Shown: positions 1 through 64,000 of the stretch, in pieces
How the letters are laid out: every line of letters begins with the position of its first letter
Numbering within the stretch: position 1 is the first letter of the stretch
Assembly (NCBI GenBank): GCA_963664395.2
Contig: OY761159.2
Span: forward strand, 192,001 to 256,000
Direction of reading: 5' to 3'
DNA from: Candidatus Binatia bacterium
GTDB taxonomy: Bacteria; Desulfobacterota; Binatia; Bin18
DNA: 64,000 nt
The notes under the pieces: generated by a model
Told to the model about the DNA's origin: nothing
The model's input: the letters and a program-made list of their open reading frames with translations, nothing else
Databases searched by the model: none
Made by a program: the position numbers and the translations under genes

Positions 1-799
1 CTAGGGCCAGCGCCCAATCCTGTGCGCCCAGGAGCGTCCGATAGCCGTCGGACAGCGGGAGCGTTTGGGCCTCAACAACTGCGCCGACCTGACTGGCTTC
101 ACACAGGTGACCCAAATCCTGGAGCAGCCCGTCGCTGACATCAATCATAGCGGTCGCAAGATGTTGGGCAGCGAGTTCTTGTCCGACCGTGACACGGGCG
201 GTCGGGCATAAGAAGCGCTGTTTCAACTGTTGGACGGCAAGGCTCTCGGCATCTCCAGCCAGTTCCCCAGTGAGGATGCGCAAGCCTAATGCCGCGTCAC
301 CCAGAGTTCCAGTCACGTACACATCATCCTCGACGTGCGCGCCAGAACGAACGATCGGCCCGTGCGGGGTCTGCCCCAGGAGAGAAACCGAAATCGTAAA
401 AACAGGGGCGGCACTCATATTGCCGCCGATGAGCGTGGTCTGCATCTCCTGAGCAGCATCAAGGAAACCATCAAAGAAGGCGTCCAGATCTTCGACGGCA
501 TGGTCTTGGGGTACGCCCAAACTTAATAAGGCGAAGGTCGGCTCGCCTCCCATGGCTGCAACGTCACTCGCATTGACGGCAAAGGCTTTCTGTCCCAAGA
601 CAAAAAAAGGTGTCCACTCACACCGGAAGTGAACACCTGCAATCATGGCATCGGTTGTCAGCAGCGTTGTTCCTGATAGTGAGAGTGCGGCGCAGTCATC
701 GCCAATGCCGAGCTGGATCCGAGGATCATGGCTGGCCTGCGGCAAGCGCTCACGGAGGCGGCGCAAAAAGGAGAACTCACCGAGATCCCGTATTTTCAT
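1..799 (-). CDS. thiL: Thiamine-monophosphate kinase (runs off the window edge)
   Basis: Manual translation from ATG at 799: MKIRDLGEFSFLRRL...LGIGDDCAAL...VNASDVAAM; GEF, GDD and NxSDxAAM motifs of ThiL. Not in the ORF track because it has no stop in the window. Confidence 0.92.
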   Translation of the reverse strand, partial: MKIRDLGEFSFLRRLRERLPQASHDPRIQLGIGDDCAALSLSGTTLLTTDAMIAGVHFRCEWTPFFVLGQKAFAVNASDVAAMGGEPTFALLSLGVPQDHAVEDLDAFFDGFLDAAQEMQTTLIGGNMSAAPVFTISVSLLGQTPHGPIVRSGAHVEDDVYVTGTLGDAALGLRILTGELAGDAESLAVQQLKQRFLCPTARVTVGQELAAQHLATAMIDVSDGLLQDLGHLCEASQVGAVVEAQTLPLSDGYRTLLGAQDWALAL

Positions 800-805
800 A
801 CACCC

Positions 806-1924
806 TTATCCAAACAGTTCTTTGACCTTATCAAAAAATCCTTTGGAGATGGGATGCAACTCACCCCCATTAAGCCGAGCGAACTCTTCCAGCAGCTCTT
901 TCTGCTTGGCCCCAAGTTTTGTGGGGGTTTCAACCACGACCCGAACGAGTTGGTCGCCTCGCCCACCACCGCGCAAATCTACGATGCCCTTTCCTCGGAG
1001 CCGAAAGACACTGCCCGACTGCGTACCGGCCGGCACTTTCATTTTGATCTTTCCCTCAAGCGTGGGTGCTTCGATATCGGCGCCAAGAGCTGCCTGTGGA
1101 AAGCTGATGGGCAACTCACAGATCACCTCATTGTCTTGCCGCTCAAAAAGCGGGTGCTCTCCGACCTGGATCGTGACATACAGGTCTCCAGAAATACCGC
1201 TAGCCGGTCTGGCACCCCCTTCCCCACGCAGCTTGAGCCGAGAGCCGGAGTCAACCCCGCCAGGAATTTTAATCTGCAGGTTCGACGTTTTACGCACCGC
1301 GCCAACGCCATGACACTCCGTACACGGATCGGTCACCACTGATCCCTGACCACCACACTGGTTGCACGTTCGGGCCACCGTAAAAAAGCCTTGTTGAAAA
1401 CGCACCTGGCCACTCCCGCGACAGGTGCCGCACGTCTGTGGCCGCGTGCCTGGTTTCGCCCCAGTCCCATGACAGGTCGCACACGTCGCCCGGCGTGGAA
1501 TAGCAACCGTCTTTTCCGTACCGAACGCGGCCTCTTCGAAGGAGACGGCGAGACTATAACTGAGATCCTCGCCACGCTGCTGACGCCCCCGTCCACCCCG
1601 ACTGCCACCACCGAAGAAGTCGCCAAAAATATCGCCGAAGACATCTTCGAAGTTCGTGGAAAAATCGGCCCCTCCACTAAACCCGCCCCCACCCTGCTCA
1701 AACGCCGCCTGACCAAAACGATCATACCGGGCTCGTTTCTCCGGGTCATTGAGCACTTGGTAGGCTTCTGAGAGTTCCTTAAATTTCTCTTCGGCCGCTT
1801 TGTCTCCTGGATTACGATCCGGATGGTAGCGTAAGGCAGCTTTGCGGTATGCCTTTTTCAGTCCCTCTGCGCCTACGTCCGGACTCACATCTAGTCGCTC
1901 ATAATAGTCGGATTTACTTGCCAT
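806..1924 (-). CDS. dnaJ: Chaperone DnaJ
   Basis: J-domain with HPD, G/F-rich linker, four CxxCxGxG repeats. Confidence 0.98.
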   Translation of the reverse strand: MASKSDYYERLDVSPDVGAEGLKKAYRKAALRYHPDRNPGDKAAEEKFKELSEAYQVLNDPEKRARYDRFGQAAFEQGGGGFSGGADFSTNFEDVFGDIFGDFFGGGSRGGRGRQQRGEDLSYSLAVSFEEAAFGTEKTVAIPRRATCATCHGTGAKPGTRPQTCGTCRGSGQVRFQQGFFTVARTCNQCGGQGSVVTDPCTECHGVGAVRKTSNLQIKIPGGVDSGSRLKLRGEGGARPASGISGDLYVTIQVGEHPLFERQDNEVICELPISFPQAALGADIEAPTLEGKIKMKVPAGTQSGSVFRLRGKGIVDLRGGGRGDQLVRVVVETPTKLGAKQKELLEEFARLNGGELHPISKGFFDKVKELFG

Positions 1925-1944
1925 ACCCGCCCCTATTCCCTGAT

Positions 1945-1983
1945 AATAAAAACCCCCACTTCCAACTGTAGGAGAAGTGGGGG
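1945..1983 (-). terminator. Intrinsic terminator/attenuator between dnaK and dnaJ
   Basis: 10-bp stem cccccacttc/gaagtggggg (1953-1983) followed on the minus strand by TTTTTATT. Confidence 0.7.
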
Positions 1984-2020
1984 CCTTAAGACAAGACGGT
2001 CTCGGTACACTTGTACGAAG

Positions 2021-3958
2021 TTACTTCACTTCTTCAAAGTCTGCGTCAACAACGTTGTCGGTCTCTTTTTTCTGGTCACTCCCTGCGCTGCTGCTATCTG
2101 TCGGCCCATCACCGGGAGCGGCCTGCCCACCTGTTGCGTCCGCTTGTTCTTGCGCCGCTTTTGCGTACATCGCTTCAGCCAGCTTGTGAGAAGCTTGGGT
2201 AAGTTCTTCTGTGACCGTCTTCATTGCCTCGGCATCATCACCCTCCAACACTTTCTTGGCTTTCTCTAACGCTACCTCGATATTACTCACCGTTTCGGCA
2301 TCGGCTGCGTCTTTGTGCTCTGCCAGGGATTTCTCGCTTGAATAGATCAGCGAATCAAGCTGATTATGAGCCTCAATGCGCGTCCTTTTCTTCTGGTCCT
2401 CTTCGGCGTGAGACTCAGCATCCTGAACCATACTCTTGATTTCTTCCTCAGACAGTCCACTGGAGGCCGTAATTTGAATCGATTGCTCTTTTCCGGTGCC
2501 AAGATCTTTGGCGTTGACGTGAACAATACCATTGGCGTCAATATCAAAGGTCACCTCGACTTGAGGAATGCCGCGTGGCGCGGGTGGGATCCCGACAAGA
2601 TCAAACTGTCCCAGGAGCTTATTGTCCGCTGCCATTTCGCGTTCCCCTTGATAAACGCGAATCGTTACTGCCGTCTGACTATCTGCTGCGGTTGAGAAGA
2701 TCTGGCTTTTTTTGGTTGGAATCGTTGTATTTTTTTCAATTAACCGGGTGAAGACCCCCCCGAGCGTCTCGATCCCCAAGGACAACGGCGTGACGTCCAA
2801 CAGCAGTACGTCTTTCACATCACCGGTGAGCACCGCCCCCTGAATCGCTGCACCAACGGCCACCACCTCATCCGGATTCACACCTTTATGCGGCTCTTTA
2901 CCAAAAATCTTACTCACTCGCTCTTGCACGGCAGGCATACGCGTCATACCACCGACCAAGACAATCTCATCAATTTGCTGCGCGGACAGGCCCGCGTCTT
3001 TGAGCGCAGTGAGGCAGGGTGAACCGAGACGGTCGAGCAGGTCGGCGCACAGCGCTTCGAGTTTGGCCCGAGTAAGCTTTATCGTTAAATGTTTTGGCCC
3101 ACTCTGGTCAGCCGTAATAAAGGGAAGGTTGATATCGGTCTCCATTGAAGACGACAACTCACATTTGGCCTTCTCGCCGGCTTCTTTCAAACGCTGCAAG
3201 GCCATCCGGTCCGTACGCAGATCAACGCCCTGATCTTTTTTAAATTCATCAGCAAGATAATCGATAATACATTGATCGAAGTCATCGCCGCCCAGAAAAG
3301 TATCCCCGTTGGTAGCCTTGACCTCAAACACCCCGTCTCCCACTTCGAGAATAGAGACATCAAACGTTCCGCCTCCCAGGTCAAAAACCGCGATCTTTTC
3401 GTCCTTCTTTTTGTCGAGGCCATAGGCCAGCGAGGCCGCAGTCGGCTCGTTGATAATCCGCTGGATATTCAATCCGGCGATACGGCCAGCGTCCTTTGTT
3501 CCCTGCCGTTGGGAATCGTTGAAATAGGCAGGAACAGTCAGTACGGCGTCAGACACGGTCTCACCGAGATAGTCCTCAGCCGTTTGTTTCATTTTCTGTA
3601 AGGTAAAGGCTGAAATCTCTGGCGGACTGTAGCTCTTCCCCCGGCTCTCGACCCAGGCATCTCCGTTATCGGATTTTACAATCCGGTAGGGCAGCAGCTG
3701 TTTCGCCTTTTCCGCTTCTGCATCTTCAAAACGGTGGCCGATGAGCCGCTTAATCGAAAAAATTGTATTTTCTGGATTGGTCACAGCTTGGCGGCGGGCA
3801 ATCTGACCAACAAGCCGCTCCCCACTATCAGTAAAAGCGACTACAGAAGGAGTCGTACGATTTCCCTCAGCATTCGTGATCACTGTGGGCTCCCCCCCTT
3901 CCATCACTGCTACAACAGAGTTTGTTGTTCCCAGATCAATCCCAATAACCTTTCCCAT
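2021..3958 (-). CDS. dnaK: Chaperone DnaK (Hsp70)
   Basis: [17 protein letters not shown], acidic tail DADFEEVK. Confidence 0.99.
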
Positions 3959-4042
3959 ACCTGTTCTCCTTCATGTCGAGAGCTCATTCTCGACTCCCAT
4001 TGCAAAGCATTAGTTAATCATCACTCAAGCCGTTGGCAACCG

Positions 4043-4714
4043 CTACGACTCTGATTTTTCCACCTCTTCTGTCTGTGCATGCGGAGGTGCCTTTGAGACG
4101 CTGACCATTGCCGGGCGCAATAAACGATCGTGCAGTTGGTATCCAGGCTGATGTTCATCAAGCACGGTATTCGCAGCGATCTCGCTATTTTCGACATGCG
4201 CCACGGCTTCGTGCTTACTCGGGTCGAAAGACTCTCCTTTGGCCTTCACCCGGCTGACACCATGCTTCTCAATAGTGTCTATCAAGGACCGCAAGACTAA
4301 CCCCACTCCTTCAATAAGCGCTTGCCCACCTTCGTTCCCCTTGGCATGCTCGACTGCTCGGTCAAGATTATCGACGACAGGCAAAATATCCCGTAGAAGC
4401 GGTTCAACGGCAAAACGCAGCGACTCACTTTTCTCCCGCTGCATCCGTCGCTTAAAATTTTCCAGTTCAGCCCGTTCTCTCAGTAACAGGTCGTAATTCG
4501 CCTTAGCTTCCTCTTCTTTGGCTGCGAGCTGAGCTTGTAGGAGGGCGAGTTCATCAGGCTGATCCCGATCATTCTGCTCAGCACTCTCATCTTCTTCACT
4601 GAGTCCGCTCTGCTCAGTCTGTCCGGCCTGTCTGTCGAGCCGAGCCTCTTCTTGATTTTGTGGCGCTCCCGGCTCCTCCCGTTCTTCTGGTCGGGTGCGA
4701 TCCGATTTTTCCAT
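4043..4714 (-). CDS. grpE: Nucleotide exchange factor GrpE (alternative start 4726)
   Basis: AELENFKRR, FDPSKHEAV, GYQLHDRLLRPAMVSV; upstream of dnaK. Confidence 0.97.
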   Translation of the reverse strand: MEKSDRTRPEEREEPGAPQNQEEARLDRQAGQTEQSGLSEEDESAEQNDRDQPDELALLQAQLAAKEEEAKANYDLLLRERAELENFKRRMQREKSESLRFAVEPLLRDILPVVDNLDRAVEHAKGNEGGQALIEGVGLVLRSLIDTIEKHGVSRVKAKGESFDPSKHEAVAHVENSEIAANTVLDEHQPGYQLHDRLLRPAMVSVSKAPPHAQTEEVEKSES

Positions 4715-4849
4715 ACTTTCCCTCATTTTCCAGGCTCTCGCCGGACTCTTCTCACCCTTCTCTTTGTTCGCTTTTTCACCTATTTATGGTAGAAAAGGAG
4801 AGAGGTTACAGGGAATGTAAGAATCACCTCCTGGACTGTCAAGCTAAAA

Positions 4850-5692
4850 ATGCAAGAAGAACGCACCCGAGCTATTGTTCTGCGTACACGCGTACATGGA
4901 GAATCGGACAAGATCGTCACCTTCCTCACCCAGGACTGGGGGAAGATCACCGGCATTGCAAAAGGAGCAAAGCGTTCACGACGACGTTTTGTCAACGTTC
5001 TTGAACCTTTCACGCATATCCACCTCAGATTCCGGCCAAATCGCTCTGACGGACTGGCTTTTATCCTGGGCTGCGAGTGTGTCCAAGCGTTTCGACGCCC
5101 GAGTCAAGATCTGCAACGATTTGCTTTCGCGAGTTATATGGTTGAGCTGACAGACGTCATGGTGGCCGGACGGGAAGCCGGTCAAGAAATCTACGCTCTC
5201 CTCTTGCACAGTTTAATCTCGCTTGAAGAGTCGGCCACTCTCCCCGCCTTGTTTCTCTCGGCTTTTGAGCTGCGCCTCCTGGTTGAGGTGGGCTATGCCC
5301 CGAACATGAGGGCCTGTTACGTATGCGGGACCTCCATGGCAACGCGCACAACGGACGAGCCAGCCCTGCTGTTCTCTCCTCGTCTTAGCGGCCTGCTGTG
5401 TCCTCAATGTGATACTCAGGGCGGCGCAACGTTTCGCCTTTCTCCTGAAACGCTCATGCTACTCCAGACCTGGCTCCTCAGTGAGCACATACCCTACGTG
5501 TTCTCTGATGTTTCTCCACGAGTCTACCAGGAAACGCGCTCCCTTGTGTCCCGTCTTTTGGCGCAGCATTTGCCCCGGCCACTCAAATCACTCACCTTTC
5601 TTGAGCAGGTAAACGTGCCACCCGAGTCCTCTTATCCCTCCTCCTGCGTCTCCGGCCACGCCTCTTGCATTGACGACTCTCAGAGTGGGTGA
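4850..5692 (+). CDS. recO: DNA repair protein RecO
   Basis: AIVLR..GESDKIVTFLT..GKI...AKGAKRSRRRF, CxxC...CxxC zinc finger. Confidence 0.95.
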   Translation: MQEERTRAIVLRTRVHGESDKIVTFLTQDWGKITGIAKGAKRSRRRFVNVLEPFTHIHLRFRPNRSDGLAFILGCECVQAFRRPSQDLQRFAFASYMVELTDVMVAGREAGQEIYALLLHSLISLEESATLPALFLSAFELRLLVEVGYAPNMRACYVCGTSMATRTTDEPALLFSPRLSGLLCPQCDTQGGATFRLSPETLMLLQTWLLSEHIPYVFSDVSPRVYQETRSLVSRLLAQHLPRPLKSLTFLEQVNVPPESSYPSSCVSGHASCIDDSQSG

Positions 5693-5800
5693 TAGGGCTG
5701 CTCGCCTACGAGCAAGGCAAGACTTCTTCTCCTCATGAGAGAGGCAATCTTTATGAGAGGGACAATCTTGGTCATACAAACAACATAATAGGCTCAACTC

Positions 5801-8641
5801 ATGGATACCCAAGCACAAAACGAGTTGCAAAAAGGGAAGAAACGATCACGGCGCAACCGCTATGTCTACTCTTTTGGCGGGGGACAAGCCGATGGAAAGG
5901 CCAGTCTCAATTGGCTCCTCGGTGGCAAAGGCGCAAATCTGGCGGAAATGGCCGGCCTGGGGCTGCCCGTTCCGCCTGGTATGACCATCACGACCGAAGT
6001 CTGCACCCATTATTATACCTATGGCCATACGTATCCGCCGGAACTCCCACAGCAGGTTCGGACAGGTTTGAGGCGCGTCGAAAAAATCATTGGGCGGCGT
6101 TTTGGAAATGCAACAAATCCACTGCTCTTGTCGGTCCGGTCGGGCGCCCGCGTTTCCATGCCCGGCATGATGGATACAGTGCTGAACCTCGGCCTCAATG
6201 ATAAGACGGTGCAAGGTTTAATTCAGCAATCCGGCAACCCCCGCTTTGCCTATGACTGCTATCGTCGGTTCGTTCAGATGTACGGCGATGTCGTACTCGG
6301 CCTCAAGCCTCAATCAAAGGTAGAACGGGACCCCTTTGAGCGTATTATTGAGGAGAAAAAAACAGCAAAAGGGATAGAGCACGACACCCAATTCACGGCA
6401 GAGGACCTCCAAGCACTCGTCTCAGCATTCAAGGGTCTTATTCAGGAACGTTTGGGCCTGCCGTTTCCCGATGACCCGCACGATCAACTTTGGGGTGCGG
6501 TCGGCGCAGTATTCAGCTCGTGGAATAATAACCGAGCGATTTCGTATCGAAGGATTGAAAACATCCCGGACGAATGGGGCACCGCGGTAACGGTTCAGGC
6601 CATGGTGTTTGGCAACTCAGGGGATGATTGCGCTACCGGCGTCGCCTTTACCCGCGACCTCTCGACTGGTGCACCCGATCTGAACGGCGATTTTCTCATT
6701 AACGCCCAAGGAGAAGATGTTGTTGCCGGTATCCGAACGCCTCAACAGATTACCCTCTCGGCATCACGCCAGCGCGCCCAACGGGAAGGGTGTTCGGAAG
6801 ACGAGCGGAAAGAACGCTACCCGGCTCTGGAAGAGCAGATGCCGGACTGCTTCGATCAGTTGAAAGAGATCGCGCAAACGCTTGAATCCCACTACCGTGA
6901 TGCTCAAGATATCGAATTCACCGCAGAGCACGGCCAGTTATGGATGCTCCAAACCCGAACGGCCAAGCGAACGGCCGCGGCAGCCATCCAAATCGCCGTG
7001 GACATGGTCTACGAAGGTCGTATTGATGAAGAGCAAGCCATCCTTCGTGTCGCACCAGCTCAGCTTGACCAACTGCTCCATCCTATTCTTGACCCTGATG
7101 CACCAAAGGAAGCCGTCGCCCGTGGCTTGCCCGCCTCTCCGGGAGCCGTCAGCGGAGAAGTGGTGTTCTCCGCTGAGGATGCCGAAAGTGCGGCGCAAGC
7201 CGGGCGACAGGTTATCCTGGTTCGGATTGAAACCTCACCGGAAGACATTAATGGAATGAATGCCGCGGAAGGTATCCTCACCGCCCGCGGCGGCGCGAGC
7301 TCGCACGCAGCCCTGGTGAGTCGTGGTATGGGGAAGTGTGCCGTCGTCGGCTGTGAGGCGCTCGACATCGATTACGGCCAGCAGGAGGTGCGGGTGCGGG
7401 GCACGGATATCGTCCTCCGAGCCGGCGATTTGGTGACCTTGGACGGCTCAACCGGAGAAGTCTTTCAGGGACACGTTCCAACCAGTGAGCCGAGCATGGA
7501 AAGTCCGGCCTTCAAAGCCCTCATGACCTGGGCAGACCGCACCCGTCGCCTGCGTGTCCGAGCCAATGCCGATACCCCGCATGATGTGCAAGTCGCCCGG
7601 TCCTTTGGTGCAGAGGGGATAGGCCTGTGTCGAACGGAACATATGTTCTTTGAAGGCGATCGTATTGATGCCGTCCGAGAGATGATCCTGGCCGACGACA
7701 CGGTCGGTCGCATGCGTGCCTTAGAAAAAATTGTTCCCATGCAAAAGGCGGACTTTACCGGTATTTTACGTGCGATGGAGGGTCTGCCGGTGACCATCCG
7801 TCTCTTTGATCCACCCCTGCATGAATTTTTGCCTCAGACGGATAAGGACATTGACGAGTTGGCTGCTAAGCTGAACGTTCCAGCCGGACGCCTCCGGACA
7901 AAACGGAACGTTTTGCACGAACTGAACCCGATGTTAGGGCATCGGGGCTGTCGCCTGGGCATCACATTTCCAGAAATTTATGAAGCCCAAGTAACGGCGA
8001 TTATGGAAGCCGCTTGTGAACTGACACGCGCAGGGGTGAACGTTCTCCCCGAGATCATGGTTCCCCTTGTTGGCTATAAGCGAGAACTCGAAATCTTACG
8101 AAAACGGATTGCGCAGGTGTGCGCTGAAGTCATCTCATCCCAAGGCGCGACACCTCATTATTTGATTGGAACGATGATAGAAGTTCCACGTGCAGCCCTG
8201 CGAGCAGATCACATTGCAGAAGTCGCCGACTTCTTTTCCTTTGGGACAAACGACTTGACGCAAATGACACTTGGGCTGAGCCGAGACGACTCCGGGAGAT
8301 TTCTGCCTGACTACGTCTCACAGGGGATCTTCTCTCAGGACCCATTTGCCTCTCTCGACCTCGCTGGCGTCGGCCAGCTTGTTCACCTTGCCGTCCAAAA
8401 GGGACGAGCTGTTCGAGAGGGATTAAAAATGGGGATCTGCGGGGAACATGGAGGAGACCCGGCCTCGGTTGAGTTCTTTCACAACATCGGCCTGGACTAT
8501 GTGTCCTGTTCGCCCTATCGCGTGCCGATTGCGCGTCTCGCCGCGGCACACGCCGTCTTGAAGGAACAGATGGCGAACGAGCAGCGGGCTTCGCGGAAAG
8601 CATCAGCCAAGCCATCAAGTGCCGTCCTTGCGCAAGGGTGA
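5801..8641 (+). CDS. ppdK: Pyruvate, phosphate dikinase
   Basis: LLGGKGANLAEM, SMPGMMDTVLNLG, phospho-His motif GGASSHAA, GLCRTEHMFF, GICGEHGG. Confidence 0.98.
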   Translation: MDTQAQNELQKGKKRSRRNRYVYSFGGGQADGKASLNWLLGGKGANLAEMAGLGLPVPPGMTITTEVCTHYYTYGHTYPPELPQQVRTGLRRVEKIIGRRFGNATNPLLLSVRSGARVSMPGMMDTVLNLGLNDKTVQGLIQQSGNPRFAYDCYRRFVQMYGDVVLGLKPQSKVERDPFERIIEEKKTAKGIEHDTQFTAEDLQALVSAFKGLIQERLGLPFPDDPHDQLWGAVGAVFSSWNNNRAISYRRIENIPDEWGTAVTVQAMVFGNSGDDCATGVAFTRDLSTGAPDLNGDFLINAQGEDVVAGIRTPQQITLSASRQRAQREGCSEDERKERYPALEEQMPDCFDQLKEIAQTLESHYRDAQDIEFTAEHGQLWMLQTRTAKRTAAAAIQIAVDMVYEGRIDEEQAILRVAPAQLDQLLHPILDPDAPKEAVARGLPASPGAVSGEVVFSAEDAESAAQAGRQVILVRIETSPEDINGMNAAEGILTARGGASSHAALVSRGMGKCAVVGCEALDIDYGQQEVRVRGTDIVLRAGDLVTLDGSTGEVFQGHVPTSEPSMESPAFKALMTWADRTRRLRVRANADTPHDVQVARSFGAEGIGLCRTEHMFFEGDRIDAVREMILADDTVGRMRALEKIVPMQKADFTGILRAMEGLPVTIRLFDPPLHEFLPQTDKDIDELAAKLNVPAGRLRTKRNVLHELNPMLGHRGCRLGITFPEIYEAQVTAIMEAACELTRAGVNVLPEIMVPLVGYKRELEILRKRIAQVCAEVISSQGATPHYLIGTMIEVPRAALRADHIAEVADFFSFGTNDLTQMTLGLSRDDSGRFLPDYVSQGIFSQDPFASLDLAGVGQLVHLAVQKGRAVREGLKMGICGEHGGDPASVEFFHNIGLDYVSCSPYRVPIARLAAAHAVLKEQMANEQRASRKASAKPSSAVLAQG

Positions 8642-8698
8642 ACCCACCGAGGCTAGCGCAGCAGTAGGTATATTCTCACACCGAGGTCTCTTTTCGGC

Positions 8699-9568
8699 AT
8701 GACCACTTTGAGCGTGAATGGGGAAACTCGCGTCATCGGGATTTTCGGCCACCCCATTGCCCACAGCCGCTCACCGGCCATGCATAATGCCGCATTCCGG
8801 GCGCTGGGCTTACCGTATGTTTATCTTCCCTTCTCCGTCCCTCCGGCGGCACTCGGGAAAGCGGCCGCCGGTATTCGCGCCCTGAATCTTGTCGGGGTCA
8901 ACGTCACCGTCCCCCACAAGGAAAAGATTCTGCGCTATCTGGATGAACTCAGTCCAGCGGCCAGCCTGTATCGAGCCGTCAACACGGTCATCAATCGGCA
9001 CGGCACACTCTACGGAGAGAACACCGATGGGCAAGGATTTTTACGCTCGCTTGCGGAACGCAAACGCTCAGTCCGAGACCGTGAGGTGGTGCTGATTGGC
9101 GCAGGGGGGGCCGCCCGGGCCGTCTTGGTTGCACTCATTCAGGCCGGCAGCGCGCAGATTACCATTGTCAACCGAACGCCGGCCCATGCCAAAAAGCTGA
9201 TACGGGCCTACCAATCGCTAGGCATAACACAGCTCGTGTCTGCACCTCTGGAGGTACTCCAAGACCCCACCCGCCTGAAACGTGCCGCTCTCGTTGTGAA
9301 CAGTATCCCGCTCGGCCTTCACGACGACACCTTCCCGGCTCTCGACTACGGAGCGACGCCACGCAGATGTCTCTTTTATGATTTAGTCTACGGACCTCAG
9401 CCGACCACCTTTTTGCAACGTGCTCTCCACGCCCAACGCACGACACTGGACGGACGCCGCATGCTGTTGCATCAAGGCGCACTCGCCTTTGAACTCTGGA
9501 CCGGCTACCCTGCCCCACTCAGGGTCATGTCGAACGCGTTGACCTGGTCGCTCACCGTCCCGGCGTAA
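8699..9568 (+). CDS. aroE: Shikimate dehydrogenase
   Basis: GHPIAHSRSP.MHN, NVTVPHK, NTDG, GAGGAARA, DLVY. Confidence 0.95.
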   Translation: MTTLSVNGETRVIGIFGHPIAHSRSPAMHNAAFRALGLPYVYLPFSVPPAALGKAAAGIRALNLVGVNVTVPHKEKILRYLDELSPAASLYRAVNTVINRHGTLYGENTDGQGFLRSLAERKRSVRDREVVLIGAGGAARAVLVALIQAGSAQITIVNRTPAHAKKLIRAYQSLGITQLVSAPLEVLQDPTRLKRAALVVNSIPLGLHDDTFPALDYGATPRRCLFYDLVYGPQPTTFLQRALHAQRTTLDGRRMLLHQGALAFELWTGYPAPLRVMSNALTWSLTVPA

Positions 9569-9707
9569 GTTACCTGTCTACCGCCGCGCCCGCTGCACCC
9601 GCCGGGCCGGTCCGGGCCCGATGTTGGACTCCGCTTCACATCTGCGCTACCATTTTTCCTCTATTACGATCTGAGTGTCATTCCTTATATTCTGGAGAGC
9701 AATCCTC

Positions 9708-10928
9708 ATGGCCATCTTTCGCTGGCAGGGAGTCGGACCGAACGGAGAAACGCTAAAAGGCGAAATGGACGCCCCGGACGCGTCCGCAGTTGCGGCTCGT
9801 CTTCGCGTTCAGCGTATCCGCCCACTCCCGGACCGCATCCGCACAAAAAGGAGCGGCCTCGAGAGAGAGATTAAAATTCCAGGCTTAGGGGAGAAGGTCA
9901 AACAAAAAGACGTTGTCATTTTTACACGTCAGCTTGCGACCATGATTGATGCCGGACTGCCCATCATGCAGGCCCTGGACCTCTTGGCCCGGCAAACGGA
10001 AAATAAAACCTTTTCCGGGGTGATTGCCAAAGTCAAACACGAAGTCGAAAGTGGGTCAGCGCTCGCGGAGTCCCTGACCAAGCATCCCAAGGTCTTTGAC
10101 GAACTCTATATCAACATGGTCTCAGCGGGTGAGGTTGGAGGTATGCTCGATACCATTCTTACTCGCCTTGCCGCCTATATGGAAAAGGCCGTGAAACTCA
10201 AGTCGAAAGTCAAAAGTGCCCTGATTTATCCCATCAGCATTATCAGTGTCGCAGTGCTGGTGACCGCTCTTCTCCTTATTTATGTCATACCCGTATTTGG
10301 TGATATGTTTGCAAGTTTTGGCGAGGAACTCCCGCTCCCAACACAAATCGCGATCAATCTGAGTGACATCGCGATAGCCTATTTCTGGTATATAGTTGCG
10401 GGGAGTGTTGGAGCGGTTTTCGGTATCCGCACCTATCACAAGACGGAGCGGGGCAGACGAGTGATTGATGGGATTTTGCTCAAGCTGCCTATTTTTGGCG
10501 ACATTTTTCGTAAAGCAGCGGTCGCTCGGTTTACCCGAACGCTCAGTACTCTAGTCTCGTCCGGTGTCCCCATTCTTGACTCGTTAGCCATCACTGGAAA
10601 GACGGCGGGTAATAAAGTCATTGAAAATGCCGTTTTTGCCGCCCGCCAGAGTATTAGTGAAGGGAGGACACTGACTGACCCACTGATCGAAAGTCAAGTC
10701 TTCCCTCCAATGGTATGTCAAATGATTAACGTCGGGGAAACTACCGGCGCGTTGGACACCATGCTCTCTAAAATTGCCGATTTTTACGATGATGAGGTCG
10801 ATACTGCGGTCTCGAACCTCACAACTCTCATGGAACCCATGGTCATTCTGTTTCTCGGGGTCATCATTGGAGGCATTGTTGTCTCTATGTATATGCCCAT
10901 ATTCCAGCTCGGTACGGTCCTCAATTAA
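9708..10928 (+). CDS. pilC: Type IV pilus inner-membrane platform protein PilC
   Basis: FTRQLATMIDAGLP, AGEVGGMLD, GETTGALDTML; two T2SSF domains; GGAG before ATG 9708. Confidence 0.93.
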   Translation: MAIFRWQGVGPNGETLKGEMDAPDASAVAARLRVQRIRPLPDRIRTKRSGLEREIKIPGLGEKVKQKDVVIFTRQLATMIDAGLPIMQALDLLARQTENKTFSGVIAKVKHEVESGSALAESLTKHPKVFDELYINMVSAGEVGGMLDTILTRLAAYMEKAVKLKSKVKSALIYPISIISVAVLVTALLLIYVIPVFGDMFASFGEELPLPTQIAINLSDIAIAYFWYIVAGSVGAVFGIRTYHKTERGRRVIDGILLKLPIFGDIFRKAAVARFTRTLSTLVSSGVPILDSLAITGKTAGNKVIENAVFAARQSISEGRTLTDPLIESQVFPPMVCQMINVGETTGALDTMLSKIADFYDDEVDTAVSNLTTLMEPMVILFLGVIIGGIVVSMYMPIFQLGTVLN

Positions 10929-11075
10929 GAGCACTGACACCCCATTGTCCCTTCACTCAGGTCTGCACATCACTTTCGAGGAATTGTTATGCACCCCCGC
11001 AAGAAAAGAGAGCGCTCCCACGGAGACATATTTCCCCGGTCCCGGCCTTACCCCACTACAGCAAGGAGAAACACC

Positions 11076-11420
11076 ATGGTCAGAAAGAACGCAAAAGGGT
11101 TTACTCTCATCGAACTGCTCGTTGTTGTCACCATCATTGGTATTTTGGCCGCCATTGCCATTCCCCAATTTGCTTCCTACCGTGCTCAGGCTTTTTGCTC
11201 ACGGGTTGAATCGGACGTGAAGAACACCGTCACTGCCCAAGAGGCCGAGTATGCGGATAAGCAGGCATATGACCCTTCGGTGGAGATCGAAAGTGACGGA
11301 GTCACCATCACCGTTACGGATAACACCACCAGCGTCGATGTCGCGGGTACGCACGCGACCTGCACGAAAGGCACGTTTTCTTTCGGCGGCAGCACCGGCA
11401 AGTATACCTGGACTCCCTGA
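11076..11420 (+). CDS. pilA: Type IVa major pilin (short, 106 aa mature)
   Basis: Prepilin site KG|FTLIEL, hydrophobic helix ..AAIAIPQF; RBS AAGGAG before ATG 11076. Confidence 0.9.
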   Translation: MVRKNAKGFTLIELLVVVTIIGILAAIAIPQFASYRAQAFCSRVESDVKNTVTAQEAEYADKQAYDPSVEIESDGVTITVTDNTTSVDVAGTHATCTKGTFSFGGSTGKYTWTP

Positions 11421-11488
11421 TTCTCTCTCCGGTTTTCTCACAAAGGCGGGGAGTGGCGACGCAGGAGGGACTGCCTAGAGCAGACCGG

Positions 11489-12397
11489 TCAACTTCGCGC
11501 TTCAGCCAGGAGCGACCGGGCCTCTGCTGGCTCAAAGGAGTACTGCTCGGCACAGAATTCACACGCGGCCGAGATTCGGCCTTCTTTCTCAAGCAGCTCT
11601 TCTACTTCTTCAGAGCCAAGGGCAACAATAATACCTTGCACACGTTCGCGTGAACAGCGACAGGCAAAGCGAACTGGCATTTCATCCAGGAGCGTCGGAG
11701 AAAAACTGGCTAATACCTGCCTCAAGATTTCCCACGGACCCAGCCCGCCACGCACCATCTGACTGACGGGTCTCGCCTGGGCCACCGCCTCTTCTATGCG
11801 AGCCAGTATCGCGTCATCCGCATCTGGCATGGCTTGGATGATGAAGCCACCGGCAGCAGAGACGACTTCGTCGGACCGAACAAAGACCCCTAAGCTCACC
11901 GCAGAGGGAACTTGTTCAGATGTCAGCAAATAGTGGGCAATATCCTGACCAATTTCTCCTGAGACAATGGGAAGGACGGAACGATAGGGTTCTTTATCCC
12001 AGTGCTGCCGTCGCACGACAGCCAGGGTTCCCGTTCCAACAACGCCGCCAACATCCAACTTGCCATTTTTTATGGGGAGATGCGCCCGGGGCTGATAGAC
12101 AAAACCACGCACTTCTCCTTTCGCATTGGCATCAGTAACCACCCCGTGGAGTGGCCCGTTGCCCATAAACTGAATAGAGAGTTGTTCCTCCTCTTTCATC
12201 ATACTGCCCATGAGTAGTCCCGCGGTCATGACACGTCCGAGAGCGGCAGTCGCCGTAGGAGCAGTCTTATGACGCTCCCGTGCTTCTTCCGCAACACCAG
12301 TAGTCACCACGGCCAGGGCGCGGATGGTGTTGCTGGCAGCCGTTGCCTTTACCAACACATCAGCAGGAATTGAACGATTCATGATGGGGTCAGACAC
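11489..12397 (-). CDS. hslO: Redox-regulated chaperone Hsp33
   Basis: TATAALGR, SEQVPSAVSLGV, AAGGFIIQ, CRC...CEFC zinc motif. Confidence 0.95.
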   Translation of the reverse strand: MSDPIMNRSIPADVLVKATAASNTIRALAVVTTGVAEEARERHKTAPTATAALGRVMTAGLLMGSMMKEEEQLSIQFMGNGPLHGVVTDANAKGEVRGFVYQPRAHLPIKNGKLDVGGVVGTGTLAVVRRQHWDKEPYRSVLPIVSGEIGQDIAHYLLTSEQVPSAVSLGVFVRSDEVVSAAGGFIIQAMPDADDAILARIEEAVAQARPVSQMVRGGLGPWEILRQVLASFSPTLLDEMPVRFACRCSRERVQGIIVALGSEEVEELLEKEGRISAACEFCAEQYSFEPAEARSLLAEARS

Positions 12398-13622
12398 GCA
12401 CGTCTGAGGCGGATCGTCTTTTTTTCTTGGCAGCAGACTGCTGACGGGAATGCACGTCTAACGGAACAGTTTCTACGACCTCAAGTCCGTATCCCGGCAA
12501 GCTCACTAAACGGCGCGGAGAGTTCGTCAAAAGTCGCATCTTGCGGACGCCCAGGTCGCGGAGAATCTGTGCGCCGATGCCATAATCCCGAAAATCCCGC
12601 AACTGAGAACCCGGATTCGTACTCGCCTGCTCCGCGCTTTTGTTGGTGTGTTTATCCGCCCGGCTCGTATCACGGAAGAGTTGCTCTCCCTGGCCTCCTT
12701 GGCGCAAGTAGAGAATGACCCCTTTTCCTTCTGCTGCGATCATTGCCATGGACTGCTGCAGGAGAGCGCTGGTATTGCCGAAGGTATAGCCGAAGACATC
12801 TCCCGGCACATACTCGGCGTGCGGCCGAACGAGCACGGGTTCATCCGGGTTGATCTCGCCCTTGACCAGCACAAAATGCTCGGCCTCATCCACGTCGCTG
12901 GTATAGACGTGGGCCGTGAATTCTCCTCCGTACCGGGTTGGAAGGCGGGCCTCAGCAACATGATGGACCAAGGAATCATGCTCAAGACGATAGTGGATGA
13001 GGTCGGCGATCGTGGCGATTTTCACTCCGTACTCAACGGCAAATTCTTCCAGGTCGGGCAGACGGGCCATCGTCCCGTCCTCTCGCATAATCTCACAAAT
13101 GATCCCGGACGGGTCGAGGCCGGCCAAGCGGGAGAGGTCAACCGAGCCTTCCGTCTGTCCGGTGCGGACCAATACGCCCCCCTTACGGGCGCGCAGCGGG
13201 AACACATGGCCGGGCACGACAAAATCTTCAGGATGAGCGTCCTTGCGGGTGGCCGTCAGAATAGTGGCGGCTCGGTCCTCCGCCGAAACCCCCCGCGTCA
13301 CCCCCCTGCGGGCGTCAAAAGACATGGTGAATGCTGTCCCAAGAGGAGCCGTATTTTTCGCAACCATCATCGGCAGTCCAAGGGCGTCAATGCGCTCCTC
13401 CGCCATGGGCATACAAATCAACCCGCGCCCGTGTTTTGCCATAAAGTTAATGGCTTCGGGCGTCACTTTTTCCGCTGCCATGCACAGATCGCCCTCGTTC
13501 TCCCGATCTTCATCATCCATGAGGATGATCATGCGTCCGGCCCGAATTTCTTCGATCGCTTCCTGGATCGATGCGATATGAGGGCTCTTATGATCGGGAG
13601 CACGCGAAGGGACGGAAAACAT
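12390..13622 (-). CDS. ribB: 3,4-dihydroxy-2-butanone-4-phosphate synthase fused to a degenerate GTP cyclohydrolase II domain (RibBX-type)
   Basis: DDEDRENEGD, PGHVFPL, RTGQTEGSVDL; C-terminal RibA-like domain (RDYGIGAQIL) lacks the Zn cysteines. Confidence 0.92.
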   Translation of the reverse strand: MFSVPSRAPDHKSPHIASIQEAIEEIRAGRMIILMDDEDRENEGDLCMAAEKVTPEAINFMAKHGRGLICMPMAEERIDALGLPMMVAKNTAPLGTAFTMSFDARRGVTRGVSAEDRAATILTATRKDAHPEDFVVPGHVFPLRARKGGVLVRTGQTEGSVDLSRLAGLDPSGIICEIMREDGTMARLPDLEEFAVEYGVKIATIADLIHYRLEHDSLVHHVAEARLPTRYGGEFTAHVYTSDVDEAEHFVLVKGEINPDEPVLVRPHAEYVPGDVFGYTFGNTSALLQQSMAMIAAEGKGVILYLRQGGQGEQLFRDTSRADKHTNKSAEQASTNPGSQLRDFRDYGIGAQILRDLGVRKMRLLTNSPRRLVSLPGYGLEVVETVPLDVHSRQQSAAKKKRRSASDVRV

Positions 13623-13874
13623 GACCTGCCTCTCTTCTAGTCGATTCCGATTCTTTTATACGAGCTTATAACTGGTGTCCTGACAATCTGTAAAGTAGCA
13701 AGATTACACTCATAGTATCGTCAAGGCTTGACCGTCCTACAAGGGACAGATAAATAGCATAGACATACTGTCTGCGGAGGGGTGGGCAAAGCTGCTAAGA
13801 GAGGGCTCTGGAACACGTTGAGAAAGGGGAGGCGTGATGCCAGACAGGGCTTCATAACATGAAGGAGAGGGTTC

Positions 13875-14285
13875 ATGCCAAACGTAACAATCCAAGGGCC
13901 GATTGACCTGCGCCAGATCATTATTCGTCGGCCAGAGATGTTCCTCCGCGACCCAGATGGCATTAAACGCGTCAGCGAGTACTATATTAATACCGAGTGC
14001 ACCAAACTACTGCTCGAAGCGCTCGTTATCGAGCCAGATAAAAAACAACAGTTCTTTATCCAGGTGTGCAAAAAGAGTAGCGGGGCGATAGTCCGCCTTG
14101 AACCGATTTCCCAAGTAGAAAAAACGGTTGGAGTCAAGCGCCTCATGGGACAAGTCGCGTTTGCCATCCGTTCACTTTTCCCAGGCGCGCGCTATGCGAA
14201 AACAAACATCGCCGAGCATCTGCCAGACAATGAGGGAATGAAAAATTCCTCACGAGGTGGAAAGAAGCTCCGCGCAGTAGCTTGA
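13875..14285 (+). CDS. Hypothetical protein
   Basis: 136-aa ORF with strong RBS (AAGGAGAGG), occupying an otherwise empty gap; no motif recognised. Confidence 0.65.
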   Translation: MPNVTIQGPIDLRQIIIRRPEMFLRDPDGIKRVSEYYINTECTKLLLEALVIEPDKKQQFFIQVCKKSSGAIVRLEPISQVEKTVGVKRLMGQVAFAIRSLFPGARYAKTNIAEHLPDNEGMKNSSRGGKKLRAVA

Positions 14286-14424
14286 ATCCGTCCTCCTCCC
14301 CCGTATTCCTTTACCAGCCTGTGTCAACCGTAGGGACACCGTGTGTCTCGCGGGCACCCTCGGCCTCCTACCAGAGCCAACCCGCCCCTCTGTCGAGAAA
14401 AGAGGGACAGACTTGATAGACAGA

Positions 14425-15366
14425 CTAGGAGAAGGCAAACCGGCTGCGGGCCCAGGCGGTTAATGCCAAGCCTATTTTAACTGGGGTTGGCAGCGTCACC
14501 CGGCGCTGAAAAACGTTAAACTTTTGCAGTGCAATTCTTTTGAGCAGTCTATGATAAATGAGCCGCATCGCTTCGGCAGCAACCAGGGAGCGGCGATCTT
14601 GACGGTCCAACAAGCTGACCGCCCGGCTATAATACGCCTGTGCGCGTTGGCTCTCGAACGTCATCAGTTTCAGGAATACCGCGTTATACTCATGACCCAG
14701 GAGTTCTTGCTCCGAGTATTCAAACCGAGCCAAGTCTGCAAGCGGTAGGTAAATCCGCTCCCGTTGAGCGTCTTCTCCCACATCACGCAGAATATTCGTC
14801 AGTTGAAACGCGATGCCCAGATTAATGGCGTATTCACGTGCTTGCGGCGACTGGTAGCCGAAAATTTCTATACATACCAAACCGACTAAAGAGGCAACCC
14901 GGTAACAGTACTCATACAGTTCCGAGAACGTCTGGTAGCGAGTCCGGCTGAGATCCATTTCAACGCCGTCAATAATGCCTGCCAGGTGTTCCTGCTGAAT
15001 GGGAAAGCGCCGTACCGCATCAGCCAAGGCGCGCGAAATGGGATGGTGCGGGGCCCCTCCATAGCAGCGGGAGAGTTCCTCTCGCCACGTGTTCAGGAGT
15101 TGGGCGAGTCGCTCTTTTCGACTCTGTGGTTGTCCCTCATCAACGTGGTCCTGGTCTGCGATATCATCCACGAATCGGCAAAAGGCATACAGCGCGCAGA
15201 GAGCATTATGCCGCTCCCAGGTAAGAAGCCGAAAAGCATGATAAAAATTTGACGAGCTGCGTTGCGTAATATGACGGCAATATGCGTACGCATCAGCGAG
15301 TGACCCAGCCTGTGGTGAGGGCACGGCCGCAGGCTGCGCCTGGAATATTTCAGTTTCCTCACCCAT
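14425..15366 (-). CDS. hpnD: Squalene/phytoene synthase family, presqualene diphosphate synthase HpnD-like
   Basis: SSNFYHAF, FCRFVDDIAD, YCYRVAS.VG, FQLTNILRDVGED. Confidence 0.8.
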   Translation of the reverse strand: MGEETEIFQAQPAAVPSPQAGSLADAYAYCRHITQRSSSNFYHAFRLLTWERHNALCALYAFCRFVDDIADQDHVDEGQPQSRKERLAQLLNTWREELSRCYGGAPHHPISRALADAVRRFPIQQEHLAGIIDGVEMDLSRTRYQTFSELYEYCYRVASLVGLVCIEIFGYQSPQAREYAINLGIAFQLTNILRDVGEDAQRERIYLPLADLARFEYSEQELLGHEYNAVFLKLMTFESQRAQAYYSRAVSLLDRQDRRSLVAAEAMRLIYHRLLKRIALQKFNVFQRRVTLPTPVKIGLALTAWARSRFAFS

Positions 15367-15465
15367 CTCGCTCTTCCACCGGCCCATATTCCAGAACTGG
15401 TTCCAGTACTCGGTCAGCACTTATTGTGCGATTACATCTTTACCCAACCGTCATATCTCGTCTGC

Positions 15466-16641
15466 CTAGGCCGCTACTGTCTGTTCAGATATCCCACATA
15501 TCTTTTTCGCCTGTGTTCGTGCCCAGCCATCGGCCTCAAGAACGCTCTCCAGGTCCGTCACTGGTTGAGCATCATGAGACGCAAGGACCTGCTTATTAAT
15601 ATCGGCAATGTCGGTGAAGGCGATCTGGCCGGAAAGAAACAGCGTCACGGATACTTCGTTCGCGGCGTTGAGCACCGCGGGACACGTCCCCCCCCGCTCC
15701 AACGCCGTATAGGCCAAACCCAGACAGGGAAACTTGTCAAAATCCGGTTCGGCAAATTCGAGCCGCGCGACTTCCGCGAGATTCAACGCCGGCAGATGAT
15801 CGAGAGGTAAGCGGTCCGGATAGGCCAAGATGTATGAAATCGGCACGCGCATATCAGGAATGCCCAACTGAGCCAGCACAGAACCATCCACATACTCAAC
15901 CATGGAGTGCACAATACTTTGTGGATGCACGATCACTGACACTTGCGCGGGAGACAGGTTAAAAAGCCAGCGCGATTCAATGACTTCAAGCCCTTTGTTC
16001 ATGAGCGTTGCCGAGTCAATCGTAATTTTATTGCCCATCTTCCAGGTAGGATGCTGCAATGCTTCTTCTATGCGTATGGTCTTAAAGTCCCCGGCCGGGC
16101 GGTGTAAAAATGGCCCGCCGGAGGCGGTCAGAATAATCCGCTTGACGCGGTCTTGTTTGTGTCCATGCAGCGCCTGAAAGATAGCATTATGTTCACTATC
16201 AACAGGAAGGAGCTGCACTCCGTGTTGCGCAGCCTCACGCGTCATGAGTTCGCCGGAAATGACTAAAGCTTCTTTGTTGGCTAAGGCGACATCTTTGCCA
16301 GCCCGTATCGCCGCCAAGGTCGGGGGTAAGCCGATTGCCCCAACAAGGGCGGCCATGACCATATCCGCATCTTCATGCGTCGCAATCGCGTGCAGTCCGT
16401 CTGCGCCCCATACGATATCACCCGCAAACTCGGGCAGCTCCTGACGCAGCTTTTTTGCATCCTCTTCTTGGGAGAGAGAGACCAGCCCAGGCTGGAAAGA
16501 CCTGATTTGTTCGATGAGGGTAGTCAGGTTCTTGCCTGCCGCAAGGGCAACCACACAAAATTTTTCAGGAAAACGTCCAACAATATCGAGAGTCGACACC
16601 CCGATGGAACCGGTCGAGCCAAGAACGGCGATACGCTTCAT
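15466..16641 (-). CDS. dxr: 1-deoxy-D-xylulose-5-phosphate reductoisomerase
   Basis: LGSTGSIG, LANKE, PVDSEH, TIDSATLMNKGLE; GGAG before ATG 16641. Confidence 0.97.
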   Translation of the reverse strand: MKRIAVLGSTGSIGVSTLDIVGRFPEKFCVVALAAGKNLTTLIEQIRSFQPGLVSLSQEEDAKKLRQELPEFAGDIVWGADGLHAIATHEDADMVMAALVGAIGLPPTLAAIRAGKDVALANKEALVISGELMTREAAQHGVQLLPVDSEHNAIFQALHGHKQDRVKRIILTASGGPFLHRPAGDFKTIRIEEALQHPTWKMGNKITIDSATLMNKGLEVIESRWLFNLSPAQVSVIVHPQSIVHSMVEYVDGSVLAQLGIPDMRVPISYILAYPDRLPLDHLPALNLAEVARLEFAEPDFDKFPCLGLAYTALERGGTCPAVLNAANEVSVTLFLSGQIAFTDIADINKQVLASHDAQPVTDLESVLEADGWARTQAKKICGISEQTVAA

Positions 16642-16839
16642 CTTCTCCACCCTCTCCTCTGGTTGCATTTCAGAGTTCTCCCTCAATAACGGGATACTTT
16701 TCTCCATAACCAGCATTCGTACCGAACAGGATGAGGAGCCGTCAAGCTCAGCCTGCTCATACCGCTCTTCCCGCCCTTTTCTCCCGGATCGTTGCCCTTC
16801 TCAAAAACTCTGGTATCGTGGCCCTAGACCGGGGAAAAC

Positions 16840-18132
16840 ATGACTCGACACTTTTATCTTGCCTTTCTTCTTGCGACTACCCTTCTCCTTACTCACTCGC
16901 CAAGTCTGAGCGCAGCACCAAATCGGATCGCCTATATTGATCGCGCCGGTGATCTGTATACCATTCGGCCGGACGGTACAGGCCGCCAGGAAATGGCGTC
17001 CGGAGAAATGCTCCAGCAGGTCAGCTTCGCCCCCCGCCCGGTCCAGCGAGATCGGGACTTTTATAGCTGGCCGGCCTGGTCACCGAACGGACAGCGCCTT
17101 GCCTGCTTTCGAGTTGAGATCATTAGTGGTCAACCAACAGATGGTCTCTATATTTTTGACGCTGCCAGTGCGCGCGTTCTCCATGCCTATAAGGAGCCCG
17201 GTCTACAACCTATCTATGCGTATTGGTCACCCACCAGTCAGCAATTGGGTATCCTGTTGGGCAACCGGAGGCCTTTTTCATTGAACCTCTGGCCGACATT
17301 GAGCGGCCGACGCCCCCAAAGGGTTACCCAAGGTGCGCCCTTTTACTTTAATTGGCGCGCGGATGGACAAGCCGTACTCGCTCATACGGGAAGAAGTCGG
17401 GAAGGAGAAGCCGGCCATTCCGTCAGCGTCGTCGCCATTCCCACGGGCGAACGGCACCTGGTCTCTCGCTCGCCCGCGGCATTCGGACCCCCTTCCTGGT
17501 CCTTTGATGGGAAATGGCTCGCGTATGGCAATACAGTGGAAGGCCAAGAAAAAGCTTCACTTATGATCGCCACCGGCGACGGCAGTCAGCCTGAATCCGT
17601 GGCGCTTGTCCCAGAACGTATTGCCCTCGAATGGTCCCCTACTCACCCCCTTTTAGCTATTGCCACCACGTCCTTTGTCGGAGATCCCCTCTTTGAGGAG
17701 ATTCGCTTATTTGACGTAGCATCAGGAACGCTACAAACCCTTATCAAAGATAATTTCGCCGCCTTTTTCTGGTCCCCGGATGGGACCCGTATCCTGTATG
17801 CCAAACGCAACCTGGATCGCGCGGACTGGACTTGGGTGGTGGTAGATGTACACAGCCGAAAATCCGTTCCAGTGGTCAACTTCATTCCATCTCGTCCCCA
17901 GCTCCTGGTCTTCCAGTATTTTGACCAGTATGCACTTTCGCATCGCCTCTGGTCTCCGGACAGTCGGTTTTTTACTTTCAGCGGACATACAAGCACCAAT
18001 CCTGACCCAGCCCCGGGCTTTCGTCGCCCGTCCGTCTATGTCGTCCCAGTAACGGAAGATGCGGAAGATGCGACAGATGCGACACCACAGCGGCTTTCAG
18101 ATGGCCATATCGCCTTCTGGTCTCCCCACTAA
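16840..18132 (+). CDS. Exported TolB-like/PD40 beta-propeller protein
   Basis: Signal peptide; repeated WSPxG motifs (PAWSPNG, WSPT, WSFDG, WSPDG, WSPD). Confidence 0.75.
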   Translation: MTRHFYLAFLLATTLLLTHSPSLSAAPNRIAYIDRAGDLYTIRPDGTGRQEMASGEMLQQVSFAPRPVQRDRDFYSWPAWSPNGQRLACFRVEIISGQPTDGLYIFDAASARVLHAYKEPGLQPIYAYWSPTSQQLGILLGNRRPFSLNLWPTLSGRRPQRVTQGAPFYFNWRADGQAVLAHTGRSREGEAGHSVSVVAIPTGERHLVSRSPAAFGPPSWSFDGKWLAYGNTVEGQEKASLMIATGDGSQPESVALVPERIALEWSPTHPLLAIATTSFVGDPLFEEIRLFDVASGTLQTLIKDNFAAFFWSPDGTRILYAKRNLDRADWTWVVVDVHSRKSVPVVNFIPSRPQLLVFQYFDQYALSHRLWSPDSRFFTFSGHTSTNPDPAPGFRRPSVYVVPVTEDAEDATDATPQRLSDGHIAFWSPH

Positions 18133-18272
18133 GGACCTCCTTTCCCCACTGACAGGCCTGCTTCGGGCTAAAAGCTGACGAAAAAATAGGCGTTGCTTAA
18201 AATCCAGTCAGCAGAATCATTGCCTCGGGCTCCCCAAACGCAGAGAGATCAAGCAAACAGGGCATTTCTCGG

Positions 18273-18289
18273 TCGGCATTCTTTTTGCC
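18273..18289 (+). promoter_or_regulatory. Sigma-54 (-24/-12) promoter of amtB
   Basis: tcGGcattctttttGCc: GG-N10-GC with exact spacing; weak NtrC-like sites at about 18175-18212. Confidence 0.7.
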
Positions 18290-18383
18290 TATTGTAGGGC
18301 TACCCTCGCCTGCCGTTACCAATCTGGGGCAATCGGTAACGGACATGCTCGTTCTTTGTGCGTGAGGGAAGGAGGAGTCCATA

Positions 18384-19712
18384 GTGAAAATTTTTCGGAA
18401 GACGCAACAATCTATCCTTTTTGGGCTGGGCGCACTGTCGCTCGGTCTACTCAGCATGCTCGGTACAGCCGCGCCGGCTTGGGCCGAGGAAGCAGCAACG
18501 CTCAATAGCGGAGACACCGCCTGGATGATCGTCGCCACGGCGCTGGTGCTCTTCATGACCCTTCCGGGTCTGGCACTGTTCTATGGCGGCCTGGTGAGGA
18601 CAAAGAACGTCCTCTCGGTCCTCGGTCAATGCCTTGCAATGGCCAGCGTCATGACCCTGCTCTGGATCATCTACGGCTACAGCTATGCCGCCACCGATGG
18701 CAACGCAATAATGGGAGACGCCTCCAAGCTCTTCCTCAAGGATCTGACGGTTGACGCCCTCAGTGGCACCATACCCGAGTCGGTCTTCCTGACCTTCCAG
18801 ATGACCTTTGCGATCATCACCCCGGCACTCATCGTTGGAGCCTTTGCCGAGCGTATGAAGTTCAGCGCCATGCTAATTTTCATGATTATCTGGTTCACCT
18901 TCAGCTATATACCGGTCTGGCATATGGCCTGGGGCGGCGGCCTTTTTGCCGGCTGGGGAGTGCTTGATTTTGCCGGCGGTACCGTCGTGCATATCAATGC
19001 CGGTGTCGCCGCGCTGGTTGTCTGCATCATGATCGGCTCGCGCACCGGCTATCCCACAGAGCCCATGCGGCCCCACAGCCTCGTCCTGACCGTTGTCGGA
19101 GCCAGCATGCTCTGGGTGGGCTGGTTTGGCTTCAACGCCGGCAGCGAGTTCGCCGCGGACGGCATCGCCGGCATGGCCCTACTCGTCACCCAGATCTCCA
19201 CTGCCACGGCTGTGGTCGTCTGGATGCTCATCGAGTGGTTCGGGCACGGCAAGCCGAGCATTCTCGGTATGGCGACCGCCGCGGTGGCAGGCCTGGTCGC
19301 CATTACGCCTGCTAGCGGCACAGCCGGCCCTATGGGCGCGATCCTGATCGGCGCCGCCTCGGCCGTCTTCTGCTACCTGGCCGCCACCAAGCTGAAACGG
19401 GCACTCGGCTATGACGACAGCCTCGACGTCTTCAGCGTGCACGGCATCGGTGGAATTGTTGGAGCGCTCCTGACCGGGCTGTGCGCAGCCGAATTTATGG
19501 GCGGCGTTGGTCTCGGCGAAGCGGTGACCGTTACGGCCCAGGTCACCGCACAGGCCAAGGGCATTGGCGTCACCGTCATCTGGAGTGGTGTCGTTTCTGT
19601 TGTCGCCTACCTTGTCGCCAATGCCCTCACCGGAGGGGCTCGCATCAGCGAAGAAGGTGAACAGCAGGGCCTTGACCTGACCGACCACGACGAGAGCGGC
19701 TATATCGCCTGA
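18384..19712 (+). CDS. amtB: Ammonium transporter
   Basis: GDTAW, FQMTFAIIT, DFAGGTVVHINAG, WFGFNAGS, DDSLDVFSVHG. Confidence 0.97.
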   Translation: MKIFRKTQQSILFGLGALSLGLLSMLGTAAPAWAEEAATLNSGDTAWMIVATALVLFMTLPGLALFYGGLVRTKNVLSVLGQCLAMASVMTLLWIIYGYSYAATDGNAIMGDASKLFLKDLTVDALSGTIPESVFLTFQMTFAIITPALIVGAFAERMKFSAMLIFMIIWFTFSYIPVWHMAWGGGLFAGWGVLDFAGGTVVHINAGVAALVVCIMIGSRTGYPTEPMRPHSLVLTVVGASMLWVGWFGFNAGSEFAADGIAGMALLVTQISTATAVVVWMLIEWFGHGKPSILGMATAAVAGLVAITPASGTAGPMGAILIGAASAVFCYLAATKLKRALGYDDSLDVFSVHGIGGIVGALLTGLCAAEFMGGVGLGEAVTVTAQVTAQAKGIGVTVIWSGVVSVVAYLVANALTGGARISEEGEQQGLDLTDHDESGYIA

Positions 19713-19762
19713 GGCGACTGACCGCGGTCAACTGGCATTCGGAGCTATCGATCCTTCAACAC

Positions 19763-19798
19763 ACTCGGGCCGGTCCGGAGCCGGTCCGAGTTTCTTTG
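19763..19798 (+). terminator. Intrinsic terminator after amtB
   Basis: GC hairpin actcgggccgg...ccggtccgagt followed by ttctttg. Confidence 0.6.
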
Positions 19799-19829
19799 AC
19801 CTTTACCCCTCTCTCTAGTGGCCGATACA

Positions 19830-21035
19830 TCAACCGACGATCCGGGCCGCCCTGAGCTGCTGAAGGTCCGCCTCCCTCATCCCAAGCCCGGTGAGAACCT
19901 CGTCCGTATGCTGACCGAGAGTCGGTGGGGAGGTCTTAATTTCTGCCGGTGTATCCGCAAAACGCCATACCGGGCCGATGGTCCGGAAGCGGCCCGCCGC
20001 CGGATGGTCAACTTCTTTCAGGATATCGAGTTCGGCCACTTGCGGATGGGCACATAACGCTGGGTAATTGTTAAACGGCACCGCGTCACCGTGGAATTCG
20101 TGGACCAGTTTGACAACGTCAGCATTAGTCAATTGCTGAAACGCCTGTTCCCAAATCGGCTTGACCTCAGGAGCATAGCGCCCAATGCTGGTCGCCTCTC
20201 GTCCAAAGCCCTCAAAACGCGGATCAGCGATATGTTCTTCCAGCCCCAGGGTCAGCATCAGCCGGTCCCAATCTTCACTATTCCCCCGACGCAGGCCGAA
20301 GTACACATGGCCATCCTTGGTTTTGTACCCTTCGTCCGGCGGACGAGTGTAATGATCAAGATGGAAGCCATACCACTCATCCGGGTCCGTCATGGCCGTC
20401 CACATAATGCCGCGCATATGTAAAAGTGTTCCCAGCATACTGACCGCAACCCGCTGCCCTGCGCCTTTGCGAACCCGGTGAAACAATCCGGCCGTGACCG
20501 CTTGTGAGGCCATGATTCCGGTGTTGAGACTGGCCACGTCCGTGCCTAAGCGTACCGGTGCGTCTCCGATCTTCCCCAGCGAGTGGGTGTAATCGGCCAT
20601 CGCCTGAACCACCAACTCCGCCCCTGGCTGGTCTCGTAACGGCCCTTCCTCCCCAAAGGCACTGATCGCGCAGTACACTAGCGTCGGATTCGTCTGATTG
20701 AGATCTTCGTAGCCTAGCCCCAATTTCTCCGCCTGGCCCGGCCCGAAGTCCTCCAGAACAACGGCGGCCCGAGCAATCAGTTTTTGCGCAATCTCTCGGC
20801 CTTCGGGCTTGGTGACATCGAGCGCAATGCTCTTTTTATTGCGATTGAGACTCAGGAAGACCGCACTTTCGTCTTGGATAAACGGCGGTCCCATGGTCCG
20901 TGCGGCATCGCCCGTCAGCGGCTCAATCTTGACAATCTCTGCCCCGGCATCAGCCAGGCGCATGGATGCAAACGGTCCACACAGCCCTTGGGTGAAGTCA
21001 ATAATCGTAAAGCCATCAAGTGCGCCGGGCATCAC
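19830..21035 (-). CDS. Family III (CaiB/BaiF) CoA-transferase subunit, catalytic Asp apparently absent
   Basis: DFTQ..CGP....LAD.GAEIVKIE, LNRNKKSIALD, PPTLGQHT. Confidence 0.9.
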   Translation of the reverse strand: MMPGALDGFTIIDFTQGLCGPFASMRLADAGAEIVKIEPLTGDAARTMGPPFIQDESAVFLSLNRNKKSIALDVTKPEGREIAQKLIARAAVVLEDFGPGQAEKLGLGYEDLNQTNPTLVYCAISAFGEEGPLRDQPGAELVVQAMADYTHSLGKIGDAPVRLGTDVASLNTGIMASQAVTAGLFHRVRKGAGQRVAVSMLGTLLHMRGIMWTAMTDPDEWYGFHLDHYTRPPDEGYKTKDGHVYFGLRRGNSEDWDRLMLTLGLEEHIADPRFEGFGREATSIGRYAPEVKPIWEQAFQQLTNADVVKLVHEFHGDAVPFNNYPALCAHPQVAELDILKEVDHPAAGRFRTIGPVWRFADTPAEIKTSPPTLGQHTDEVLTGLGMREADLQQLRAARIVG

Positions 21036-22242
21036 TGCTCCTGTCTCTTTCCTGTTCCGTACCTATCCAACTAGCCTGCGTCTCTTCCGTTATACCAAAC
21101 TCGCGCAGGACTTCTTCGGTCTGCTCACCCTGTAGTCCACCCGGACGAATCGGACCAGCCGGAGTTTTGCCAAATTTCCACGGCAGGCCATCCACACTCG
21201 GGGTTCCCCAATGCGGCGTCTCCAAGTCAATAATATGTTGATTATGCGTGACTTGGGGGTCGGTGCGGAGCGATTGAAAATTGACCGTGCGGTCCACCCG
21301 CGTATTCGGCACGCATTCTTGTGTCAGCCGCAGACTCCACCAACGGGTCGGCTTGGTTTTGAAATGTTCTTCAAGCACGGCTACGAGTTCAGCCCGGTTT
21401 TCGACTCGTTTCGGATTCGTCACAAAGCGCGGATCGGTGCCCAAGTCTGCCTGCCCGATAGCGAGACAGAAGCGCGGCCATTGGTCTTCACTCACCACCC
21501 CAACCGCCAGATATTCTTGATCTTCACAGATAAAGGCTTGGTGCGGCACGGTCGTCGCCACGGCGCTGCCCATGGGCTGAGGTTGTTCACCTGTCGCAAA
21601 ATACTCTGCTAAGCGGCTCGTTTGCAGCGACAGTGCGGCTGAGACCATATCAATCTCAATCTGCTGTCCCTTGCCCGAGCGCTCCCGCGCCAGCAAGGCC
21701 TGCAAAACGGCTTCGACAATCATGGTACTGGTCGTAATGTCGAGATGGGCCAGGTGGCGGAACATCTCTCCCTGAGAACCGGGCGAGCCAGTGATGCTGC
21801 ACCAGCCTCCAAAGGCCTGGACAGTCGGATCGATCCCGGCCTCTTTTGCCATCGGACCGGTCCGGCCATACGCCGATGCAGACACATACACCAGACGCGG
21901 ATTGAGCTGTGAGACCACATCATACCCTAAGCCCAAACGCTCGACCGCGCCCGGACGCATGTTCTGAACAAACACATCGCTCTTTTCAACCAGCTTGAGC
22001 GCAATGGCCCGATCCCCTTCCTTTTTGAGATCGAGCACAATATTCCGCTTGTTGAAATTGGCCGAGATATACAAAACGGCCGTTCCCTTAATAGGCGGCG
22101 GGATGGCATGCGAGAGTTCACCGCCGGTCGACTCCACCTTAATCACATCCGCCCCCAGCTCGCCCAGCAGTTTGGACGCCCAGGGTCCGACCGCGGCGAT
22201 ACTTAAGTCAAACACGCGAATACCGTCGAGAATACCGGGCAT
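21016..22242 (-). CDS. Family III (CaiB/BaiF) CoA-transferase
   Basis: GIRVFDLS...[32 protein letters not shown]. Confidence 0.9.
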   Translation of the reverse strand: MPGILDGIRVFDLSIAAVGPWASKLLGELGADVIKVESTGGELSHAIPPPIKGTAVLYISANFNKRNIVLDLKKEGDRAIALKLVEKSDVFVQNMRPGAVERLGLGYDVVSQLNPRLVYVSASAYGRTGPMAKEAGIDPTVQAFGGWCSITGSPGSQGEMFRHLAHLDITTSTMIVEAVLQALLARERSGKGQQIEIDMVSAALSLQTSRLAEYFATGEQPQPMGSAVATTVPHQAFICEDQEYLAVGVVSEDQWPRFCLAIGQADLGTDPRFVTNPKRVENRAELVAVLEEHFKTKPTRWWSLRLTQECVPNTRVDRTVNFQSLRTDPQVTHNQHIIDLETPHWGTPSVDGLPWKFGKTPAGPIRPGGLQGEQTEEVLREFGITEETQASWIGTEQERDRSSDARRT

Positions 22243-22275
22243 AACGCCTCCTTCAGTGCAGCCGTTCCGGTCTGT

Positions 22276-22689
22276 TTACCCTTTCCGGGGTCGAAACTTT
22301 GCCAGCGTGACCTCGTCGGTCACATCATCAAATACGACTTCCACTGGCATTCCAATGGCAATCTTTTCATTCTCAATCTCGACCAGATTTGTCAGCAGGC
22401 GTGGTCCTTCTTCCAGCTCGACCTCGGCAACATTGTACGGAATGTCCTCTTTAAGTGATGAGAAATAGGCTTGATGAAAGACGACCCACGAGTTTACCCT
22501 GCCCCGACCGCTCAATTGCTGCCAGCTAAAATCACGAGACCAGCAGTCCGGACAGAACGGAGCGGGAGGATACCAGACAACGCCACACGCTGCACATTGT
22601 GGCAGCACCATCTGCCGTTGTTTCAGACCATCCCAGTACGGTTGGTTCAGCGTCGAAATCGCCGGTAACGGCTTTGTATACTCGGCCAT
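22276..22689 (-). CDS. Zn-ribbon/OB-fold (DUF35) thiolase partner protein
   Basis: PYW.G, CAAC...CPDC, SGRG.V.SW, IPY.VA.VELEEGPR, IGMPVEVVF. Confidence 0.9.
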   Translation of the reverse strand: MAEYTKPLPAISTLNQPYWDGLKQRQMVLPQCAACGVVWYPPAPFCPDCWSRDFSWQQLSGRGRVNSWVVFHQAYFSSLKEDIPYNVAEVELEEGPRLLTNLVEIENEKIAIGMPVEVVFDDVTDEVTLAKFRPRKG

Positions 22690-22706
22690 GTCCTCTCCTC
22701 TTTTTT

Positions 22707-23885
22707 TCAGCCCGCACGATAGACTAACGAGTCCCCATACGCGTTGGCCCATTGGATGAGCTGCGCATCCGGAATTTGGCGTTCACCACACTCCCCACGC
22801 AGTTGACGCACAATCTCGACCTGGTGATTCCAGCCCATGATGTGGCCCTCGGACATGAGCCCGCCATTGGTGTTCATGGGCAGCTCCCCACCCAGCTCAA
22901 TCCGCCCGTCTTGGGTAAAGGCCGCAGCTTCGCCCTGTTGACAGAACCCAAAGCGCTCCAGCGCAGTCCAGGCCAGAATCGCGAACGCATCGTAGGTAAA
23001 CAGCGCGTCCATATCCTTGGACGATACGCCCGCCATCTCATACACCGGCTGCAGGCCGGGCGCATAATCAAATGCGGTTTGTTGAGAGGTCCCAAAGCCC
23101 GGATAGGTCCAAATAAATTCTTCTCGTCCCGCGGGGAGACCCTGCATGCCGCTAATACAAACGGGCCGTTTGGCCATGTTCCGCGCGCGTTCTTGCGTGG
23201 TGACCAGGACACACGCCGCGCCATCGTTAATCAGACAATAATCCAGCAGATGCAGCGGCTCACACACAAAACGTGAGTTCTGGTGATCTTCTACGCTGAT
23301 GGGTGTCTGCATGATGGCATTCGGATTCATGACCGCGTGCTTGCGAAACGCCACAGCCACCGCGGCCAACTGCTCACTCGTTGCGCCAAAGCGGTCAAAA
23401 TACTTCCGGGCGACCAGCGCCGCCCCGGCCCCAGGTGAGGTCATGCCGAACACCGGGTCTTCGCCGTGCCCACCGCCGGCCTCACGCCCGCCTTCAGCGT
23501 CTCCGGCCCCGCCCATCATGGGTTTGCGAAAGCCCGAGAAGCTAATCGACGCCATGCAGGCCACCACATTGGCCATACCAGTACTGACCATCAGAGCCGC
23601 CCACTGGATACTGCTGGCCGTAAAGCGACCGTGCGCCCAGGTTTGATTATACGCGCGCAGCTTTAATCCCAGCGCATAGGCCAAGGTGTCGGCATCCGCC
23701 CCGATGGGCGTACCAAAACTGACGATGAGCCCGTCCAAATCATCCCGCTCCAACCCGGCATCATCGAGTGCGTTGCGGATGGCTTCACCAGCAAGATCAA
23801 TTTGACTCCGATTCATCTTCCGACCGTATACCGTGTGGCCAACACCACACACAGCCGCTGCATCTTTGAGATTCCACGCGGGCAT
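22707..23885 (-). CDS. Thiolase-superfamily protein (SCP2-thiolase/Ltp2-like)
   Basis: NPNA, LLDYCLINDGA, YDAF, PMNTNGGLMSEGH, IVRQLRGE. Confidence 0.88.
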   Translation of the reverse strand: MPAWNLKDAAAVCGVGHTVYGRKMNRSQIDLAGEAIRNALDDAGLERDDLDGLIVSFGTPIGADADTLAYALGLKLRAYNQTWAHGRFTASSIQWAALMVSTGMANVVACMASISFSGFRKPMMGGAGDAEGGREAGGGHGEDPVFGMTSPGAGAALVARKYFDRFGATSEQLAAVAVAFRKHAVMNPNAIMQTPISVEDHQNSRFVCEPLHLLDYCLINDGAACVLVTTQERARNMAKRPVCISGMQGLPAGREEFIWTYPGFGTSQQTAFDYAPGLQPVYEMAGVSSKDMDALFTYDAFAILAWTALERFGFCQQGEAAAFTQDGRIELGGELPMNTNGGLMSEGHIMGWNHQVEIVRQLRGECGERQIPDAQLIQWANAYGDSLVYRAG

Positions 23886-24051
23886 ACCCACCCTCCTTTG
23901 GCCAGGATTTGAGGATCATAGGCAGAGACAGCCTGAGGGTCAAGGAAATCTGATAACGCGATTCTTTCCTGCTCGGCGTCTTCTCCTTGACGCTCCAGCG
24001 AAGACACGCAACAATCGCCCAACAATTCAAGCAACGCCAGGCACCGAAATG

Positions 24052-24078
24052 GTAGGGGCAGCCCTCTGTGGCTGCCCT
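24052..24078 (+). repeat. GTAG-family REP-like palindrome
   Basis: GTAGGGGCAGCCctctgtGGCTGCCCT: GTAG tetranucleotide followed by a hairpin; only one clear copy in the window. Confidence 0.5.
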
Positions 24079-24087
24079 TTTATTGTG

Positions 24088-24876
24088 ATGTCAGTCACCG
24101 ATATTCTCCTCATTACCCTCAGCGGTCTGGCCGCCGGCTTTCTCAACGCGGTTTCCGGCGGAGGGGCCATGCTGACTGTGCCCGCCCTCATCCTGATCGG
24201 ACTGCCGCCCGGAGTTGCCAACGGGACGAATCGTTTGGCCGTTGTGCTGCAAAGCCTGACTGCGCTGGCTGCGTATAAAAAACTGAAACAGACTGACTCG
24301 GGCTTAGCCATTGCGCTGGTTATCCCAGCCATGCTGGGCTCGGTGGGTGGCGCGCTGGTGTCGGTCCGTCTGGATGATGCGGTCTTCCAGACCTTGTTGG
24401 CCAGCATGATGATGGTCATGCTCATCCCGATAGTGTTTGAGCCGTTCCTCAATTCCAAACTGCTGGCGGTGAGCGGGACAGTCCGGGGGCGACGCCTGCT
24501 CCAAGGCATCTTTTTTGGCATCGGACTCTACGGTGGCTTACTCCAGATTGGAGCCGGTATTTTTATACTGGTGACGCTGAGCACTGTAGGCGGCTTGAGC
24601 CTCAATCTGGCAAACGGCGTGAAAGTCGTTATTGTCATGGGCCTGACTGGCATTGCCTGCTGCGTCTTTGCGCTGAACGGGAAGATCGATTGGAGTGTGG
24701 GACTGCTCCTGTCGATAGCGACCAGCATCGGCGCGTGGTTTGGGGCGCACTGGGGCGTCAGCAAGGGCGAGGGCTGGATTCGGATCGTGTTGGCTGGGAC
24801 AGTCGTGGTCATGGCGTTTCAGTTACTCGGAGTGTGGGAGAGTCTCAGCCCGGTGTTGGCCTTATTTCAGCTCTGA
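24088..24876 (+). CDS. TauE/SafE family sulfite exporter
   Basis: AGFLNAVSGGG, ANGTNR, GLYGG..QIGAG; highly hydrophobic. Confidence 0.9.
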   Translation: MSVTDILLITLSGLAAGFLNAVSGGGAMLTVPALILIGLPPGVANGTNRLAVVLQSLTALAAYKKLKQTDSGLAIALVIPAMLGSVGGALVSVRLDDAVFQTLLASMMMVMLIPIVFEPFLNSKLLAVSGTVRGRRLLQGIFFGIGLYGGLLQIGAGIFILVTLSTVGGLSLNLANGVKVVIVMGLTGIACCVFALNGKIDWSVGLLLSIATSIGAWFGAHWGVSKGEGWIRIVLAGTVVVMAFQLLGVWESLSPVLALFQL

Positions 24877-24910
24877 CGTAGGTTGACCTCTACCAAAAGC
24901 TAGCCACTGC

Positions 24911-25507
24911 ATGAGCACGCTCATCTACAAGGACCAGTCCGCCGCCGAGCTACGGCTTCACGTTCTCGCTGACAGGGTGGATTTTCAGCACTTCAGGCCG
25001 CTTGCCACGGTGCGTTTGGAACAGCCCCGGTTCCAGGTGCAGGCGAGTATTATCGGCGCCAGCCACATCATCCACATAGCGTATGACAATACGCACCATG
25101 TTTCCGAAATCCTGGCCTGCACAGATATTCCCCCTGCGTTACAACCGGCATTCTCAGACTGGATTGTAGACTTGGCTCATCCTATTGATCTCCAGCTCGC
25201 GCCTACGCTGCACTACCATTTTGCAGCCCAGCGGACGGACAGCCAGCGCGGCCAGCCCGCCTTTCGGGCACTGGCGCAGCGCATTGTCCAGGCCAGTGCA
25301 GACACGACACTCTCATCGAGCGCTGGTCTTGATTACTCTTTTCCGGCCACACCCCGAGGCCCAGCTCCCCAAACACTAGTCTGGGCTATGCTCGACAAAC
25401 CGAGCCAGCGTGTGACGCTCAAAACCGCCCACAGCTATCCCAATGAAGATACGATTATCTTTTCGGATTCCTGTGTCACTCTCAGTCGTCCAACGACAGA
25501 ACGATAA
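24911..25507 (+). CDS. DUF2617-like protein
   Basis: DQSAAEL, IIGASH, TAHSYPNE motifs recalled from DUF2617. Confidence 0.6.
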   Translation: MSTLIYKDQSAAELRLHVLADRVDFQHFRPLATVRLEQPRFQVQASIIGASHIIHIAYDNTHHVSEILACTDIPPALQPAFSDWIVDLAHPIDLQLAPTLHYHFAAQRTDSQRGQPAFRALAQRIVQASADTTLSSSAGLDYSFPATPRGPAPQTLVWAMLDKPSQRVTLKTAHSYPNEDTIIFSDSCVTLSRPTTER

Positions 25508-25625
25508 AACCTCTGGGCTTCAGCATCAGGGCCAGATACAACCTCCCTCATGGCGGATTTCATAATGCCTACGCAGATCACGAACAGGAATGAAATGAGA
25601 CACCAAGAAAGGCTTGCCAATACCG

Positions 25626-28466
25626 ATGCCTGAGCAGCGTAATCGTGAAGAGGTCGTCAATACACAACTTGCGGTGCTGATCTCAACGCTCGGCGTCACC
25701 GCCGACGCGGAAACCATTCTCCTGCACGGCACGCACCGGCCCGATGTGTTGTTCCAGCTCCGTGGCCTGCGCGTGGTCATCGAAGGCAAGTTTGCCGATG
25801 TGCCGAACGCCGAACGGGTCGTGCTGGACGATGCCCGCAATCGCGTACGCGCCGGTATTGCCCACATCGCCGCAGCGACGGTCTATCCCGCCCAGCTTCG
25901 CTCCACGCCCACCGCCAAGATGCTCGACACGCTGGCCGGGGCGCGCTTGCGCTTCTGTATTCTGACCGAGACCTCCGAGGACGACGAGTGGTTTGAGGGC
26001 AATCCAGCCGCGCTGATGGAATCCCTGCGCCGGGCGCAAGAAGCATTGAGTCAAGATGATATCGTTGAGCGGACAGCTAAAGCGCTGCATGGCCGCCTGG
26101 TCAGCGTTACTCAGCTCTGGCTGGGCCAAACAGGGGCGTGTGACCGCCTGTCAAACATTCTCGGTATCACGCCGCCAAAAGGCGAGACACCAGACAAAGC
26201 CCAAGGCAGGCGCGAGACAGCAGCCAAGGTCTCGGCCCTGGTGCTGGCCAATGCGCTGATTTTTCAAGAACAGTTGGCGCTGACGGATGGCCGGATCACC
26301 CCGCTACGCAAAATTGAAAAGGAAGCCGATTTAGTCGGAGCTATTGCGAAACATTGGCGCTGGATATGGGAGAACATCAACTATGTGCCGATTTTCCAGC
26401 TCGGTGAACGAGTGCTGGATGAACTTCCGAGTGCGCTCAGCACCACGCAGGCCGTTAGCGCAGTGCTCTCACAAGCGAAAGCAATTTGCGAGAAACAGGC
26501 AGCCCTACGCCACGACCTGATGGGGCGTATCTATCATTGGTTGCTGCATGAAGCGAAATATCTCGGCACCTATTACACTTCGGTGCCAGCAGCTACCCTG
26601 CTGCTCAAACTGACCCTGTCGGCGCACTGGAAACAGGACTTGGGCGACCCCGCGGAATTGGCTCACTTCAAGGTGGCTGACTTAGCCTGCGGAACGGGGA
26701 CGCTGCTAATGGCCGCAGCCCAGGCATTCTCCGACGAGTACATCAGAACGCGCGCGGCCTCAGACCGGCCGTTGGGGCAACGTGAGCTTTCGACGCTGCA
26801 TAGAACCCTGATGGAGAATATGTTGCACGGCTATGACGTGCTGCCCTCAGCCGTTCACCTGACTGCATCCACCTTGGCCCTGCTCGCCCCGGATATTGCG
26901 TTTGTTCGGATGAATCTGTTTGTGATGCCGCTCGGCGTTGATCAGGGGCGCGCGCGTCTGGGCAGCCTGGATTTTCTCGACAGCAGAGAACTCAAAACAC
27001 AGATGGCGCTCGACTATTCGCAGATTGAGACCATCCGTACCGGTGCCTCGATGTCTCGGGAAACGAACGCCACACTGCCCAAGCTACACTTGTGCGTGAT
27101 GAACCCGCCCTTTGTCCGCAGCGTGGGCGGCAACCTGCTCTTCGGCTCTCTGCCGGATGAACGGGGCCTGCTGCAAAAGGACCTCAAGAAGCGGGTCAAG
27201 CACTTATCTGCGAGCGTCACGGCAGGTCTCGGTAGCGTGTTTGTTGCCCTGGCCGACAAGCACTTGGAGGTCGGCGGGCGGCTGGCGTTTGTGCTGCTGG
27301 CGGCGTTGGCTTCGGGCGAAGCCTGGGGACCGACGCGCAAGCTGCTCGCCGAGAGCTACCACTTGGAGACCGTGGTTTCGAGCCACGACGCCGAGCGGCC
27401 CAACTTCTCAGAAAACACCGACCTGTCCGAATTATTGTTCATCGCCCGCAAGCTCGGCAGCGGCGAAAAGCCGGGCAGAGTGACTTGCATCAGCCTGTGG
27501 CGCAACCCGCGCTCAATTCATGAAGCTATGCACTTGGCGAACGCGATTGAGAACACTCCCAAGGTGGCAACCATTGAAGGAGCCGGCATAACGAGCGTGC
27601 GTTCATCGGACGGGAAATTGGCTGAGATGCTGTCTACTCCTGCCGCGATCAGTGAGGAGATTTGGCATGGAGCGCTCATATCGCAGGCCGAACTGTTGCG
27701 AACCTGTTGGAACCTCCAGCATGGGGTTCTGAGGGTTCCTGGGAACGATACCGAATTTACGCTTCCGACGTGCTGGCTTCGTCAACTCGGTGGCCTTGGC
27801 TATGATCGACGCGATATCCATGACGCATTTGAAGTATCGTATGACGATTGGTCTCCCTACCCTGCATTTTGGGGTCACGATGCTAAAGCCGTCATAAGCA
27901 TTGCTCAGTCTTCCAACGCCAGGCTGCTCGCACGAACCGCTCCAGCAAAAGGGCGCAAACTGAAGAGTGCGTCAGCGGTCTATACAGGAGCAGGTCGAAT
28001 ACTTCTCGTCGAGAGATTATGGCCTATCACCCAGTCCGTTTTGGCAGTGGGATTTGAGGAGAAAGTTCTCGGCAACACGTGGTGGGCTTTCAACGACTCG
28101 CAGTTTGATGAGCCGCAACGGAAGACCTTGCTCTTGTGGCTCAATTCTACCCTGAGCCTGCTCTTTTATTACGGACGGCGGACGGTCACGCGGAATGCCT
28201 GGATGCAGATGAAAAAGCCAGCCTGGGAGTCAATGCCGGTCCTTGATGTACGGAGTCTCACGCAAGAACAACTCACAACGCTTGCCAACGCCTATGACGC
28301 GGTAGCCTCGAAATCGCTCGCCCCGCTGGCGCAATTGGATGACGACCCGGTTCGTATCAGCATTGATGAGGCCCTGTGTACCGTTCTCGGACTGCCCTCA
28401 CTTGCGCCGGTCCGCGCCCTACTCGCCCGTGAACCGGGACTGACCGGGCGGAAGATTGGGGTGTAG
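25626..28466 (+). CDS. Single-chain restriction-modification enzyme (Type IIG-like): PD-(D/E)xK nuclease plus amino-methyltransferase
   Basis: N-terminal RPDV...VIEGK; GTYYT; motif I DLACGTGTLL; motif IV NPPF. Confidence 0.85.
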   Translation: MPEQRNREEVVNTQLAVLISTLGVTADAETILLHGTHRPDVLFQLRGLRVVIEGKFADVPNAERVVLDDARNRVRAGIAHIAAATVYPAQLRSTPTAKMLDTLAGARLRFCILTETSEDDEWFEGNPAALMESLRRAQEALSQDDIVERTAKALHGRLVSVTQLWLGQTGACDRLSNILGITPPKGETPDKAQGRRETAAKVSALVLANALIFQEQLALTDGRITPLRKIEKEADLVGAIAKHWRWIWENINYVPIFQLGERVLDELPSALSTTQAVSAVLSQAKAICEKQAALRHDLMGRIYHWLLHEAKYLGTYYTSVPAATLLLKLTLSAHWKQDLGDPAELAHFKVADLACGTGTLLMAAAQAFSDEYIRTRAASDRPLGQRELSTLHRTLMENMLHGYDVLPSAVHLTASTLALLAPDIAFVRMNLFVMPLGVDQGRARLGSLDFLDSRELKTQMALDYSQIETIRTGASMSRETNATLPKLHLCVMNPPFVRSVGGNLLFGSLPDERGLLQKDLKKRVKHLSASVTAGLGSVFVALADKHLEVGGRLAFVLLAALASGEAWGPTRKLLAESYHLETVVSSHDAERPNFSENTDLSELLFIARKLGSGEKPGRVTCISLWRNPRSIHEAMHLANAIENTPKVATIEGAGITSVRSSDGKLAEMLSTPAAISEEIWHGALISQAELLRTCWNLQHGVLRVPGNDTEFTLPTCWLRQLGGLGYDRRDIHDAFEVSYDDWSPYPAFWGHDAKAVISIAQSSNARLLARTAPAKGRKLKSASAVYTGAGRILLVERLWPITQSVLAVGFEEKVLGNTWWAFNDSQFDEPQRKTLLLWLNSTLSLLFYYGRRTVTRNAWMQMKKPAWESMPVLDVRSLTQEQLTTLANAYDAVASKSLAPLAQLDDDPVRISIDEALCTVLGLPSLAPVRALLAREPGLTGRKIGV

Positions 28467-28555
28467 GTTAGAGGTTTGCGTAGGAGCGGGAATTGATTGG
28501 CTGGTGTATGGACGGTATGGGCTGACAGGGAAGTAAAAATCGAAAAGGCAAGCAG

Positions 28556-29356
28556 ATGAGCAGCACTCAAGAACCCATCACCAATCTGGCAGACTACATC
28601 TCAGAAATAAATAAAATTGCTGTTCCTAACGACGATAACCGCTACATTTATCGCGGACAAAAAAACGCAACCTGGCACATACAGAGCGGGGCTCTCCGAC
28701 GCTTACAGAAGGAGCCTTTGGAACACCCTGCGCTATTGCCATATCTTTTCAAGGGATACATCCACCAGCTTATTGATGAAGTTCAACTCCGTTACTCCAG
28801 CGTCTATAATAATCTGACGGCATTAGAGTGCATGGCGCACTTACAGCACAACAGAGTAGCCACCGGGCTGATAGATTTTACCTACAATCCCCTGGTCGCC
28901 CTCTGGTTTGCATGCGAAACCGATGTGACAACAAACGGTAAAGTCTTCGTGGTCAATGTCCAACCCGACAAGATCAGGGAAGTCAAAACTAAAGGAGCCT
29001 TGGAGCAAGAACTCAAGAGGTTTTTTGAGGAAGACGGCCAATGGCATCTCTGGCAACCGTCCATAGACAATTCCGCCGTAGATACTCAGCGTATTACCAT
29101 GCAGCAGTCCGTCTTCCTGTTCGGTTTGTCTGGAGTAGAACCGCGCATGATTGAGCGGGAAATTCTCATTCCCAAAGAGCACAAGGAAGTGTTGCTGCAA
29201 GAGTTGGAGACGATGGGCGTTTCAGAAAAAACATTATTCTCAGACCTGGCAGGTTTTTTTGAAAGAAATACCGCCGAATCGACTTACAACATGGACCTCG
29301 CGGAGGATTACTACACCGAAGAAATCAGAAAAGCAGAGGCCCAAGGCGATGAATAA
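28556..29356 (+). CDS. FRG-domain protein
   Basis: YRGQ, LQH...TGLIDFTYNPLVALWFAC, RITMQQSVF, ELETMGVSEKTLFSDL. Confidence 0.9.
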   Translation: MSSTQEPITNLADYISEINKIAVPNDDNRYIYRGQKNATWHIQSGALRRLQKEPLEHPALLPYLFKGYIHQLIDEVQLRYSSVYNNLTALECMAHLQHNRVATGLIDFTYNPLVALWFACETDVTTNGKVFVVNVQPDKIREVKTKGALEQELKRFFEEDGQWHLWQPSIDNSAVDTQRITMQQSVFLFGLSGVEPRMIEREILIPKEHKEVLLQELETMGVSEKTLFSDLAGFFERNTAESTYNMDLAEDYYTEEIRKAEAQGDE

Positions 29357-29957
29357 AGAAGCACTCAGCGAGAATTATTTTCAAAGGGCCAATGTCAGAG
29401 CCTCATTAGGTAAATACGAGAAAGCGATTGCAGACTTTGACGTGGCGCTAGACCTCAGGCCACAATTTGCCGCAGCCTACAACAATAGGGGACTTGCCAA
29501 GGACTACCTGGGACAGCACGAAGATGCGATTGCGGACTATGATACGGCGATAGGACTCAATCCGCAACATGTCATTGCCTACTACAATAGAGGAAACACC
29601 AAGCGCCACCTGGGGCAGTACGAAGACGCAATTGTAGACTTTAACACAGCGATACAGCTTAATCCGAAACTTACCGAAGCCTACAACAACAGAGGTCTCG
29701 CCAGGGTCAAACTTGACCAACGTGAAGAAGCAATTGCGGACTTTGACGCGGCGATAAAACTCGATTCACAATATGCCGATACCTACCACAATAGAGGAAT
29801 TGTCAAGAGCTATCTGGGGCAGCACGAGGAGGCACGTGCAGATTTACAACATGCCTTAGAGTTGGCAACGGAACAGGGTGATGAAACGGCGCGTAAAATG
29901 GCTCAAGAACTGTTAGACGAATTATCCTCAGGCAACTCACATGAGAATAAAAAATGA
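29349..29957 (+). CDS. Tetratricopeptide-repeat protein (about 5 TPRs)
   Basis: 34-aa repeats AY(N/Y)NRG..K..LGQ.E.AI.D(F/Y)..AI.L.P; ATG overlaps the FRG stop. Confidence 0.92.
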   Translation: MNKEALSENYFQRANVRASLGKYEKAIADFDVALDLRPQFAAAYNNRGLAKDYLGQHEDAIADYDTAIGLNPQHVIAYYNRGNTKRHLGQYEDAIVDFNTAIQLNPKLTEAYNNRGLARVKLDQREEAIADFDAAIKLDSQYADTYHNRGIVKSYLGQHEEARADLQHALELATEQGDETARKMAQELLDELSSGNSHENKK

Positions 29958-30036
29958 CAATGTTTGAATAGATATTGTTATAGTCACTTTCGTCTGCAGC
30001 ATTCGCCAAGGGCCGGGGCCAAACCCATTCCCTGTA

Positions 30037-30453
30037 TTATCTTGCTTCTCTACTCTCGAATGGATTCAATATGTCCACACCAAGTTGGGCAAAATCGTTG
30101 ACGTTACGAGTCACGACGATCAGTCTGTGAACCACGGCTGTCGCTGCGATCATGGCATCCTCCATCAAGGCGTCCGATCGGCGGTGCTTGAGTCGAGCCC
30201 ATACTCGAAAGGCAGCCGCGTCCATCGGTAAGATGTTGTAGGAAGCGAGCACCCGGCTAAGCCAAGCTTCCAATTCTTCCGCCTTGGTAGAATCCTGCTC
30301 GCGGGTGATCTCAATACCTGCCTGGATCTCTCCTATGGTCACCACGGAGAGGAAAAGCTGGTCGGCGTCTACCCCCGAGAACCAATTCAGAACACTCTGA
30401 TGCGGCTTGGGACGGCGCAGTTCCGAAACGACATTCGTGTCAAGAAGATACAC
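30037..30453 (-). CDS. vapC: PIN-domain toxin (VapC family)
   Basis: MYLLDTNVVSE, DAMIAATA, VTRNVNDF. Confidence 0.92.
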   Translation of the reverse strand: MYLLDTNVVSELRRPKPHQSVLNWFSGVDADQLFLSVVTIGEIQAGIEITREQDSTKAEELEAWLSRVLASYNILPMDAAAFRVWARLKHRRSDALMEDAMIAATAVVHRLIVVTRNVNDFAQLGVDILNPFESREAR

Positions 30454-30457
30454 CGGC

Positions 30458-30718
30458 TTACTCGAAGCTCGACAACCTACGGTGACGGCGTTTCTCTCGC
30501 GGCGGTGTCAGGGCATCGGTCCGTGCCTCGGGTGCGAGGAGCAATTCTTTGAGATCGGGCCTGGTCATCTGCTCTAACCGCCGCCACTGATCAATTGGGA
30601 CCAGAACCGCCGCCGCTACCCCCCGTTTGGTCACGATTTGCGGCCCTTCGGCAAGGCTCGTTTCAAGGAATTCGCTGAACCGCGCCCTCGCGTCCTGTAC
30701 CTGCCATGTTTTGCTCAT
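30458..30718 (-). CDS. Phd/YefM family antitoxin
   Basis: WQVQDARARFSE, GPQIVTKRG...AVLV; directly upstream of the PIN toxin. Confidence 0.92.
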   Translation of the reverse strand: MSKTWQVQDARARFSEFLETSLAEGPQIVTKRGVAAAVLVPIDQWRRLEQMTRPDLKELLLAPEARTDALTPPREKRRHRRLSSFE

Positions 30719-30909
30719 ACATACTCCAAGCGTTTATGGCCTGTTCTGCCTAGACTTATAACCAGTCCGTATTCTAAAGTCACGAGAGACAAAGAAAACA
30801 GACGGAAGCAGAATATCAGGATTCTGGAAATCGCCGGGATAGCCATAACCCGGCGATTTGCTACGCTATCGTCTAACCCGAGACCACACAGGAGACCGGA
30901 CAGACAATT

Positions 30910-32244
30910 ATGGCGCACTTACGACAACTGCGGCTGGGCGCGTTTATGCGGCCGGTCAGCATTCATACCGCGGCCTGGCGCTATCCGGGGGCATTTCCGG
31001 ATGCCAACTTTAATTTTGCGCACTACCAGCGTTTTGTGCAGACCCTGGAGCGTGGCCGCTTTGACGCCTTTTTCATGGCCGATCACCTGGCTGTGCTCAA
31101 TATGCCGATGGCGGCGCTCAAACGGAGCGCGACGGTCACCTCCTTCGATCCGCTCACCCTCCTCCCGGCGCTTGCCACGGTCACCACGCATCTGGGCCTG
31201 ATCGCCACAGCCTCCACCACCTATAACGATCCGTACCATGTGGCGCGCAAGTTTGCCTCGCTCGACCATATCAGCGGAGGGCGAGCCGGCTGGAACGTCG
31301 TGACCTCGTCCAACCCGGACGAGGCCTTAAATTTCGGACGCAAGGAACATATGGAACATGACGCGCGCTATCGTCTGGCGCGCGAGTTCTACGATGTGGT
31401 CACCGGCCTGTGGGACAGTTGGGCGGATGATGCCTTTATCCGCGATGTCGAGGCCGGCATTTATTTCGACCCTGAGAAGCTGCACGTGCTCGACCATAAA
31501 GGCCCGCATCTGTCCGTGCGCGGCCCGCTGAATATCGCCCGGCCCGTCCAGGGCTGGCCGGTCATTGTCCAGGCCGGCGCGTCAGAAGCTGGTCGTCAGC
31601 TTGCAGCCGAGACCGCCGAGGTCGTGTTTTCCGGGGTCAATAATCTGAAGGACGCCCAGTCCTACTATGCCGATGTCAAAGGTCGGATGGAGGCCTGCGG
31701 GCGCTGTCGGGATCATCTCAAAATCCTGCCGGGTGCCTTTGTTGTGGTTGGCGACTCCCTGGCCGAAGCACGGGCAAAGAAAGCGAAACTCGACAGTCTG
31801 GTCCACCCGGACAGCGGCATGGCCTCACTCTGCATCATGCTGGGCCATGACGTGTCGGGCTATGACCTGGACGGTCCGCTGCCAGACATCCCGGAAAGCA
31901 ATGCCAGCCAATCCGGACGGCAGAAACTGGTTGAAATGGCGCAGAGAGACAGTATGACGATCAGACAGCTTGCCCAGTATGTGGGCGGCAGTTTCAGCAC
32001 CCTGGAACTCACCGGCACGCCGAGCATGATCGCCGACCACATGGAGGAATGGCTCACGACCGAAGGGTCGGACGGCTTTAACGTCATGTTCCCCTATCTG
32101 CCGGGCGGGCTGGACGACTTTGTGGATCGGGTCGTGCCGGAGTTGCAGCGACGCGGTTTGTTTCGGCACGAATACGAGGGCGCTACGCTGCGTGAAAACC
32201 TCGGCCTGCCCCGCCCGGAGAATCGTTTCTTTCAGACCCGATGA
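30910..32244 (+). CDS. Flavin-dependent monooxygenase, NtaA/SnaA/DszA family
   Basis: FDAFFMAD, ARKFASLDHISGGRAGWNVVT, QAGAS, VPELQRRGLFR.EY.G.TLRENLG. Confidence 0.92.
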   Translation: MAHLRQLRLGAFMRPVSIHTAAWRYPGAFPDANFNFAHYQRFVQTLERGRFDAFFMADHLAVLNMPMAALKRSATVTSFDPLTLLPALATVTTHLGLIATASTTYNDPYHVARKFASLDHISGGRAGWNVVTSSNPDEALNFGRKEHMEHDARYRLAREFYDVVTGLWDSWADDAFIRDVEAGIYFDPEKLHVLDHKGPHLSVRGPLNIARPVQGWPVIVQAGASEAGRQLAAETAEVVFSGVNNLKDAQSYYADVKGRMEACGRCRDHLKILPGAFVVVGDSLAEARAKKAKLDSLVHPDSGMASLCIMLGHDVSGYDLDGPLPDIPESNASQSGRQKLVEMAQRDSMTIRQLAQYVGGSFSTLELTGTPSMIADHMEEWLTTEGSDGFNVMFPYLPGGLDDFVDRVVPELQRRGLFRHEYEGATLRENLGLPRPENRFFQTR

Positions 32245-32278
32245 ATTGGTCACGACGTACAAGTGAGGAGGCAACGGA

Positions 32279-33079
32279 ATGGCTGACCCAACTTCGTATC
32301 AGGCCGCAGCTCACTTTTTGTTGAATGAACGTCAGGCCGGCCGCCCCTTTGCACCCATCCCAGAGCCGCACACGCCGCACCGCCTTGAAGACGCCTATGC
32401 TGTTCAGGCCGAGCTTCAGCAACTTTTGACAGGGACCCACGGCCCTATCGCCGGGCATAAAATTGCACTGACCACACCCGTTATGCAAAAAATGGTCGGC
32501 TTTGACGAACCCATTGCTGGCGCCATCATGGAAAAGACCATCCACCATACCCCGGCTCGGGTGCGCCTGAGCGACTACGGCCGCTTGGGAGTCGAGTGTG
32601 AGATTGCCGTGCGGCTGGCGCAGGATTTGCCAGCCGAGCGGGCACCCTATACGCGCGACAGCGTTGCCGAGGCAATCGGGGCTGTCACGGCTGCCTTTGA
32701 ACTGGTTGATGATCGCCACGCTGACTACACCAAAATCGCCGACCACATCCTGACGCTGCTCGCGGACAACACCTGGAACGGCGGCATTGTCCTGGGTTCG
32801 CCGCTGACAGACTGGCAACCGCTCGACCTGGCAGCCATACACGGCACCATGCGCATCAATGATGAGATCGTTGGAGAAGGGGATGGCCGGGATGTGATGG
32901 GGCATCCGCTTGATGCCTTAGCCTGGCTGGCGAGCACGCTGGCCACCCAAGGCAAGAGCTTGGCTCAAGGCATGGTCGTCATGACCGGCAGCGTAGTGGC
33001 GACCAAGTTTGTGAGCCGGGGCGATAAGGTGCAGTTGACGATGAATGGGCTGGGCGAAGTGGAGCTGAGCGTTGCGTAA
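32279..33079 (+). CDS. 2-keto-4-pentenoate hydratase-like (FAH family)
   Basis: AYAVQ, GHKIALT, ECEIA, ELVD.R, ADN, GHPL.AL.WLA, TGS. Confidence 0.85.
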   Translation: MADPTSYQAAAHFLLNERQAGRPFAPIPEPHTPHRLEDAYAVQAELQQLLTGTHGPIAGHKIALTTPVMQKMVGFDEPIAGAIMEKTIHHTPARVRLSDYGRLGVECEIAVRLAQDLPAERAPYTRDSVAEAIGAVTAAFELVDDRHADYTKIADHILTLLADNTWNGGIVLGSPLTDWQPLDLAAIHGTMRINDEIVGEGDGRDVMGHPLDALAWLASTLATQGKSLAQGMVVMTGSVVATKFVSRGDKVQLTMNGLGEVELSVA

Positions 33080-33080
33080 A

Positions 33081-33127
33081 CGGGGCAACCTACCCCGCCG
33101 CTACGCGGCACCCCTCCCGAGAGGGGA
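33081..33127. repeat. REP-like double hairpin between convergent genes
   Basis: ccccGCCGCtacGCGGCaCCCCTCccGAGAGGGG: two adjacent stems; may also act as a terminator. Confidence 0.45.
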
Positions 33128-33142
33128 CAGGAATAGCCCGAC

Positions 33143-34852
33143 TTACTTCCCCATCTTTTCGTCTAGGAACGCGCTGACCTTATCAAGCCCGATGCGCTCC
33201 TGCTCAAGCGTGTCACGGTAACGTACGGTTACGGTCTGGTCCGCAAGCGTGTCGCCGTCAATCGTAAAGCAGTAGGGCGTTCCGGCTTCATCCATGCGCG
33301 CGTAGCGTTTGCCGATGTTCTGCTTCACATCAAGCTGAACGGCATATTTCGGGCGCAACTCCTGGTAGAGCTTCTCGGCAACCTCTGGCATACCGCTTTT
33401 GTTGACCAGGGGAAACACCGCCGCCTTGATCGGAGCCAGCCGGGGGTGGAATTTCATATAGACCTTGCTCGGCCGGCTCTCGTCGGGCGTATAGGCTTCG
33501 CACAGCGCGGCCAGGGTCCCACGGTCGGCGCCGGCGCTCGGCTCAATCACGTGCGGGAAATAGCGCTCGTTGCGCTGGTCATCAAAATAGCGCAGCTTGT
33601 CTCCTTGGCCGCAATGGATAGCGTGCTGACGTAGATCATAGTCGGTCCGATGCGCCACGCCCTCCAGCTCACCGTAGCCGGGTGCGGTAAATGGAAAGCG
33701 GTATTCGATATCGCTCGTACCAGCCCCCTCTTTGGCATAATGAGCCAGTTCGTCCTGGTCGTGTTCACGCAGCGTCAGGTTTTCGCCAGCCAGACCAATA
33801 GACTGCCACCAGCGAAAACGGGTGTCGCGCCAGTACTGATACCACTCGGCCGCTTCACTGGGATGAATGAAGAACTCGATTTCCATCTGCTCAAACTCGC
33901 GCGACCGGAACGTAAAATTGCGCGGCGTGACCTCGTTGCGGAACGCTTTGCCGATCTGCGCAATCCCAAACGGCACGCGCACCCGATTGCTATCCAGCAC
34001 ATTCCAGAACTGGGTAAAAATTCCCTGGGCCGTCTCCGGGCGCAGATAGGTAACCGCCGACGGGTCTTCGACCGCCCCGGTTGTGGTCTTGAACATCAGA
34101 TTGAAAGGCCGCGGCTCAGTCATCTCCCCGCCGCAAAACGGGCACGGTGCCTCCCAGTCTTTGTAAATGCCCCTCAGCATTTCATAACGTTCAGTCTCTT
34201 CAACACCGTTACGTTGGAGCGTCAGCAATATCAATTTTCCGTCCGTCCTCGCCAGAAGCTTGACCAAGGCGTCGAGTCTGAGTCTGATTGGCGACTCATC
34301 TCCATCCGCTTCATCGCCGATCTTGGCGATGAAGCGCAGGAGGGCCAAGGTTTCGTCCGGCTGTCGCACTAGCGACAAGCCAGGAGCCAACTTGCCCGAC
34401 TTCTGAGCCCAGCGGCGTAAGCTCTTAACGGTCGGCGGACCAGCGGCGTGCAACTCGGCGAGCGAGGCATACCAGTCACTCTCGTGGATGATCTCCCAGA
34501 TGTGATCGTACCGCACGAGCTTTTTGCAGTGACGGCAGGTGCTCATCAAATCGGAGAACCCGCCCACATGACCCGAGGCTTCCCAGACTTTCGGGTTCAT
34601 AATAATGGTCGTGTCAACCGGAACGATCTCAATGGGGCGACCGTTCGGACCGGGGGCCGGGCAGCGGACCACGTCCTGCCACCAAGCTTCCTTGAGGTTG
34701 CGCTTCAGTTCGGTGCCCAGCGGGCCATAGTCCCAGAAGCCATTAATGCCGCCGTACAGTTCGGACGACTGAAAGATAAACCCGCGCCGCCGGCATAACG
34801 AGACGATGGGGTCCATTGATTTTACAGCTACTGTTGGAGTCTGTTTGCTCAT
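33143..34852 (-). CDS. glyQS: Glycine--tRNA ligase, homodimeric (alpha2) type
   Basis: RRGFIFQSSE.YGG, WDYGPLG, LRPETAQGIF, FRNEVTPRNF, EFEQME, VIEPSAG, IGKRYARMDE.GTP. Confidence 0.96.
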   Translation of the reverse strand: MSKQTPTVAVKSMDPIVSLCRRRGFIFQSSELYGGINGFWDYGPLGTELKRNLKEAWWQDVVRCPAPGPNGRPIEIVPVDTTIIMNPKVWEASGHVGGFSDLMSTCRHCKKLVRYDHIWEIIHESDWYASLAELHAAGPPTVKSLRRWAQKSGKLAPGLSLVRQPDETLALLRFIAKIGDEADGDESPIRLRLDALVKLLARTDGKLILLTLQRNGVEETERYEMLRGIYKDWEAPCPFCGGEMTEPRPFNLMFKTTTGAVEDPSAVTYLRPETAQGIFTQFWNVLDSNRVRVPFGIAQIGKAFRNEVTPRNFTFRSREFEQMEIEFFIHPSEAAEWYQYWRDTRFRWWQSIGLAGENLTLREHDQDELAHYAKEGAGTSDIEYRFPFTAPGYGELEGVAHRTDYDLRQHAIHCGQGDKLRYFDDQRNERYFPHVIEPSAGADRGTLAALCEAYTPDESRPSKVYMKFHPRLAPIKAAVFPLVNKSGMPEVAEKLYQELRPKYAVQLDVKQNIGKRYARMDEAGTPYCFTIDGDTLADQTVTVRYRDTLEQERIGLDKVSAFLDEKMGK

Positions 34853-35019
34853 ACGGCTGATCTCATTTTGTCTGTATTATTCTACTGGGCGTTTTTGTGG
34901 GCGGCATGATATGGGATGGCCCGTACCACGGCAAGGGAGCAGCGCCCCTCTTTGCCTCAGGAAGCAGACGCTGTACAAATAACCACACAACGGACACCCT
35001 GTCTGGCAAGGAGAAAACC

Positions 35020-36261
35020 ATGGGGAAAGCTTTGAGCGGCATCCGTATTCTCGACATGACCCACGTCCAGATGGGGCCTTCTTGCACCCAGATTCTCGCC
35101 TGGCTCGGCGCGGACGTCATCAAAGTTGAACTGCCGGGTCGGGGCGATATCACCCGCCAGCAGCTCCGGGACCTGCCTGATGTCGATAGCCTGTATTTCA
35201 CCATGCTCAACTGCAACAAGCGCAGCATCACCATCAACACCAAGACCCCGAAAGGGCAGGCTATTTTCCGCAAGCTGATCGAGGTGTGTGACATATTGGT
35301 CGAAAACTTTGCGCCTGGCGCGCTGGACCGACAGGGGTTCAGTTGGGAGGCTATCCGGGAGATCAATCCGCGTATGATTTATGCCTCCGGCAAGGGGTTC
35401 GGCCCCGGTCCGTTCGCAGACTGCAAAGCCTACGAGACCGTCGCCCAAGCCATGGGGGGTGCTATGAGCACGACGGGCTGGGACGACGGCCCGCCGACCA
35501 GTACGGGAGCCCAGATTGGAGATTCCGGAACTGGCATTCATCTGGTCGCCGCTATTCTGGCGGCCCTCTTTCAGCGCGAGAAAACCGGAGGCGGGCAGCG
35601 GGTCGAGGTCGCCATGCAGGATGCGGTGCTGAACCTGTGCCGCGTCAAGCTGCGCGACCAGCAGCGACTTGCCCACGGGCCCTTGAAGGAATATCCGCAA
35701 TATCCCGATAAGCCCTTTGGCGACGCAGTGCCGCGCTCCGGCAACGCCTCCGGCGGCGGCCATCCGGGGGTCGCCCTCAAATGTAAGCCCGGCGGCCCCA
35801 ACGACTACATCTATGTGGTTGTCCAGGCCCAGGTCTGGAAGCCGCTGATGAAGCTCATCGGCCGTGAGGACCTCGTCGACCATCCGGAGTACGCCACACC
35901 GGAGGCCCGCCTTTCACACCTGAACGACTGTTTCACAGTTATCGAAGAATGGACCCAACAACACACCAAATACGAAGCAATGCAACTCCTCAACACGGTC
36001 AACGTGCCCTGCGGCCCGGTCCTGGACATGAAAGAGTTGATGGAGGATGAGTCGCTGACTGCGCGGGGCATTGTGGCCGAAGTCGAGCATCCGCAACGCG
36101 GGTCATTCAAGACGGTCGGCTGCCCGCTGAAGCTCTCCGATTCACCAGTCGAAGTACAGACCTCGCCCCGCCTTGGCGAGCATACCGAGGAAATCCTTCG
36201 GGAGCTTGTCGGCTACGGTGACAAGGAGGTCGAGGCAGCGCGGGCTGAAGGCGCGGTCTGA
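35020..36261 (+). CDS. frc: Formyl-CoA transferase
   Basis: [55 protein letters not shown]. Confidence 0.9.
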
Positions 36262-36316
36262 CAGGTGTCGCAAAACCTCCCTCGCTCTTGATCCGCTCAG
36301 CTTCCAGTCAAAACAT

Positions 36317-37882
36317 ATGTCACTCATTACCTGGTCGTGGATCTTTCTCATCATCTATATCGGGGCCATGCTGGCCATCGGCGTCTTCGCCCAACGACGG
36401 GTCAAGCACGCTGACGACTTTGCCACTGCGCGCGGCTCGTACGGACCGTTGTTTCTCGCGCTGGCCTTTGCCGCCACAACGGCCAGCGGCGCAACCTTCC
36501 TCGGGGCGCCGGGTCTGAGCTACGAGTGGGGGTTGCCCACGGTCTGGGGCAGCTTTCTGTACCCGACCGGCGTGTATGTCGGCGTGTTGGTCGCCATGCG
36601 CCTGATTACTACCTCGGGCCATCGGTTTGGGAACCGCTCCATACCGGAATACCTCGGCGACCGCTACCAATCCGATGGCATTCGGGTCCTCATCTCAATC
36701 TTTTCATTAGTGTTGTTTTTCTATCTGGCCGGCCAGTTGGTGTCCGGGCTCGTGATGTTCGAGATTATGCTGGGCTTGTCACCACTGTGGGCGCTGCTCA
36801 TCACCACCTCAGTGTTGTTGATTTATGTCGTGCTCGGCGGCGCGCATGCCGACATCCTGACGGATGGGGTTCAGGGGTTCATGATGCTGCTGGTCGCGGT
36901 GGTGGTCATCGTACTCTTTCTGACCGGCTTTGGTGTAGACGGCGGAAGAGCAGGCATGCTGGGCATTATCGACCGCCTCGCCGAGCAGGACGCGCACCTG
37001 GTCGGCACGCTCAATGCCGAGACCGCCCTCTACCATTCCTGGTGGTCAATTGTCGCCATTTTTATTTCACACATACCGCTCGGCCTGCTCCCCCATCTCG
37101 GGAATAAACTCTGGGCCTTAAAGGACGTGAGCCAGCAGAAAACGTTTATCAAGCTGGCATTCACGTTTGGGCTGACGCTGGGCATGCTCGGGTTGGGCGG
37201 TCTCCTCGCCCGCGCGCTATTTGGCGATGCACTCTACGCGGCTGGGGCGAATCCGAATCAGGCCCTCCCCCTCCTCTTCATCGAGTTGTTTCCAACCTGG
37301 CTCGCCGCCCTCATTGGGGTTGGCGTTCTGGCGGCGATCATGTCGACCGCCGACGGCCTGGTCATCTCCTCATCCCAAGTGATTGCCAACGATCTCTACC
37401 GTCGGACCATCGTACCTCGACTCAAGAATCCTCCGAATGCTGAGCAACTTGACCGGCGGATTTTAGCCATCAGCCGGGTGTCTACCGTCGTTGTGCTGTT
37501 TATTTGTGCCGCCTTAGCCTGGGCCTTAGTCGAGACCAACATCGCGCTCATTGTCTGGATCGGGAACGGGGGCATGATGGCGGCCTTTGCCGGTCCCTTA
37601 GTGGTCGGTGCGCTCTGGCGCGGCGTCACCCGCACAGGAGCCTATGCCGGTCTGGTCAGCGGCTTCGTCACCTTCCTGGTGCTGCATACCCAACTGCTTG
37701 ACCCCGCATGGTTCGGGCCTGGCACAACTCACGATGTCGTGGCTTGGCTCCACGCCGAAGGCCCCAGCCCCTTCTCCTGTGCGACGCTGGGAGAGCTCGC
37801 GTCAGTCGGCTTTACGTATGCGGTATCCAAACTGACCCAGCCGTTACCCGAGTCGCATGTGAAGGCGTTGTTTGAGTCTTGA
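36317..37882 (+). CDS. Sodium:solute symporter (SSF), copy 1
   Basis: ASGATFLG.PG, SIPEYLGDRY, LTDGVQG, LAAIMSTAD; multiple TM segments. Confidence 0.9.
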   Translation: MSLITWSWIFLIIYIGAMLAIGVFAQRRVKHADDFATARGSYGPLFLALAFAATTASGATFLGAPGLSYEWGLPTVWGSFLYPTGVYVGVLVAMRLITTSGHRFGNRSIPEYLGDRYQSDGIRVLISIFSLVLFFYLAGQLVSGLVMFEIMLGLSPLWALLITTSVLLIYVVLGGAHADILTDGVQGFMMLLVAVVVIVLFLTGFGVDGGRAGMLGIIDRLAEQDAHLVGTLNAETALYHSWWSIVAIFISHIPLGLLPHLGNKLWALKDVSQQKTFIKLAFTFGLTLGMLGLGGLLARALFGDALYAAGANPNQALPLLFIELFPTWLAALIGVGVLAAIMSTADGLVISSSQVIANDLYRRTIVPRLKNPPNAEQLDRRILAISRVSTVVVLFICAALAWALVETNIALIVWIGNGGMMAAFAGPLVVGALWRGVTRTGAYAGLVSGFVTFLVLHTQLLDPAWFGPGTTHDVVAWLHAEGPSPFSCATLGELASVGFTYAVSKLTQPLPESHVKALFES

Positions 37883-37959
37883 ATAAGTTTCGAGGATAGA
37901 TATACAGGCCATCTGAACTGACACGGCGTAAAAAGTTACAGGGGGAAAGCGGCAGTCAT

Positions 37960-38265
37960 ATGGCAAGTGGGATAAGAATAGGCATTCAGATCGTTAAGGC
38001 TATCGATCGCGCTCACAGACAGTCTCTACGAGAGGCTGAGAGAAGACGCAAGGCTGAGGAAAGGGAAGCCGCACGTCAACAACGAGAGCGCGCGCGTTTG
38101 CTGAAACAGCAAGAGCGTGAGAGAGCAGCTTACGAGCGAGCACAAGCAGTTACAGAGAAAAATAGGTTTAAGCAGAGTCTAGAAAACGCTCAAGCAGCTT
38201 TCGATATGAGATGTCGAGAGCGGAAAATCCTTCGTGAATCAATAATCAATGAGGTTCTAAAATAA
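37960..38265 (+). CDS. Small coiled-coil hypothetical protein, co-oriented 11 bp upstream of the DUF4041 nuclease
   Basis: 101-aa ORF, amphipathic N-terminus then an E/R/Q/A-rich helix. Confidence 0.7.
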   Translation: MASGIRIGIQIVKAIDRAHRQSLREAERRRKAEEREAARQQRERARLLKQQERERAAYERAQAVTEKNRFKQSLENAQAAFDMRCRERKILRESIINEVLK

Positions 38266-38276
38266 GGTAGAGAACA

Positions 38277-39704
38277 GTGGATGCTCAGTATATTGCGGGA
38301 ACGCTGGTAGTCTTATCCTTTTCCATCATCGCAACTTACTTCTTAGTTCGTAATAAATTTAAGAAGCAGATTGTAGAATACCGCTCCATCTCCGATGCGA
38401 TCGCGGAGACCGCTCAGAAACTGACTCGAACTGAAACAGAGCTTACCGAAGCCCAGGGACGACTTGAGACTGTTAGAGACGAAACAAGGGAGCTTCAAGA
38501 CCTCAAGGAGAACGCCGGGCAACTTAAGGCCCAACTGGAAGAGTCATCAAAGCAGCTCGAAGAGATATCCGTCGATATTGAATCCAAAGAAGATAGACTG
38601 GACACCCTGGACGAGCAGCTTCACCAATTAATGTCAAAAGTTGACCTCTATTCTAGAGTCGACGAATTTGTCGAGCATGGCCTATTCGAAGAGCCGGAGT
38701 ATCTATTTGAAACCACAGATCGCTTCGTTGAAGAAATCAAACGAACCCGCGAGAAGCAAAAAGAACTGATCAAGAATAAAGAAGCCCTTACTTTTCCTAG
38801 TTCTCTTACCATTTCATCAGATAAAAGGCAGGACAAGAAAATACTAGAAGGCCAAGTCAAACTCATATTGACTGCTTTTAATATTGAGTGCGATCTTCTT
38901 ATCGGCAAGGTTAATCCTGGTAATTTTGCGCGTACTTTAGAGCGCATTGAGAAGCTGGCGGCTACGCTCGAAAAATCTGCGGCTACTCTGCATTGCGGGT
39001 TCAACATTGAATTTGTTCGACTAAAATTCGAAGAATGTAGGCAGCAGTATCAATTCAAACTGAAGAAGCAGGAAGAACAAGAAGAGCAACGCTTGATTCG
39101 TGAGCAGATGCGCGAGGAGCAAAAAGCGATCAAAGAATATGAACGCGCATTGGCCCAGGCGGAAAAGGAGGAGCGTCTATACCGCGACATGCTTGAGAGG
39201 GCCCGCAATGAACTTGAGCAGGCTACTGCAGATGATCGCCTTATCACAGAACAACGGATTGCCTACCTTGAGAGACAACTTGCAGAAGCTGAGGCAAAAG
39301 AGGAGCGTGCCAAGAGCATGGCTGAACAGACGCGTCGTGGCCATGTCTACATCATAAGCAATTTAGGCTCATTCGGTGAAAACGTATATAAAATTGGCCT
39401 TACTCGCCGTCTAGATCCTTTAGATCGAGTGAAAGAGCTTGGCGATGCAAGTGTGCCCTTCTCTTTTGACGTTCATGCCCTAATCTACTCGGATGATGCC
39501 CCGGCACTTGAAACGGCTTTGCATCGTGAGTTCGCTCATAAGCGAGTTAACGCAGTAAACCTCCGTAAAGAGTTTTTTCGTACTGATATTACAGCCATAA
39601 AAGAAGCGGCTGAAAAAATAACCAACGGAGAAGCTGACTTTAGGCTGACTGTGGCGGCGGAAGAATATTATGAATCTAGACGTCTACAGGGAGTAGAGAC
39701 GTAG
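38277..39704 (+). CDS. Membrane-anchored DUF4041 + T5orf172 (GIY-YIG-like) nuclease; SNIPE/PD-lambda-1-like
   Basis: N-terminal TM, coiled coil, LILTAFNIECD, KKQEEQEEQRLIREQMREE, GHVYIISNLGSFGE.VYKIGLTRRLDP.DRV.ELGDASVPF.FDVHA...RKEFF. Confidence 0.85.
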   Translation: MDAQYIAGTLVVLSFSIIATYFLVRNKFKKQIVEYRSISDAIAETAQKLTRTETELTEAQGRLETVRDETRELQDLKENAGQLKAQLEESSKQLEEISVDIESKEDRLDTLDEQLHQLMSKVDLYSRVDEFVEHGLFEEPEYLFETTDRFVEEIKRTREKQKELIKNKEALTFPSSLTISSDKRQDKKILEGQVKLILTAFNIECDLLIGKVNPGNFARTLERIEKLAATLEKSAATLHCGFNIEFVRLKFEECRQQYQFKLKKQEEQEEQRLIREQMREEQKAIKEYERALAQAEKEERLYRDMLERARNELEQATADDRLITEQRIAYLERQLAEAEAKEERAKSMAEQTRRGHVYIISNLGSFGENVYKIGLTRRLDPLDRVKELGDASVPFSFDVHALIYSDDAPALETALHREFAHKRVNAVNLRKEFFRTDITAIKEAAEKITNGEADFRLTVAAEEYYESRRLQGVET

Positions 39705-39712
39705 AGTACAAA

Positions 39713-39733
39713 AGAGGCTTTTCGGAGCCTTCT
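39713..39733 (+). terminator. Possible terminator hairpin after the DUF4041 gene
   Basis: aggctt-ttcg-gagcct with a UUCG tetraloop; weak U tract. Confidence 0.45.
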
Positions 39734-39756
39734 ACTACCTTCTGGACTTTCAGCAT

Positions 39757-39820
39757 GAGACTCAGTTAGGCGTACATGGGTTTCGGTGCCACACTGCACG
39801 AGAAAGGAATCCGATATGAA
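39757..39820 (+). repeat. 64-bp promoter/RBS module, copy B
   Basis: gagactcagttaggcgtaca...cacactgcacgagaaagg...atatgaa; about 10 differences in 64 nt from 43115-43177. Confidence 0.85.
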
Positions 39821-40658
39821 CTCGACCCATAAACCGGTCGCCGTCGTGGTGGGAGCAACATCCAAGTGGCAGTCAGATGGCCGCAATACCAAACTCGCGC
39901 ACGGTAAGGTGATCGACGACAGCGATATGCCCGTCGGTGCGCGCTGGGGCATCGGCGGTGCCGTAGCTCAGAAGTTTGCCAAAGAGGGCTTCTTCGTCGT
40001 GTTGACGACCCGGAATGCCGCCAATGCGTCTGGGTTGGAGCAGGCAATCCGAGAGCAAGGTGGCGAAGGCATGATTGTCGAGCTGGACCTAGTGTCGCAC
40101 GACTCCATATCACAGGCGTTCGCCCAGATTCGAGAGCAAGCCGGTGACCCGAATGTCTTGGTCTACAACGCGGGCTACCTGGAGGGGCGTGACCTGCCGC
40201 CAGAGAAAGAATTGCTTGAACACATCCCGGTCGAACTATTTGACACCGCGCAGCACATCTCCAGCCGAGGACCGTTCTTAGTCGCCAAGGAGGTATTGCC
40301 CGCCATGCGAGAGCGAGGCGCAGGCTCTTTCCTCATTTCTAATAACGCGGCGGCCTTGCGCGGACGCAAGCGACTGACAGGACAGTCGTTGTACTATCCG
40401 AGAGTGATGATGCGCACGCTGGCGCAGGTGCTGACGGAGGAATATTCCGAGCATGGCGTACACGTGGCCAACGTCGTGATAGACGGCCTCATCGACTCTC
40501 CAGGCACCCGCGCCCTGCCGATAGCCCGGCAGCGGCCTGAAGTGGTGATGAATCCCGTTAAGATCGCTGAGGCGTACTATTATCTACACACCCAAGACAA
40601 ATCCTGTTGGACGCACGAACTCCAATTGACTCCATTTCCGACCAAGCCGAGCTTTTAA
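39816..40658 (+). CDS. Short-chain dehydrogenase/reductase (atypical)
   Basis: VAVVVGA...GIGGAVA (interrupted Gly loop), LVYNAG, HVANVVIDG.ID, WTHEL. Confidence 0.85.
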   Translation: MNSTHKPVAVVVGATSKWQSDGRNTKLAHGKVIDDSDMPVGARWGIGGAVAQKFAKEGFFVVLTTRNAANASGLEQAIREQGGEGMIVELDLVSHDSISQAFAQIREQAGDPNVLVYNAGYLEGRDLPPEKELLEHIPVELFDTAQHISSRGPFLVAKEVLPAMRERGAGSFLISNNAAALRGRKRLTGQSLYYPRVMMRTLAQVLTEEYSEHGVHVANVVIDGLIDSPGTRALPIARQRPEVVMNPVKIAEAYYYLHTQDKSCWTHELQLTPFPTKPSF

Positions 40659-40679
40659 GAGCGTCAACTTAGGACAGAC

Positions 40680-40925
40680 GCTTATGCCGGTCTGGTCAGC
40701 GGTTTCGTCACCTTCCTCGTGCTACATACCCAAATGATTGATCCCGCTTGGTTTGCGCCCGGCCTGCTGCACACCGCCGCCGCCTGGCTGCACGCCGAAG
40801 GCCCCAGCCCCTTCTCCTGCGCGACGCTGGGGGAACTCATGTCAGTTGCCTGTACCTATGTCGTATCTAAAGCAACGCAGCCACTGCCCGAGTCACATGT
40901 GAAGGCGTTGTTTGAAGGGACGTAG
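40680..40925 (+). pseudogene. Isolated 3' end (81 codons) of an SSF symporter; direct repeat of 37640-37882
   Basis: AYAGLVSGFVTFLVLHTQ...PLPESHVKALFEGT*, colinear with copy 1 at an offset of exactly 3040 nt; no 5' part. Confidence 0.92.
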
Positions 40926-40993
40926 GCTGCGGTTGCGGAAGGACGGCTTCTTTACTGGATTGTGAACTGCCCAGTGATAGGTTAGTCCGACAC

Positions 40994-41017
40994 CTGGATT
41001 TGGTCGATTACCATTAG
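40994..41017 (+). pseudogene. 3' tail remnant of a HigB toxin
   Basis: ctg gat ttg gtc gat tac cat tag = LDLVDYH*, the typical HigB C-terminus, immediately before higA. Confidence 0.6.
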
Positions 41018-41029
41018 GAGGACCATGAC

Positions 41030-41311
41030 GTGCCAATGAAGAACCCACCCCATCCGGGCCTGTCCGTGCGCCACGATTGCCTTGAGGCTCTGGGACTCAA
41101 TGTATCAGAGGCGGCGCGCAAGCTTGGTATCAGCCGTACGCAGCTTTCAGATATCGTGAATTGCCGCTCCGGCATTTCGCCTGAAATGGCGATCCGTCTC
41201 GACAAGGCGTTCGGCGCCGCCGCCGAGACTTGGTACCGGCTTCAATCCTCCTACGAACTGGCCCAGGCAAAGCTATCGCCTATCGTGAAACGCTCTAGCT
41301 TCTTCTTTTAG
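41030..41311 (+). CDS. higA: HigA family antitoxin (orphan; atypical C-terminus)
   Basis: [22 protein letters not shown]....[13 protein letters not shown]. Confidence 0.9.
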
Positions 41312-41321
41312 GTATATCTTC

Positions 41322-43082
41322 ATGTCGATCACGTCTGTTCGTTTCTGGAATTTCAAGGCGCTCAGAGACTACTCCGTCTCTCTTCAACAAATGAATATTC
41401 TTGTTGGGCCCAATAACTGTGGAAAGTCAACAATGTTGAGCGCATTCCGCGTTCTTGAACAAGCCATGAGAACGGCAGGTTCACACCGCGCAATTCGCGT
41501 TCCAACTCATACGGGGAATCAGACAGACGGTCACATCATCCCTGAGTCAGCCGTACCGATCCCGATGGAAAACGTACATTCTGATTATACAGACGAAGAC
41601 AGCCGTATCGAGTTTCGTTTCTCGAACGCAAACAAGCTCTTTCTCTTCTTCCCCGCCAGTGGTGGATGCATTCTCTATTGGGATGTAATAGGCAAACCCA
41701 TTGCAACGCCCTCTGCGTTCCAGCGATCATTCCCGATTCAAGTACAAGTTATTCCAGTACTTGGCCCTATTGAGCAAGAAGAGCAAATTGTCACGGATGA
41801 AACAGTTCGACGGGCATCTGGTACGCCCCGGGCAAGTCGGCATTTTCGCAATTATTGGTATAAGAACCCCGATGGCTTTGAACGGTTTCAGTCTCTGGTC
41901 GAGCAGACTTGGCCAGAAATGTCCATCGGCCGCCCGGAGCGCACCTCCTTACTGGACAGTCAACTTGTCATGTTTTGTTCGGAAGACCGTAGGGACCGTG
42001 AACTCTACTGGGCAGGACTTGGATTTCAAGTTTGGTGTCAGTTATTGACTCATGTGTCACGCTGTAGCGGGTCTGATCTTTTAGTTGTTGACGAGCCTGA
42101 AGTTTATCTACACCCGGATGTCCAGCGTCAGTTGCTTGGAATTCTGAGGGATGTTCAGCCTGACGTTGTTCTCGCAACTCATTCAACTGAAATTATAGGA
42201 GAAGCCGACCCAAGTGAAATACTCCTGGTCGATAAGACTAGACGTTCTGCAAAACGCCTTCGAGATGTCGAAGAGGTTCAACAAGCTCTTGATGTCATTG
42301 GATCTATTCAAAACATTACTCTGACTGAACTTGCAAGAAACCGAAGGCTTCTCTTTGTCGAAGGGCTAAATGACTACAAGATTATTCGACGCTTTGCCAG
42401 GAATGTTGCCCTAACCGACTTGGCTTCCGGGAACGGCATCACTGCGTTGGAATCGGGAGGCTTCTCTTCGTTGTCCCGTGTCCAAGCACTTGCGTGGGGG
42501 TTCCGGAAAACACTAGGTACTGAGCTGAAAGTGGCTGCGATATATGATCGGGACTATTGGTGTGATGAGGAAATCAATGAGTTGGTCAGTTCTCTTAATA
42601 CCGAAATTCAGTTTGCCCATATCCATCAGAGAAAAGAAATTGAAAACTATCTCCTTATCCCCGCTGTTCTCGAAAGAGTAGTAATACGTCTAATTACCGA
42701 GAAGGCAAGGCAAAATGGGATTGATGAAGTTTCCCAAGTGAACGTCATGGACCTTCTTGCATCCCTTACTAATGAGACCAAAACAGATTGCCAAGGCCAA
42801 TACGTAAGCCGATATTGCGAATATCATCGAAACAGCGGACGCGACCAAGCAACGTTGACTTCCGAAGCCCTTTCCCGATTTGAAAGCAAATGGACAATGC
42901 TGGACACAAGAATGATTTTGGTTCCAGGCAAAAAAATCCTGAAGACATTTAGGCAACGATGCCAATCAGAATGGGGTATCACACTTACAGATATTCGCCT
43001 CATTGACGGCTTTCAGAAAGAGGAGATACCTTCGGATCTTATAGAGCTTCTTGCGGCTTTAAATGCTTATAGAGGAGACTAG
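41322..43082 (+). CDS. ABC-type ATPase + TOPRIM nuclease (OLD-family-like)
   Basis: NFK, Walker A GPNNCGKS, Walker B LVVDEPEVYLHP, ATHS; TOPRIM FVEG..D, DRD, KEIENYL. Confidence 0.85.
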   Translation: MSITSVRFWNFKALRDYSVSLQQMNILVGPNNCGKSTMLSAFRVLEQAMRTAGSHRAIRVPTHTGNQTDGHIIPESAVPIPMENVHSDYTDEDSRIEFRFSNANKLFLFFPASGGCILYWDVIGKPIATPSAFQRSFPIQVQVIPVLGPIEQEEQIVTDETVRRASGTPRASRHFRNYWYKNPDGFERFQSLVEQTWPEMSIGRPERTSLLDSQLVMFCSEDRRDRELYWAGLGFQVWCQLLTHVSRCSGSDLLVVDEPEVYLHPDVQRQLLGILRDVQPDVVLATHSTEIIGEADPSEILLVDKTRRSAKRLRDVEEVQQALDVIGSIQNITLTELARNRRLLFVEGLNDYKIIRRFARNVALTDLASGNGITALESGGFSSLSRVQALAWGFRKTLGTELKVAAIYDRDYWCDEEINELVSSLNTEIQFAHIHQRKEIENYLLIPAVLERVVIRLITEKARQNGIDEVSQVNVMDLLASLTNETKTDCQGQYVSRYCEYHRNSGRDQATLTSEALSRFESKWTMLDTRMILVPGKKILKTFRQRCQSEWGITLTDIRLIDGFQKEEIPSDLIELLAALNAYRGD

Positions 43083-43114
43083 GGAGCGTTGCCGGTTTCT
43101 TCAGAGTGTTGACG

Positions 43115-43177
43115 GAGATTCAGTTAGGCGTACACGATTTCCGATGCTACACTGCACGAGAAAGGGCTCCATATGAA
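43115..43177 (+). repeat. 64-bp promoter/RBS module, copy B'
   Basis: gagattcagttaggcgtaca...tacactgcacgagaaagg...atatgaa; contains an extended -10-like TGcTAcacT. Confidence 0.85.
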
Positions 43178-43400
43178 AGATCAAGGCGTTGTCGTGCATA
43201 GTGACCCTGATATTCTCGGTGGAACTCCCGTCTTTATGGGGACACGGGTTCCGGTAAAAGCGCTCCTGGACTACTACGCTGGGGGACATACCTTGGATGA
43301 CTTTCTTGACGACTTTCCTACAGTAACACGCGCGCAGGCAATGACGGTCTTGGAGCAGGAGGGGCAGTTGCCGGCAGGTGCCCATGCGCGTTCTGCTTGA
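43173..43400 (+). CDS. DUF433 family antitoxin
   Basis: DPDILGGTPVF.GTRVPV..L.DY...G..LD.FL.DFP. Confidence 0.9.
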   Translation: MKDQGVVVHSDPDILGGTPVFMGTRVPVKALLDYYAGGHTLDDFLDDFPTVTRAQAMTVLEQEGQLPAGAHARSA

Positions 43401-43701
43401 CGAGTGTGTCCCCCGGAAAATTCGAGGCGAGTTGCCAAGCCATGACGTGCAGACCGTCGCCGAGGTGGGCTGGGGAGGCACAAAGAATGGAGCGTTGCTC
43501 CGCCGAGCCGCCTCGGAGTTCGATGCCCTGCTGACCGTAGACCAAGGAATCCCATATCAACAGAATATCGGGGGCCTCTCTCTGGCTTTGATCATCATCA
43601 AAGCACCGAGCAATGACATCAACGACTTGCGACCCAAGATGGCCGAGGTGCTACGAGTGCTGGAAACGATTCAGCCTGGCCAAGTGGTACAGGTTGCCTA
43701 A
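43384..43701 (+). CDS. DUF5615 PIN-like toxin
   Basis: MRVLLDECVP, HDV.TV, W.G.KNG.LL, FD.LLT.D; overlaps the DUF433 gene. Confidence 0.85.
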   Translation: MRVLLDECVPRKIRGELPSHDVQTVAEVGWGGTKNGALLRRAASEFDALLTVDQGIPYQQNIGGLSLALIIIKAPSNDINDLRPKMAEVLRVLETIQPGQVVQVA

Positions 43702-43839
43702 CCACACGCTCTAGCCGTTCACATCCCTGTCCCATCTCAGCGGCTTCTTTCTGCGGCATGAACAAAGAGGCATTGCTGTATGGTCGGCTAACCGTGTAGT
43801 AAGAATGAAATCGAAAGTCCGGCCAAGAGGAGGGTTTAC

Positions 43840-44268
43840 ATGTCAGAACTGGAAAAACGAATCACCCGGCTCGAAGACATTGAAGCGATAAAGCAGCTCA
43901 AGGCTCGCTACTGCGAAATCTGCGACGATATGCACAACCCCGACAGAGTCGCGTCGGTATTCGTTGAAGATGCCATCTGGGAAAGTGCGGATTTCGGCAA
44001 AGCCGAGGGCCATGACGCTATTCGCGAATTATTTCGCAACTTCCAAAGAACGTTCAGCTTTTCTCAGCACAACATTACGAACCCAATAATCGAGGTCAAC
44101 GGAGATCGCGCCACAGGCATCTGGTACATCATGGGTCCGTGGACGTATGCCGAAAATGACGATGAGAAATGGTTGGCGCTGCGCTATGACGACGACTACG
44201 TGAAAGTAAACGGTGAGTGGAAGTATCAACACTTACGGGTGGCCCTGCGGATGACTGCCGACCGATAA
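43840..44268 (+). CDS. SnoaL/NTF2-like protein
   Basis: RLEDIEAIKQLKARY, H...NP.I.V.GD.A.G.W, Y.DDY....GEW. Confidence 0.88.
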   Translation: MSELEKRITRLEDIEAIKQLKARYCEICDDMHNPDRVASVFVEDAIWESADFGKAEGHDAIRELFRNFQRTFSFSQHNITNPIIEVNGDRATGIWYIMGPWTYAENDDEKWLALRYDDDYVKVNGEWKYQHLRVALRMTADR

Positions 44269-44421
44269 GAGGACTCCGTCAAGAGACAGGGTCAATCGGC
44301 AACGTGAGACCCTGTGCGCATAGGGTCGGTCCTGTGAAGACCAGCCACTCTGACCCATCAGTGCCGCAGAATTGATGCGGAATCCCCAGATGCCCTTTTG
44401 GACTTGTAAGGAGCCCTGCCC

Positions 44422-45999
44422 ATGACACTCGTTAGCTGGTCGTGGTTCTTCCTCGTCATCTATATCGGCGGCATGTTGACCATCGGGGTTGTGGCCCAGC
44501 GGCGCGTGAAACACGCCGACGACTTTGCCACCGCGCGTAGCTCCTACGGCCCCCTGTTTCTGGCCCTGGCGTTTTCCGCCACCACCGTCAGCGGGGCAAC
44601 CTTCCTGGGTATGCCGGGACTGAGCTATACCTGGGGGATAACCACGATGTGGGGCGTCTTTCTGGGCCCCGCCGGCCTATGTGTGGGCATGTTGCTCACC
44701 ATGCGTTTGATTACCAGAGCTGGCCACCGGTTCGGCAACCGCTCCATACCCGAGTACCTCGGCGACCGCTACCAATCCGAAGGTATTCGCGTGCTGGTGT
44801 CGCTGTTTTCCCTGTTGTTGTGTTTCTATCTGGCCGGGCAACTCGTGTCCGGGCTGGTCATGTTCGAGATTCTGCTGGGTGTACCGCCGTTCTGGGCGCT
44901 GCTCATCACCACCACCGTACTGTTGATTTACGTTGTACTGGGCGGGGCGCATGCCGACATCATCGCCGACGGTGTCCAGGCCTGCATGATGCTGCTGGTC
45001 GCCGTGGTGGTCATCGTGCTGTTTCTCCTCGGCTTCGGGCTGGAGGTGGGAGAATCGGGCAGAAGCGGGTACTTGGGTCTGGTCGATAATCTGGCCGCCC
45101 AGGATGAACACCTGGTTGGCCTGCTCAACACCAAAACCCCGCTCTATCACTCCTGGTGGTCGATTGTCTCGCTTATGATTGCGTTCATTCCACTGGGCGT
45201 GCTGCCCCACCTGGGGAATAAACTCTGGGCCTTAAAAGGGACCACGCACCAGAGTCGCTTTCTTGGCCTCACGATCGCCTTCATCGTCACGCTGGCCATG
45301 CTGACCTTGGGTGGTCTGCTGGCCCGGGCGCTGCTGGGCAACGCACTATTTGCCGAAGGGGCGACCTCGAATCACGCCCTGCCCACGCTCTTCATCGAGC
45401 TGTTTCCGACCTGGCTGGCGGCGCTCGTCGGGGTTGGCGTGCTGGCCGCCATTATGTCCACCGCCGACGGGCTGGTGGTGTCCTCGTCCCAAACGATCGC
45501 CAACGACCTCTACCGCCGGACCGTGGCTCCGCGATTGAAGCATCCGCCAACCGAAGAACAGCTCGACCGACAGGTCTTATACATCAGCCGGGTGGCAACA
45601 GTTGTCGTTCTCGTAATCTGTGCGGCCATCGCCTGGGCGTGGGTTGAGACCAACGTGATGCTGATTATCTGGATAGGCACCGGCGGCATCATGTCGGCAT
45701 TTGCCGGTTCCCTGGTATTCGGGGCTCTGTGGCGCGGGGTCACCCGGCCCGGGGCCTACGCCGGCCTGGTCAGCGGCTTTGTCTGCTTTCTGGTTTTGCA
45801 CACCCAACTGCTTGACCCGGCCTGGTTTGCCCCCGGCCTGCTGCACTCCGTCGTCTCCTGGCTCTATATCGAGGGCATCAATCCGTTCTCCTGCTCGTCC
45901 ATCGCCAGCCTTACCTCGGTTGCCTTCACCATCATCGTCTCCAAAGCGACCCGGCCCCTGCCCGAGTCGCACCTCCGGGCGGTGTTCGAGGGCGTGTAA
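44422..45999 (+). CDS. Sodium:solute symporter (SSF), copy 2
   Basis: Close paralog of 36317-37882 with long identical stretches (AQRRVKHADDFATAR, LFIELFPTWLAAL). Confidence 0.9.
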   Translation: MTLVSWSWFFLVIYIGGMLTIGVVAQRRVKHADDFATARSSYGPLFLALAFSATTVSGATFLGMPGLSYTWGITTMWGVFLGPAGLCVGMLLTMRLITRAGHRFGNRSIPEYLGDRYQSEGIRVLVSLFSLLLCFYLAGQLVSGLVMFEILLGVPPFWALLITTTVLLIYVVLGGAHADIIADGVQACMMLLVAVVVIVLFLLGFGLEVGESGRSGYLGLVDNLAAQDEHLVGLLNTKTPLYHSWWSIVSLMIAFIPLGVLPHLGNKLWALKGTTHQSRFLGLTIAFIVTLAMLTLGGLLARALLGNALFAEGATSNHALPTLFIELFPTWLAALVGVGVLAAIMSTADGLVVSSSQTIANDLYRRTVAPRLKHPPTEEQLDRQVLYISRVATVVVLVICAAIAWAWVETNVMLIIWIGTGGIMSAFAGSLVFGALWRGVTRPGAYAGLVSGFVCFLVLHTQLLDPAWFAPGLLHSVVSWLYIEGINPFSCSSIASLTSVAFTIIVSKATRPLPESHLRAVFEGV

Positions 46000-46240
46000 G
46001 TCAATGAGGTATACCCGCACCTGGCATATTGACGCGTCGAAAGAAATACAAGTTACTCTTCTACAATGAGCATTCCGGCAATGAGTTGATCTGGACAGCT
46101 CAGACCCCAAGTCAGGAGTTGGATGAAGTGGAACGGGAGCCAGGGTTCCACTGTTTCGGTTGTGGAAAGGCGTAACAGGTTATACTATCTGCCGACACAG
46201 AGAACAGATATCGCCGCACACTACACTGAGGACAAACACT

Positions 46241-46888
46241 ATGCTGAAAATCTACGGTACGACCCTGAGCAATTATTACAGCACGGCCAAGGCCGCCTTG
46301 GTCGAAAAAGGACTCGCGTTCGAGGAAGTCTCGGTCATGCCGAGCCAGAAACCCGAAGTCCTGGCCAAAAGCCCCATGGGCAAGGTGCCCTACATTGAGA
46401 TCGAGGGCACGACCTTGAGCGAGACCAACGTCATCTTCGACTATCTCGAAGATATCCAGCCGCAGCCGGCGCTGTATCCCAGCGACCCCTGGGCCAGGGC
46501 CAAAACCAAAGAACTCATCCGCGTTGTCGAGTTGTATCTCGACACACCGGCGCGGCGCCACCTGCCCACCGTGTACTTCGGCGCACCGGTTGACCAGACC
46601 GCATATGACGAAGTCCTGCCTGCGCTGGAAAATGGACTGCGGGCATTCAAGCACCTCGTCCGCTTCGAGCCCTATATCGCCGGCGACACGTTTACGTTTG
46701 CTGATATCGCTGCCTATTTTCAGGTGCGATTTACCAACTTGCATACCACCACAGTCTATGAGCGGGACATTACGGATGAAGTGCCGGGCCTGGGCGGGTA
46801 CTTGAAAATGGTCGGCGGACGTCCGTCTATCGACGCCGTTGATTCCATCTTGCAAAGAGATTTCGCAGCCTTCAAAAATAAGAGCTGA
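46241..46888 (+). CDS. Glutathione S-transferase family protein
   Basis: SNYY...K.AL.EKG, SPMGKVP, LSET..I..YLE, FTFAD. Confidence 0.9.
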   Translation: MLKIYGTTLSNYYSTAKAALVEKGLAFEEVSVMPSQKPEVLAKSPMGKVPYIEIEGTTLSETNVIFDYLEDIQPQPALYPSDPWARAKTKELIRVVELYLDTPARRHLPTVYFGAPVDQTAYDEVLPALENGLRAFKHLVRFEPYIAGDTFTFADIAAYFQVRFTNLHTTTVYERDITDEVPGLGGYLKMVGGRPSIDAVDSILQRDFAAFKNKS

Positions 46889-47102
46889 TCCCGTGGGGTG
46901 GCATAAATCGCGCAGACCGTGTAACCTGAGCTGTGTGGTTGAGCATCAGCTCGACAGCGGTGAACAGCAGGCCCTCTTTGTCCCTCCGAGGGCGCGCCGC
47001 TAAAAAAGAACCCTTCTTCCCTTTCCCTGTTGTTTGGGTCGGAAAATACGGCCGTGCCGTACAGGAGCACCCTGCGCGCCTACGGCGGAGATTAATCTAT
47101 TT

Positions 47103-48341
47103 ATGTCTGATTCAGTATCAATTGCACCGGCCACATTTGACCGGTTCGGGCTCCACCAAGCCCTCATCCGCGGCATCCACGCCGCCGGCTTTGAAACCCC
47201 CTGGCCAATCCAGATCGAAACCATTCCTCCCGGCCGCGACGGCCGCGACGTGCTCGGCTTAGCTCAGACCGGCACAGGCAAGACGGCGGCCTTCGCCCTC
47301 CCCCTGCTTGACCGGCTCCTCGGAGAACGCCGCAAGGGCCCGCGCGCTCTGGTGCTCGCGCCCACCCGGGAACTCGCCAGCCAGATTACAGAAGAAATCC
47401 GGACGCTGGCCAGGTTCACCCGCCTCAAGATGGCCACCATCTACGGCGGTGTCTCAATGCAGAATCAGATCAATGCGCTGCGTCAGCGCCCGGAGGTCGT
47501 AGTCGGTTGCCCAGGCCGCGTACTCGACCTGCTCCAGCAGGGCATACTCCGCCTCGGCCAGGTCGAAACCCTCGTGCTCGACGAAGCTGCCCATATGTTA
47601 GATATGGGCTTCCTGCCCGACATTCGCAAGATCCTCGGCGCGCTGCCCGCTCACCGGCAGAACCTGCTGTTCTCAGCCACTATGCCGAAAGAAGTCCGCG
47701 GGCTGGCTGACGATCTGTTAAAAACGCCGTACGTGGTCGAGTTAGCCGATATGGCACCGGCCACTACTATCAAACATGCGTTGGTGCTCGTTGCGGAGCA
47801 GCGCAAGCACGCCCTGCTCGAACACGTACTCACCCAAGACAACTGCGACTCGGCCATTGTCTTCACCCGCACGAAACACCGCGCCCGGCGTCTGGCCGAG
47901 CACCTCGGCCAGGCCGGACACCGAGCCGTGGGTCTCCAGGGAAACCTGTCCCAGTCCCAGCGCGACCGAGCCATGCGCAGCTTCCGCGCACGCCACCATA
48001 ACATCCTCGTGGCAACAGACATCGTGGCGCGCGGCATCGATGTGAGCGGAGTCTCCCACGTGATTAACTTCGATGTACCAGACACACCCGAAGCCTATAC
48101 CCATCGTCTCGGGCGTACCGGCCGCGCCGAGCGCCACGGAGAGGCCTGTACTTTCGTGACGGCCAGCGATTCCGGCTGGGTACGTGCGACCGAACGCATG
48201 ATCGGCTCACGCATTCCCCGCCTGCAGGTCGAGGGCTTCGAGCCCGATGTCAACGAGAAGCCCAAGCGACCCGACGGACAGGCGCGCAACAGACCGCCTT
48301 ATTTGGCGCGCCGTGGGCGTAGCCAAAGGCGCGCCAGCTAG
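47103..48341 (+). CDS. DEAD-box RNA helicase (RhlE-like), motif II reads DEAA
   Basis: AQTGTGKT, PTRELA, LDEAAHMLDMGF, SAT, ARGID, HRLGRTGR. Confidence 0.88.
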   Translation: MSDSVSIAPATFDRFGLHQALIRGIHAAGFETPWPIQIETIPPGRDGRDVLGLAQTGTGKTAAFALPLLDRLLGERRKGPRALVLAPTRELASQITEEIRTLARFTRLKMATIYGGVSMQNQINALRQRPEVVVGCPGRVLDLLQQGILRLGQVETLVLDEAAHMLDMGFLPDIRKILGALPAHRQNLLFSATMPKEVRGLADDLLKTPYVVELADMAPATTIKHALVLVAEQRKHALLEHVLTQDNCDSAIVFTRTKHRARRLAEHLGQAGHRAVGLQGNLSQSQRDRAMRSFRARHHNILVATDIVARGIDVSGVSHVINFDVPDTPEAYTHRLGRTGRAERHGEACTFVTASDSGWVRATERMIGSRIPRLQVEGFEPDVNEKPKRPDGQARNRPPYLARRGRSQRRAS

Positions 48342-48528
48342 ACACACTTCTCCGCGCGGGCGAGGAACTTCGCCCGCGCAGTCCTCCATCACAATCTCTG
48401 TGCTGCCTGCGTTTTCGCAGGGCTGTACCGTTCAGGCCCTATATACAGGCTCTCTCTGAAGGTACATTAAGCTGCCAGACGAGCCAGACGAGAGAGTGTT
48501 AGACCCTGCACGAATGAGGAAGAAAGCC

Positions 48529-49146
48529 ATGCCCAAAGACACAGATACTATTACCTTCCGACCGATGACATCAGAAGACGTCGGGGCGGTGCCGATTGGT
48601 CATCAGGGCGACGAGCAGGAAGTCCGCGCCCGAATCCAGGACCTTGGTTCAAGCGCGATCTTGGCGTTTGACGCCACTCAGCATGTCGGCCAACTCCAGT
48701 TTCGGCGCTACGCCGCGGACACCCGCTCGCCAAAGGGACTGTGGGACCCACTGTATTGGGGCGAATTTGGCAACGAATCTCCAGCGCTGCCTGACCGCAC
48801 ACTCTCCATTTACTGCTACCACGTCGGCCAACTCGACGACACGGACTACCGTGACGCGCGCTATCAGGGCCGGGGCATTGGCCTGCGCCTCTTGGACTCT
48901 TTTCTGGACTGGGCCAAGCAGGCCGGCTTCGAGGCGGTGACGGCCAAGGCTACGCCAGCTCCACGCGAGGTCATGGCGTTTATGGGCGGGCAGCCATCCA
49001 AAGCCTATCTTGTACGCGGCTTTGAGGTGCTTTCGAGTGTGGTCGATACCGAGCTGCGCGACCTCGTGAAAGACAGACAACTCGTGCCGGCCGACGCGGA
49101 CCTCGATAGCGCCGCGCGTATCAGCTATTGCGTGAAGTTTTTCTAA
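48529..49146 (+). CDS. GNAT family acetyltransferase
   Basis: Acetyl-CoA motif YQGRGIG..LL; Y...GF. Confidence 0.75.
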   Translation: MPKDTDTITFRPMTSEDVGAVPIGHQGDEQEVRARIQDLGSSAILAFDATQHVGQLQFRRYAADTRSPKGLWDPLYWGEFGNESPALPDRTLSIYCYHVGQLDDTDYRDARYQGRGIGLRLLDSFLDWAKQAGFEAVTAKATPAPREVMAFMGGQPSKAYLVRGFEVLSSVVDTELRDLVKDRQLVPADADLDSAARISYCVKFF

Positions 49147-49165
49147 CGCTCAGCGTTTTTACCTT

Positions 49166-49207
49166 TCTGTTCGGCGGTTCTTGTTGGAGGCAGGTATCAA
49201 ACCATGA
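49166..49207 (+). pseudogene. 3' tail remnant of a HicA toxin
   Basis: SVRRFLLEAGIKP* with its TGA overlapping the hicB ATG. Confidence 0.6.
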
Positions 49208-49431
49208 TGGAATACAAAGGCTATATTGGGCACGTTGAGTTTGATGACGAAGCGGATGTTCTCCACGGCGAAGTTATCAACATTCGGGATGTCGTCACAT
49301 TTCAAGCGACCTCTGTCGAAGATATCCATAATAAAGCATTTCGAGAATCCGTTGATGACTATATCGAATTCTGTAAATCTCGGAATGAAGTGCCTAATAA
49401 ACCGTTAGCAGCGGCAGTCGCCGAGCAATGA
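49204..49431 (+). pseudogene. hicB: HicB antitoxin, truncated before the DNA-binding domain
   Basis: MEYKGY.G.VEFD.EA...HGEV....DVVTF, AFRESVDDY; ends just after KP where the SG-RHH domain normally follows. Confidence 0.75.
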
Positions 49432-49448
49432 GAATGAGGGGTGCCGAA

Positions 49449-49868
49449 ATGGGAGAGATTACAGTCAACGTTACGCTTGAAAACCCGATTGATCGCGGCG
49501 TTTTTGAGCGAGGAGAGGGCGAGGAAGACGCCATTAGGCATTCCAGCATTGACGCGATTGTCGATACCGGAGCGGTCATGCTGGTTTTACCGCAAAACGT
49601 AGTTGAGCGGCTCGGACTGGAAATCCGCCGAACCGTTATTGCTTCCTATGCAGACGAGCGGAAGGAAGAACATCCGGTAGCCGGTCCGCTGACCATCCGC
49701 ATTGGCAACCGTTTTATGAGCACCGATTGCATTGTCGGTCCTCCTCTGAGTGAGCCGTTGATCGGCCAAATCGTCCTCGAAGCCCTGGATTTAATCGCTG
49801 ATTGTACAAACCGCACCCTCACCCCACGGCCCGAGTCGCCGGACTATCCGCTGTTGAAGCTCAAATGA
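49449..49868 (+). CDS. Clan AA aspartic protease (retropepsin-like)
   Basis: AIVDTGA, PLIGQIVLE.LDL. Confidence 0.85.
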   Translation: MGEITVNVTLENPIDRGVFERGEGEEDAIRHSSIDAIVDTGAVMLVLPQNVVERLGLEIRRTVIASYADERKEEHPVAGPLTIRIGNRFMSTDCIVGPPLSEPLIGQIVLEALDLIADCTNRTLTPRPESPDYPLLKLK

Positions 49869-49977
49869 TAGGGGGCCCCCTCCAGGCTGTCGCGTGAATC
49901 GGCGGTCAGGTCGCCTAGCCAAAACGCGGCACAGTTGGTATTGTCTATCCAACACAGCGCACATAAAGAGGTTCGTC

Positions 49978-51225
49978 ATGAAGGTATCTATGTTTCACCT
50001 GATGCCCTACCGGGACCTGCCGGACGATTTTGAGAAAAAGTATCACTCGGTCTGGGTTGATCCGCCTTGGACGGAATTGGGAGACCCGGAGAAAGTCGGC
50101 CAGTATTACAACTGGTCGCTGGACGAATTGATCCATGCCGCCAAATCCGGCATGGACGGTATCTGCGTGAATGAGCATCATCAGAATGCCTATGGCTGCA
50201 TGCCCAACCCAAACCTGATGGGCTCAGTCCTGGCTCGGGCCACCAATGATATGGACGTGGCGATAGTGCAAATGGGCTCCACGTTGCCGACGACCAACCC
50301 TCCCACGCGAGTGGCCGAAGAATACGGCATGCTCGACACCATCAGCGGCGGCCGTTTAGTCGCCGGTATGCCTTTGGGAACGGCAATGGATGCCACCTTG
50401 TGCGCCGGCATTACGCCGATTGAGCAGCGCGAGCGCTATTACGAGGCCCATGATTTGATCCTCAAAGCCTGGACCGCTCAAGATATCTTTGCCTGGAACG
50501 GCAAATACTATCAGTTGCCCAAGGTCAACGTCTGGCCGCGACCGATCCAACAGCCGCATCCGCCGATCTGGATTCCAGGATTCGGCAGTCTCAGCACCTG
50601 GGAATTTGCGGCCCAACACAACCATTGCTACTGCTTTTTAAGCTATTACGGCCCCAAGACCGGCAAAAGCGTGATGGATGGCTTTTGGCAATTCATCGGC
50701 GAACGCGACATTGAGCCCAACCCCTACCGGGCCGGTTTTCTGCAACTCGTGGCCGTCGCCGAAACCGACGCCAAAGCCGAAGCCCTGTATGAAAAGCATA
50801 TCCAATACTTCTACAACAAATCCTTGCACATCCCACCCGAGTACTTCTTCCCGCCGGGCCATCAGGATTATCGCAGCCTGGAAAACAACGTGCGCAAGGG
50901 CATCTTCAAGAGCTATTTTGATAAGCTCGACAAAATCCCCAACTGGAAGTTCAAAGACTTTGTGGACGAAGGCTTTGTGATTGCCGGCAGTCCGTCAACC
51001 GTGCGCGATATGCTCACCGATGCGGTCAAAGACCTGCGGATCGGCAACCTGATGGTATTGCTGCACATTGGCTCCATGCCGCATGACCTCACCCTCAAAA
51101 ACATCGATATGTTCAGCAGCGAAGTCATGCCCCATATCCACGATGTGTGGGACAACCAGTGGGAGAATCACTGGTGGCCGGAAAAGCTGCGGACTAAGCG
51201 CCAGGCCTCGATTGCGGCGCTGTAA
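49978..51225 (+). CDS. LLM-class flavin-dependent oxidoreductase
   Basis: NEHHQ.AYG.MPNP, RVAEEY.MLD.ISGGR, WPRPIQQPHPPIW. Confidence 0.9.
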   Translation: MKVSMFHLMPYRDLPDDFEKKYHSVWVDPPWTELGDPEKVGQYYNWSLDELIHAAKSGMDGICVNEHHQNAYGCMPNPNLMGSVLARATNDMDVAIVQMGSTLPTTNPPTRVAEEYGMLDTISGGRLVAGMPLGTAMDATLCAGITPIEQRERYYEAHDLILKAWTAQDIFAWNGKYYQLPKVNVWPRPIQQPHPPIWIPGFGSLSTWEFAAQHNHCYCFLSYYGPKTGKSVMDGFWQFIGERDIEPNPYRAGFLQLVAVAETDAKAEALYEKHIQYFYNKSLHIPPEYFFPPGHQDYRSLENNVRKGIFKSYFDKLDKIPNWKFKDFVDEGFVIAGSPSTVRDMLTDAVKDLRIGNLMVLLHIGSMPHDLTLKNIDMFSSEVMPHIHDVWDNQWENHWWPEKLRTKRQASIAAL

Positions 51226-51249
51226 GGGCAAAAGTAAAAGGAAAAACAG

Positions 51250-52047
51250 ATGGTCGCAGTCCAAGAACAAACCGTTAGTGTCTGGGAAAACCGGATCAGC
51301 CCCAAAGTCCAAGTCGCCGGAAGCGGGCCACCGGTGGTGTTTCTGCACGGCGCGTATGGACTGACCTGGGATCCGTTTTTAGATGGTCTGGCAGAGCACT
51401 TCACCGTGTATGCGCCCGAGCATCCCGGTACGACCTTAGGCGATCCGGATGGTATTAAGCCCTTGGATAATTTATGGGACTTGGTGCTGTATTACGACGA
51501 GCTGTTTGCCCAGCTCGGCTTAGACAATCCAACGGTCATCGGTCATTCGTTTGGCGGTATGGTCGCCGCGGAGATCGCCGCCTGCTATCCGCAGCGGGTT
51601 GGCAAACTGGTGTTGCTGAGTCCAATCGGCCTCTGGCGGGACGACGTCCCGGTCAAAAACTGGATGATCATGCCTCTGGAAGAGGTGGTCAAAGCTGTCT
51701 TCTACGACCCCAGTGGCCCCCTCGCCCAGCAGATGCTGAGCGTACCGGAGGACGAGAAGGAAGCCCAGGACCTGCAAATTCGGGTGACCTGGTCACTCGC
51801 CTGCACCGGCAAATTTATCTGGCCCATTCCGGATAAAGGACTCAAGAAACGTATCCACCGGATTGCGTCGCCTACTTTGATTATCTGGGGCACCGGGGAC
51901 AAGCTCGTCCCACCGGTCTATGCCGAGGAGTTTGGCAGTCGGATTGCCGGCTCACGGATTGAAATGGTTGAGCAGGCGGCCCACGTTCCTCAGCTCGAAC
52001 AGCTTGAGCACGTCTCCGGCCTGGTCCGGGATTTTATTCAGTCTTAA
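51250..52047 (+). CDS. Alpha/beta hydrolase
   Basis: FLHG, GHSFGG, WG..D, AAH.PQLE. Confidence 0.9.
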   Translation: MVAVQEQTVSVWENRISPKVQVAGSGPPVVFLHGAYGLTWDPFLDGLAEHFTVYAPEHPGTTLGDPDGIKPLDNLWDLVLYYDELFAQLGLDNPTVIGHSFGGMVAAEIAACYPQRVGKLVLLSPIGLWRDDVPVKNWMIMPLEEVVKAVFYDPSGPLAQQMLSVPEDEKEAQDLQIRVTWSLACTGKFIWPIPDKGLKKRIHRIASPTLIIWGTGDKLVPPVYAEEFGSRIAGSRIEMVEQAAHVPQLEQLEHVSGLVRDFIQS

Positions 52048-52081
52048 CCCTGTCACAGAAGAAGGAAGAAGGAGGTAGAGA

Positions 52082-52450
52082 ATGATTAGTTATGTCACGC
52101 TCGGAACGAACGATTTGGATCGTGCGGCCAAGTATTATGACGAACTCTTGGCCGAATTTGGCGCCAAGCGCATGATGGAGAATGAGCGCATTATCTTATG
52201 GGGCACCGCAGGGGCTCCGATGCTGGCGGTGTGTAAGCCGTTTGATGAGAATGCGGCCTCGGTCGGCAATGGCGTGATGGTCGCGCTCGCCGCGAGCAGC
52301 GCGGAACAAGTTGCCACAATCTATGCGAAGGCGCTGGAGTTGGGCGGTACGGACGAAGGTGCGCCCGGACCACGGGGTGGCGGTGGCATGACCATCGGTT
52401 ATTTTCGTGATCTGGACGGCAACAAGCTCAACGCCATCCATATGGGGTAA
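52082..52450 (+). CDS. VOC/glyoxalase family protein
   Basis: YVTLGTNDL, GNGVMVAL, DEGAPG.R, YFRDLDGNKL. Confidence 0.9.
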   Translation: MISYVTLGTNDLDRAAKYYDELLAEFGAKRMMENERIILWGTAGAPMLAVCKPFDENAASVGNGVMVALAASSAEQVATIYAKALELGGTDEGAPGPRGGGGMTIGYFRDLDGNKLNAIHMG

Positions 52451-52476
52451 ATTCGCAGACTGTGCGTTTGTAACAG

Positions 52477-52505
52477 AAGGTGGGGTCATTCGACCCCACC
52501 TTTTT
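52477..52505 (+). terminator. Intrinsic terminator
   Basis: aaggtggggtc-attc-gaccccacctt followed by a T run. Confidence 0.8.
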
Positions 52506-52559
52506 CGTTCCCAACAGCTACCCCATCTCCCCGTCCCTCTAGCCATCCCGACAATACCC

Positions 52560-53123
52560 ATGCGTACCAAGGTCTGGATTTTTGGCTATGGGTCATTGGT
52601 CTGGAACCCTGGGTTCTCCTTTGAACAGAGTCAGGTCGGCTACATCCGAGGCTGGGCACGGCGTTTTTATCAGGGTTCAACCGACCATAGAGGGATTCCG
52701 GGTTCCCCAGGCCGAGTGGCTACCTTAGTCGCCGATGCCGCAGCCGTGTGTTGGGGCCTGGCCTACCAAGTTGCCGGAGATTCTCTGGCATCTATTTTTT
52801 CTTATCTTGATTATCGAGAGAAAGGCGGGTTTAGCCGCCATCAGGTGGACTTTTATCCCAAGACCGGACCCGCGGATGCCTCTGCGCCCTCCGTTACCAC
52901 CGCCGCTGTCTACATCGCTCGGGACGACAACCCGCACTATCTCGGTCCGGCCTCCGTGCCAGAGATGGCACGCCATATTTTTCATGCCAAGGGGCCGAGC
53001 GGCTCGAATCGGGACTATCTTATCCGACTGGCCGAGAGCTTACGTGGCCTGGGGGTGACGGATACGCATATCACTGAACTCGAACATCACATCCGTCAGC
53101 TTGAAACCCGAGGTCAAGAATAG
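52560..53123 (+). CDS. chaC: ChaC-like glutathione gamma-glutamylcyclotransferase
   Basis: WIFGYGSLVW, DHRG.P..PGRV, YLDYREK.G, GPSG.N.DY. Confidence 0.88.
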   Translation: MRTKVWIFGYGSLVWNPGFSFEQSQVGYIRGWARRFYQGSTDHRGIPGSPGRVATLVADAAAVCWGLAYQVAGDSLASIFSYLDYREKGGFSRHQVDFYPKTGPADASAPSVTTAAVYIARDDNPHYLGPASVPEMARHIFHAKGPSGSNRDYLIRLAESLRGLGVTDTHITELEHHIRQLETRGQE

Positions 53124-53168
53124 ACCAAGCGGCTGAGGCAAAGAGTACGCCTCAGGGACGGCATCGGG

Positions 53169-55022
53169 TCAATCGGGCAGGCCAAAGGCAATCACCGCAT
53201 CGCCCAGAGGGAAATTGAACAATTTGTGTCCACCAGCGGCAACGGCGACAAATTGCTTACCATCCACCGCATACGTCACGGGCGGAGCATTCACTCCAGC
53301 GCCTGCGTTAAAGTGCCATAACTCGGCTCCGTCCTGGGCATTGCGGGCCACAAACTTGCCATTGGATTCACCGTGGAAGACTAATCCACCCGCAGTGGCC
53401 AGGGAGCCGCTCAGCAGCGGTAAATCTGTTTTAACCTGCCATTTGATCTTGCCGTCATTGGGCTCAATGGCGCTCAGGGTTCCCCAGCGTTCGACAGTTT
53501 TATCAAACGAAATGACGATCCGCTCAGGCTGTCCGGCCTCCCCCGGTTTGAGTTGATAGCGCGTCGGGTTGTGGGTCCCCGAGACGTATAACCAGCCGGT
53601 TTGGGGACTGTACGACGTGGGCGGCCAATTTGCTCCGCCCGCCGCTCCTGGCGCAATGAACACCCCTTCAGGTGTCGGTCTGTGGAAGAGCAGTTCGTTT
53701 TGAGGTACGAAGGCTTCTGAGCGGCGCAACGCCTTGCCTGTCACCCGATCAAATATATACAGCCAGCCTGATTTGGAGGCTTCAGCCACTGCTCGCACGG
53801 TTGTTCCATTGGCGGGGAAGTCAAATAAAACCGGCGGCGAGGCAACATCATAGCCCCAAATGTCATGCGGTACGATCTGGTGATACCAACGCAGCTTGCC
53901 GGTCTGAATATCGAGAGCGACGAGCGAGGCGGTGTACAGATTGTCGCCGGGGCGTTTGTAATCATCATAACCAGGCGAAGCATTACCGGTCCCGAAATAG
54001 ATCAGACCCAGCTCGGGATCGACCGACGGTGAGGAATAAATCGAGCCACCGCCCGTCTTCCAGGCATCGCCATATTTGTCCGCGTTGGCACGCTCGGCGG
54101 CAAGGTCACGCCCAAGTACATCACCGAACGAGGTCCGCTCAACAAATTCGCCTTCCCACCCTTCTGAAGCTGTCGCATACCAGCGCCAGACCAACTTCCC
54201 ATCGGTTGCAGCATAGGCGGACAGGAAGGCCCGGAGACCACGCCGGGGACCGGGACGGCCAAGCACAGAAGGATCATCCGCTTCAGCTTCACTGAGTACG
54301 CCACTATAGCCTGTCCCGCTCACTCCAACGAACACCTTGCCGTCGTATACGGCCGGTGCCATGTTGCCGGCAAAGCGCGTCAGCGCTTTGAGTTCGGCGG
54401 CGTTCCCGGGACTTGAGGCGTCTGTCGCTTTGAGCTCTTTGAGCGGCGTGAGGTCAGCCGGGTTTCCGGTCGCAGGATCGACAACCGGCATGTCCCACGC
54501 CACGGCTCCCGTATCAGCATCAAGCGCCATCAGACGCGCGTCTGCGGTGACCATATACAGTCGCCCATAGCCGATAGCGACCCCCCGGTTGTGTGTCCCG
54601 CAACAGAGCGTATCAACCGACATCTCATGCGTGTATCGCCAGCGCTCCGCCCCGGTTGCCGCATCCAGGGCCACGACATGGTTGTACGGCGTGGTGAGAT
54701 ACATCACCCCGTCGGCAACAATGGGATTGGTTGGAAACGTGCCGAGCACCCCGGTCTGATAGATCCACTTCGGCACCAGCCGTTGCACGTTGTCGGTCGT
54801 AATCTGCTCAAGCCCGCTGTAACGCTGATTGGCATAGCCGTGTCCATAGGTCAGCCAGTTGTCGTGGTCGGTGTGGGCTTGGAGTAAACGCGTCTCCTCG
54901 ACCGCCCTGGTCGCCGTACTCCCCAGGCACACGACGGCGACGACCAGGAAAACAATCCGAGTGATGTGTCCAAGTACGGCGGCAATGCTTCGCTGCCCTC
55001 GTTCGTACATAGAGAACCTCAA
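53169..55022 (-). CDS. PQQ-dependent dehydrogenase (alcohol-dehydrogenase fold), exported
   Basis: W..YG....NQRYS.L.QI, vicinal CC, RPGDNLYT.S, GGANW, TAGGLVF. Confidence 0.85.
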   Translation of the reverse strand: MRFSMYERGQRSIAAVLGHITRIVFLVVAVVCLGSTATRAVEETRLLQAHTDHDNWLTYGHGYANQRYSGLEQITTDNVQRLVPKWIYQTGVLGTFPTNPIVADGVMYLTTPYNHVVALDAATGAERWRYTHEMSVDTLCCGTHNRGVAIGYGRLYMVTADARLMALDADTGAVAWDMPVVDPATGNPADLTPLKELKATDASSPGNAAELKALTRFAGNMAPAVYDGKVFVGVSGTGYSGVLSEAEADDPSVLGRPGPRRGLRAFLSAYAATDGKLVWRWYATASEGWEGEFVERTSFGDVLGRDLAAERANADKYGDAWKTGGGSIYSSPSVDPELGLIYFGTGNASPGYDDYKRPGDNLYTASLVALDIQTGKLRWYHQIVPHDIWGYDVASPPVLFDFPANGTTVRAVAEASKSGWLYIFDRVTGKALRRSEAFVPQNELLFHRPTPEGVFIAPGAAGGANWPPTSYSPQTGWLYVSGTHNPTRYQLKPGEAGQPERIVISFDKTVERWGTLSAIEPNDGKIKWQVKTDLPLLSGSLATAGGLVFHGESNGKFVARNAQDGAELWHFNAGAGVNAPPVTYAVDGKQFVAVAAGGHKLFNFPLGDAVIAFGLPD

Positions 55023-55144
55023 TGGTGTGGAAGAGAATTGCTTCTACGTATAGGAAAATCGGTAGAGAAACTACGTGGCCTTTTCACCCTGGGTGTGATT
55101 TGTTTGCCCGGCCAAATGAGCGATACAGCGGATAGGAGTAGCCG

Positions 55145-55954
55145 ATGTTGCAGCAAGCCCTAGATTTCCGAGAAGAGAGTGACGCGGTATGCGCCCTGCT
55201 TGACGGGTTGGACGATCAAGACTGGGGAAAGAAAACTCAGTTCAAAGCGTGGACGATCAACGATATCATCGCCCATCTGCACATGGGCAACTATGCGGCA
55301 GACCTCTCATTGCAGGATACCACGCAGAATACCACGGCCTTCCTGGACTTGGTGAAAGAATTCGCAGCAGGCAGCAAGCAGCACGGACGGCTCGCCTTCA
55401 CCCAGGTCTGGCTCGATGGGTTGCGAGACCGGGCCTTATTGCAGCACTGGCGGGACTTTTATCTTGAGATGGCAGACCGCTTTGCAACGGTGGACCCCAA
55501 AAAACGGGTGCAATGGTTTGGGCCGGACATGAGCGTGCGTTCCAGTATCACGGCGCGCCTGATGGAGACCTGGGCGCACAGTCAGGCCATATACGACCTG
55601 CTGGGGCAAACCCGAACCGACACCGACCGGATCAAGAACGTGGTCGTCATGGGGGTGAATACCTTCGGCTGGACCTTCGCGAACCGCAAGCTCGCCGTGC
55701 CGACGGACGTCCCCTACCTCCGGCTCAGCGCACCGTCGAGAGAGCTATGGGAGTGGAATCAACCGGATCAGGAGAATCGGATCGAGGGCAGCGCCGTCGA
55801 GTTCTGTCAGGTGGTCACGCAGGTACGCAATATCGCGGACACCTCACTTCGAGTGAGTGGCGCTACGGCCACCAGCTGGATGGCCATGGCGCAGTGCTTT
55901 GCCGGCCCACCGGAAGAGCCACCGGCACCGGGAAGCCGCTTTCGGCAAGTCTAA
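55145..55954 (+). CDS. TIGR03084-like metal-binding protein (maleylpyruvate isomerase/DinB fold)
   Basis: WTI.D.IAHL, ARLMETWAH.Q, TFGWTF, QCFAGP. Confidence 0.8.
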   Translation: MLQQALDFREESDAVCALLDGLDDQDWGKKTQFKAWTINDIIAHLHMGNYAADLSLQDTTQNTTAFLDLVKEFAAGSKQHGRLAFTQVWLDGLRDRALLQHWRDFYLEMADRFATVDPKKRVQWFGPDMSVRSSITARLMETWAHSQAIYDLLGQTRTDTDRIKNVVVMGVNTFGWTFANRKLAVPTDVPYLRLSAPSRELWEWNQPDQENRIEGSAVEFCQVVTQVRNIADTSLRVSGATATSWMAMAQCFAGPPEEPPAPGSRFRQV

Positions 55955-55973
55955 TTCTGGGTTGGCGACACTA

Positions 55974-56188
55974 ATGATCACAGAGAGTATGTTTGTCCTC
56001 GCAGTCCCGAATCTAGAAGTATCGGAGGTGTCCTATCGAGACGTGTTTGGTTTTAAAATTCAGGAAATGGGGACCCAGTTTGGCGCCTCTTCGTACGAGA
56101 TTCATGTCAGATCGTAGCCGGAGAGTGTCCGGCCACGATTCCAGTCACAGAGCTTTACGATCACTCGTACTTTGCTGATATTGCAGTT
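55974..56188 (+). pseudogene. Frameshifted, truncated VOC-family gene
   Basis: MITESMFVLAVPNL...YRDVFGF..QEMG, then after a 1-nt shift in the G run at about 56069-56072 DPVWRLFVRDSCQIVAGECP...DHSYFA. Confidence 0.65.
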
Positions 56189-56207
56189 AGACACTTCAGG
56201 ATAGATT

Positions 56208-56954
56208 ATGCATCCATCCCTCAAGGAAATCGCAGTGAACATGTCCAAGCGATCGCCAAATGACGAGCTTGAGCACTACGCGGTTACAATACTTGCGGAC
56301 GAAGAGGGCAATCCATGTTGGACATGCCAAAGTTATTGGGTGGGATTCGAGGACGAGGAACGTAAGATTGAGCTTAGACAGGCCCGTCTTGTACTAGCGA
56401 GCAACTTAACGCAAGTACTTCGAGATAGTCTAAAGGAAGGATGTTTGGTTGTCGAGACACCTAACGAACTGGCTATCTTCTTTTTGCTTGGCGGGCACGC
56501 AGTTATTGAACGGATCCTTGCAGAAACGGCTCTGCCTGAAGTCTTGAAGCCACATCCGGTCGTCCAAACGGGATTTACCGGTTTCCGGTCCACCAAGGAC
56601 ATGCCAAAAACCGTATTTCAGAGGGCAACGACCAAAAGGCAGAGAATGAGCATTCTTAAGCGAGATGGATATCGCTGCAAGATATGCGGTAGATCAGCCT
56701 ATAACAACGTTGATGTAACACTTCACGTGCACCACATCCGCCCGTGGGCCGAACGGGGACTAACGCACGACGACAATCTAATCACATTGTGTCACACCTG
56801 CCATGAAGGTCTCGATCCCCATTACGAACTAAGCCTTTTCGGTCTTCTAACCGAGTCTGGCGAGCTTCTCGATGTGGAAAGCTCAAGGAGGAAGCATCTC
56901 GAAGCCGTCAGGCGCTATCGAGAAGAGAGCTTTAAGAGGCTGCGAGAACTCTGA
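56208..56954 (+). CDS. HNH endonuclease with uncharacterised N-terminal domain (alternative starts 56235/56241)
   Basis: RDGYRCKICG...LHVHHI.P....G.T...NLITLCHTCH. Confidence 0.88.
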   Translation: MHPSLKEIAVNMSKRSPNDELEHYAVTILADEEGNPCWTCQSYWVGFEDEERKIELRQARLVLASNLTQVLRDSLKEGCLVVETPNELAIFFLLGGHAVIERILAETALPEVLKPHPVVQTGFTGFRSTKDMPKTVFQRATTKRQRMSILKRDGYRCKICGRSAYNNVDVTLHVHHIRPWAERGLTHDDNLITLCHTCHEGLDPHYELSLFGLLTESGELLDVESSRRKHLEAVRRYREESFKRLREL

Positions 56955-57092
56955 CACTTAGAAGTTATGCAGAAATCCAGCCGACCTTAACGAATAATAC
57001 GTCATAGGACTCGAATCCGGCTCCCTTTCGCTTCCCCTCACAAATCCACCGCATGCTCTGAGAGTGGGTAATCCAACTCCATTCCAACACAT

Positions 57093-57800
57093 TCAGAATT
57101 TTTCCTTGAACGGCCGAACGTCGATCTCGGTCGTCCAGGAACTGCGGTCCTGATGGGCCATATGCCAATACGTCTCGGCAATGGCCTCGGGCTTGAGCAT
57201 GTCGTCCGCGGCCATATTGGGATAGTTGCGGCCCGGGATGTCGATTACGCCGTCAACATTGACCCAACCCACATGAATGCCTTTGGGACCCAGGTCACGC
57301 GCCAGCGATTGCACTAAGCCGCGCAGGGCAAACTTGGCCGGGCCGAAGGCCACTGAGCGGGGGCCGGCCTTGACGCCGGCGGTCGCACCGGTAAACAGCA
57401 TGGCACCACGCCCGCGCTCAAGCATGTCCGGGACCACTTCTTTCGCGCTGAGAAATGCGCCATAGGCGTTGACCCGCCAGTTGGCTTCGTACTGTTCCGG
57501 GGTTATATCGGCGATTGTGCCAAAGGCGCCCCCACCGGCGTTATACAGCAGTATCTCGGGCGGGCCGAGCTGTTCACGGATTGTCTTGAACAGCGTCTCA
57601 ATCTGGGCTCGGTCGCTCAGGTCAGCCGGGACCTCGCAGACCTGGCCTCCTTCGGCGCGGATTTCTTCCGCCAGCGATTTGAGATATTCCGCGCGGCGGG
57701 CGTTAATGGCCACGGCATATTCTTTTGCAAAACGATGAGCCAGCGCGGCCCCCAAACCCGGACCAACTCCAAGCACTGCGACAACTGGTTTTTCTGCCAT
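57093..57800 (-). CDS. Short-chain dehydrogenase/reductase
   Basis: GVGPGLG, LYNAG, FTGATA, KFALRGL.QSLAR. Confidence 0.9.
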   Translation of the reverse strand: MAEKPVVAVLGVGPGLGAALAHRFAKEYAVAINARRAEYLKSLAEEIRAEGGQVCEVPADLSDRAQIETLFKTIREQLGPPEILLYNAGGGAFGTIADITPEQYEANWRVNAYGAFLSAKEVVPDMLERGRGAMLFTGATAGVKAGPRSVAFGPAKFALRGLVQSLARDLGPKGIHVGWVNVDGVIDIPGRNYPNMAADDMLKPEAIAETYWHMAHQDRSSWTTEIDVRPFKEKF

Positions 57801-57949
57801 AAGAACGTCCTTTCGTTTCTGAGGGCCAAAAAGTACGACGGAAATGGATTAGACGCAAGCGGTAGAGGACAAGCGTTTGCAGCGAACAGCCATCTGATAT
57901 ACCTATCGGCCTCTGTCAGCGACAGCAGCGAGAGGCAGAGGAGAGATGT

Positions 57950-58933
57950 ATGCACGATGTCAAGTTTGGCTTGTTCCTACCCACGGGGGACTTTGCCGCG
58001 GCCAAGCAGGTCGCACTCCGCGCCGAGCACGATGGCTTTTATTCGGTGTCGATTAACGATCACTTTTTTTCTCCGTTGGGCACGCCGCAGGTGCCGCAGT
58101 TGGAGTGCTTTACCACCCTGACCGCGGTTGCCGCCGTGACCGACCGTATCCGCCTGACACCCACGGTCACAGCCGCCTCGTTTCGTCCACCCCCGCTGCT
58201 GGCCAAGATTACGTCCACTCTGGACCAAGTCAGTAATGGGCGGCTGACCCTGGGCTTGGGAGCCGGCTGGCAGCAATCGGAATACGATGCCCACGGCTAT
58301 GCCTATCCTTCCAACGTGGAACGCCTGGCACAAATGGCCGAGGCTATCCAGGTACTCAAAGCCATGTGGACCCAGGCAGAGCCCACGTTTCACGGACAGT
58401 ATTACTCAATCGAGAGGGCCTATAATAATCCACGGCCAGTGCAACAGCCCCGCCCGCCGCTCATGCTGGGCGGCTCTGGTAGCGGCCTGCTCAAAATCGC
58501 TGCGGCCGAAGCCGACATCCTCAATATCATCCCGCCTATTTTTAACGGTAAAGACTTTGTGAACGACCCGGCCGCAACCGTCGCCTTTGACACGGCCCAA
58601 CTCAAACGGCGGATTGGCATGTTCCGCACATATGTCGGCGAGGTCGGCCGCGACCCGCAGCACATTGAGCTGGGGGGCATGGTCATGCTGTGTGTGTCCA
58701 ATACGGCCGAAGATCCCGCGTTTGGCAGAATTGCGTCCCGCCTGGGATTTCCTGATGTTGAAACGGCACGCCGCTCACCGCTGCTCTGTATGGGTACTCC
58801 GGACGAGGTCAGGCGTGATCTCACCACGCGCATTGAAGACCTGGGCCTCACGTATTTCATCCTCATCGCGGCATCTGCGGATACGCAGGCACTCTTCGTC
58901 AAGAATGTCATGCCCGAGTTTGTGTCCCGCTAG
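57950..58933 (+). CDS. LLM-class oxidoreductase (possibly F420-dependent)
   Basis: NDHF, LAK...TLD..S.GRL.LGLGAGW, PVQQPRPP.M.GG.G. Confidence 0.85.
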   Translation: MHDVKFGLFLPTGDFAAAKQVALRAEHDGFYSVSINDHFFSPLGTPQVPQLECFTTLTAVAAVTDRIRLTPTVTAASFRPPPLLAKITSTLDQVSNGRLTLGLGAGWQQSEYDAHGYAYPSNVERLAQMAEAIQVLKAMWTQAEPTFHGQYYSIERAYNNPRPVQQPRPPLMLGGSGSGLLKIAAAEADILNIIPPIFNGKDFVNDPAATVAFDTAQLKRRIGMFRTYVGEVGRDPQHIELGGMVMLCVSNTAEDPAFGRIASRLGFPDVETARRSPLLCMGTPDEVRRDLTTRIEDLGLTYFILIAASADTQALFVKNVMPEFVSR

Positions 58934-58951
58934 AGTGAGGACAGTCCATAC

Positions 58952-59833
58952 ATGGCACACATCGGCACGTTGAATGAACTCCGGGTTGTCAAAGAAACAT
59001 ACAGCGGAGTCTATCTCGACGCGGGAGAACTCGGCGAAATACTACTCCCCCAGCAATATGTTCCCGCTCATTGCCGGACGGGCGAACTCCTGACCGTTTT
59101 TCTCTACACGGATTCCGAGGATCGCCCGATTGCCACCACGGAGTCGCCCCATGCCGTGGTCGGCGACTTTGCCTTGCTCACCGTTGTTGCCGAGACGCCG
59201 GTCGGCGCTTTTCTCGATTGGGGGTTACCCAAGGATCTGCTGGTTCCTTTTCGGGAACAAAACACTCCTATGAAAAAGGGGCGCTCCTATATCGTCAGAG
59301 TATATCTTGATGAGCGGAGTCAGCGTGTCGTCGCCTCGGCAAAACTCGACCGCTTTCTGTCCGATACCTCGGATGATCTTCACGCCGGCCAGGAAGTCGA
59401 TCTCCTCGTCTGCAACTGGACGACGCTTGGGCGCAAGGTCATTATCAATCGCTCGCAGTGGGGCCTGCTGCACTCCGGCGACATCTATCAGCCGCTTCAA
59501 AGAGGGCAACGGCTGACCGGCTTCGTCAAGACCGTGCGAGAGGATATGAAGATTGACGTCTGTCTGCACCAGCCGGGGTATGCAAAAATCCAGGACATAA
59601 GCGCGGCAATCATGGCCGCCCTGGAACAACACGGCGGCCGCATTCCCGTGACTGACAAGAGTACGCCTGAGCATATTAGTCAGTGGTTCGGGGTGAGCAA
59701 GAAGACCTATAAAAAAGCCCTGGGAGCTCTGTATAAGAAAAGATTAGTGACCCTGACGGATACCCATGTCAGTCTGAATCAGAACAGCCCGAATCAGAAC
59801 AGCCCGAATCAGGCCAAAGTCACGCGGCCTTGA
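58952..59833 (+). CDS. CvfB/YitL S1 RNA-binding protein
   Basis: G.YLD, FLYTDSEDR, GAFLDWGL.KDLLVPF.EQ, FGVSKK.YKKALG.LYK. Confidence 0.9.
   Translation: MAHIGTLNELRVVKETYSGVYLDAGELGEILLPQQYVPAHCRTGELLTVFLYTDSEDRPIATTESPHAVVGDFALLTVVAETPVGAFLDWGLPKDLLVPFREQNTPMKKGRSYIVRVYLDERSQRVVASAKLDRFLSDTSDDLHAGQEVDLLVCNWTTLGRKVIINRSQWGLLHSGDIYQPLQRGQRLTGFVKTVREDMKIDVCLHQPGYAKIQDISAAIMAALEQHGGRIPVTDKSTPEHISQWFGVSKKTYKKALGALYKKRLVTLTDTHVSLNQNSPNQNSPNQAKVTRP
59776..59812 (+). repeat. 15-bp tandem repeat (2.5 copies) in the cvfB tail
   Basis: gaatcagaacagccc x2 + gaatcag, encoding NQNSPNQNSPNQ. Confidence 0.9.
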
Positions 59834-60651
59834 GAGCCGCCTAGGCGCTCAATCCGCTTTTGCAGCTTTTCCAGATAGGGTTTGACATCCGGCGCAAAGG
59901 CCTCGTGCTCGGACAGCTTGACAAAATGGGCCATGGCTTTCGGATACTCCGCTTCGACGCCGGCGTGAAATACGAGGTCCAGCCCGTTGTCGGCCAACAG
60001 CTTCTGCTGGGCCTTTTCGTTGGAGAATAATGCAATCTCGGCCACAAAGCAGATATCAGCCAGGGTGATGTTATCACCAACGAGATATTCCCGGTTTGGG
60101 GTCAGCCCCCGGTCAATGCCGGAAAGATATATCCCAAAGGCATCTTTCGCCCTGGCATGAATATCTACCGTGAGGGCGCCAGCCATTAAGGCGAGGAGAT
60201 AAATCTGCGAATCCCGCGCAAAGACCAGACTGGCGTCAAGAAAGCTGTCAATGCGCGTGGCGGAATACGCATCCGTGCCATACACCGGATACGTCTCCTG
60301 CCCCAGACGCCCGACGGCACGCATGATGCTGTTCGATTCAAAAATCCCTGTCTTGCCATCAGGACTGAACGCTGCGGGCACCGTCCCAAACGGGTGCGCT
60401 TCGAGAAAGGCGTCAGTCTTGAACAAACGGCCGGTAAAACCGGCTCGGGCCTGCCGCTCCGTATTCTGAGGGGAAGTCTTTTCTTCTTCGGTCAGCGGGC
60501 GGGCCTCAAAATCCCACAGCCAGTTCTGCAAGTCGGAGCCCGCTCCGCCCCGCACATCAAGGCGGATATTGCACAGGCGGGCCGCAATAGTTGCCTTCCA
60601 AATACGCGGATTGGGCAGATAGGAAAAAATGCGGAGATCAAAGTCTGACAT
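59809..60651 (-). CDS. Glutathione S-transferase-like protein
   Basis: PNPR..KA.IAA, HPFG.VP, IFES.SI, YLVGD.ITLADI. Confidence 0.8.
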   Translation of the reverse strand: MSDFDLRIFSYLPNPRIWKATIAARLCNIRLDVRGGAGSDLQNWLWDFEARPLTEEEKTSPQNTERQARAGFTGRLFKTDAFLEAHPFGTVPAAFSPDGKTGIFESNSIMRAVGRLGQETYPVYGTDAYSATRIDSFLDASLVFARDSQIYLLALMAGALTVDIHARAKDAFGIYLSGIDRGLTPNREYLVGDNITLADICFVAEIALFSNEKAQQKLLADNGLDLVFHAGVEAEYPKAMAHFVKLSEHEAFAPDVKPYLEKLQKRIERLGGSQGRVTLA

Positions 60652-60726
60652 GGTGACTATCCTTTCCAAATACAATACAAGAATATTTCAAGGCTGGGAG
60701 AATAGCAGAAGATCAGCGCAGGGAAC

Positions 60727-61146
60727 ATGACAACACGCACGAATAGAGAAAAACCTGGCTATGGCAACGGCGATGCCTCCTTTCAGGCCGCAGGCGGCGT
60801 GACCGGACTTCGTAAGCTCGTTAATGATTTCTACGATTTAATGGAGCAGCTTCCCAAGGCCAAAGAAATTCGAGACCTGCACCCCGATGATCTCACCCAG
60901 TCCCGAGACAAACTGGCCCGTTTTTTATGTGGCTGGCTCGGCGGGCCGAAGCTCTATCGCGAAAAATACGGCCCAATCAGGATTCCCAGCGCGCACGCCC
61001 ATCTGAACATCGGCAGCAAACAACGCGATGCCTGGCTGGCGTGTATGCACAGGGCGCTGGAGAAGCAGCCCTACGCCGAAAGCTTCAAGGCGTATCTCAT
61101 CGAACAGTTGGCTGTTCCCGCGGAACGGTGTCGGACGCGGGATTAA
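60727..61146 (+). CDS. Group II truncated hemoglobin
   Basis: GG......LV..FY, FL.GWLGGP..Y, AH, RDAWL.CM. Confidence 0.9.
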   Translation: MTTRTNREKPGYGNGDASFQAAGGVTGLRKLVNDFYDLMEQLPKAKEIRDLHPDDLTQSRDKLARFLCGWLGGPKLYREKYGPIRIPSAHAHLNIGSKQRDAWLACMHRALEKQPYAESFKAYLIEQLAVPAERCRTRD

Positions 61147-61463
61147 GCCGTGGAGTCCTCGGCCCAGGGTTGGCCGAGTCGCTCAGCCGCGGCTCGTGGG
61201 GAGTATGGAGACGAGTAGAAACCAACTTTGTAACTTGATTCGACCGCTACGTCGTCACGCTGAAGTTCGACCAGCACCAAGTCGGCAGACGATACATCTT
61301 GCGCTGGCGGGTCGGCATCAGGCGTGGGAGCCTGGTCGGTGTAAAACCGATGGACGCCAATATCCAAAGGCCACTGGATACTCTCGAAAGGCCGATCATA
61401 GGCAGGCTTTCCGCCTACGGCAATCAATCGATTGTCCTGCCGTACAAACCACACTTTTGCCAT
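61143..61463 (-). CDS. Hypothetical protein
   Basis: 106-aa ORF 14 bp downstream of the peptidase gene, same strand. Confidence 0.6.
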   Translation of the reverse strand: MAKVWFVRQDNRLIAVGGKPAYDRPFESIQWPLDIGVHRFYTDQAPTPDADPPAQDVSSADLVLVELQRDDVAVESSYKVGFYSSPYSPRAAAERLGQPWAEDSTA

Positions 61464-61477
61464 GGGTTCATCTTTCC

Positions 61478-62659
61478 TTATTTCAGAATGGGGACCACTT
61501 CCGTTTGGACCGGATCGCCGGTCACAATCGCTTCGTCCTGTGTGACATAGACGTCAACCTCACTGCGGACCCCAAAGTCTCCAGCCAGATAAATCCCAGG
61601 CTCGACTGAGAAGCAGGTATGGGGAAGTACACGGCGCGTATCCCGTGTTTCCACACCATCCATGTTCGCGCCATTGCCGTGGACTTCCTGACCAATAGAG
61701 TGCCCGGTTCGATGAAAAAACCGGTCGCCATAACCCGCAGCGGCAATAACGGTTCGTGATGCAGCATCAACCTCATGGCCAAAAAACGTCTGGCCACCTG
61801 CCACGCGCTCTTTCACAAAGGCTACAGCAGCGTCACGAGCGTCACGCACCAGATGAAAGATCGTCTGATACCGCTCGGGGACGACCTTTCCCATAAAGCC
61901 GGTCCAGGTGATATCGGCATACACTCCGTCCGGTTCTTTGGCCCAGAGGTCAATCAGCACAAAGTCGCCGGGCCGAATCAGCGCCGTCTGTTCAGCCGTT
62001 GGTGTATAGTGCGGGTCCGCGCTATGGGCGTTGGCCGCCACAACAGGCGGATGGTAGGTAGTCAGCCCAGATTGGGCAAAACGGTCCAGGATGAATTGTT
62101 GCACCTGATATTCAGACAGCGGCGTATTATCTCTCAAATAGCCAAAGGCGGCGTCAACAGTCTCACGGACCACTGTGGCCGCCCGGAGATGACTGTGCCA
62201 TTGCTCTCGGGTCCAGACTGCTTCAAAACGCTGGACCAGGTCGGCAGACGAGACAACCTCAACCCCGAGCTGACGGATTGTTTCAATCGTGCCGGCGTCA
62301 ACGCGCGAGATGTATGGGATGGCATTCCCAGGCGAATACTGCATGGCAATGCGCCGCCTGTTGCGCAGAATCTCGGCTAACCGGTCATCGTGCTGCTGCC
62401 AGGTGAAAAACCGCAGCTTTTGTCCGGGGAGGCTATCGAGACGATACGGCTCAATGGTGGAGACGAGGCCCAGTGGCGCTCCATCAGCCGGAATGAAGTA
62501 GTACCAGCGCCGGGTCGATATCTCAGTTGAATCGAGCCCGAGAATCCGGTAGGCGAGTGGATCACTCCCCCGAAAATCATAAAACAGCCAGCCGTCAAGC
62601 GACTCGTTTTGCTCATTTTGTAGTGCGCGCTGGATTTCGCGCAAGCGGTCTTCGTCCAT
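61478..62659 (-). CDS. M24 family (Xaa-Pro) aminopeptidase
   Basis: DPHY, IDLWAK, YADITW, HRTGHSIG..VH, SVEPGIY, GVRSE. Confidence 0.9.
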   Translation of the reverse strand: MDEDRLREIQRALQNEQNESLDGWLFYDFRGSDPLAYRILGLDSTEISTRRWYYFIPADGAPLGLVSTIEPYRLDSLPGQKLRFFTWQQHDDRLAEILRNRRRIAMQYSPGNAIPYISRVDAGTIETIRQLGVEVVSSADLVQRFEAVWTREQWHSHLRAATVVRETVDAAFGYLRDNTPLSEYQVQQFILDRFAQSGLTTYHPPVVAANAHSADPHYTPTAEQTALIRPGDFVLIDLWAKEPDGVYADITWTGFMGKVVPERYQTIFHLVRDARDAAVAFVKERVAGGQTFFGHEVDAASRTVIAAAGYGDRFFHRTGHSIGQEVHGNGANMDGVETRDTRRVLPHTCFSVEPGIYLAGDFGVRSEVDVYVTQDEAIVTGDPVQTEVVPILK

Positions 62660-62736
62660 ATAGTCCTCGCATACGGCCTTCGCTTGAGTTGCGGCCCATC
62701 TGACGAGATGGTAATACTAGCCCCTGGAGGTTAAGA

Positions 62737-63009
62737 ATGAAAGAAGGAATTCATCCGGAAGCATACCAAGACGTAGTCTTTCAGGATACATCGGCTGACT
62801 TCGCCTTCCTCACCCGGGCGTGTATCAAGACGACCGAAACGATTGAATGGGAAGATGGGAAGACCTATCCGCTGTATAAACTCGATATTTCGAGCGCGTC
62901 CCATCCGTTCTATACAGGGAAACAGCGCATTGTTGATACGGCAGGGCGAGTCGAGCGCTTCCGCCGGAGATATGGGGTGCAAGACACGGAGCCGAAAGAA
63001 GAAGCATAG
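62737..63009 (+). CDS. rpmE2: 50S ribosomal protein L31, type B (Zn-independent)
   Basis: [35 protein letters not shown]; no CxxC. Confidence 0.93.
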
Positions 63010-63058
63010 CAAACGCACGCTCTGCGTCGGACAGGCGAAGAGCAGAACAGCGTGTCCA

Positions 63059-63085
63059 GGGGCGGTATAAAACCGCCCCTTATTG
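63059..63085 (+). terminator. Hairpin between rpmE2 and prfA
   Basis: ggggcggt-ataaa-accgcccc followed by ttattg. Confidence 0.55.
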
Positions 63086-63120
63086 TATTCATTTCCCCCT
63101 GGTGTTCCCCGGTTGCTATT

Positions 63121-64000
63121 ATGAGTGAACCAGTTGCGTTGCGCGAAAAACTCTCTGAGGTTGAGAAGCGCTACGAAGAAGTTGAAAGCACGTTGGGTCG
63201 TCCCGAGGTCGCCAGTGATGTCAAAGAATATGCAAAACTGGCAAAGGAGCACGCTTCACTGGAAGAAGTCGTTGCCTGTTTTCGGGAATGGCGTAAGGTC
63301 CATGAGGATCTCGAAGGCAGTCAAGCCTTGCTTGATGACTTCGACCCGGATGTGCGCGAACTTGCGCAAGAAGAGATCCGGGACCTGAGCCCACGTGCGA
63401 CAGCGCTTGAAGACAAGCTGCATCTCCTATTGATCCCCAAAGACCCGCTTGACAGGAAAAACGTGATCCTTGAAATCCGGGCCGGCACGGGAGGCGACGA
63501 GGCCAGTTTGTTTGCGGCGGATTTGTTTCGGATGTATTCCCATTATGCCGAACAGCGCAACTGGCATATGGAGGTGCTGAGTTCGAGCCCAACCGGCCTG
63601 GGCGGCTTCAAGGAAATTATCAGCATGGTCAATGGCAAGAATGCGTACAGCCGTCTCAAATTCGAGGGCGGGGTACACCGTGTGCAGCGTGTTCCCGAGA
63701 CGGAAGCATCCGGCCGGATTCATACCTCAGCGGTTACGGTTGCCGTCCTGCCTGAAGCCGACGAGGTCGATATCGCCATTGACGAAAAAGAACTCCGGAT
63801 CGACGTTTTTCGGTCTTCCGGTCCGGGCGGACAAAGTGTGAATACCACGGATTCAGCCGTCCGTATTACCCATCTGCCAACCCACCTCGTCGTCACCTGC
63901 CAGGATGAAAAATCGCAGCACAAAAATAAAGCCAAGGCGCTGAAAATTTTACGGTCTCGACTCCTTGAGCGGGCCCAAGAGGAACAACATGCCGAAATCA
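63121..64000 (+). CDS. prfA: Peptide chain release factor 1 (runs off the window edge)
   Basis: Manual translation [11 protein letters not shown]...[11 protein letters not shown]...[16 protein letters not shown]...SGPGGQSVN; PxT and GGQ motifs; follows rpmE. Confidence 0.96.

Follow-up and report, generated by a model that had tools for sequence, protein, structure and literature searches.

Two defence cargoes in tandem behind a symporter gene

The locus lies in a 64-kb window of a 5.04-Mb genome (G000), on a contig (C1) of more than 3.3 Mb. Its left flank ends with SSF1 (36173..37882, + strand), a sodium:solute symporter gene (Pfam SSF, 3.2e-46) whose alignment to relatives begins only at about residue 43-49, so that the true start is probably downstream of 36173. 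Its right flank consists of a SnoaL-like gene and SSF2, a symporter paralogue (43840..45999, +). The order ProRS-CoA transferase-SSF1 was kept in 16 fetched genus loci and 5 more, and the same left (ProRS-CoA transferase-SSF1) and right (SnoaL-SSF2) flanks were found across the 16 fetched loci and further loci. All genes of the locus share one orientation, and toxin-antitoxin (TA) cassettes are frequent.

Two pairs of direct repeats interleave here as A...B...A'...B', at 81% and 84% identity. The first-pass annotation had described this arrangement, with a coiled-coil ORF and a DUF4041 nuclease gene in the first unit and a broken higBA and an OLD-like ATPase gene in the second, and our analysis bears it out. 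The cargo is AT-richer than its surroundings, at ~46-47% against 58-60% GC (0.461 for the cc101-PDL1 block and 0.469 for OLD, 0.58-0.60 for the flanking genes). As also claimed, there is no recombinase nearby: none was found in the 64-kb window by a Pfam scan of 59 ORFs of at least 80 aa and a few shorter locus ORFs, and the nearest of 5 genomic PF00589 matches lies more than 1.3 Mb from the locus. That annotation passed over an SDR gene between the units and a TA pair after B'.

The first cargo opens with cc101 (37960..38265, +), a 101-aa charged coiled-coil ORF that had no match in Pfam, PADLOC or NCBIfam and is conserved upstream of the SNIPE homologue in G008 (75% amino acid identity) and G026 (95%). 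A 475-aa homologue of PD-lambda-1/SNIPE follows (38277..39704, +), which the PADLOC PD-Lambda-1 profile matches from end to end (E = 3.8e-160; residues 9-471 against positions 8-473 of 491). Its parts are, in order, an N-terminal hydrophobic helix (a stretch at about residues 7-24, seen by eye in the sequence and a possible membrane anchor), a coiled coil, DUF4041 (Pfam, 1.4e-13) and a GIY-YIG-type T5orf172 domain (T5orf172/MUG113; 5.2e-16). PD-lambda-1 is described as the characterised SNIPE nuclease in PMC13190303, and against that description the architecture here is the same and the profile match full-length; unlike the SNIPE described there, the present copy is chromosomal, is preceded by a conserved 101-aa coiled-coil ORF and is predicted from sequence.

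The second cargo begins with a higB stump of at most 104 nt (40926..41029, +), in which only the last few toxin codons are recognisable. An intact HigB toxin gene is absent from the G000 locus and present at the same place in G006 and G024 (Pfam HigB-like, 2.6e-14 and 1.9e-14). Next is a HigA-family HTH antitoxin gene (41030..41311, +; TIGR02607, 96.9 bits against a cut-off of 47.7). Comparison with six relatives showed that the native C-terminal tail of HigA is replaced from 41269 on, and in both G000 and G019 OLD takes the place of this tail at 41268. OLD (41322..43082, +), a predicted 586-aa OLD-family ATPase-nuclease on the basis of PADLOC, Pfam and PDB matches, is a low-GC insertion of a single gene that separates higA from the DUF433 leader. 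It is 91% identical to its G019 counterpart at the DNA level and 87.6% identical to that of G037 at the amino acid level.

The OLD-family profile matches are all partial (PADLOC Old 5.3e-23, GajA 2.1e-23 and AriAB 9.1e-26; PDB 6p74 OLD 3.1e-7). An ABC-type ATPase domain was recognised by Pfam AAA_21 (2.5e-23) and AAA_15 (1.2e-18), and residues 249-481 can be aligned with 6p74 and with matching portions of the profiles for Old, GajA and AriAB; there is no Pfam Toprim match. In this the protein resembles P2 Old, Gabija GajA and the Thermus scotoductus OLD (6p74), which likewise have an N-terminal ABC-type ATPase and a C-terminal region aligning to OLD/GajA profiles. Unlike in Gabija, the gene has no adjoining GajB helicase partner (its neighbours are HigA and DUF433), nor a retron or PARIS partner, and is paired instead with a truncated HigA. 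With PD-lambda-1 described as SNIPE (PMC13190303), and OLD and HigA members of known families, the earlier suggestion of an undescribed system does not stand.

Origins of the repeats

Repeat B' (43115..43177, +) is the native leader of a DUF433-DUF5615 operon, a putative TA pair composed of DUF433 (43173-43400) and a PIN-like DUF5615 (43378-43701; both +; Pfam, 3.3e-17 and 1.8e-5) that is intact directly 3' of the repeat. Repeat B (39757..39820, +) is a copy of this leader, with its ribosome-binding site, fused to the start codon of the SDR oxidoreductase gene (39816..40658, +; Pfam adh_short, 1.1e-22), which occupies the space between B and A'. B and B' are 84% identical (39757-39812, or to 39820, against 43115-43170, or to 43177), with a longest exact run of 17 nt. 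They are the sole two copies in the 5.04-Mb genome, and a 46-nt degenerate pattern derived from them matched only these two sites in the window and none in 100 shuffles. In 11 of 11 other genomes holding B, among them members of two other genera with neither SSF nor SDR nearby, it lies directly on the DUF433 gene start. B therefore belongs to the TA module and is not a fixed anchor of the slot.

Repeat A (37634..37882, +) is the working 3' end of SSF1, and A' (40674..40925, +) is an orphaned SSF1 3' end with an 88-aa open frame. The two are 81% identical over 242 nt (37634-37875 against 40674-40915), agree at 41 of their first 43 positions and share a longest exact run of 29 nt; the end of SSF2 (45748-45989) is a further copy, at 67%. 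Identity to relatives' SSF1 ends is 86-91% for A', matching the range of backbone genes (84-92%), and 77-81% for A (16 relatives), in which the divergent patch spans about 37640-37840. At 37 of the 54 differences between A and A', the state in A is found in outgroup SSF genes, notably that of G010. A' differs from G021 at 20 codons, 19 of them synonymously and 1 non-synonymously, and is colinear with the SSF1 end-HigA segment of G021, G006 and G024. By these comparisons, A' is the native SSF1 end, displaced, and the working end A its foreign replacement.

Orphaned symporter ends recur in the family. A survey of 55 family genomes found 12 orphan SSF 3' fragments in 11 genomes, all beginning 120-257 nt before the stop codon, with left ends that vary (residues 1-3, 7, 14-15, 28 and 43-44 of the last 83). 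For G023 and G002, the closest sequence to each working end is its own orphan, and vice versa (94.0% and 95.9%); copies 94-96% alike do not reveal which is newcomer and which resident.

A hypervariable slot behind SSF1

The comparison covered 22 genomes of the genus in which a single contig carries both SSF1 and its neighbour. Behind SSF1, the slot was empty or nearly so in 6 (G003, G004, G016, G018, G020 and G027), carried only TA genes (MazEF-like, HigBA or remnants) in 10, SNIPE and/or OLD in 4 (G000, G008, G019 and G026) and unknown ORFs in 2 (G010 and G013). PADLOC had no match to 24 other unexplained slot proteins. No integrase was found among 101 of the 156 ORFs of 16 relatives' loci (the other 55 being short or overlapping), in which the sole mobility genes were an IS630-like gene (G011) and an IS4/5 fragment (G021). 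To judge from these sequences, the gap behind SSF1 is evidently a hypervariable, recombinase-free slot in the genus, as the first-pass annotation had proposed. Its expectation that the anchors would serve to harvest new defence genes fared less well: they yield mostly TA modules and, as for defence genes, only the same pair, in 4 of the 22 genomes.

Gene orders in relatives relate the two cargoes to each other. G008 has SSF1-cc101-SNIPE-B-DUF433, colinear with window positions 37300-39820 at 89%, and the right half of the G000 locus reads SSF1 end-higB stump-HigA-OLD-B'-DUF433. The order elsewhere among relatives is SSF1-higB-higA-(B-DUF433), and that of G019 is HigA-OLD-(DUF433 fragment)-SDR. 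An independent genome, G037, belongs to another genus and carries SDR-SSF fragment-HigA-OLD, colinear at 88% with window positions 39803-43102. From these orders, [cc101-SNIPE] and [higBA with or without OLD] are alternative fillings of the stretch from the SSF1 stop codon to the B leader, stacked in G000; the comparison of G008 with the right half of G000 agrees with the earlier idea of two alleles caught in tandem.

Joints and read support

Both borders of the SDR gene are marked by short matches. At the B/SDR joint, B has taken the place of the native SDR leader (90 nt, present in 15 relatives) as far as a shared 7-of-8-nt ribosome-binding-site motif immediately before the start codon. At the other joint (40661..40684), native sequence downstream of SDR meets SSF1 about 250 nt before its stop codon, and the parental sequences have a 10-of-11-nt microhomology in common there. 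The unit borders being microhomology joints, the tandem cannot be the product of homologous recombination alone. The joint in G037 differs, running from ~75 nt after the SDR stop to ~165 nt before the SSF stop, so the history of the block is longer or the event was repeated.

Run contigs from X18 are identical to the window over 36500-39887 (depth 5.3) and 40630-43892 (depth 4.7), and the second bridges the joint between SDR downstream sequence and A'. In the run contigs SDR is collapsed to a depth of 240-590, and no contig therefore crosses it; the 740-nt SDR segment between the two halves is not spanned by any single read or contig. Other runs contain unstacked forms: X23 and X1 share a 40681>43761 joint, and X20 has one at 40680>43092; depth in X23 is 29 at the SNIPE-B-SDR joint against 2 for the OLD contigs.

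How the stack may have arisen

The analysis shows the two pairs of repeats, A' as native and A as foreign, the joints, the two cargoes as alleles, and how variable the slot is. We consider it reasonably probable that they reflect two slot alleles stacked by a combination of homology-anchored and illegitimate recombination in a recombinase-free hotspot. Small TA and defence modules would be gained, swapped and eroded between the conserved genes of the SSF1-to-SnoaL stretch. An earlier microhomology deletion would have fused B to the SDR start; DNA of a relative would then have entered by one homologous crossover and one illegitimate microhomology joint, possibly when a circularised fragment crossed over once, or else through homology-facilitated illegitimate recombination. 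[cc101-SNIPE] and [higB stump-HigA-OLD] would thereby have met in one chromosome, the incoming unit supplying the SSF1 3' end A and so keeping the symporter intact, with the resident end A' and its cargo pushed downstream. The low identity of the repeats, whose exact runs are short, may keep the stack stable. The order of events and the route of DNA entry are what we infer from these scars.

Events of this kind are described for single-crossover integration of circularised DNA in E. coli, which duplicates 109-950 bp of the homologous locus, and for homology-facilitated illegitimate recombination, which uses 3-10-bp microhomologies (PMC3240628). The events reported there likewise have one homologous and one microhomology joint, and duplications of 109-950 bp fit orphans of 120-257 nt; they were obtained in the laboratory, with E. 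coli, S. pneumoniae, Acinetobacter and P. stutzeri, unlike the present one, which is read from scars. The native-to-foreign switch in SSF1 and the left end of A' are no more than about 45-80 nt apart, so a circular intermediate or a coincidence is needed. The reference genomes searched contained neither proposed parent in complete form: the SDR-less order SSF1-HigA-OLD-B-DUF433 is a deduced form, and SNIPE-B/SDR without OLD is represented only by contigs and depth figures. Random illegitimate joints do not predict that orphan starts are confined to 120-257 nt before the stop, which counts against this account, as does a MazEF cassette that brings no SSF end of its own, identity jumping at the stop codon.

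A tandem duplication within one genome, by unequal crossing-over at the SDR-downstream/SSF1 microhomology, with the cargoes later replaced by homologous recombination, strikes us as unlikely. The duplicated unit would be [SSF1 end-cargo-SDR]. The 10-of-11-nt joint is typical of such events, the paired ends of G023 and G002 are closest to each other, the SSF2-type orphan in G024 hardly differs from the end of the adjoining gene, and G000 and G037 can be read as a circular permutation of the G019 order. However, identity between the G000 copies is just 81%, outgroup states occur in A, the two cargoes have nothing in common, SDR is single-copy in G000, and several extra replacement steps would be required.

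Serial addition of cis-mobilisable, recombinase-less cassettes by site-specific integration at a symporter core ~245 nt before the stop, with the recombinase encoded elsewhere, is more doubtful still. It would explain why SSF1- and SSF2-type orphans start in the same part of the gene, and a wholly foreign A beside a wholly native A', matching at 41 of the first 43 nt, follows attL/attR logic. Yet the orphan left ends differ between genomes, the G000 joint is accounted for by microhomology to SDR downstream sequence, there is no core copy at the right end of the cargo, scans of 17 loci detected no integrase, and the core amounts to no more than the best-conserved coding stretch. An att-flanked, integrase-borne island at the 3' end of a gene was rejected, no integrase having been found and the orphan left ends differing between genomes.

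We regard as very improbable an assembly chimera in which two co-occurring strains, with one allele each, were joined through the conserved SDR. SDR DNA is 93-99% identical among relatives, exceeding the backbone genes, and is the collapsed stretch uncrossed by run contigs; strains with other joints occur in the same samples, and contamination is estimated at 5.4%. Against a chimera, the flanking X18 contigs are identical to the window at about equal depth, the assembly has one SDR and only two SSF bodies, a 5.2-Mb contig of G037 also has the block SDR-SSF fragment-HigA-OLD, and the size of C1 suggests that long reads were used, which could cross 0.8 kb.

An integron-like cassette array without integrase, with B as recombination core site, is hardly credible: genes are co-oriented, TA cassettes are frequent and a heptamer in B fits what we take to be the integron core-site consensus, but inverse-core/core pairs, with motifs as we presume them, numbered 0 against 1.6 expected (47-145 nt spacing, both strands, 36000-46500), B and B' fold no better than shuffled sequence (z 0.18 and -0.75), the consensus structure over 13 copies is weak (-5.5 kcal/mol) and B always abuts the DUF433 start codon.

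Relation to known hotspots

The locus is a real case of an integrase-free gene-swapping hotspot, a kind described before, and its cargo systems are known as well. Neisseria minimal mobile elements are alternative contents between the same conserved genes, swapped by homologous recombination without mobility genes; classically these replace each other, unlike here, where two are stacked. Among core defence hotspots of P. aeruginosa, 29% and 47% of cDHS sites are reported to have no mobility gene (PMC10250203), and for Photorhabdus TA islets without mobile-element genes, spread via recombination at flanking core genes has been proposed (PMC13617665). As described in these sources, such sites share with ours conserved flanks, variable low-GC defence or TA content, the frequent lack of a mobility gene and a proposed role for homologous recombination at the flanks. 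Unlike the sites described there, the slots here are far smaller (0.16-6 kb each), three of them are adjacent, and explicit scars are left as orphan gene ends and a duplicated operon leader.

By analogy, stacking of the two alleles is best read as 3'-end displacement of the sort found in rhs, CDI and T6SS arrays. Orphan modules of rhs and CDI also form such 3'-end (C-terminal) displacement arrays. In the model set out for T6SS and rhs arrays (PMC5361080), as described for T6SS effector-immunity arrays of Vibrio cholerae, a new module arrives with the end of the conserved upstream gene and pushes the old end and its cargo downstream, where orphan fragments stay behind; the process involves no recombinase, and its proposed cause is homology-facilitated illegitimate recombination. 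Unlike in the arrays described there, the displaced gene here is a housekeeping-type symporter and not a polymorphic toxin with an immunity gene. Nor does the cargo confer immunity to the displaced tip, which leaves no obvious selective reason for the orphan to be retained.

On the favoured reading, the displaced SSF1 end would be the scar of imprecise recombination that stacked two predicted phage-defence gene sets. Tentatively, and with low probability in our estimate, the symporter stretch ~200-260 nt before the stop may be a reusable landing pad, at which defence and TA cassettes carrying a surrogate end stack by displacement without a recombinase of their own, either by a general homology-anchored route or through a recombinase encoded elsewhere that recognises the core. 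In the former case, that route would build defence islands in uncultured bacteria.

Organization of the symporter locus

Both interleaved repeat pairs reported by the first-pass annotation were recovered by a repeat finder and by pattern searches of the window and genome. A (37634-37875) and A' (40674-40915), the repeated 3' ends of the symporter gene SSF1, are 81% identical over 242 nt, and the shorter repeats B (39757-39812) and B' (43115-43170) share 84% identity. A 46-nt pattern built from these two copies matched only their two sites in the window and gave no matches in 100 shuffles, and the whole genome contains no B copies other than these two. A third copy of the A repeat, 67% identical, lies at 45748-45989 and terminates a full-length paralogue, SSF2.

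Gene order was established from Pfam, PADLOC and NCBIfam. Left of SSF1 (36173-37882) are a minus-strand ProRS gene and then a CoA transferase gene. SSF1 is followed by cc101 (37960-38265), a coiled-coil ORF of 101 amino acids, and by a full-length homologue of PD-lambda-1 (38277-39704; PADLOC E 3.8e-160), with B between the latter and an SDR gene (39816-40658). A' and a higB stump then precede HigA (41030-41311; TIGR02607, 96.9 bits; cut-off 47.7) and an OLD-like ATPase (OLD; 41322-43082), and B' separates OLD from DUF433 (43173-43400), DUF5615 (43378-43701), SnoaL and finally SSF2. The cargo described in the first-pass annotation is present, but the annotation had overlooked two features, the SDR gene that separates the units and an intact toxin-antitoxin (TA) pair after B'. 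Its AT-richer cargo without a nearby recombinase was borne out: the two defence blocks have GC contents of 46.1% and 46.9% compared with 58-60% in their neighbours, and no recombinase was found among the window ORFs scanned. The closest tyrosine-recombinase match in the genome lies more than 1.3 Mb away.

Elsewhere in the window, a 950-aa protein (25614-28466) contains an N6 DNA methylase domain with weak matches to type I/IIG methyltransferases. Together with a Phd/PIN TA pair (30037-30718), it makes up another small patch of defence and TA genes, 7-12 kb upstream of the gap behind SSF1 (hereafter, the slot). ORFs for a 248-aa HNH endonuclease (56208-56954) and a 146-aa retropepsin-like aspartyl protease (49428-49868) have metabolic neighbours.

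Two cargoes of a single interval

The first-pass proposal that the two units are alternative alleles was supported by the layouts of relatives. The order SSF1-cc101-SNIPE-B-DUF433-DUF5615-SnoaL in one relative, G008 (SNIPE being the PD-lambda-1 homologue), is colinear with window 37300-39820. Relatives without SNIPE carry SSF1-higB-higA, followed in G005 by B-DUF433, and OLD replaces the last ~20 codons of higA from position 41268 both in G000, the genome that holds the window, and in G019. These layouts indicate that cc101-SNIPE and higBA, with or without OLD, occupy the same interval, from the SSF1 stop codon to the DUF433 leader. In three relatives (G001, G019 and G023) SDR is joined directly to window position 43073, and relative to these the segment 40681-43072 reads as an insertion.

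The SDR segment (39800-40684) shares 93-99% DNA identity with relatives, with sharp borders, compared with 84-92% for neighbouring genes, and in G034 120 bp of SDR upstream sequence recur downstream of the gene; SDR itself may have been exchanged or converted between species. G008 (locus L033) is entirely without SDR, and several relatives have two B-DUF433 copies flanking it, between which recombination could have deleted SDR in G008.

Variability of the slot across the genus

The locus was retrieved from an initial 16 genomes of the genus, then from a further 5, and mapped by tblastn and blastn. Across 22 genomes including G000, the slot, measured from SSF1 to the next conserved gene, is empty or shorter than 300 bp in 6. 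In 10 it holds MazEF-like and/or HigBA modules or remnants of these; 4 genomes (G000, G008, G019 and G026) have SNIPE and/or OLD there, and 2 have family-less ORFs. The main tenants are TA modules, not defence systems, and the anchors, which had been put forward for harvesting new defence genes, are therefore of limited value for that purpose. Two more slots, the SDR-SnoaL interval and the region behind SSF2 copies, are equally variable and carry DUF433/DUF5615, a cyclase gene, Phd/ParE and DUF4160/DUF2442. Of the 156 ORFs in the fetched loci, the 101 that were scanned include no integrase; the other 55 are short or overlapping.

Genomes with 88-95% identity in SSF1 share the MazEF cassette at 96-100%, which points to recent exchange of the cassette. 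Identity increases at the stop codon, not within the gene, and a portable SSF end for this cassette was accordingly rejected. A metagenome scan for a 20-nt SSF1-end motif returned 18 loci; because none encodes an SSF relative, these are chance matches.

Several slots and their surroundings have individual features. The slot of G010 (L053 7529-11431) spans 3.9 kb and contains 11 ORFs with one Pfam match (partial Exo_endo_phos), and the SSF1 end of this genome is similar to the foreign end A of G000. In G019, a 338-aa protein (L035 5557-6573) lies between SSF1 and HigA-OLD, at the usual place of HigB; it has no Pfam or PADLOC match, groups with hypothetical-protein clusters (protein atlas score 0.97) and is a candidate for unknown slot cargo. 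Downstream of SnoaL, SSF2 is present in 1-3 tandem copies across the genus genomes (L034-L050), with one copy broken in G016 and in G019.

A foreign symporter end

In comparisons with 16 relatives, the backbone genes of G000 reach 84-92% identity and A' reaches 86-91%, but A only 77-81%. The drop in A is limited to ~37640-37840, with both flanks ~90% identical to G008 and G026. Compared with G021, A' differs at 20 codons, 19 of them synonymous, so it belonged to a working gene until recently; A differs at 38 codons, 14 of them non-synonymous. At 37 of the 54 differences between A and A', A has the state of at least one outgroup symporter gene, including a patch in common with G010, and only 13 sites have states unique to A. 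No other copy that might have donated these states was found within the genome. These patterns identify A as a foreign replacement end and A' as the displaced resident end. In situ hypermutation of A, or gene conversion from the genome's own SSF2, was rejected, as the genome has only three copies of the end and most of the special states of A are common to SSF genes of other species.

Repeat B as an operon leader

Long matches to B were found in 11 other genomes of the 54 in the family (9 of the same genus and 2 of other genera). Every one of these matches terminates at a DUF433 start codon, even where no SSF or SDR is near (L037 and L042), which marks B as the leader, with ribosome-binding site, of the DUF433-DUF5615 operon. 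All 15 relatives with SDR have a conserved SDR leader of ~90 nt. In G000 the first B is fused to SDR, replacing the native leader up to a common 7-of-8-nt ribosome-binding-site motif before the start codon.

Other identities for B were rejected. Fold z-scores (0.18 and -0.75) and a weak consensus structure do not suggest a structured RNA, no Rfam family matched at E 0.1 or better within 36000-46500, and a simple scan called no sigma-70 promoter at B; a -35/-10 reading of B is possible by inspection.

Joints and mechanism

Native SDR downstream sequence and native SSF1, ~250 nt before its stop codon, have a 10-of-11-nt microhomology in common, and it is precisely here that the G000 sequence passes from the first into the second. 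The joint between B and SDR lies at the common ribosome-binding site. Such an arrangement is consistent with a single homologous crossover combined with an illegitimate joint. The likeliest place for the crossover would be the left end of A, in 43 nt of conserved sequence where A and A' agree at 41 positions. The route may have been homology-facilitated illegitimate recombination; alternatively, a circularised fragment may have integrated by a single crossover, a process reported in E. coli to duplicate 109-950 bp of the homologous locus (PMC3240628). The outcome would be 3'-end displacement, the model put forward for T6SS effector-immunity arrays and for rhs loci (PMC5361080).

With the final 83 residues as query, 12 orphan SSF fragments were found in 11 of the 55 family genomes, always beside TA or defence cargo and never longer than ~257 nt. 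This limit may reflect both loss of longer direct repeats by recombination and a tendency of joints to form near the homologous anchor. The orphans start at residues 1-3, 7, 14-15, 28 or 43-44, and it is for this clustering that the explanation is weakest.

A tandem duplication within the genome, with later replacement of the alleles, is an unlikely source of the two units. A recombinase acting in trans is more doubtful still. We consider an assembly chimera very improbable, although SDR is collapsed to a depth of 240-590 in the contigs of the sequencing runs, so that none spans it. Against a chimera, two flanking contigs from run X18, which may be the sample of origin, are of equal depth and identical to the window, bridging 36500-39887 (depth 5.3) and 40630-43892 (depth 4.7), the latter across the SDR-A' joint. 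In addition, the assembly has one SDR copy and no more than two SSF bodies, the contig C1 exceeds 3.3 Mb, and G037, an independent genome of another genus, carries an SDR-SSF fragment-HigA-OLD block that is colinear with, and 88% identical to, window 39803-43102. The G037 joint differs, linking ~75 nt after the SDR stop codon to ~165 nt before the SSF stop codon. Adjoining this block in G037 is a HEC-01A/HEC-01B candidate pair (L061 1638-3094; PADLOC 3.4e-158 and 1.1e-16). An integron-like array can be dismissed almost entirely, with no attC-like pairs found.

Other runs contain unstacked forms. One, with the joint 40681>43761 and 158 other letters, occurs in X23 (depth 64) and X1 (depth 40.5); another, 40680>43092, occurs in X20. 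In X23, the SNIPE-B-SDR contig has a depth of 29 and the OLD contigs a depth of 2. Deletion joints between A and A' or B and B' were absent among the joints listed for the four runs; as rare forms are invisible in contigs, this absence does not argue for a stable stack.

Cargo and implications

PD-lambda-1 is the characterised SNIPE nuclease (PMC13190303), and the locus, once considered a candidate for an undescribed system, reveals none. A highly charged coiled-coil cc101 ORF is found at window 37960-38265, L033 8371-8691 and L040 12677-12979 (minus strand). Each of the three genomes with SNIPE has this ORF in front of the nuclease gene, at 75-95% amino acid identity. The ORF has no family match and may serve this SNIPE lineage as an accessory partner. 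Comparison of the OLD protein with genome contigs returned a single relative (49%), from a Chitinophagaceae MAG; it is uninformative for this locus.

Nor does the locus reveal a new mobility mechanism. Hotspots between core genes, often without mobility genes, are reported in P. aeruginosa (PMC10250203), and TA islets proposed to spread by recombination at flanking core genes are reported in Photorhabdus (PMC13617665). Among the titles and abstract openings listed for displacement scars in defence hotspots, none mentions orphaned ends of housekeeping genes next to defence cassettes. The locus is a clean natural record of defence-gene stacking in a chromosome without integrases or transposases, in which the resident and arrived gene ends and the positions of the joints can be read. 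The chromosomal SNIPE homologue with its conserved small ORF, and the pairing of HigA with OLD, are candidates for functional study.
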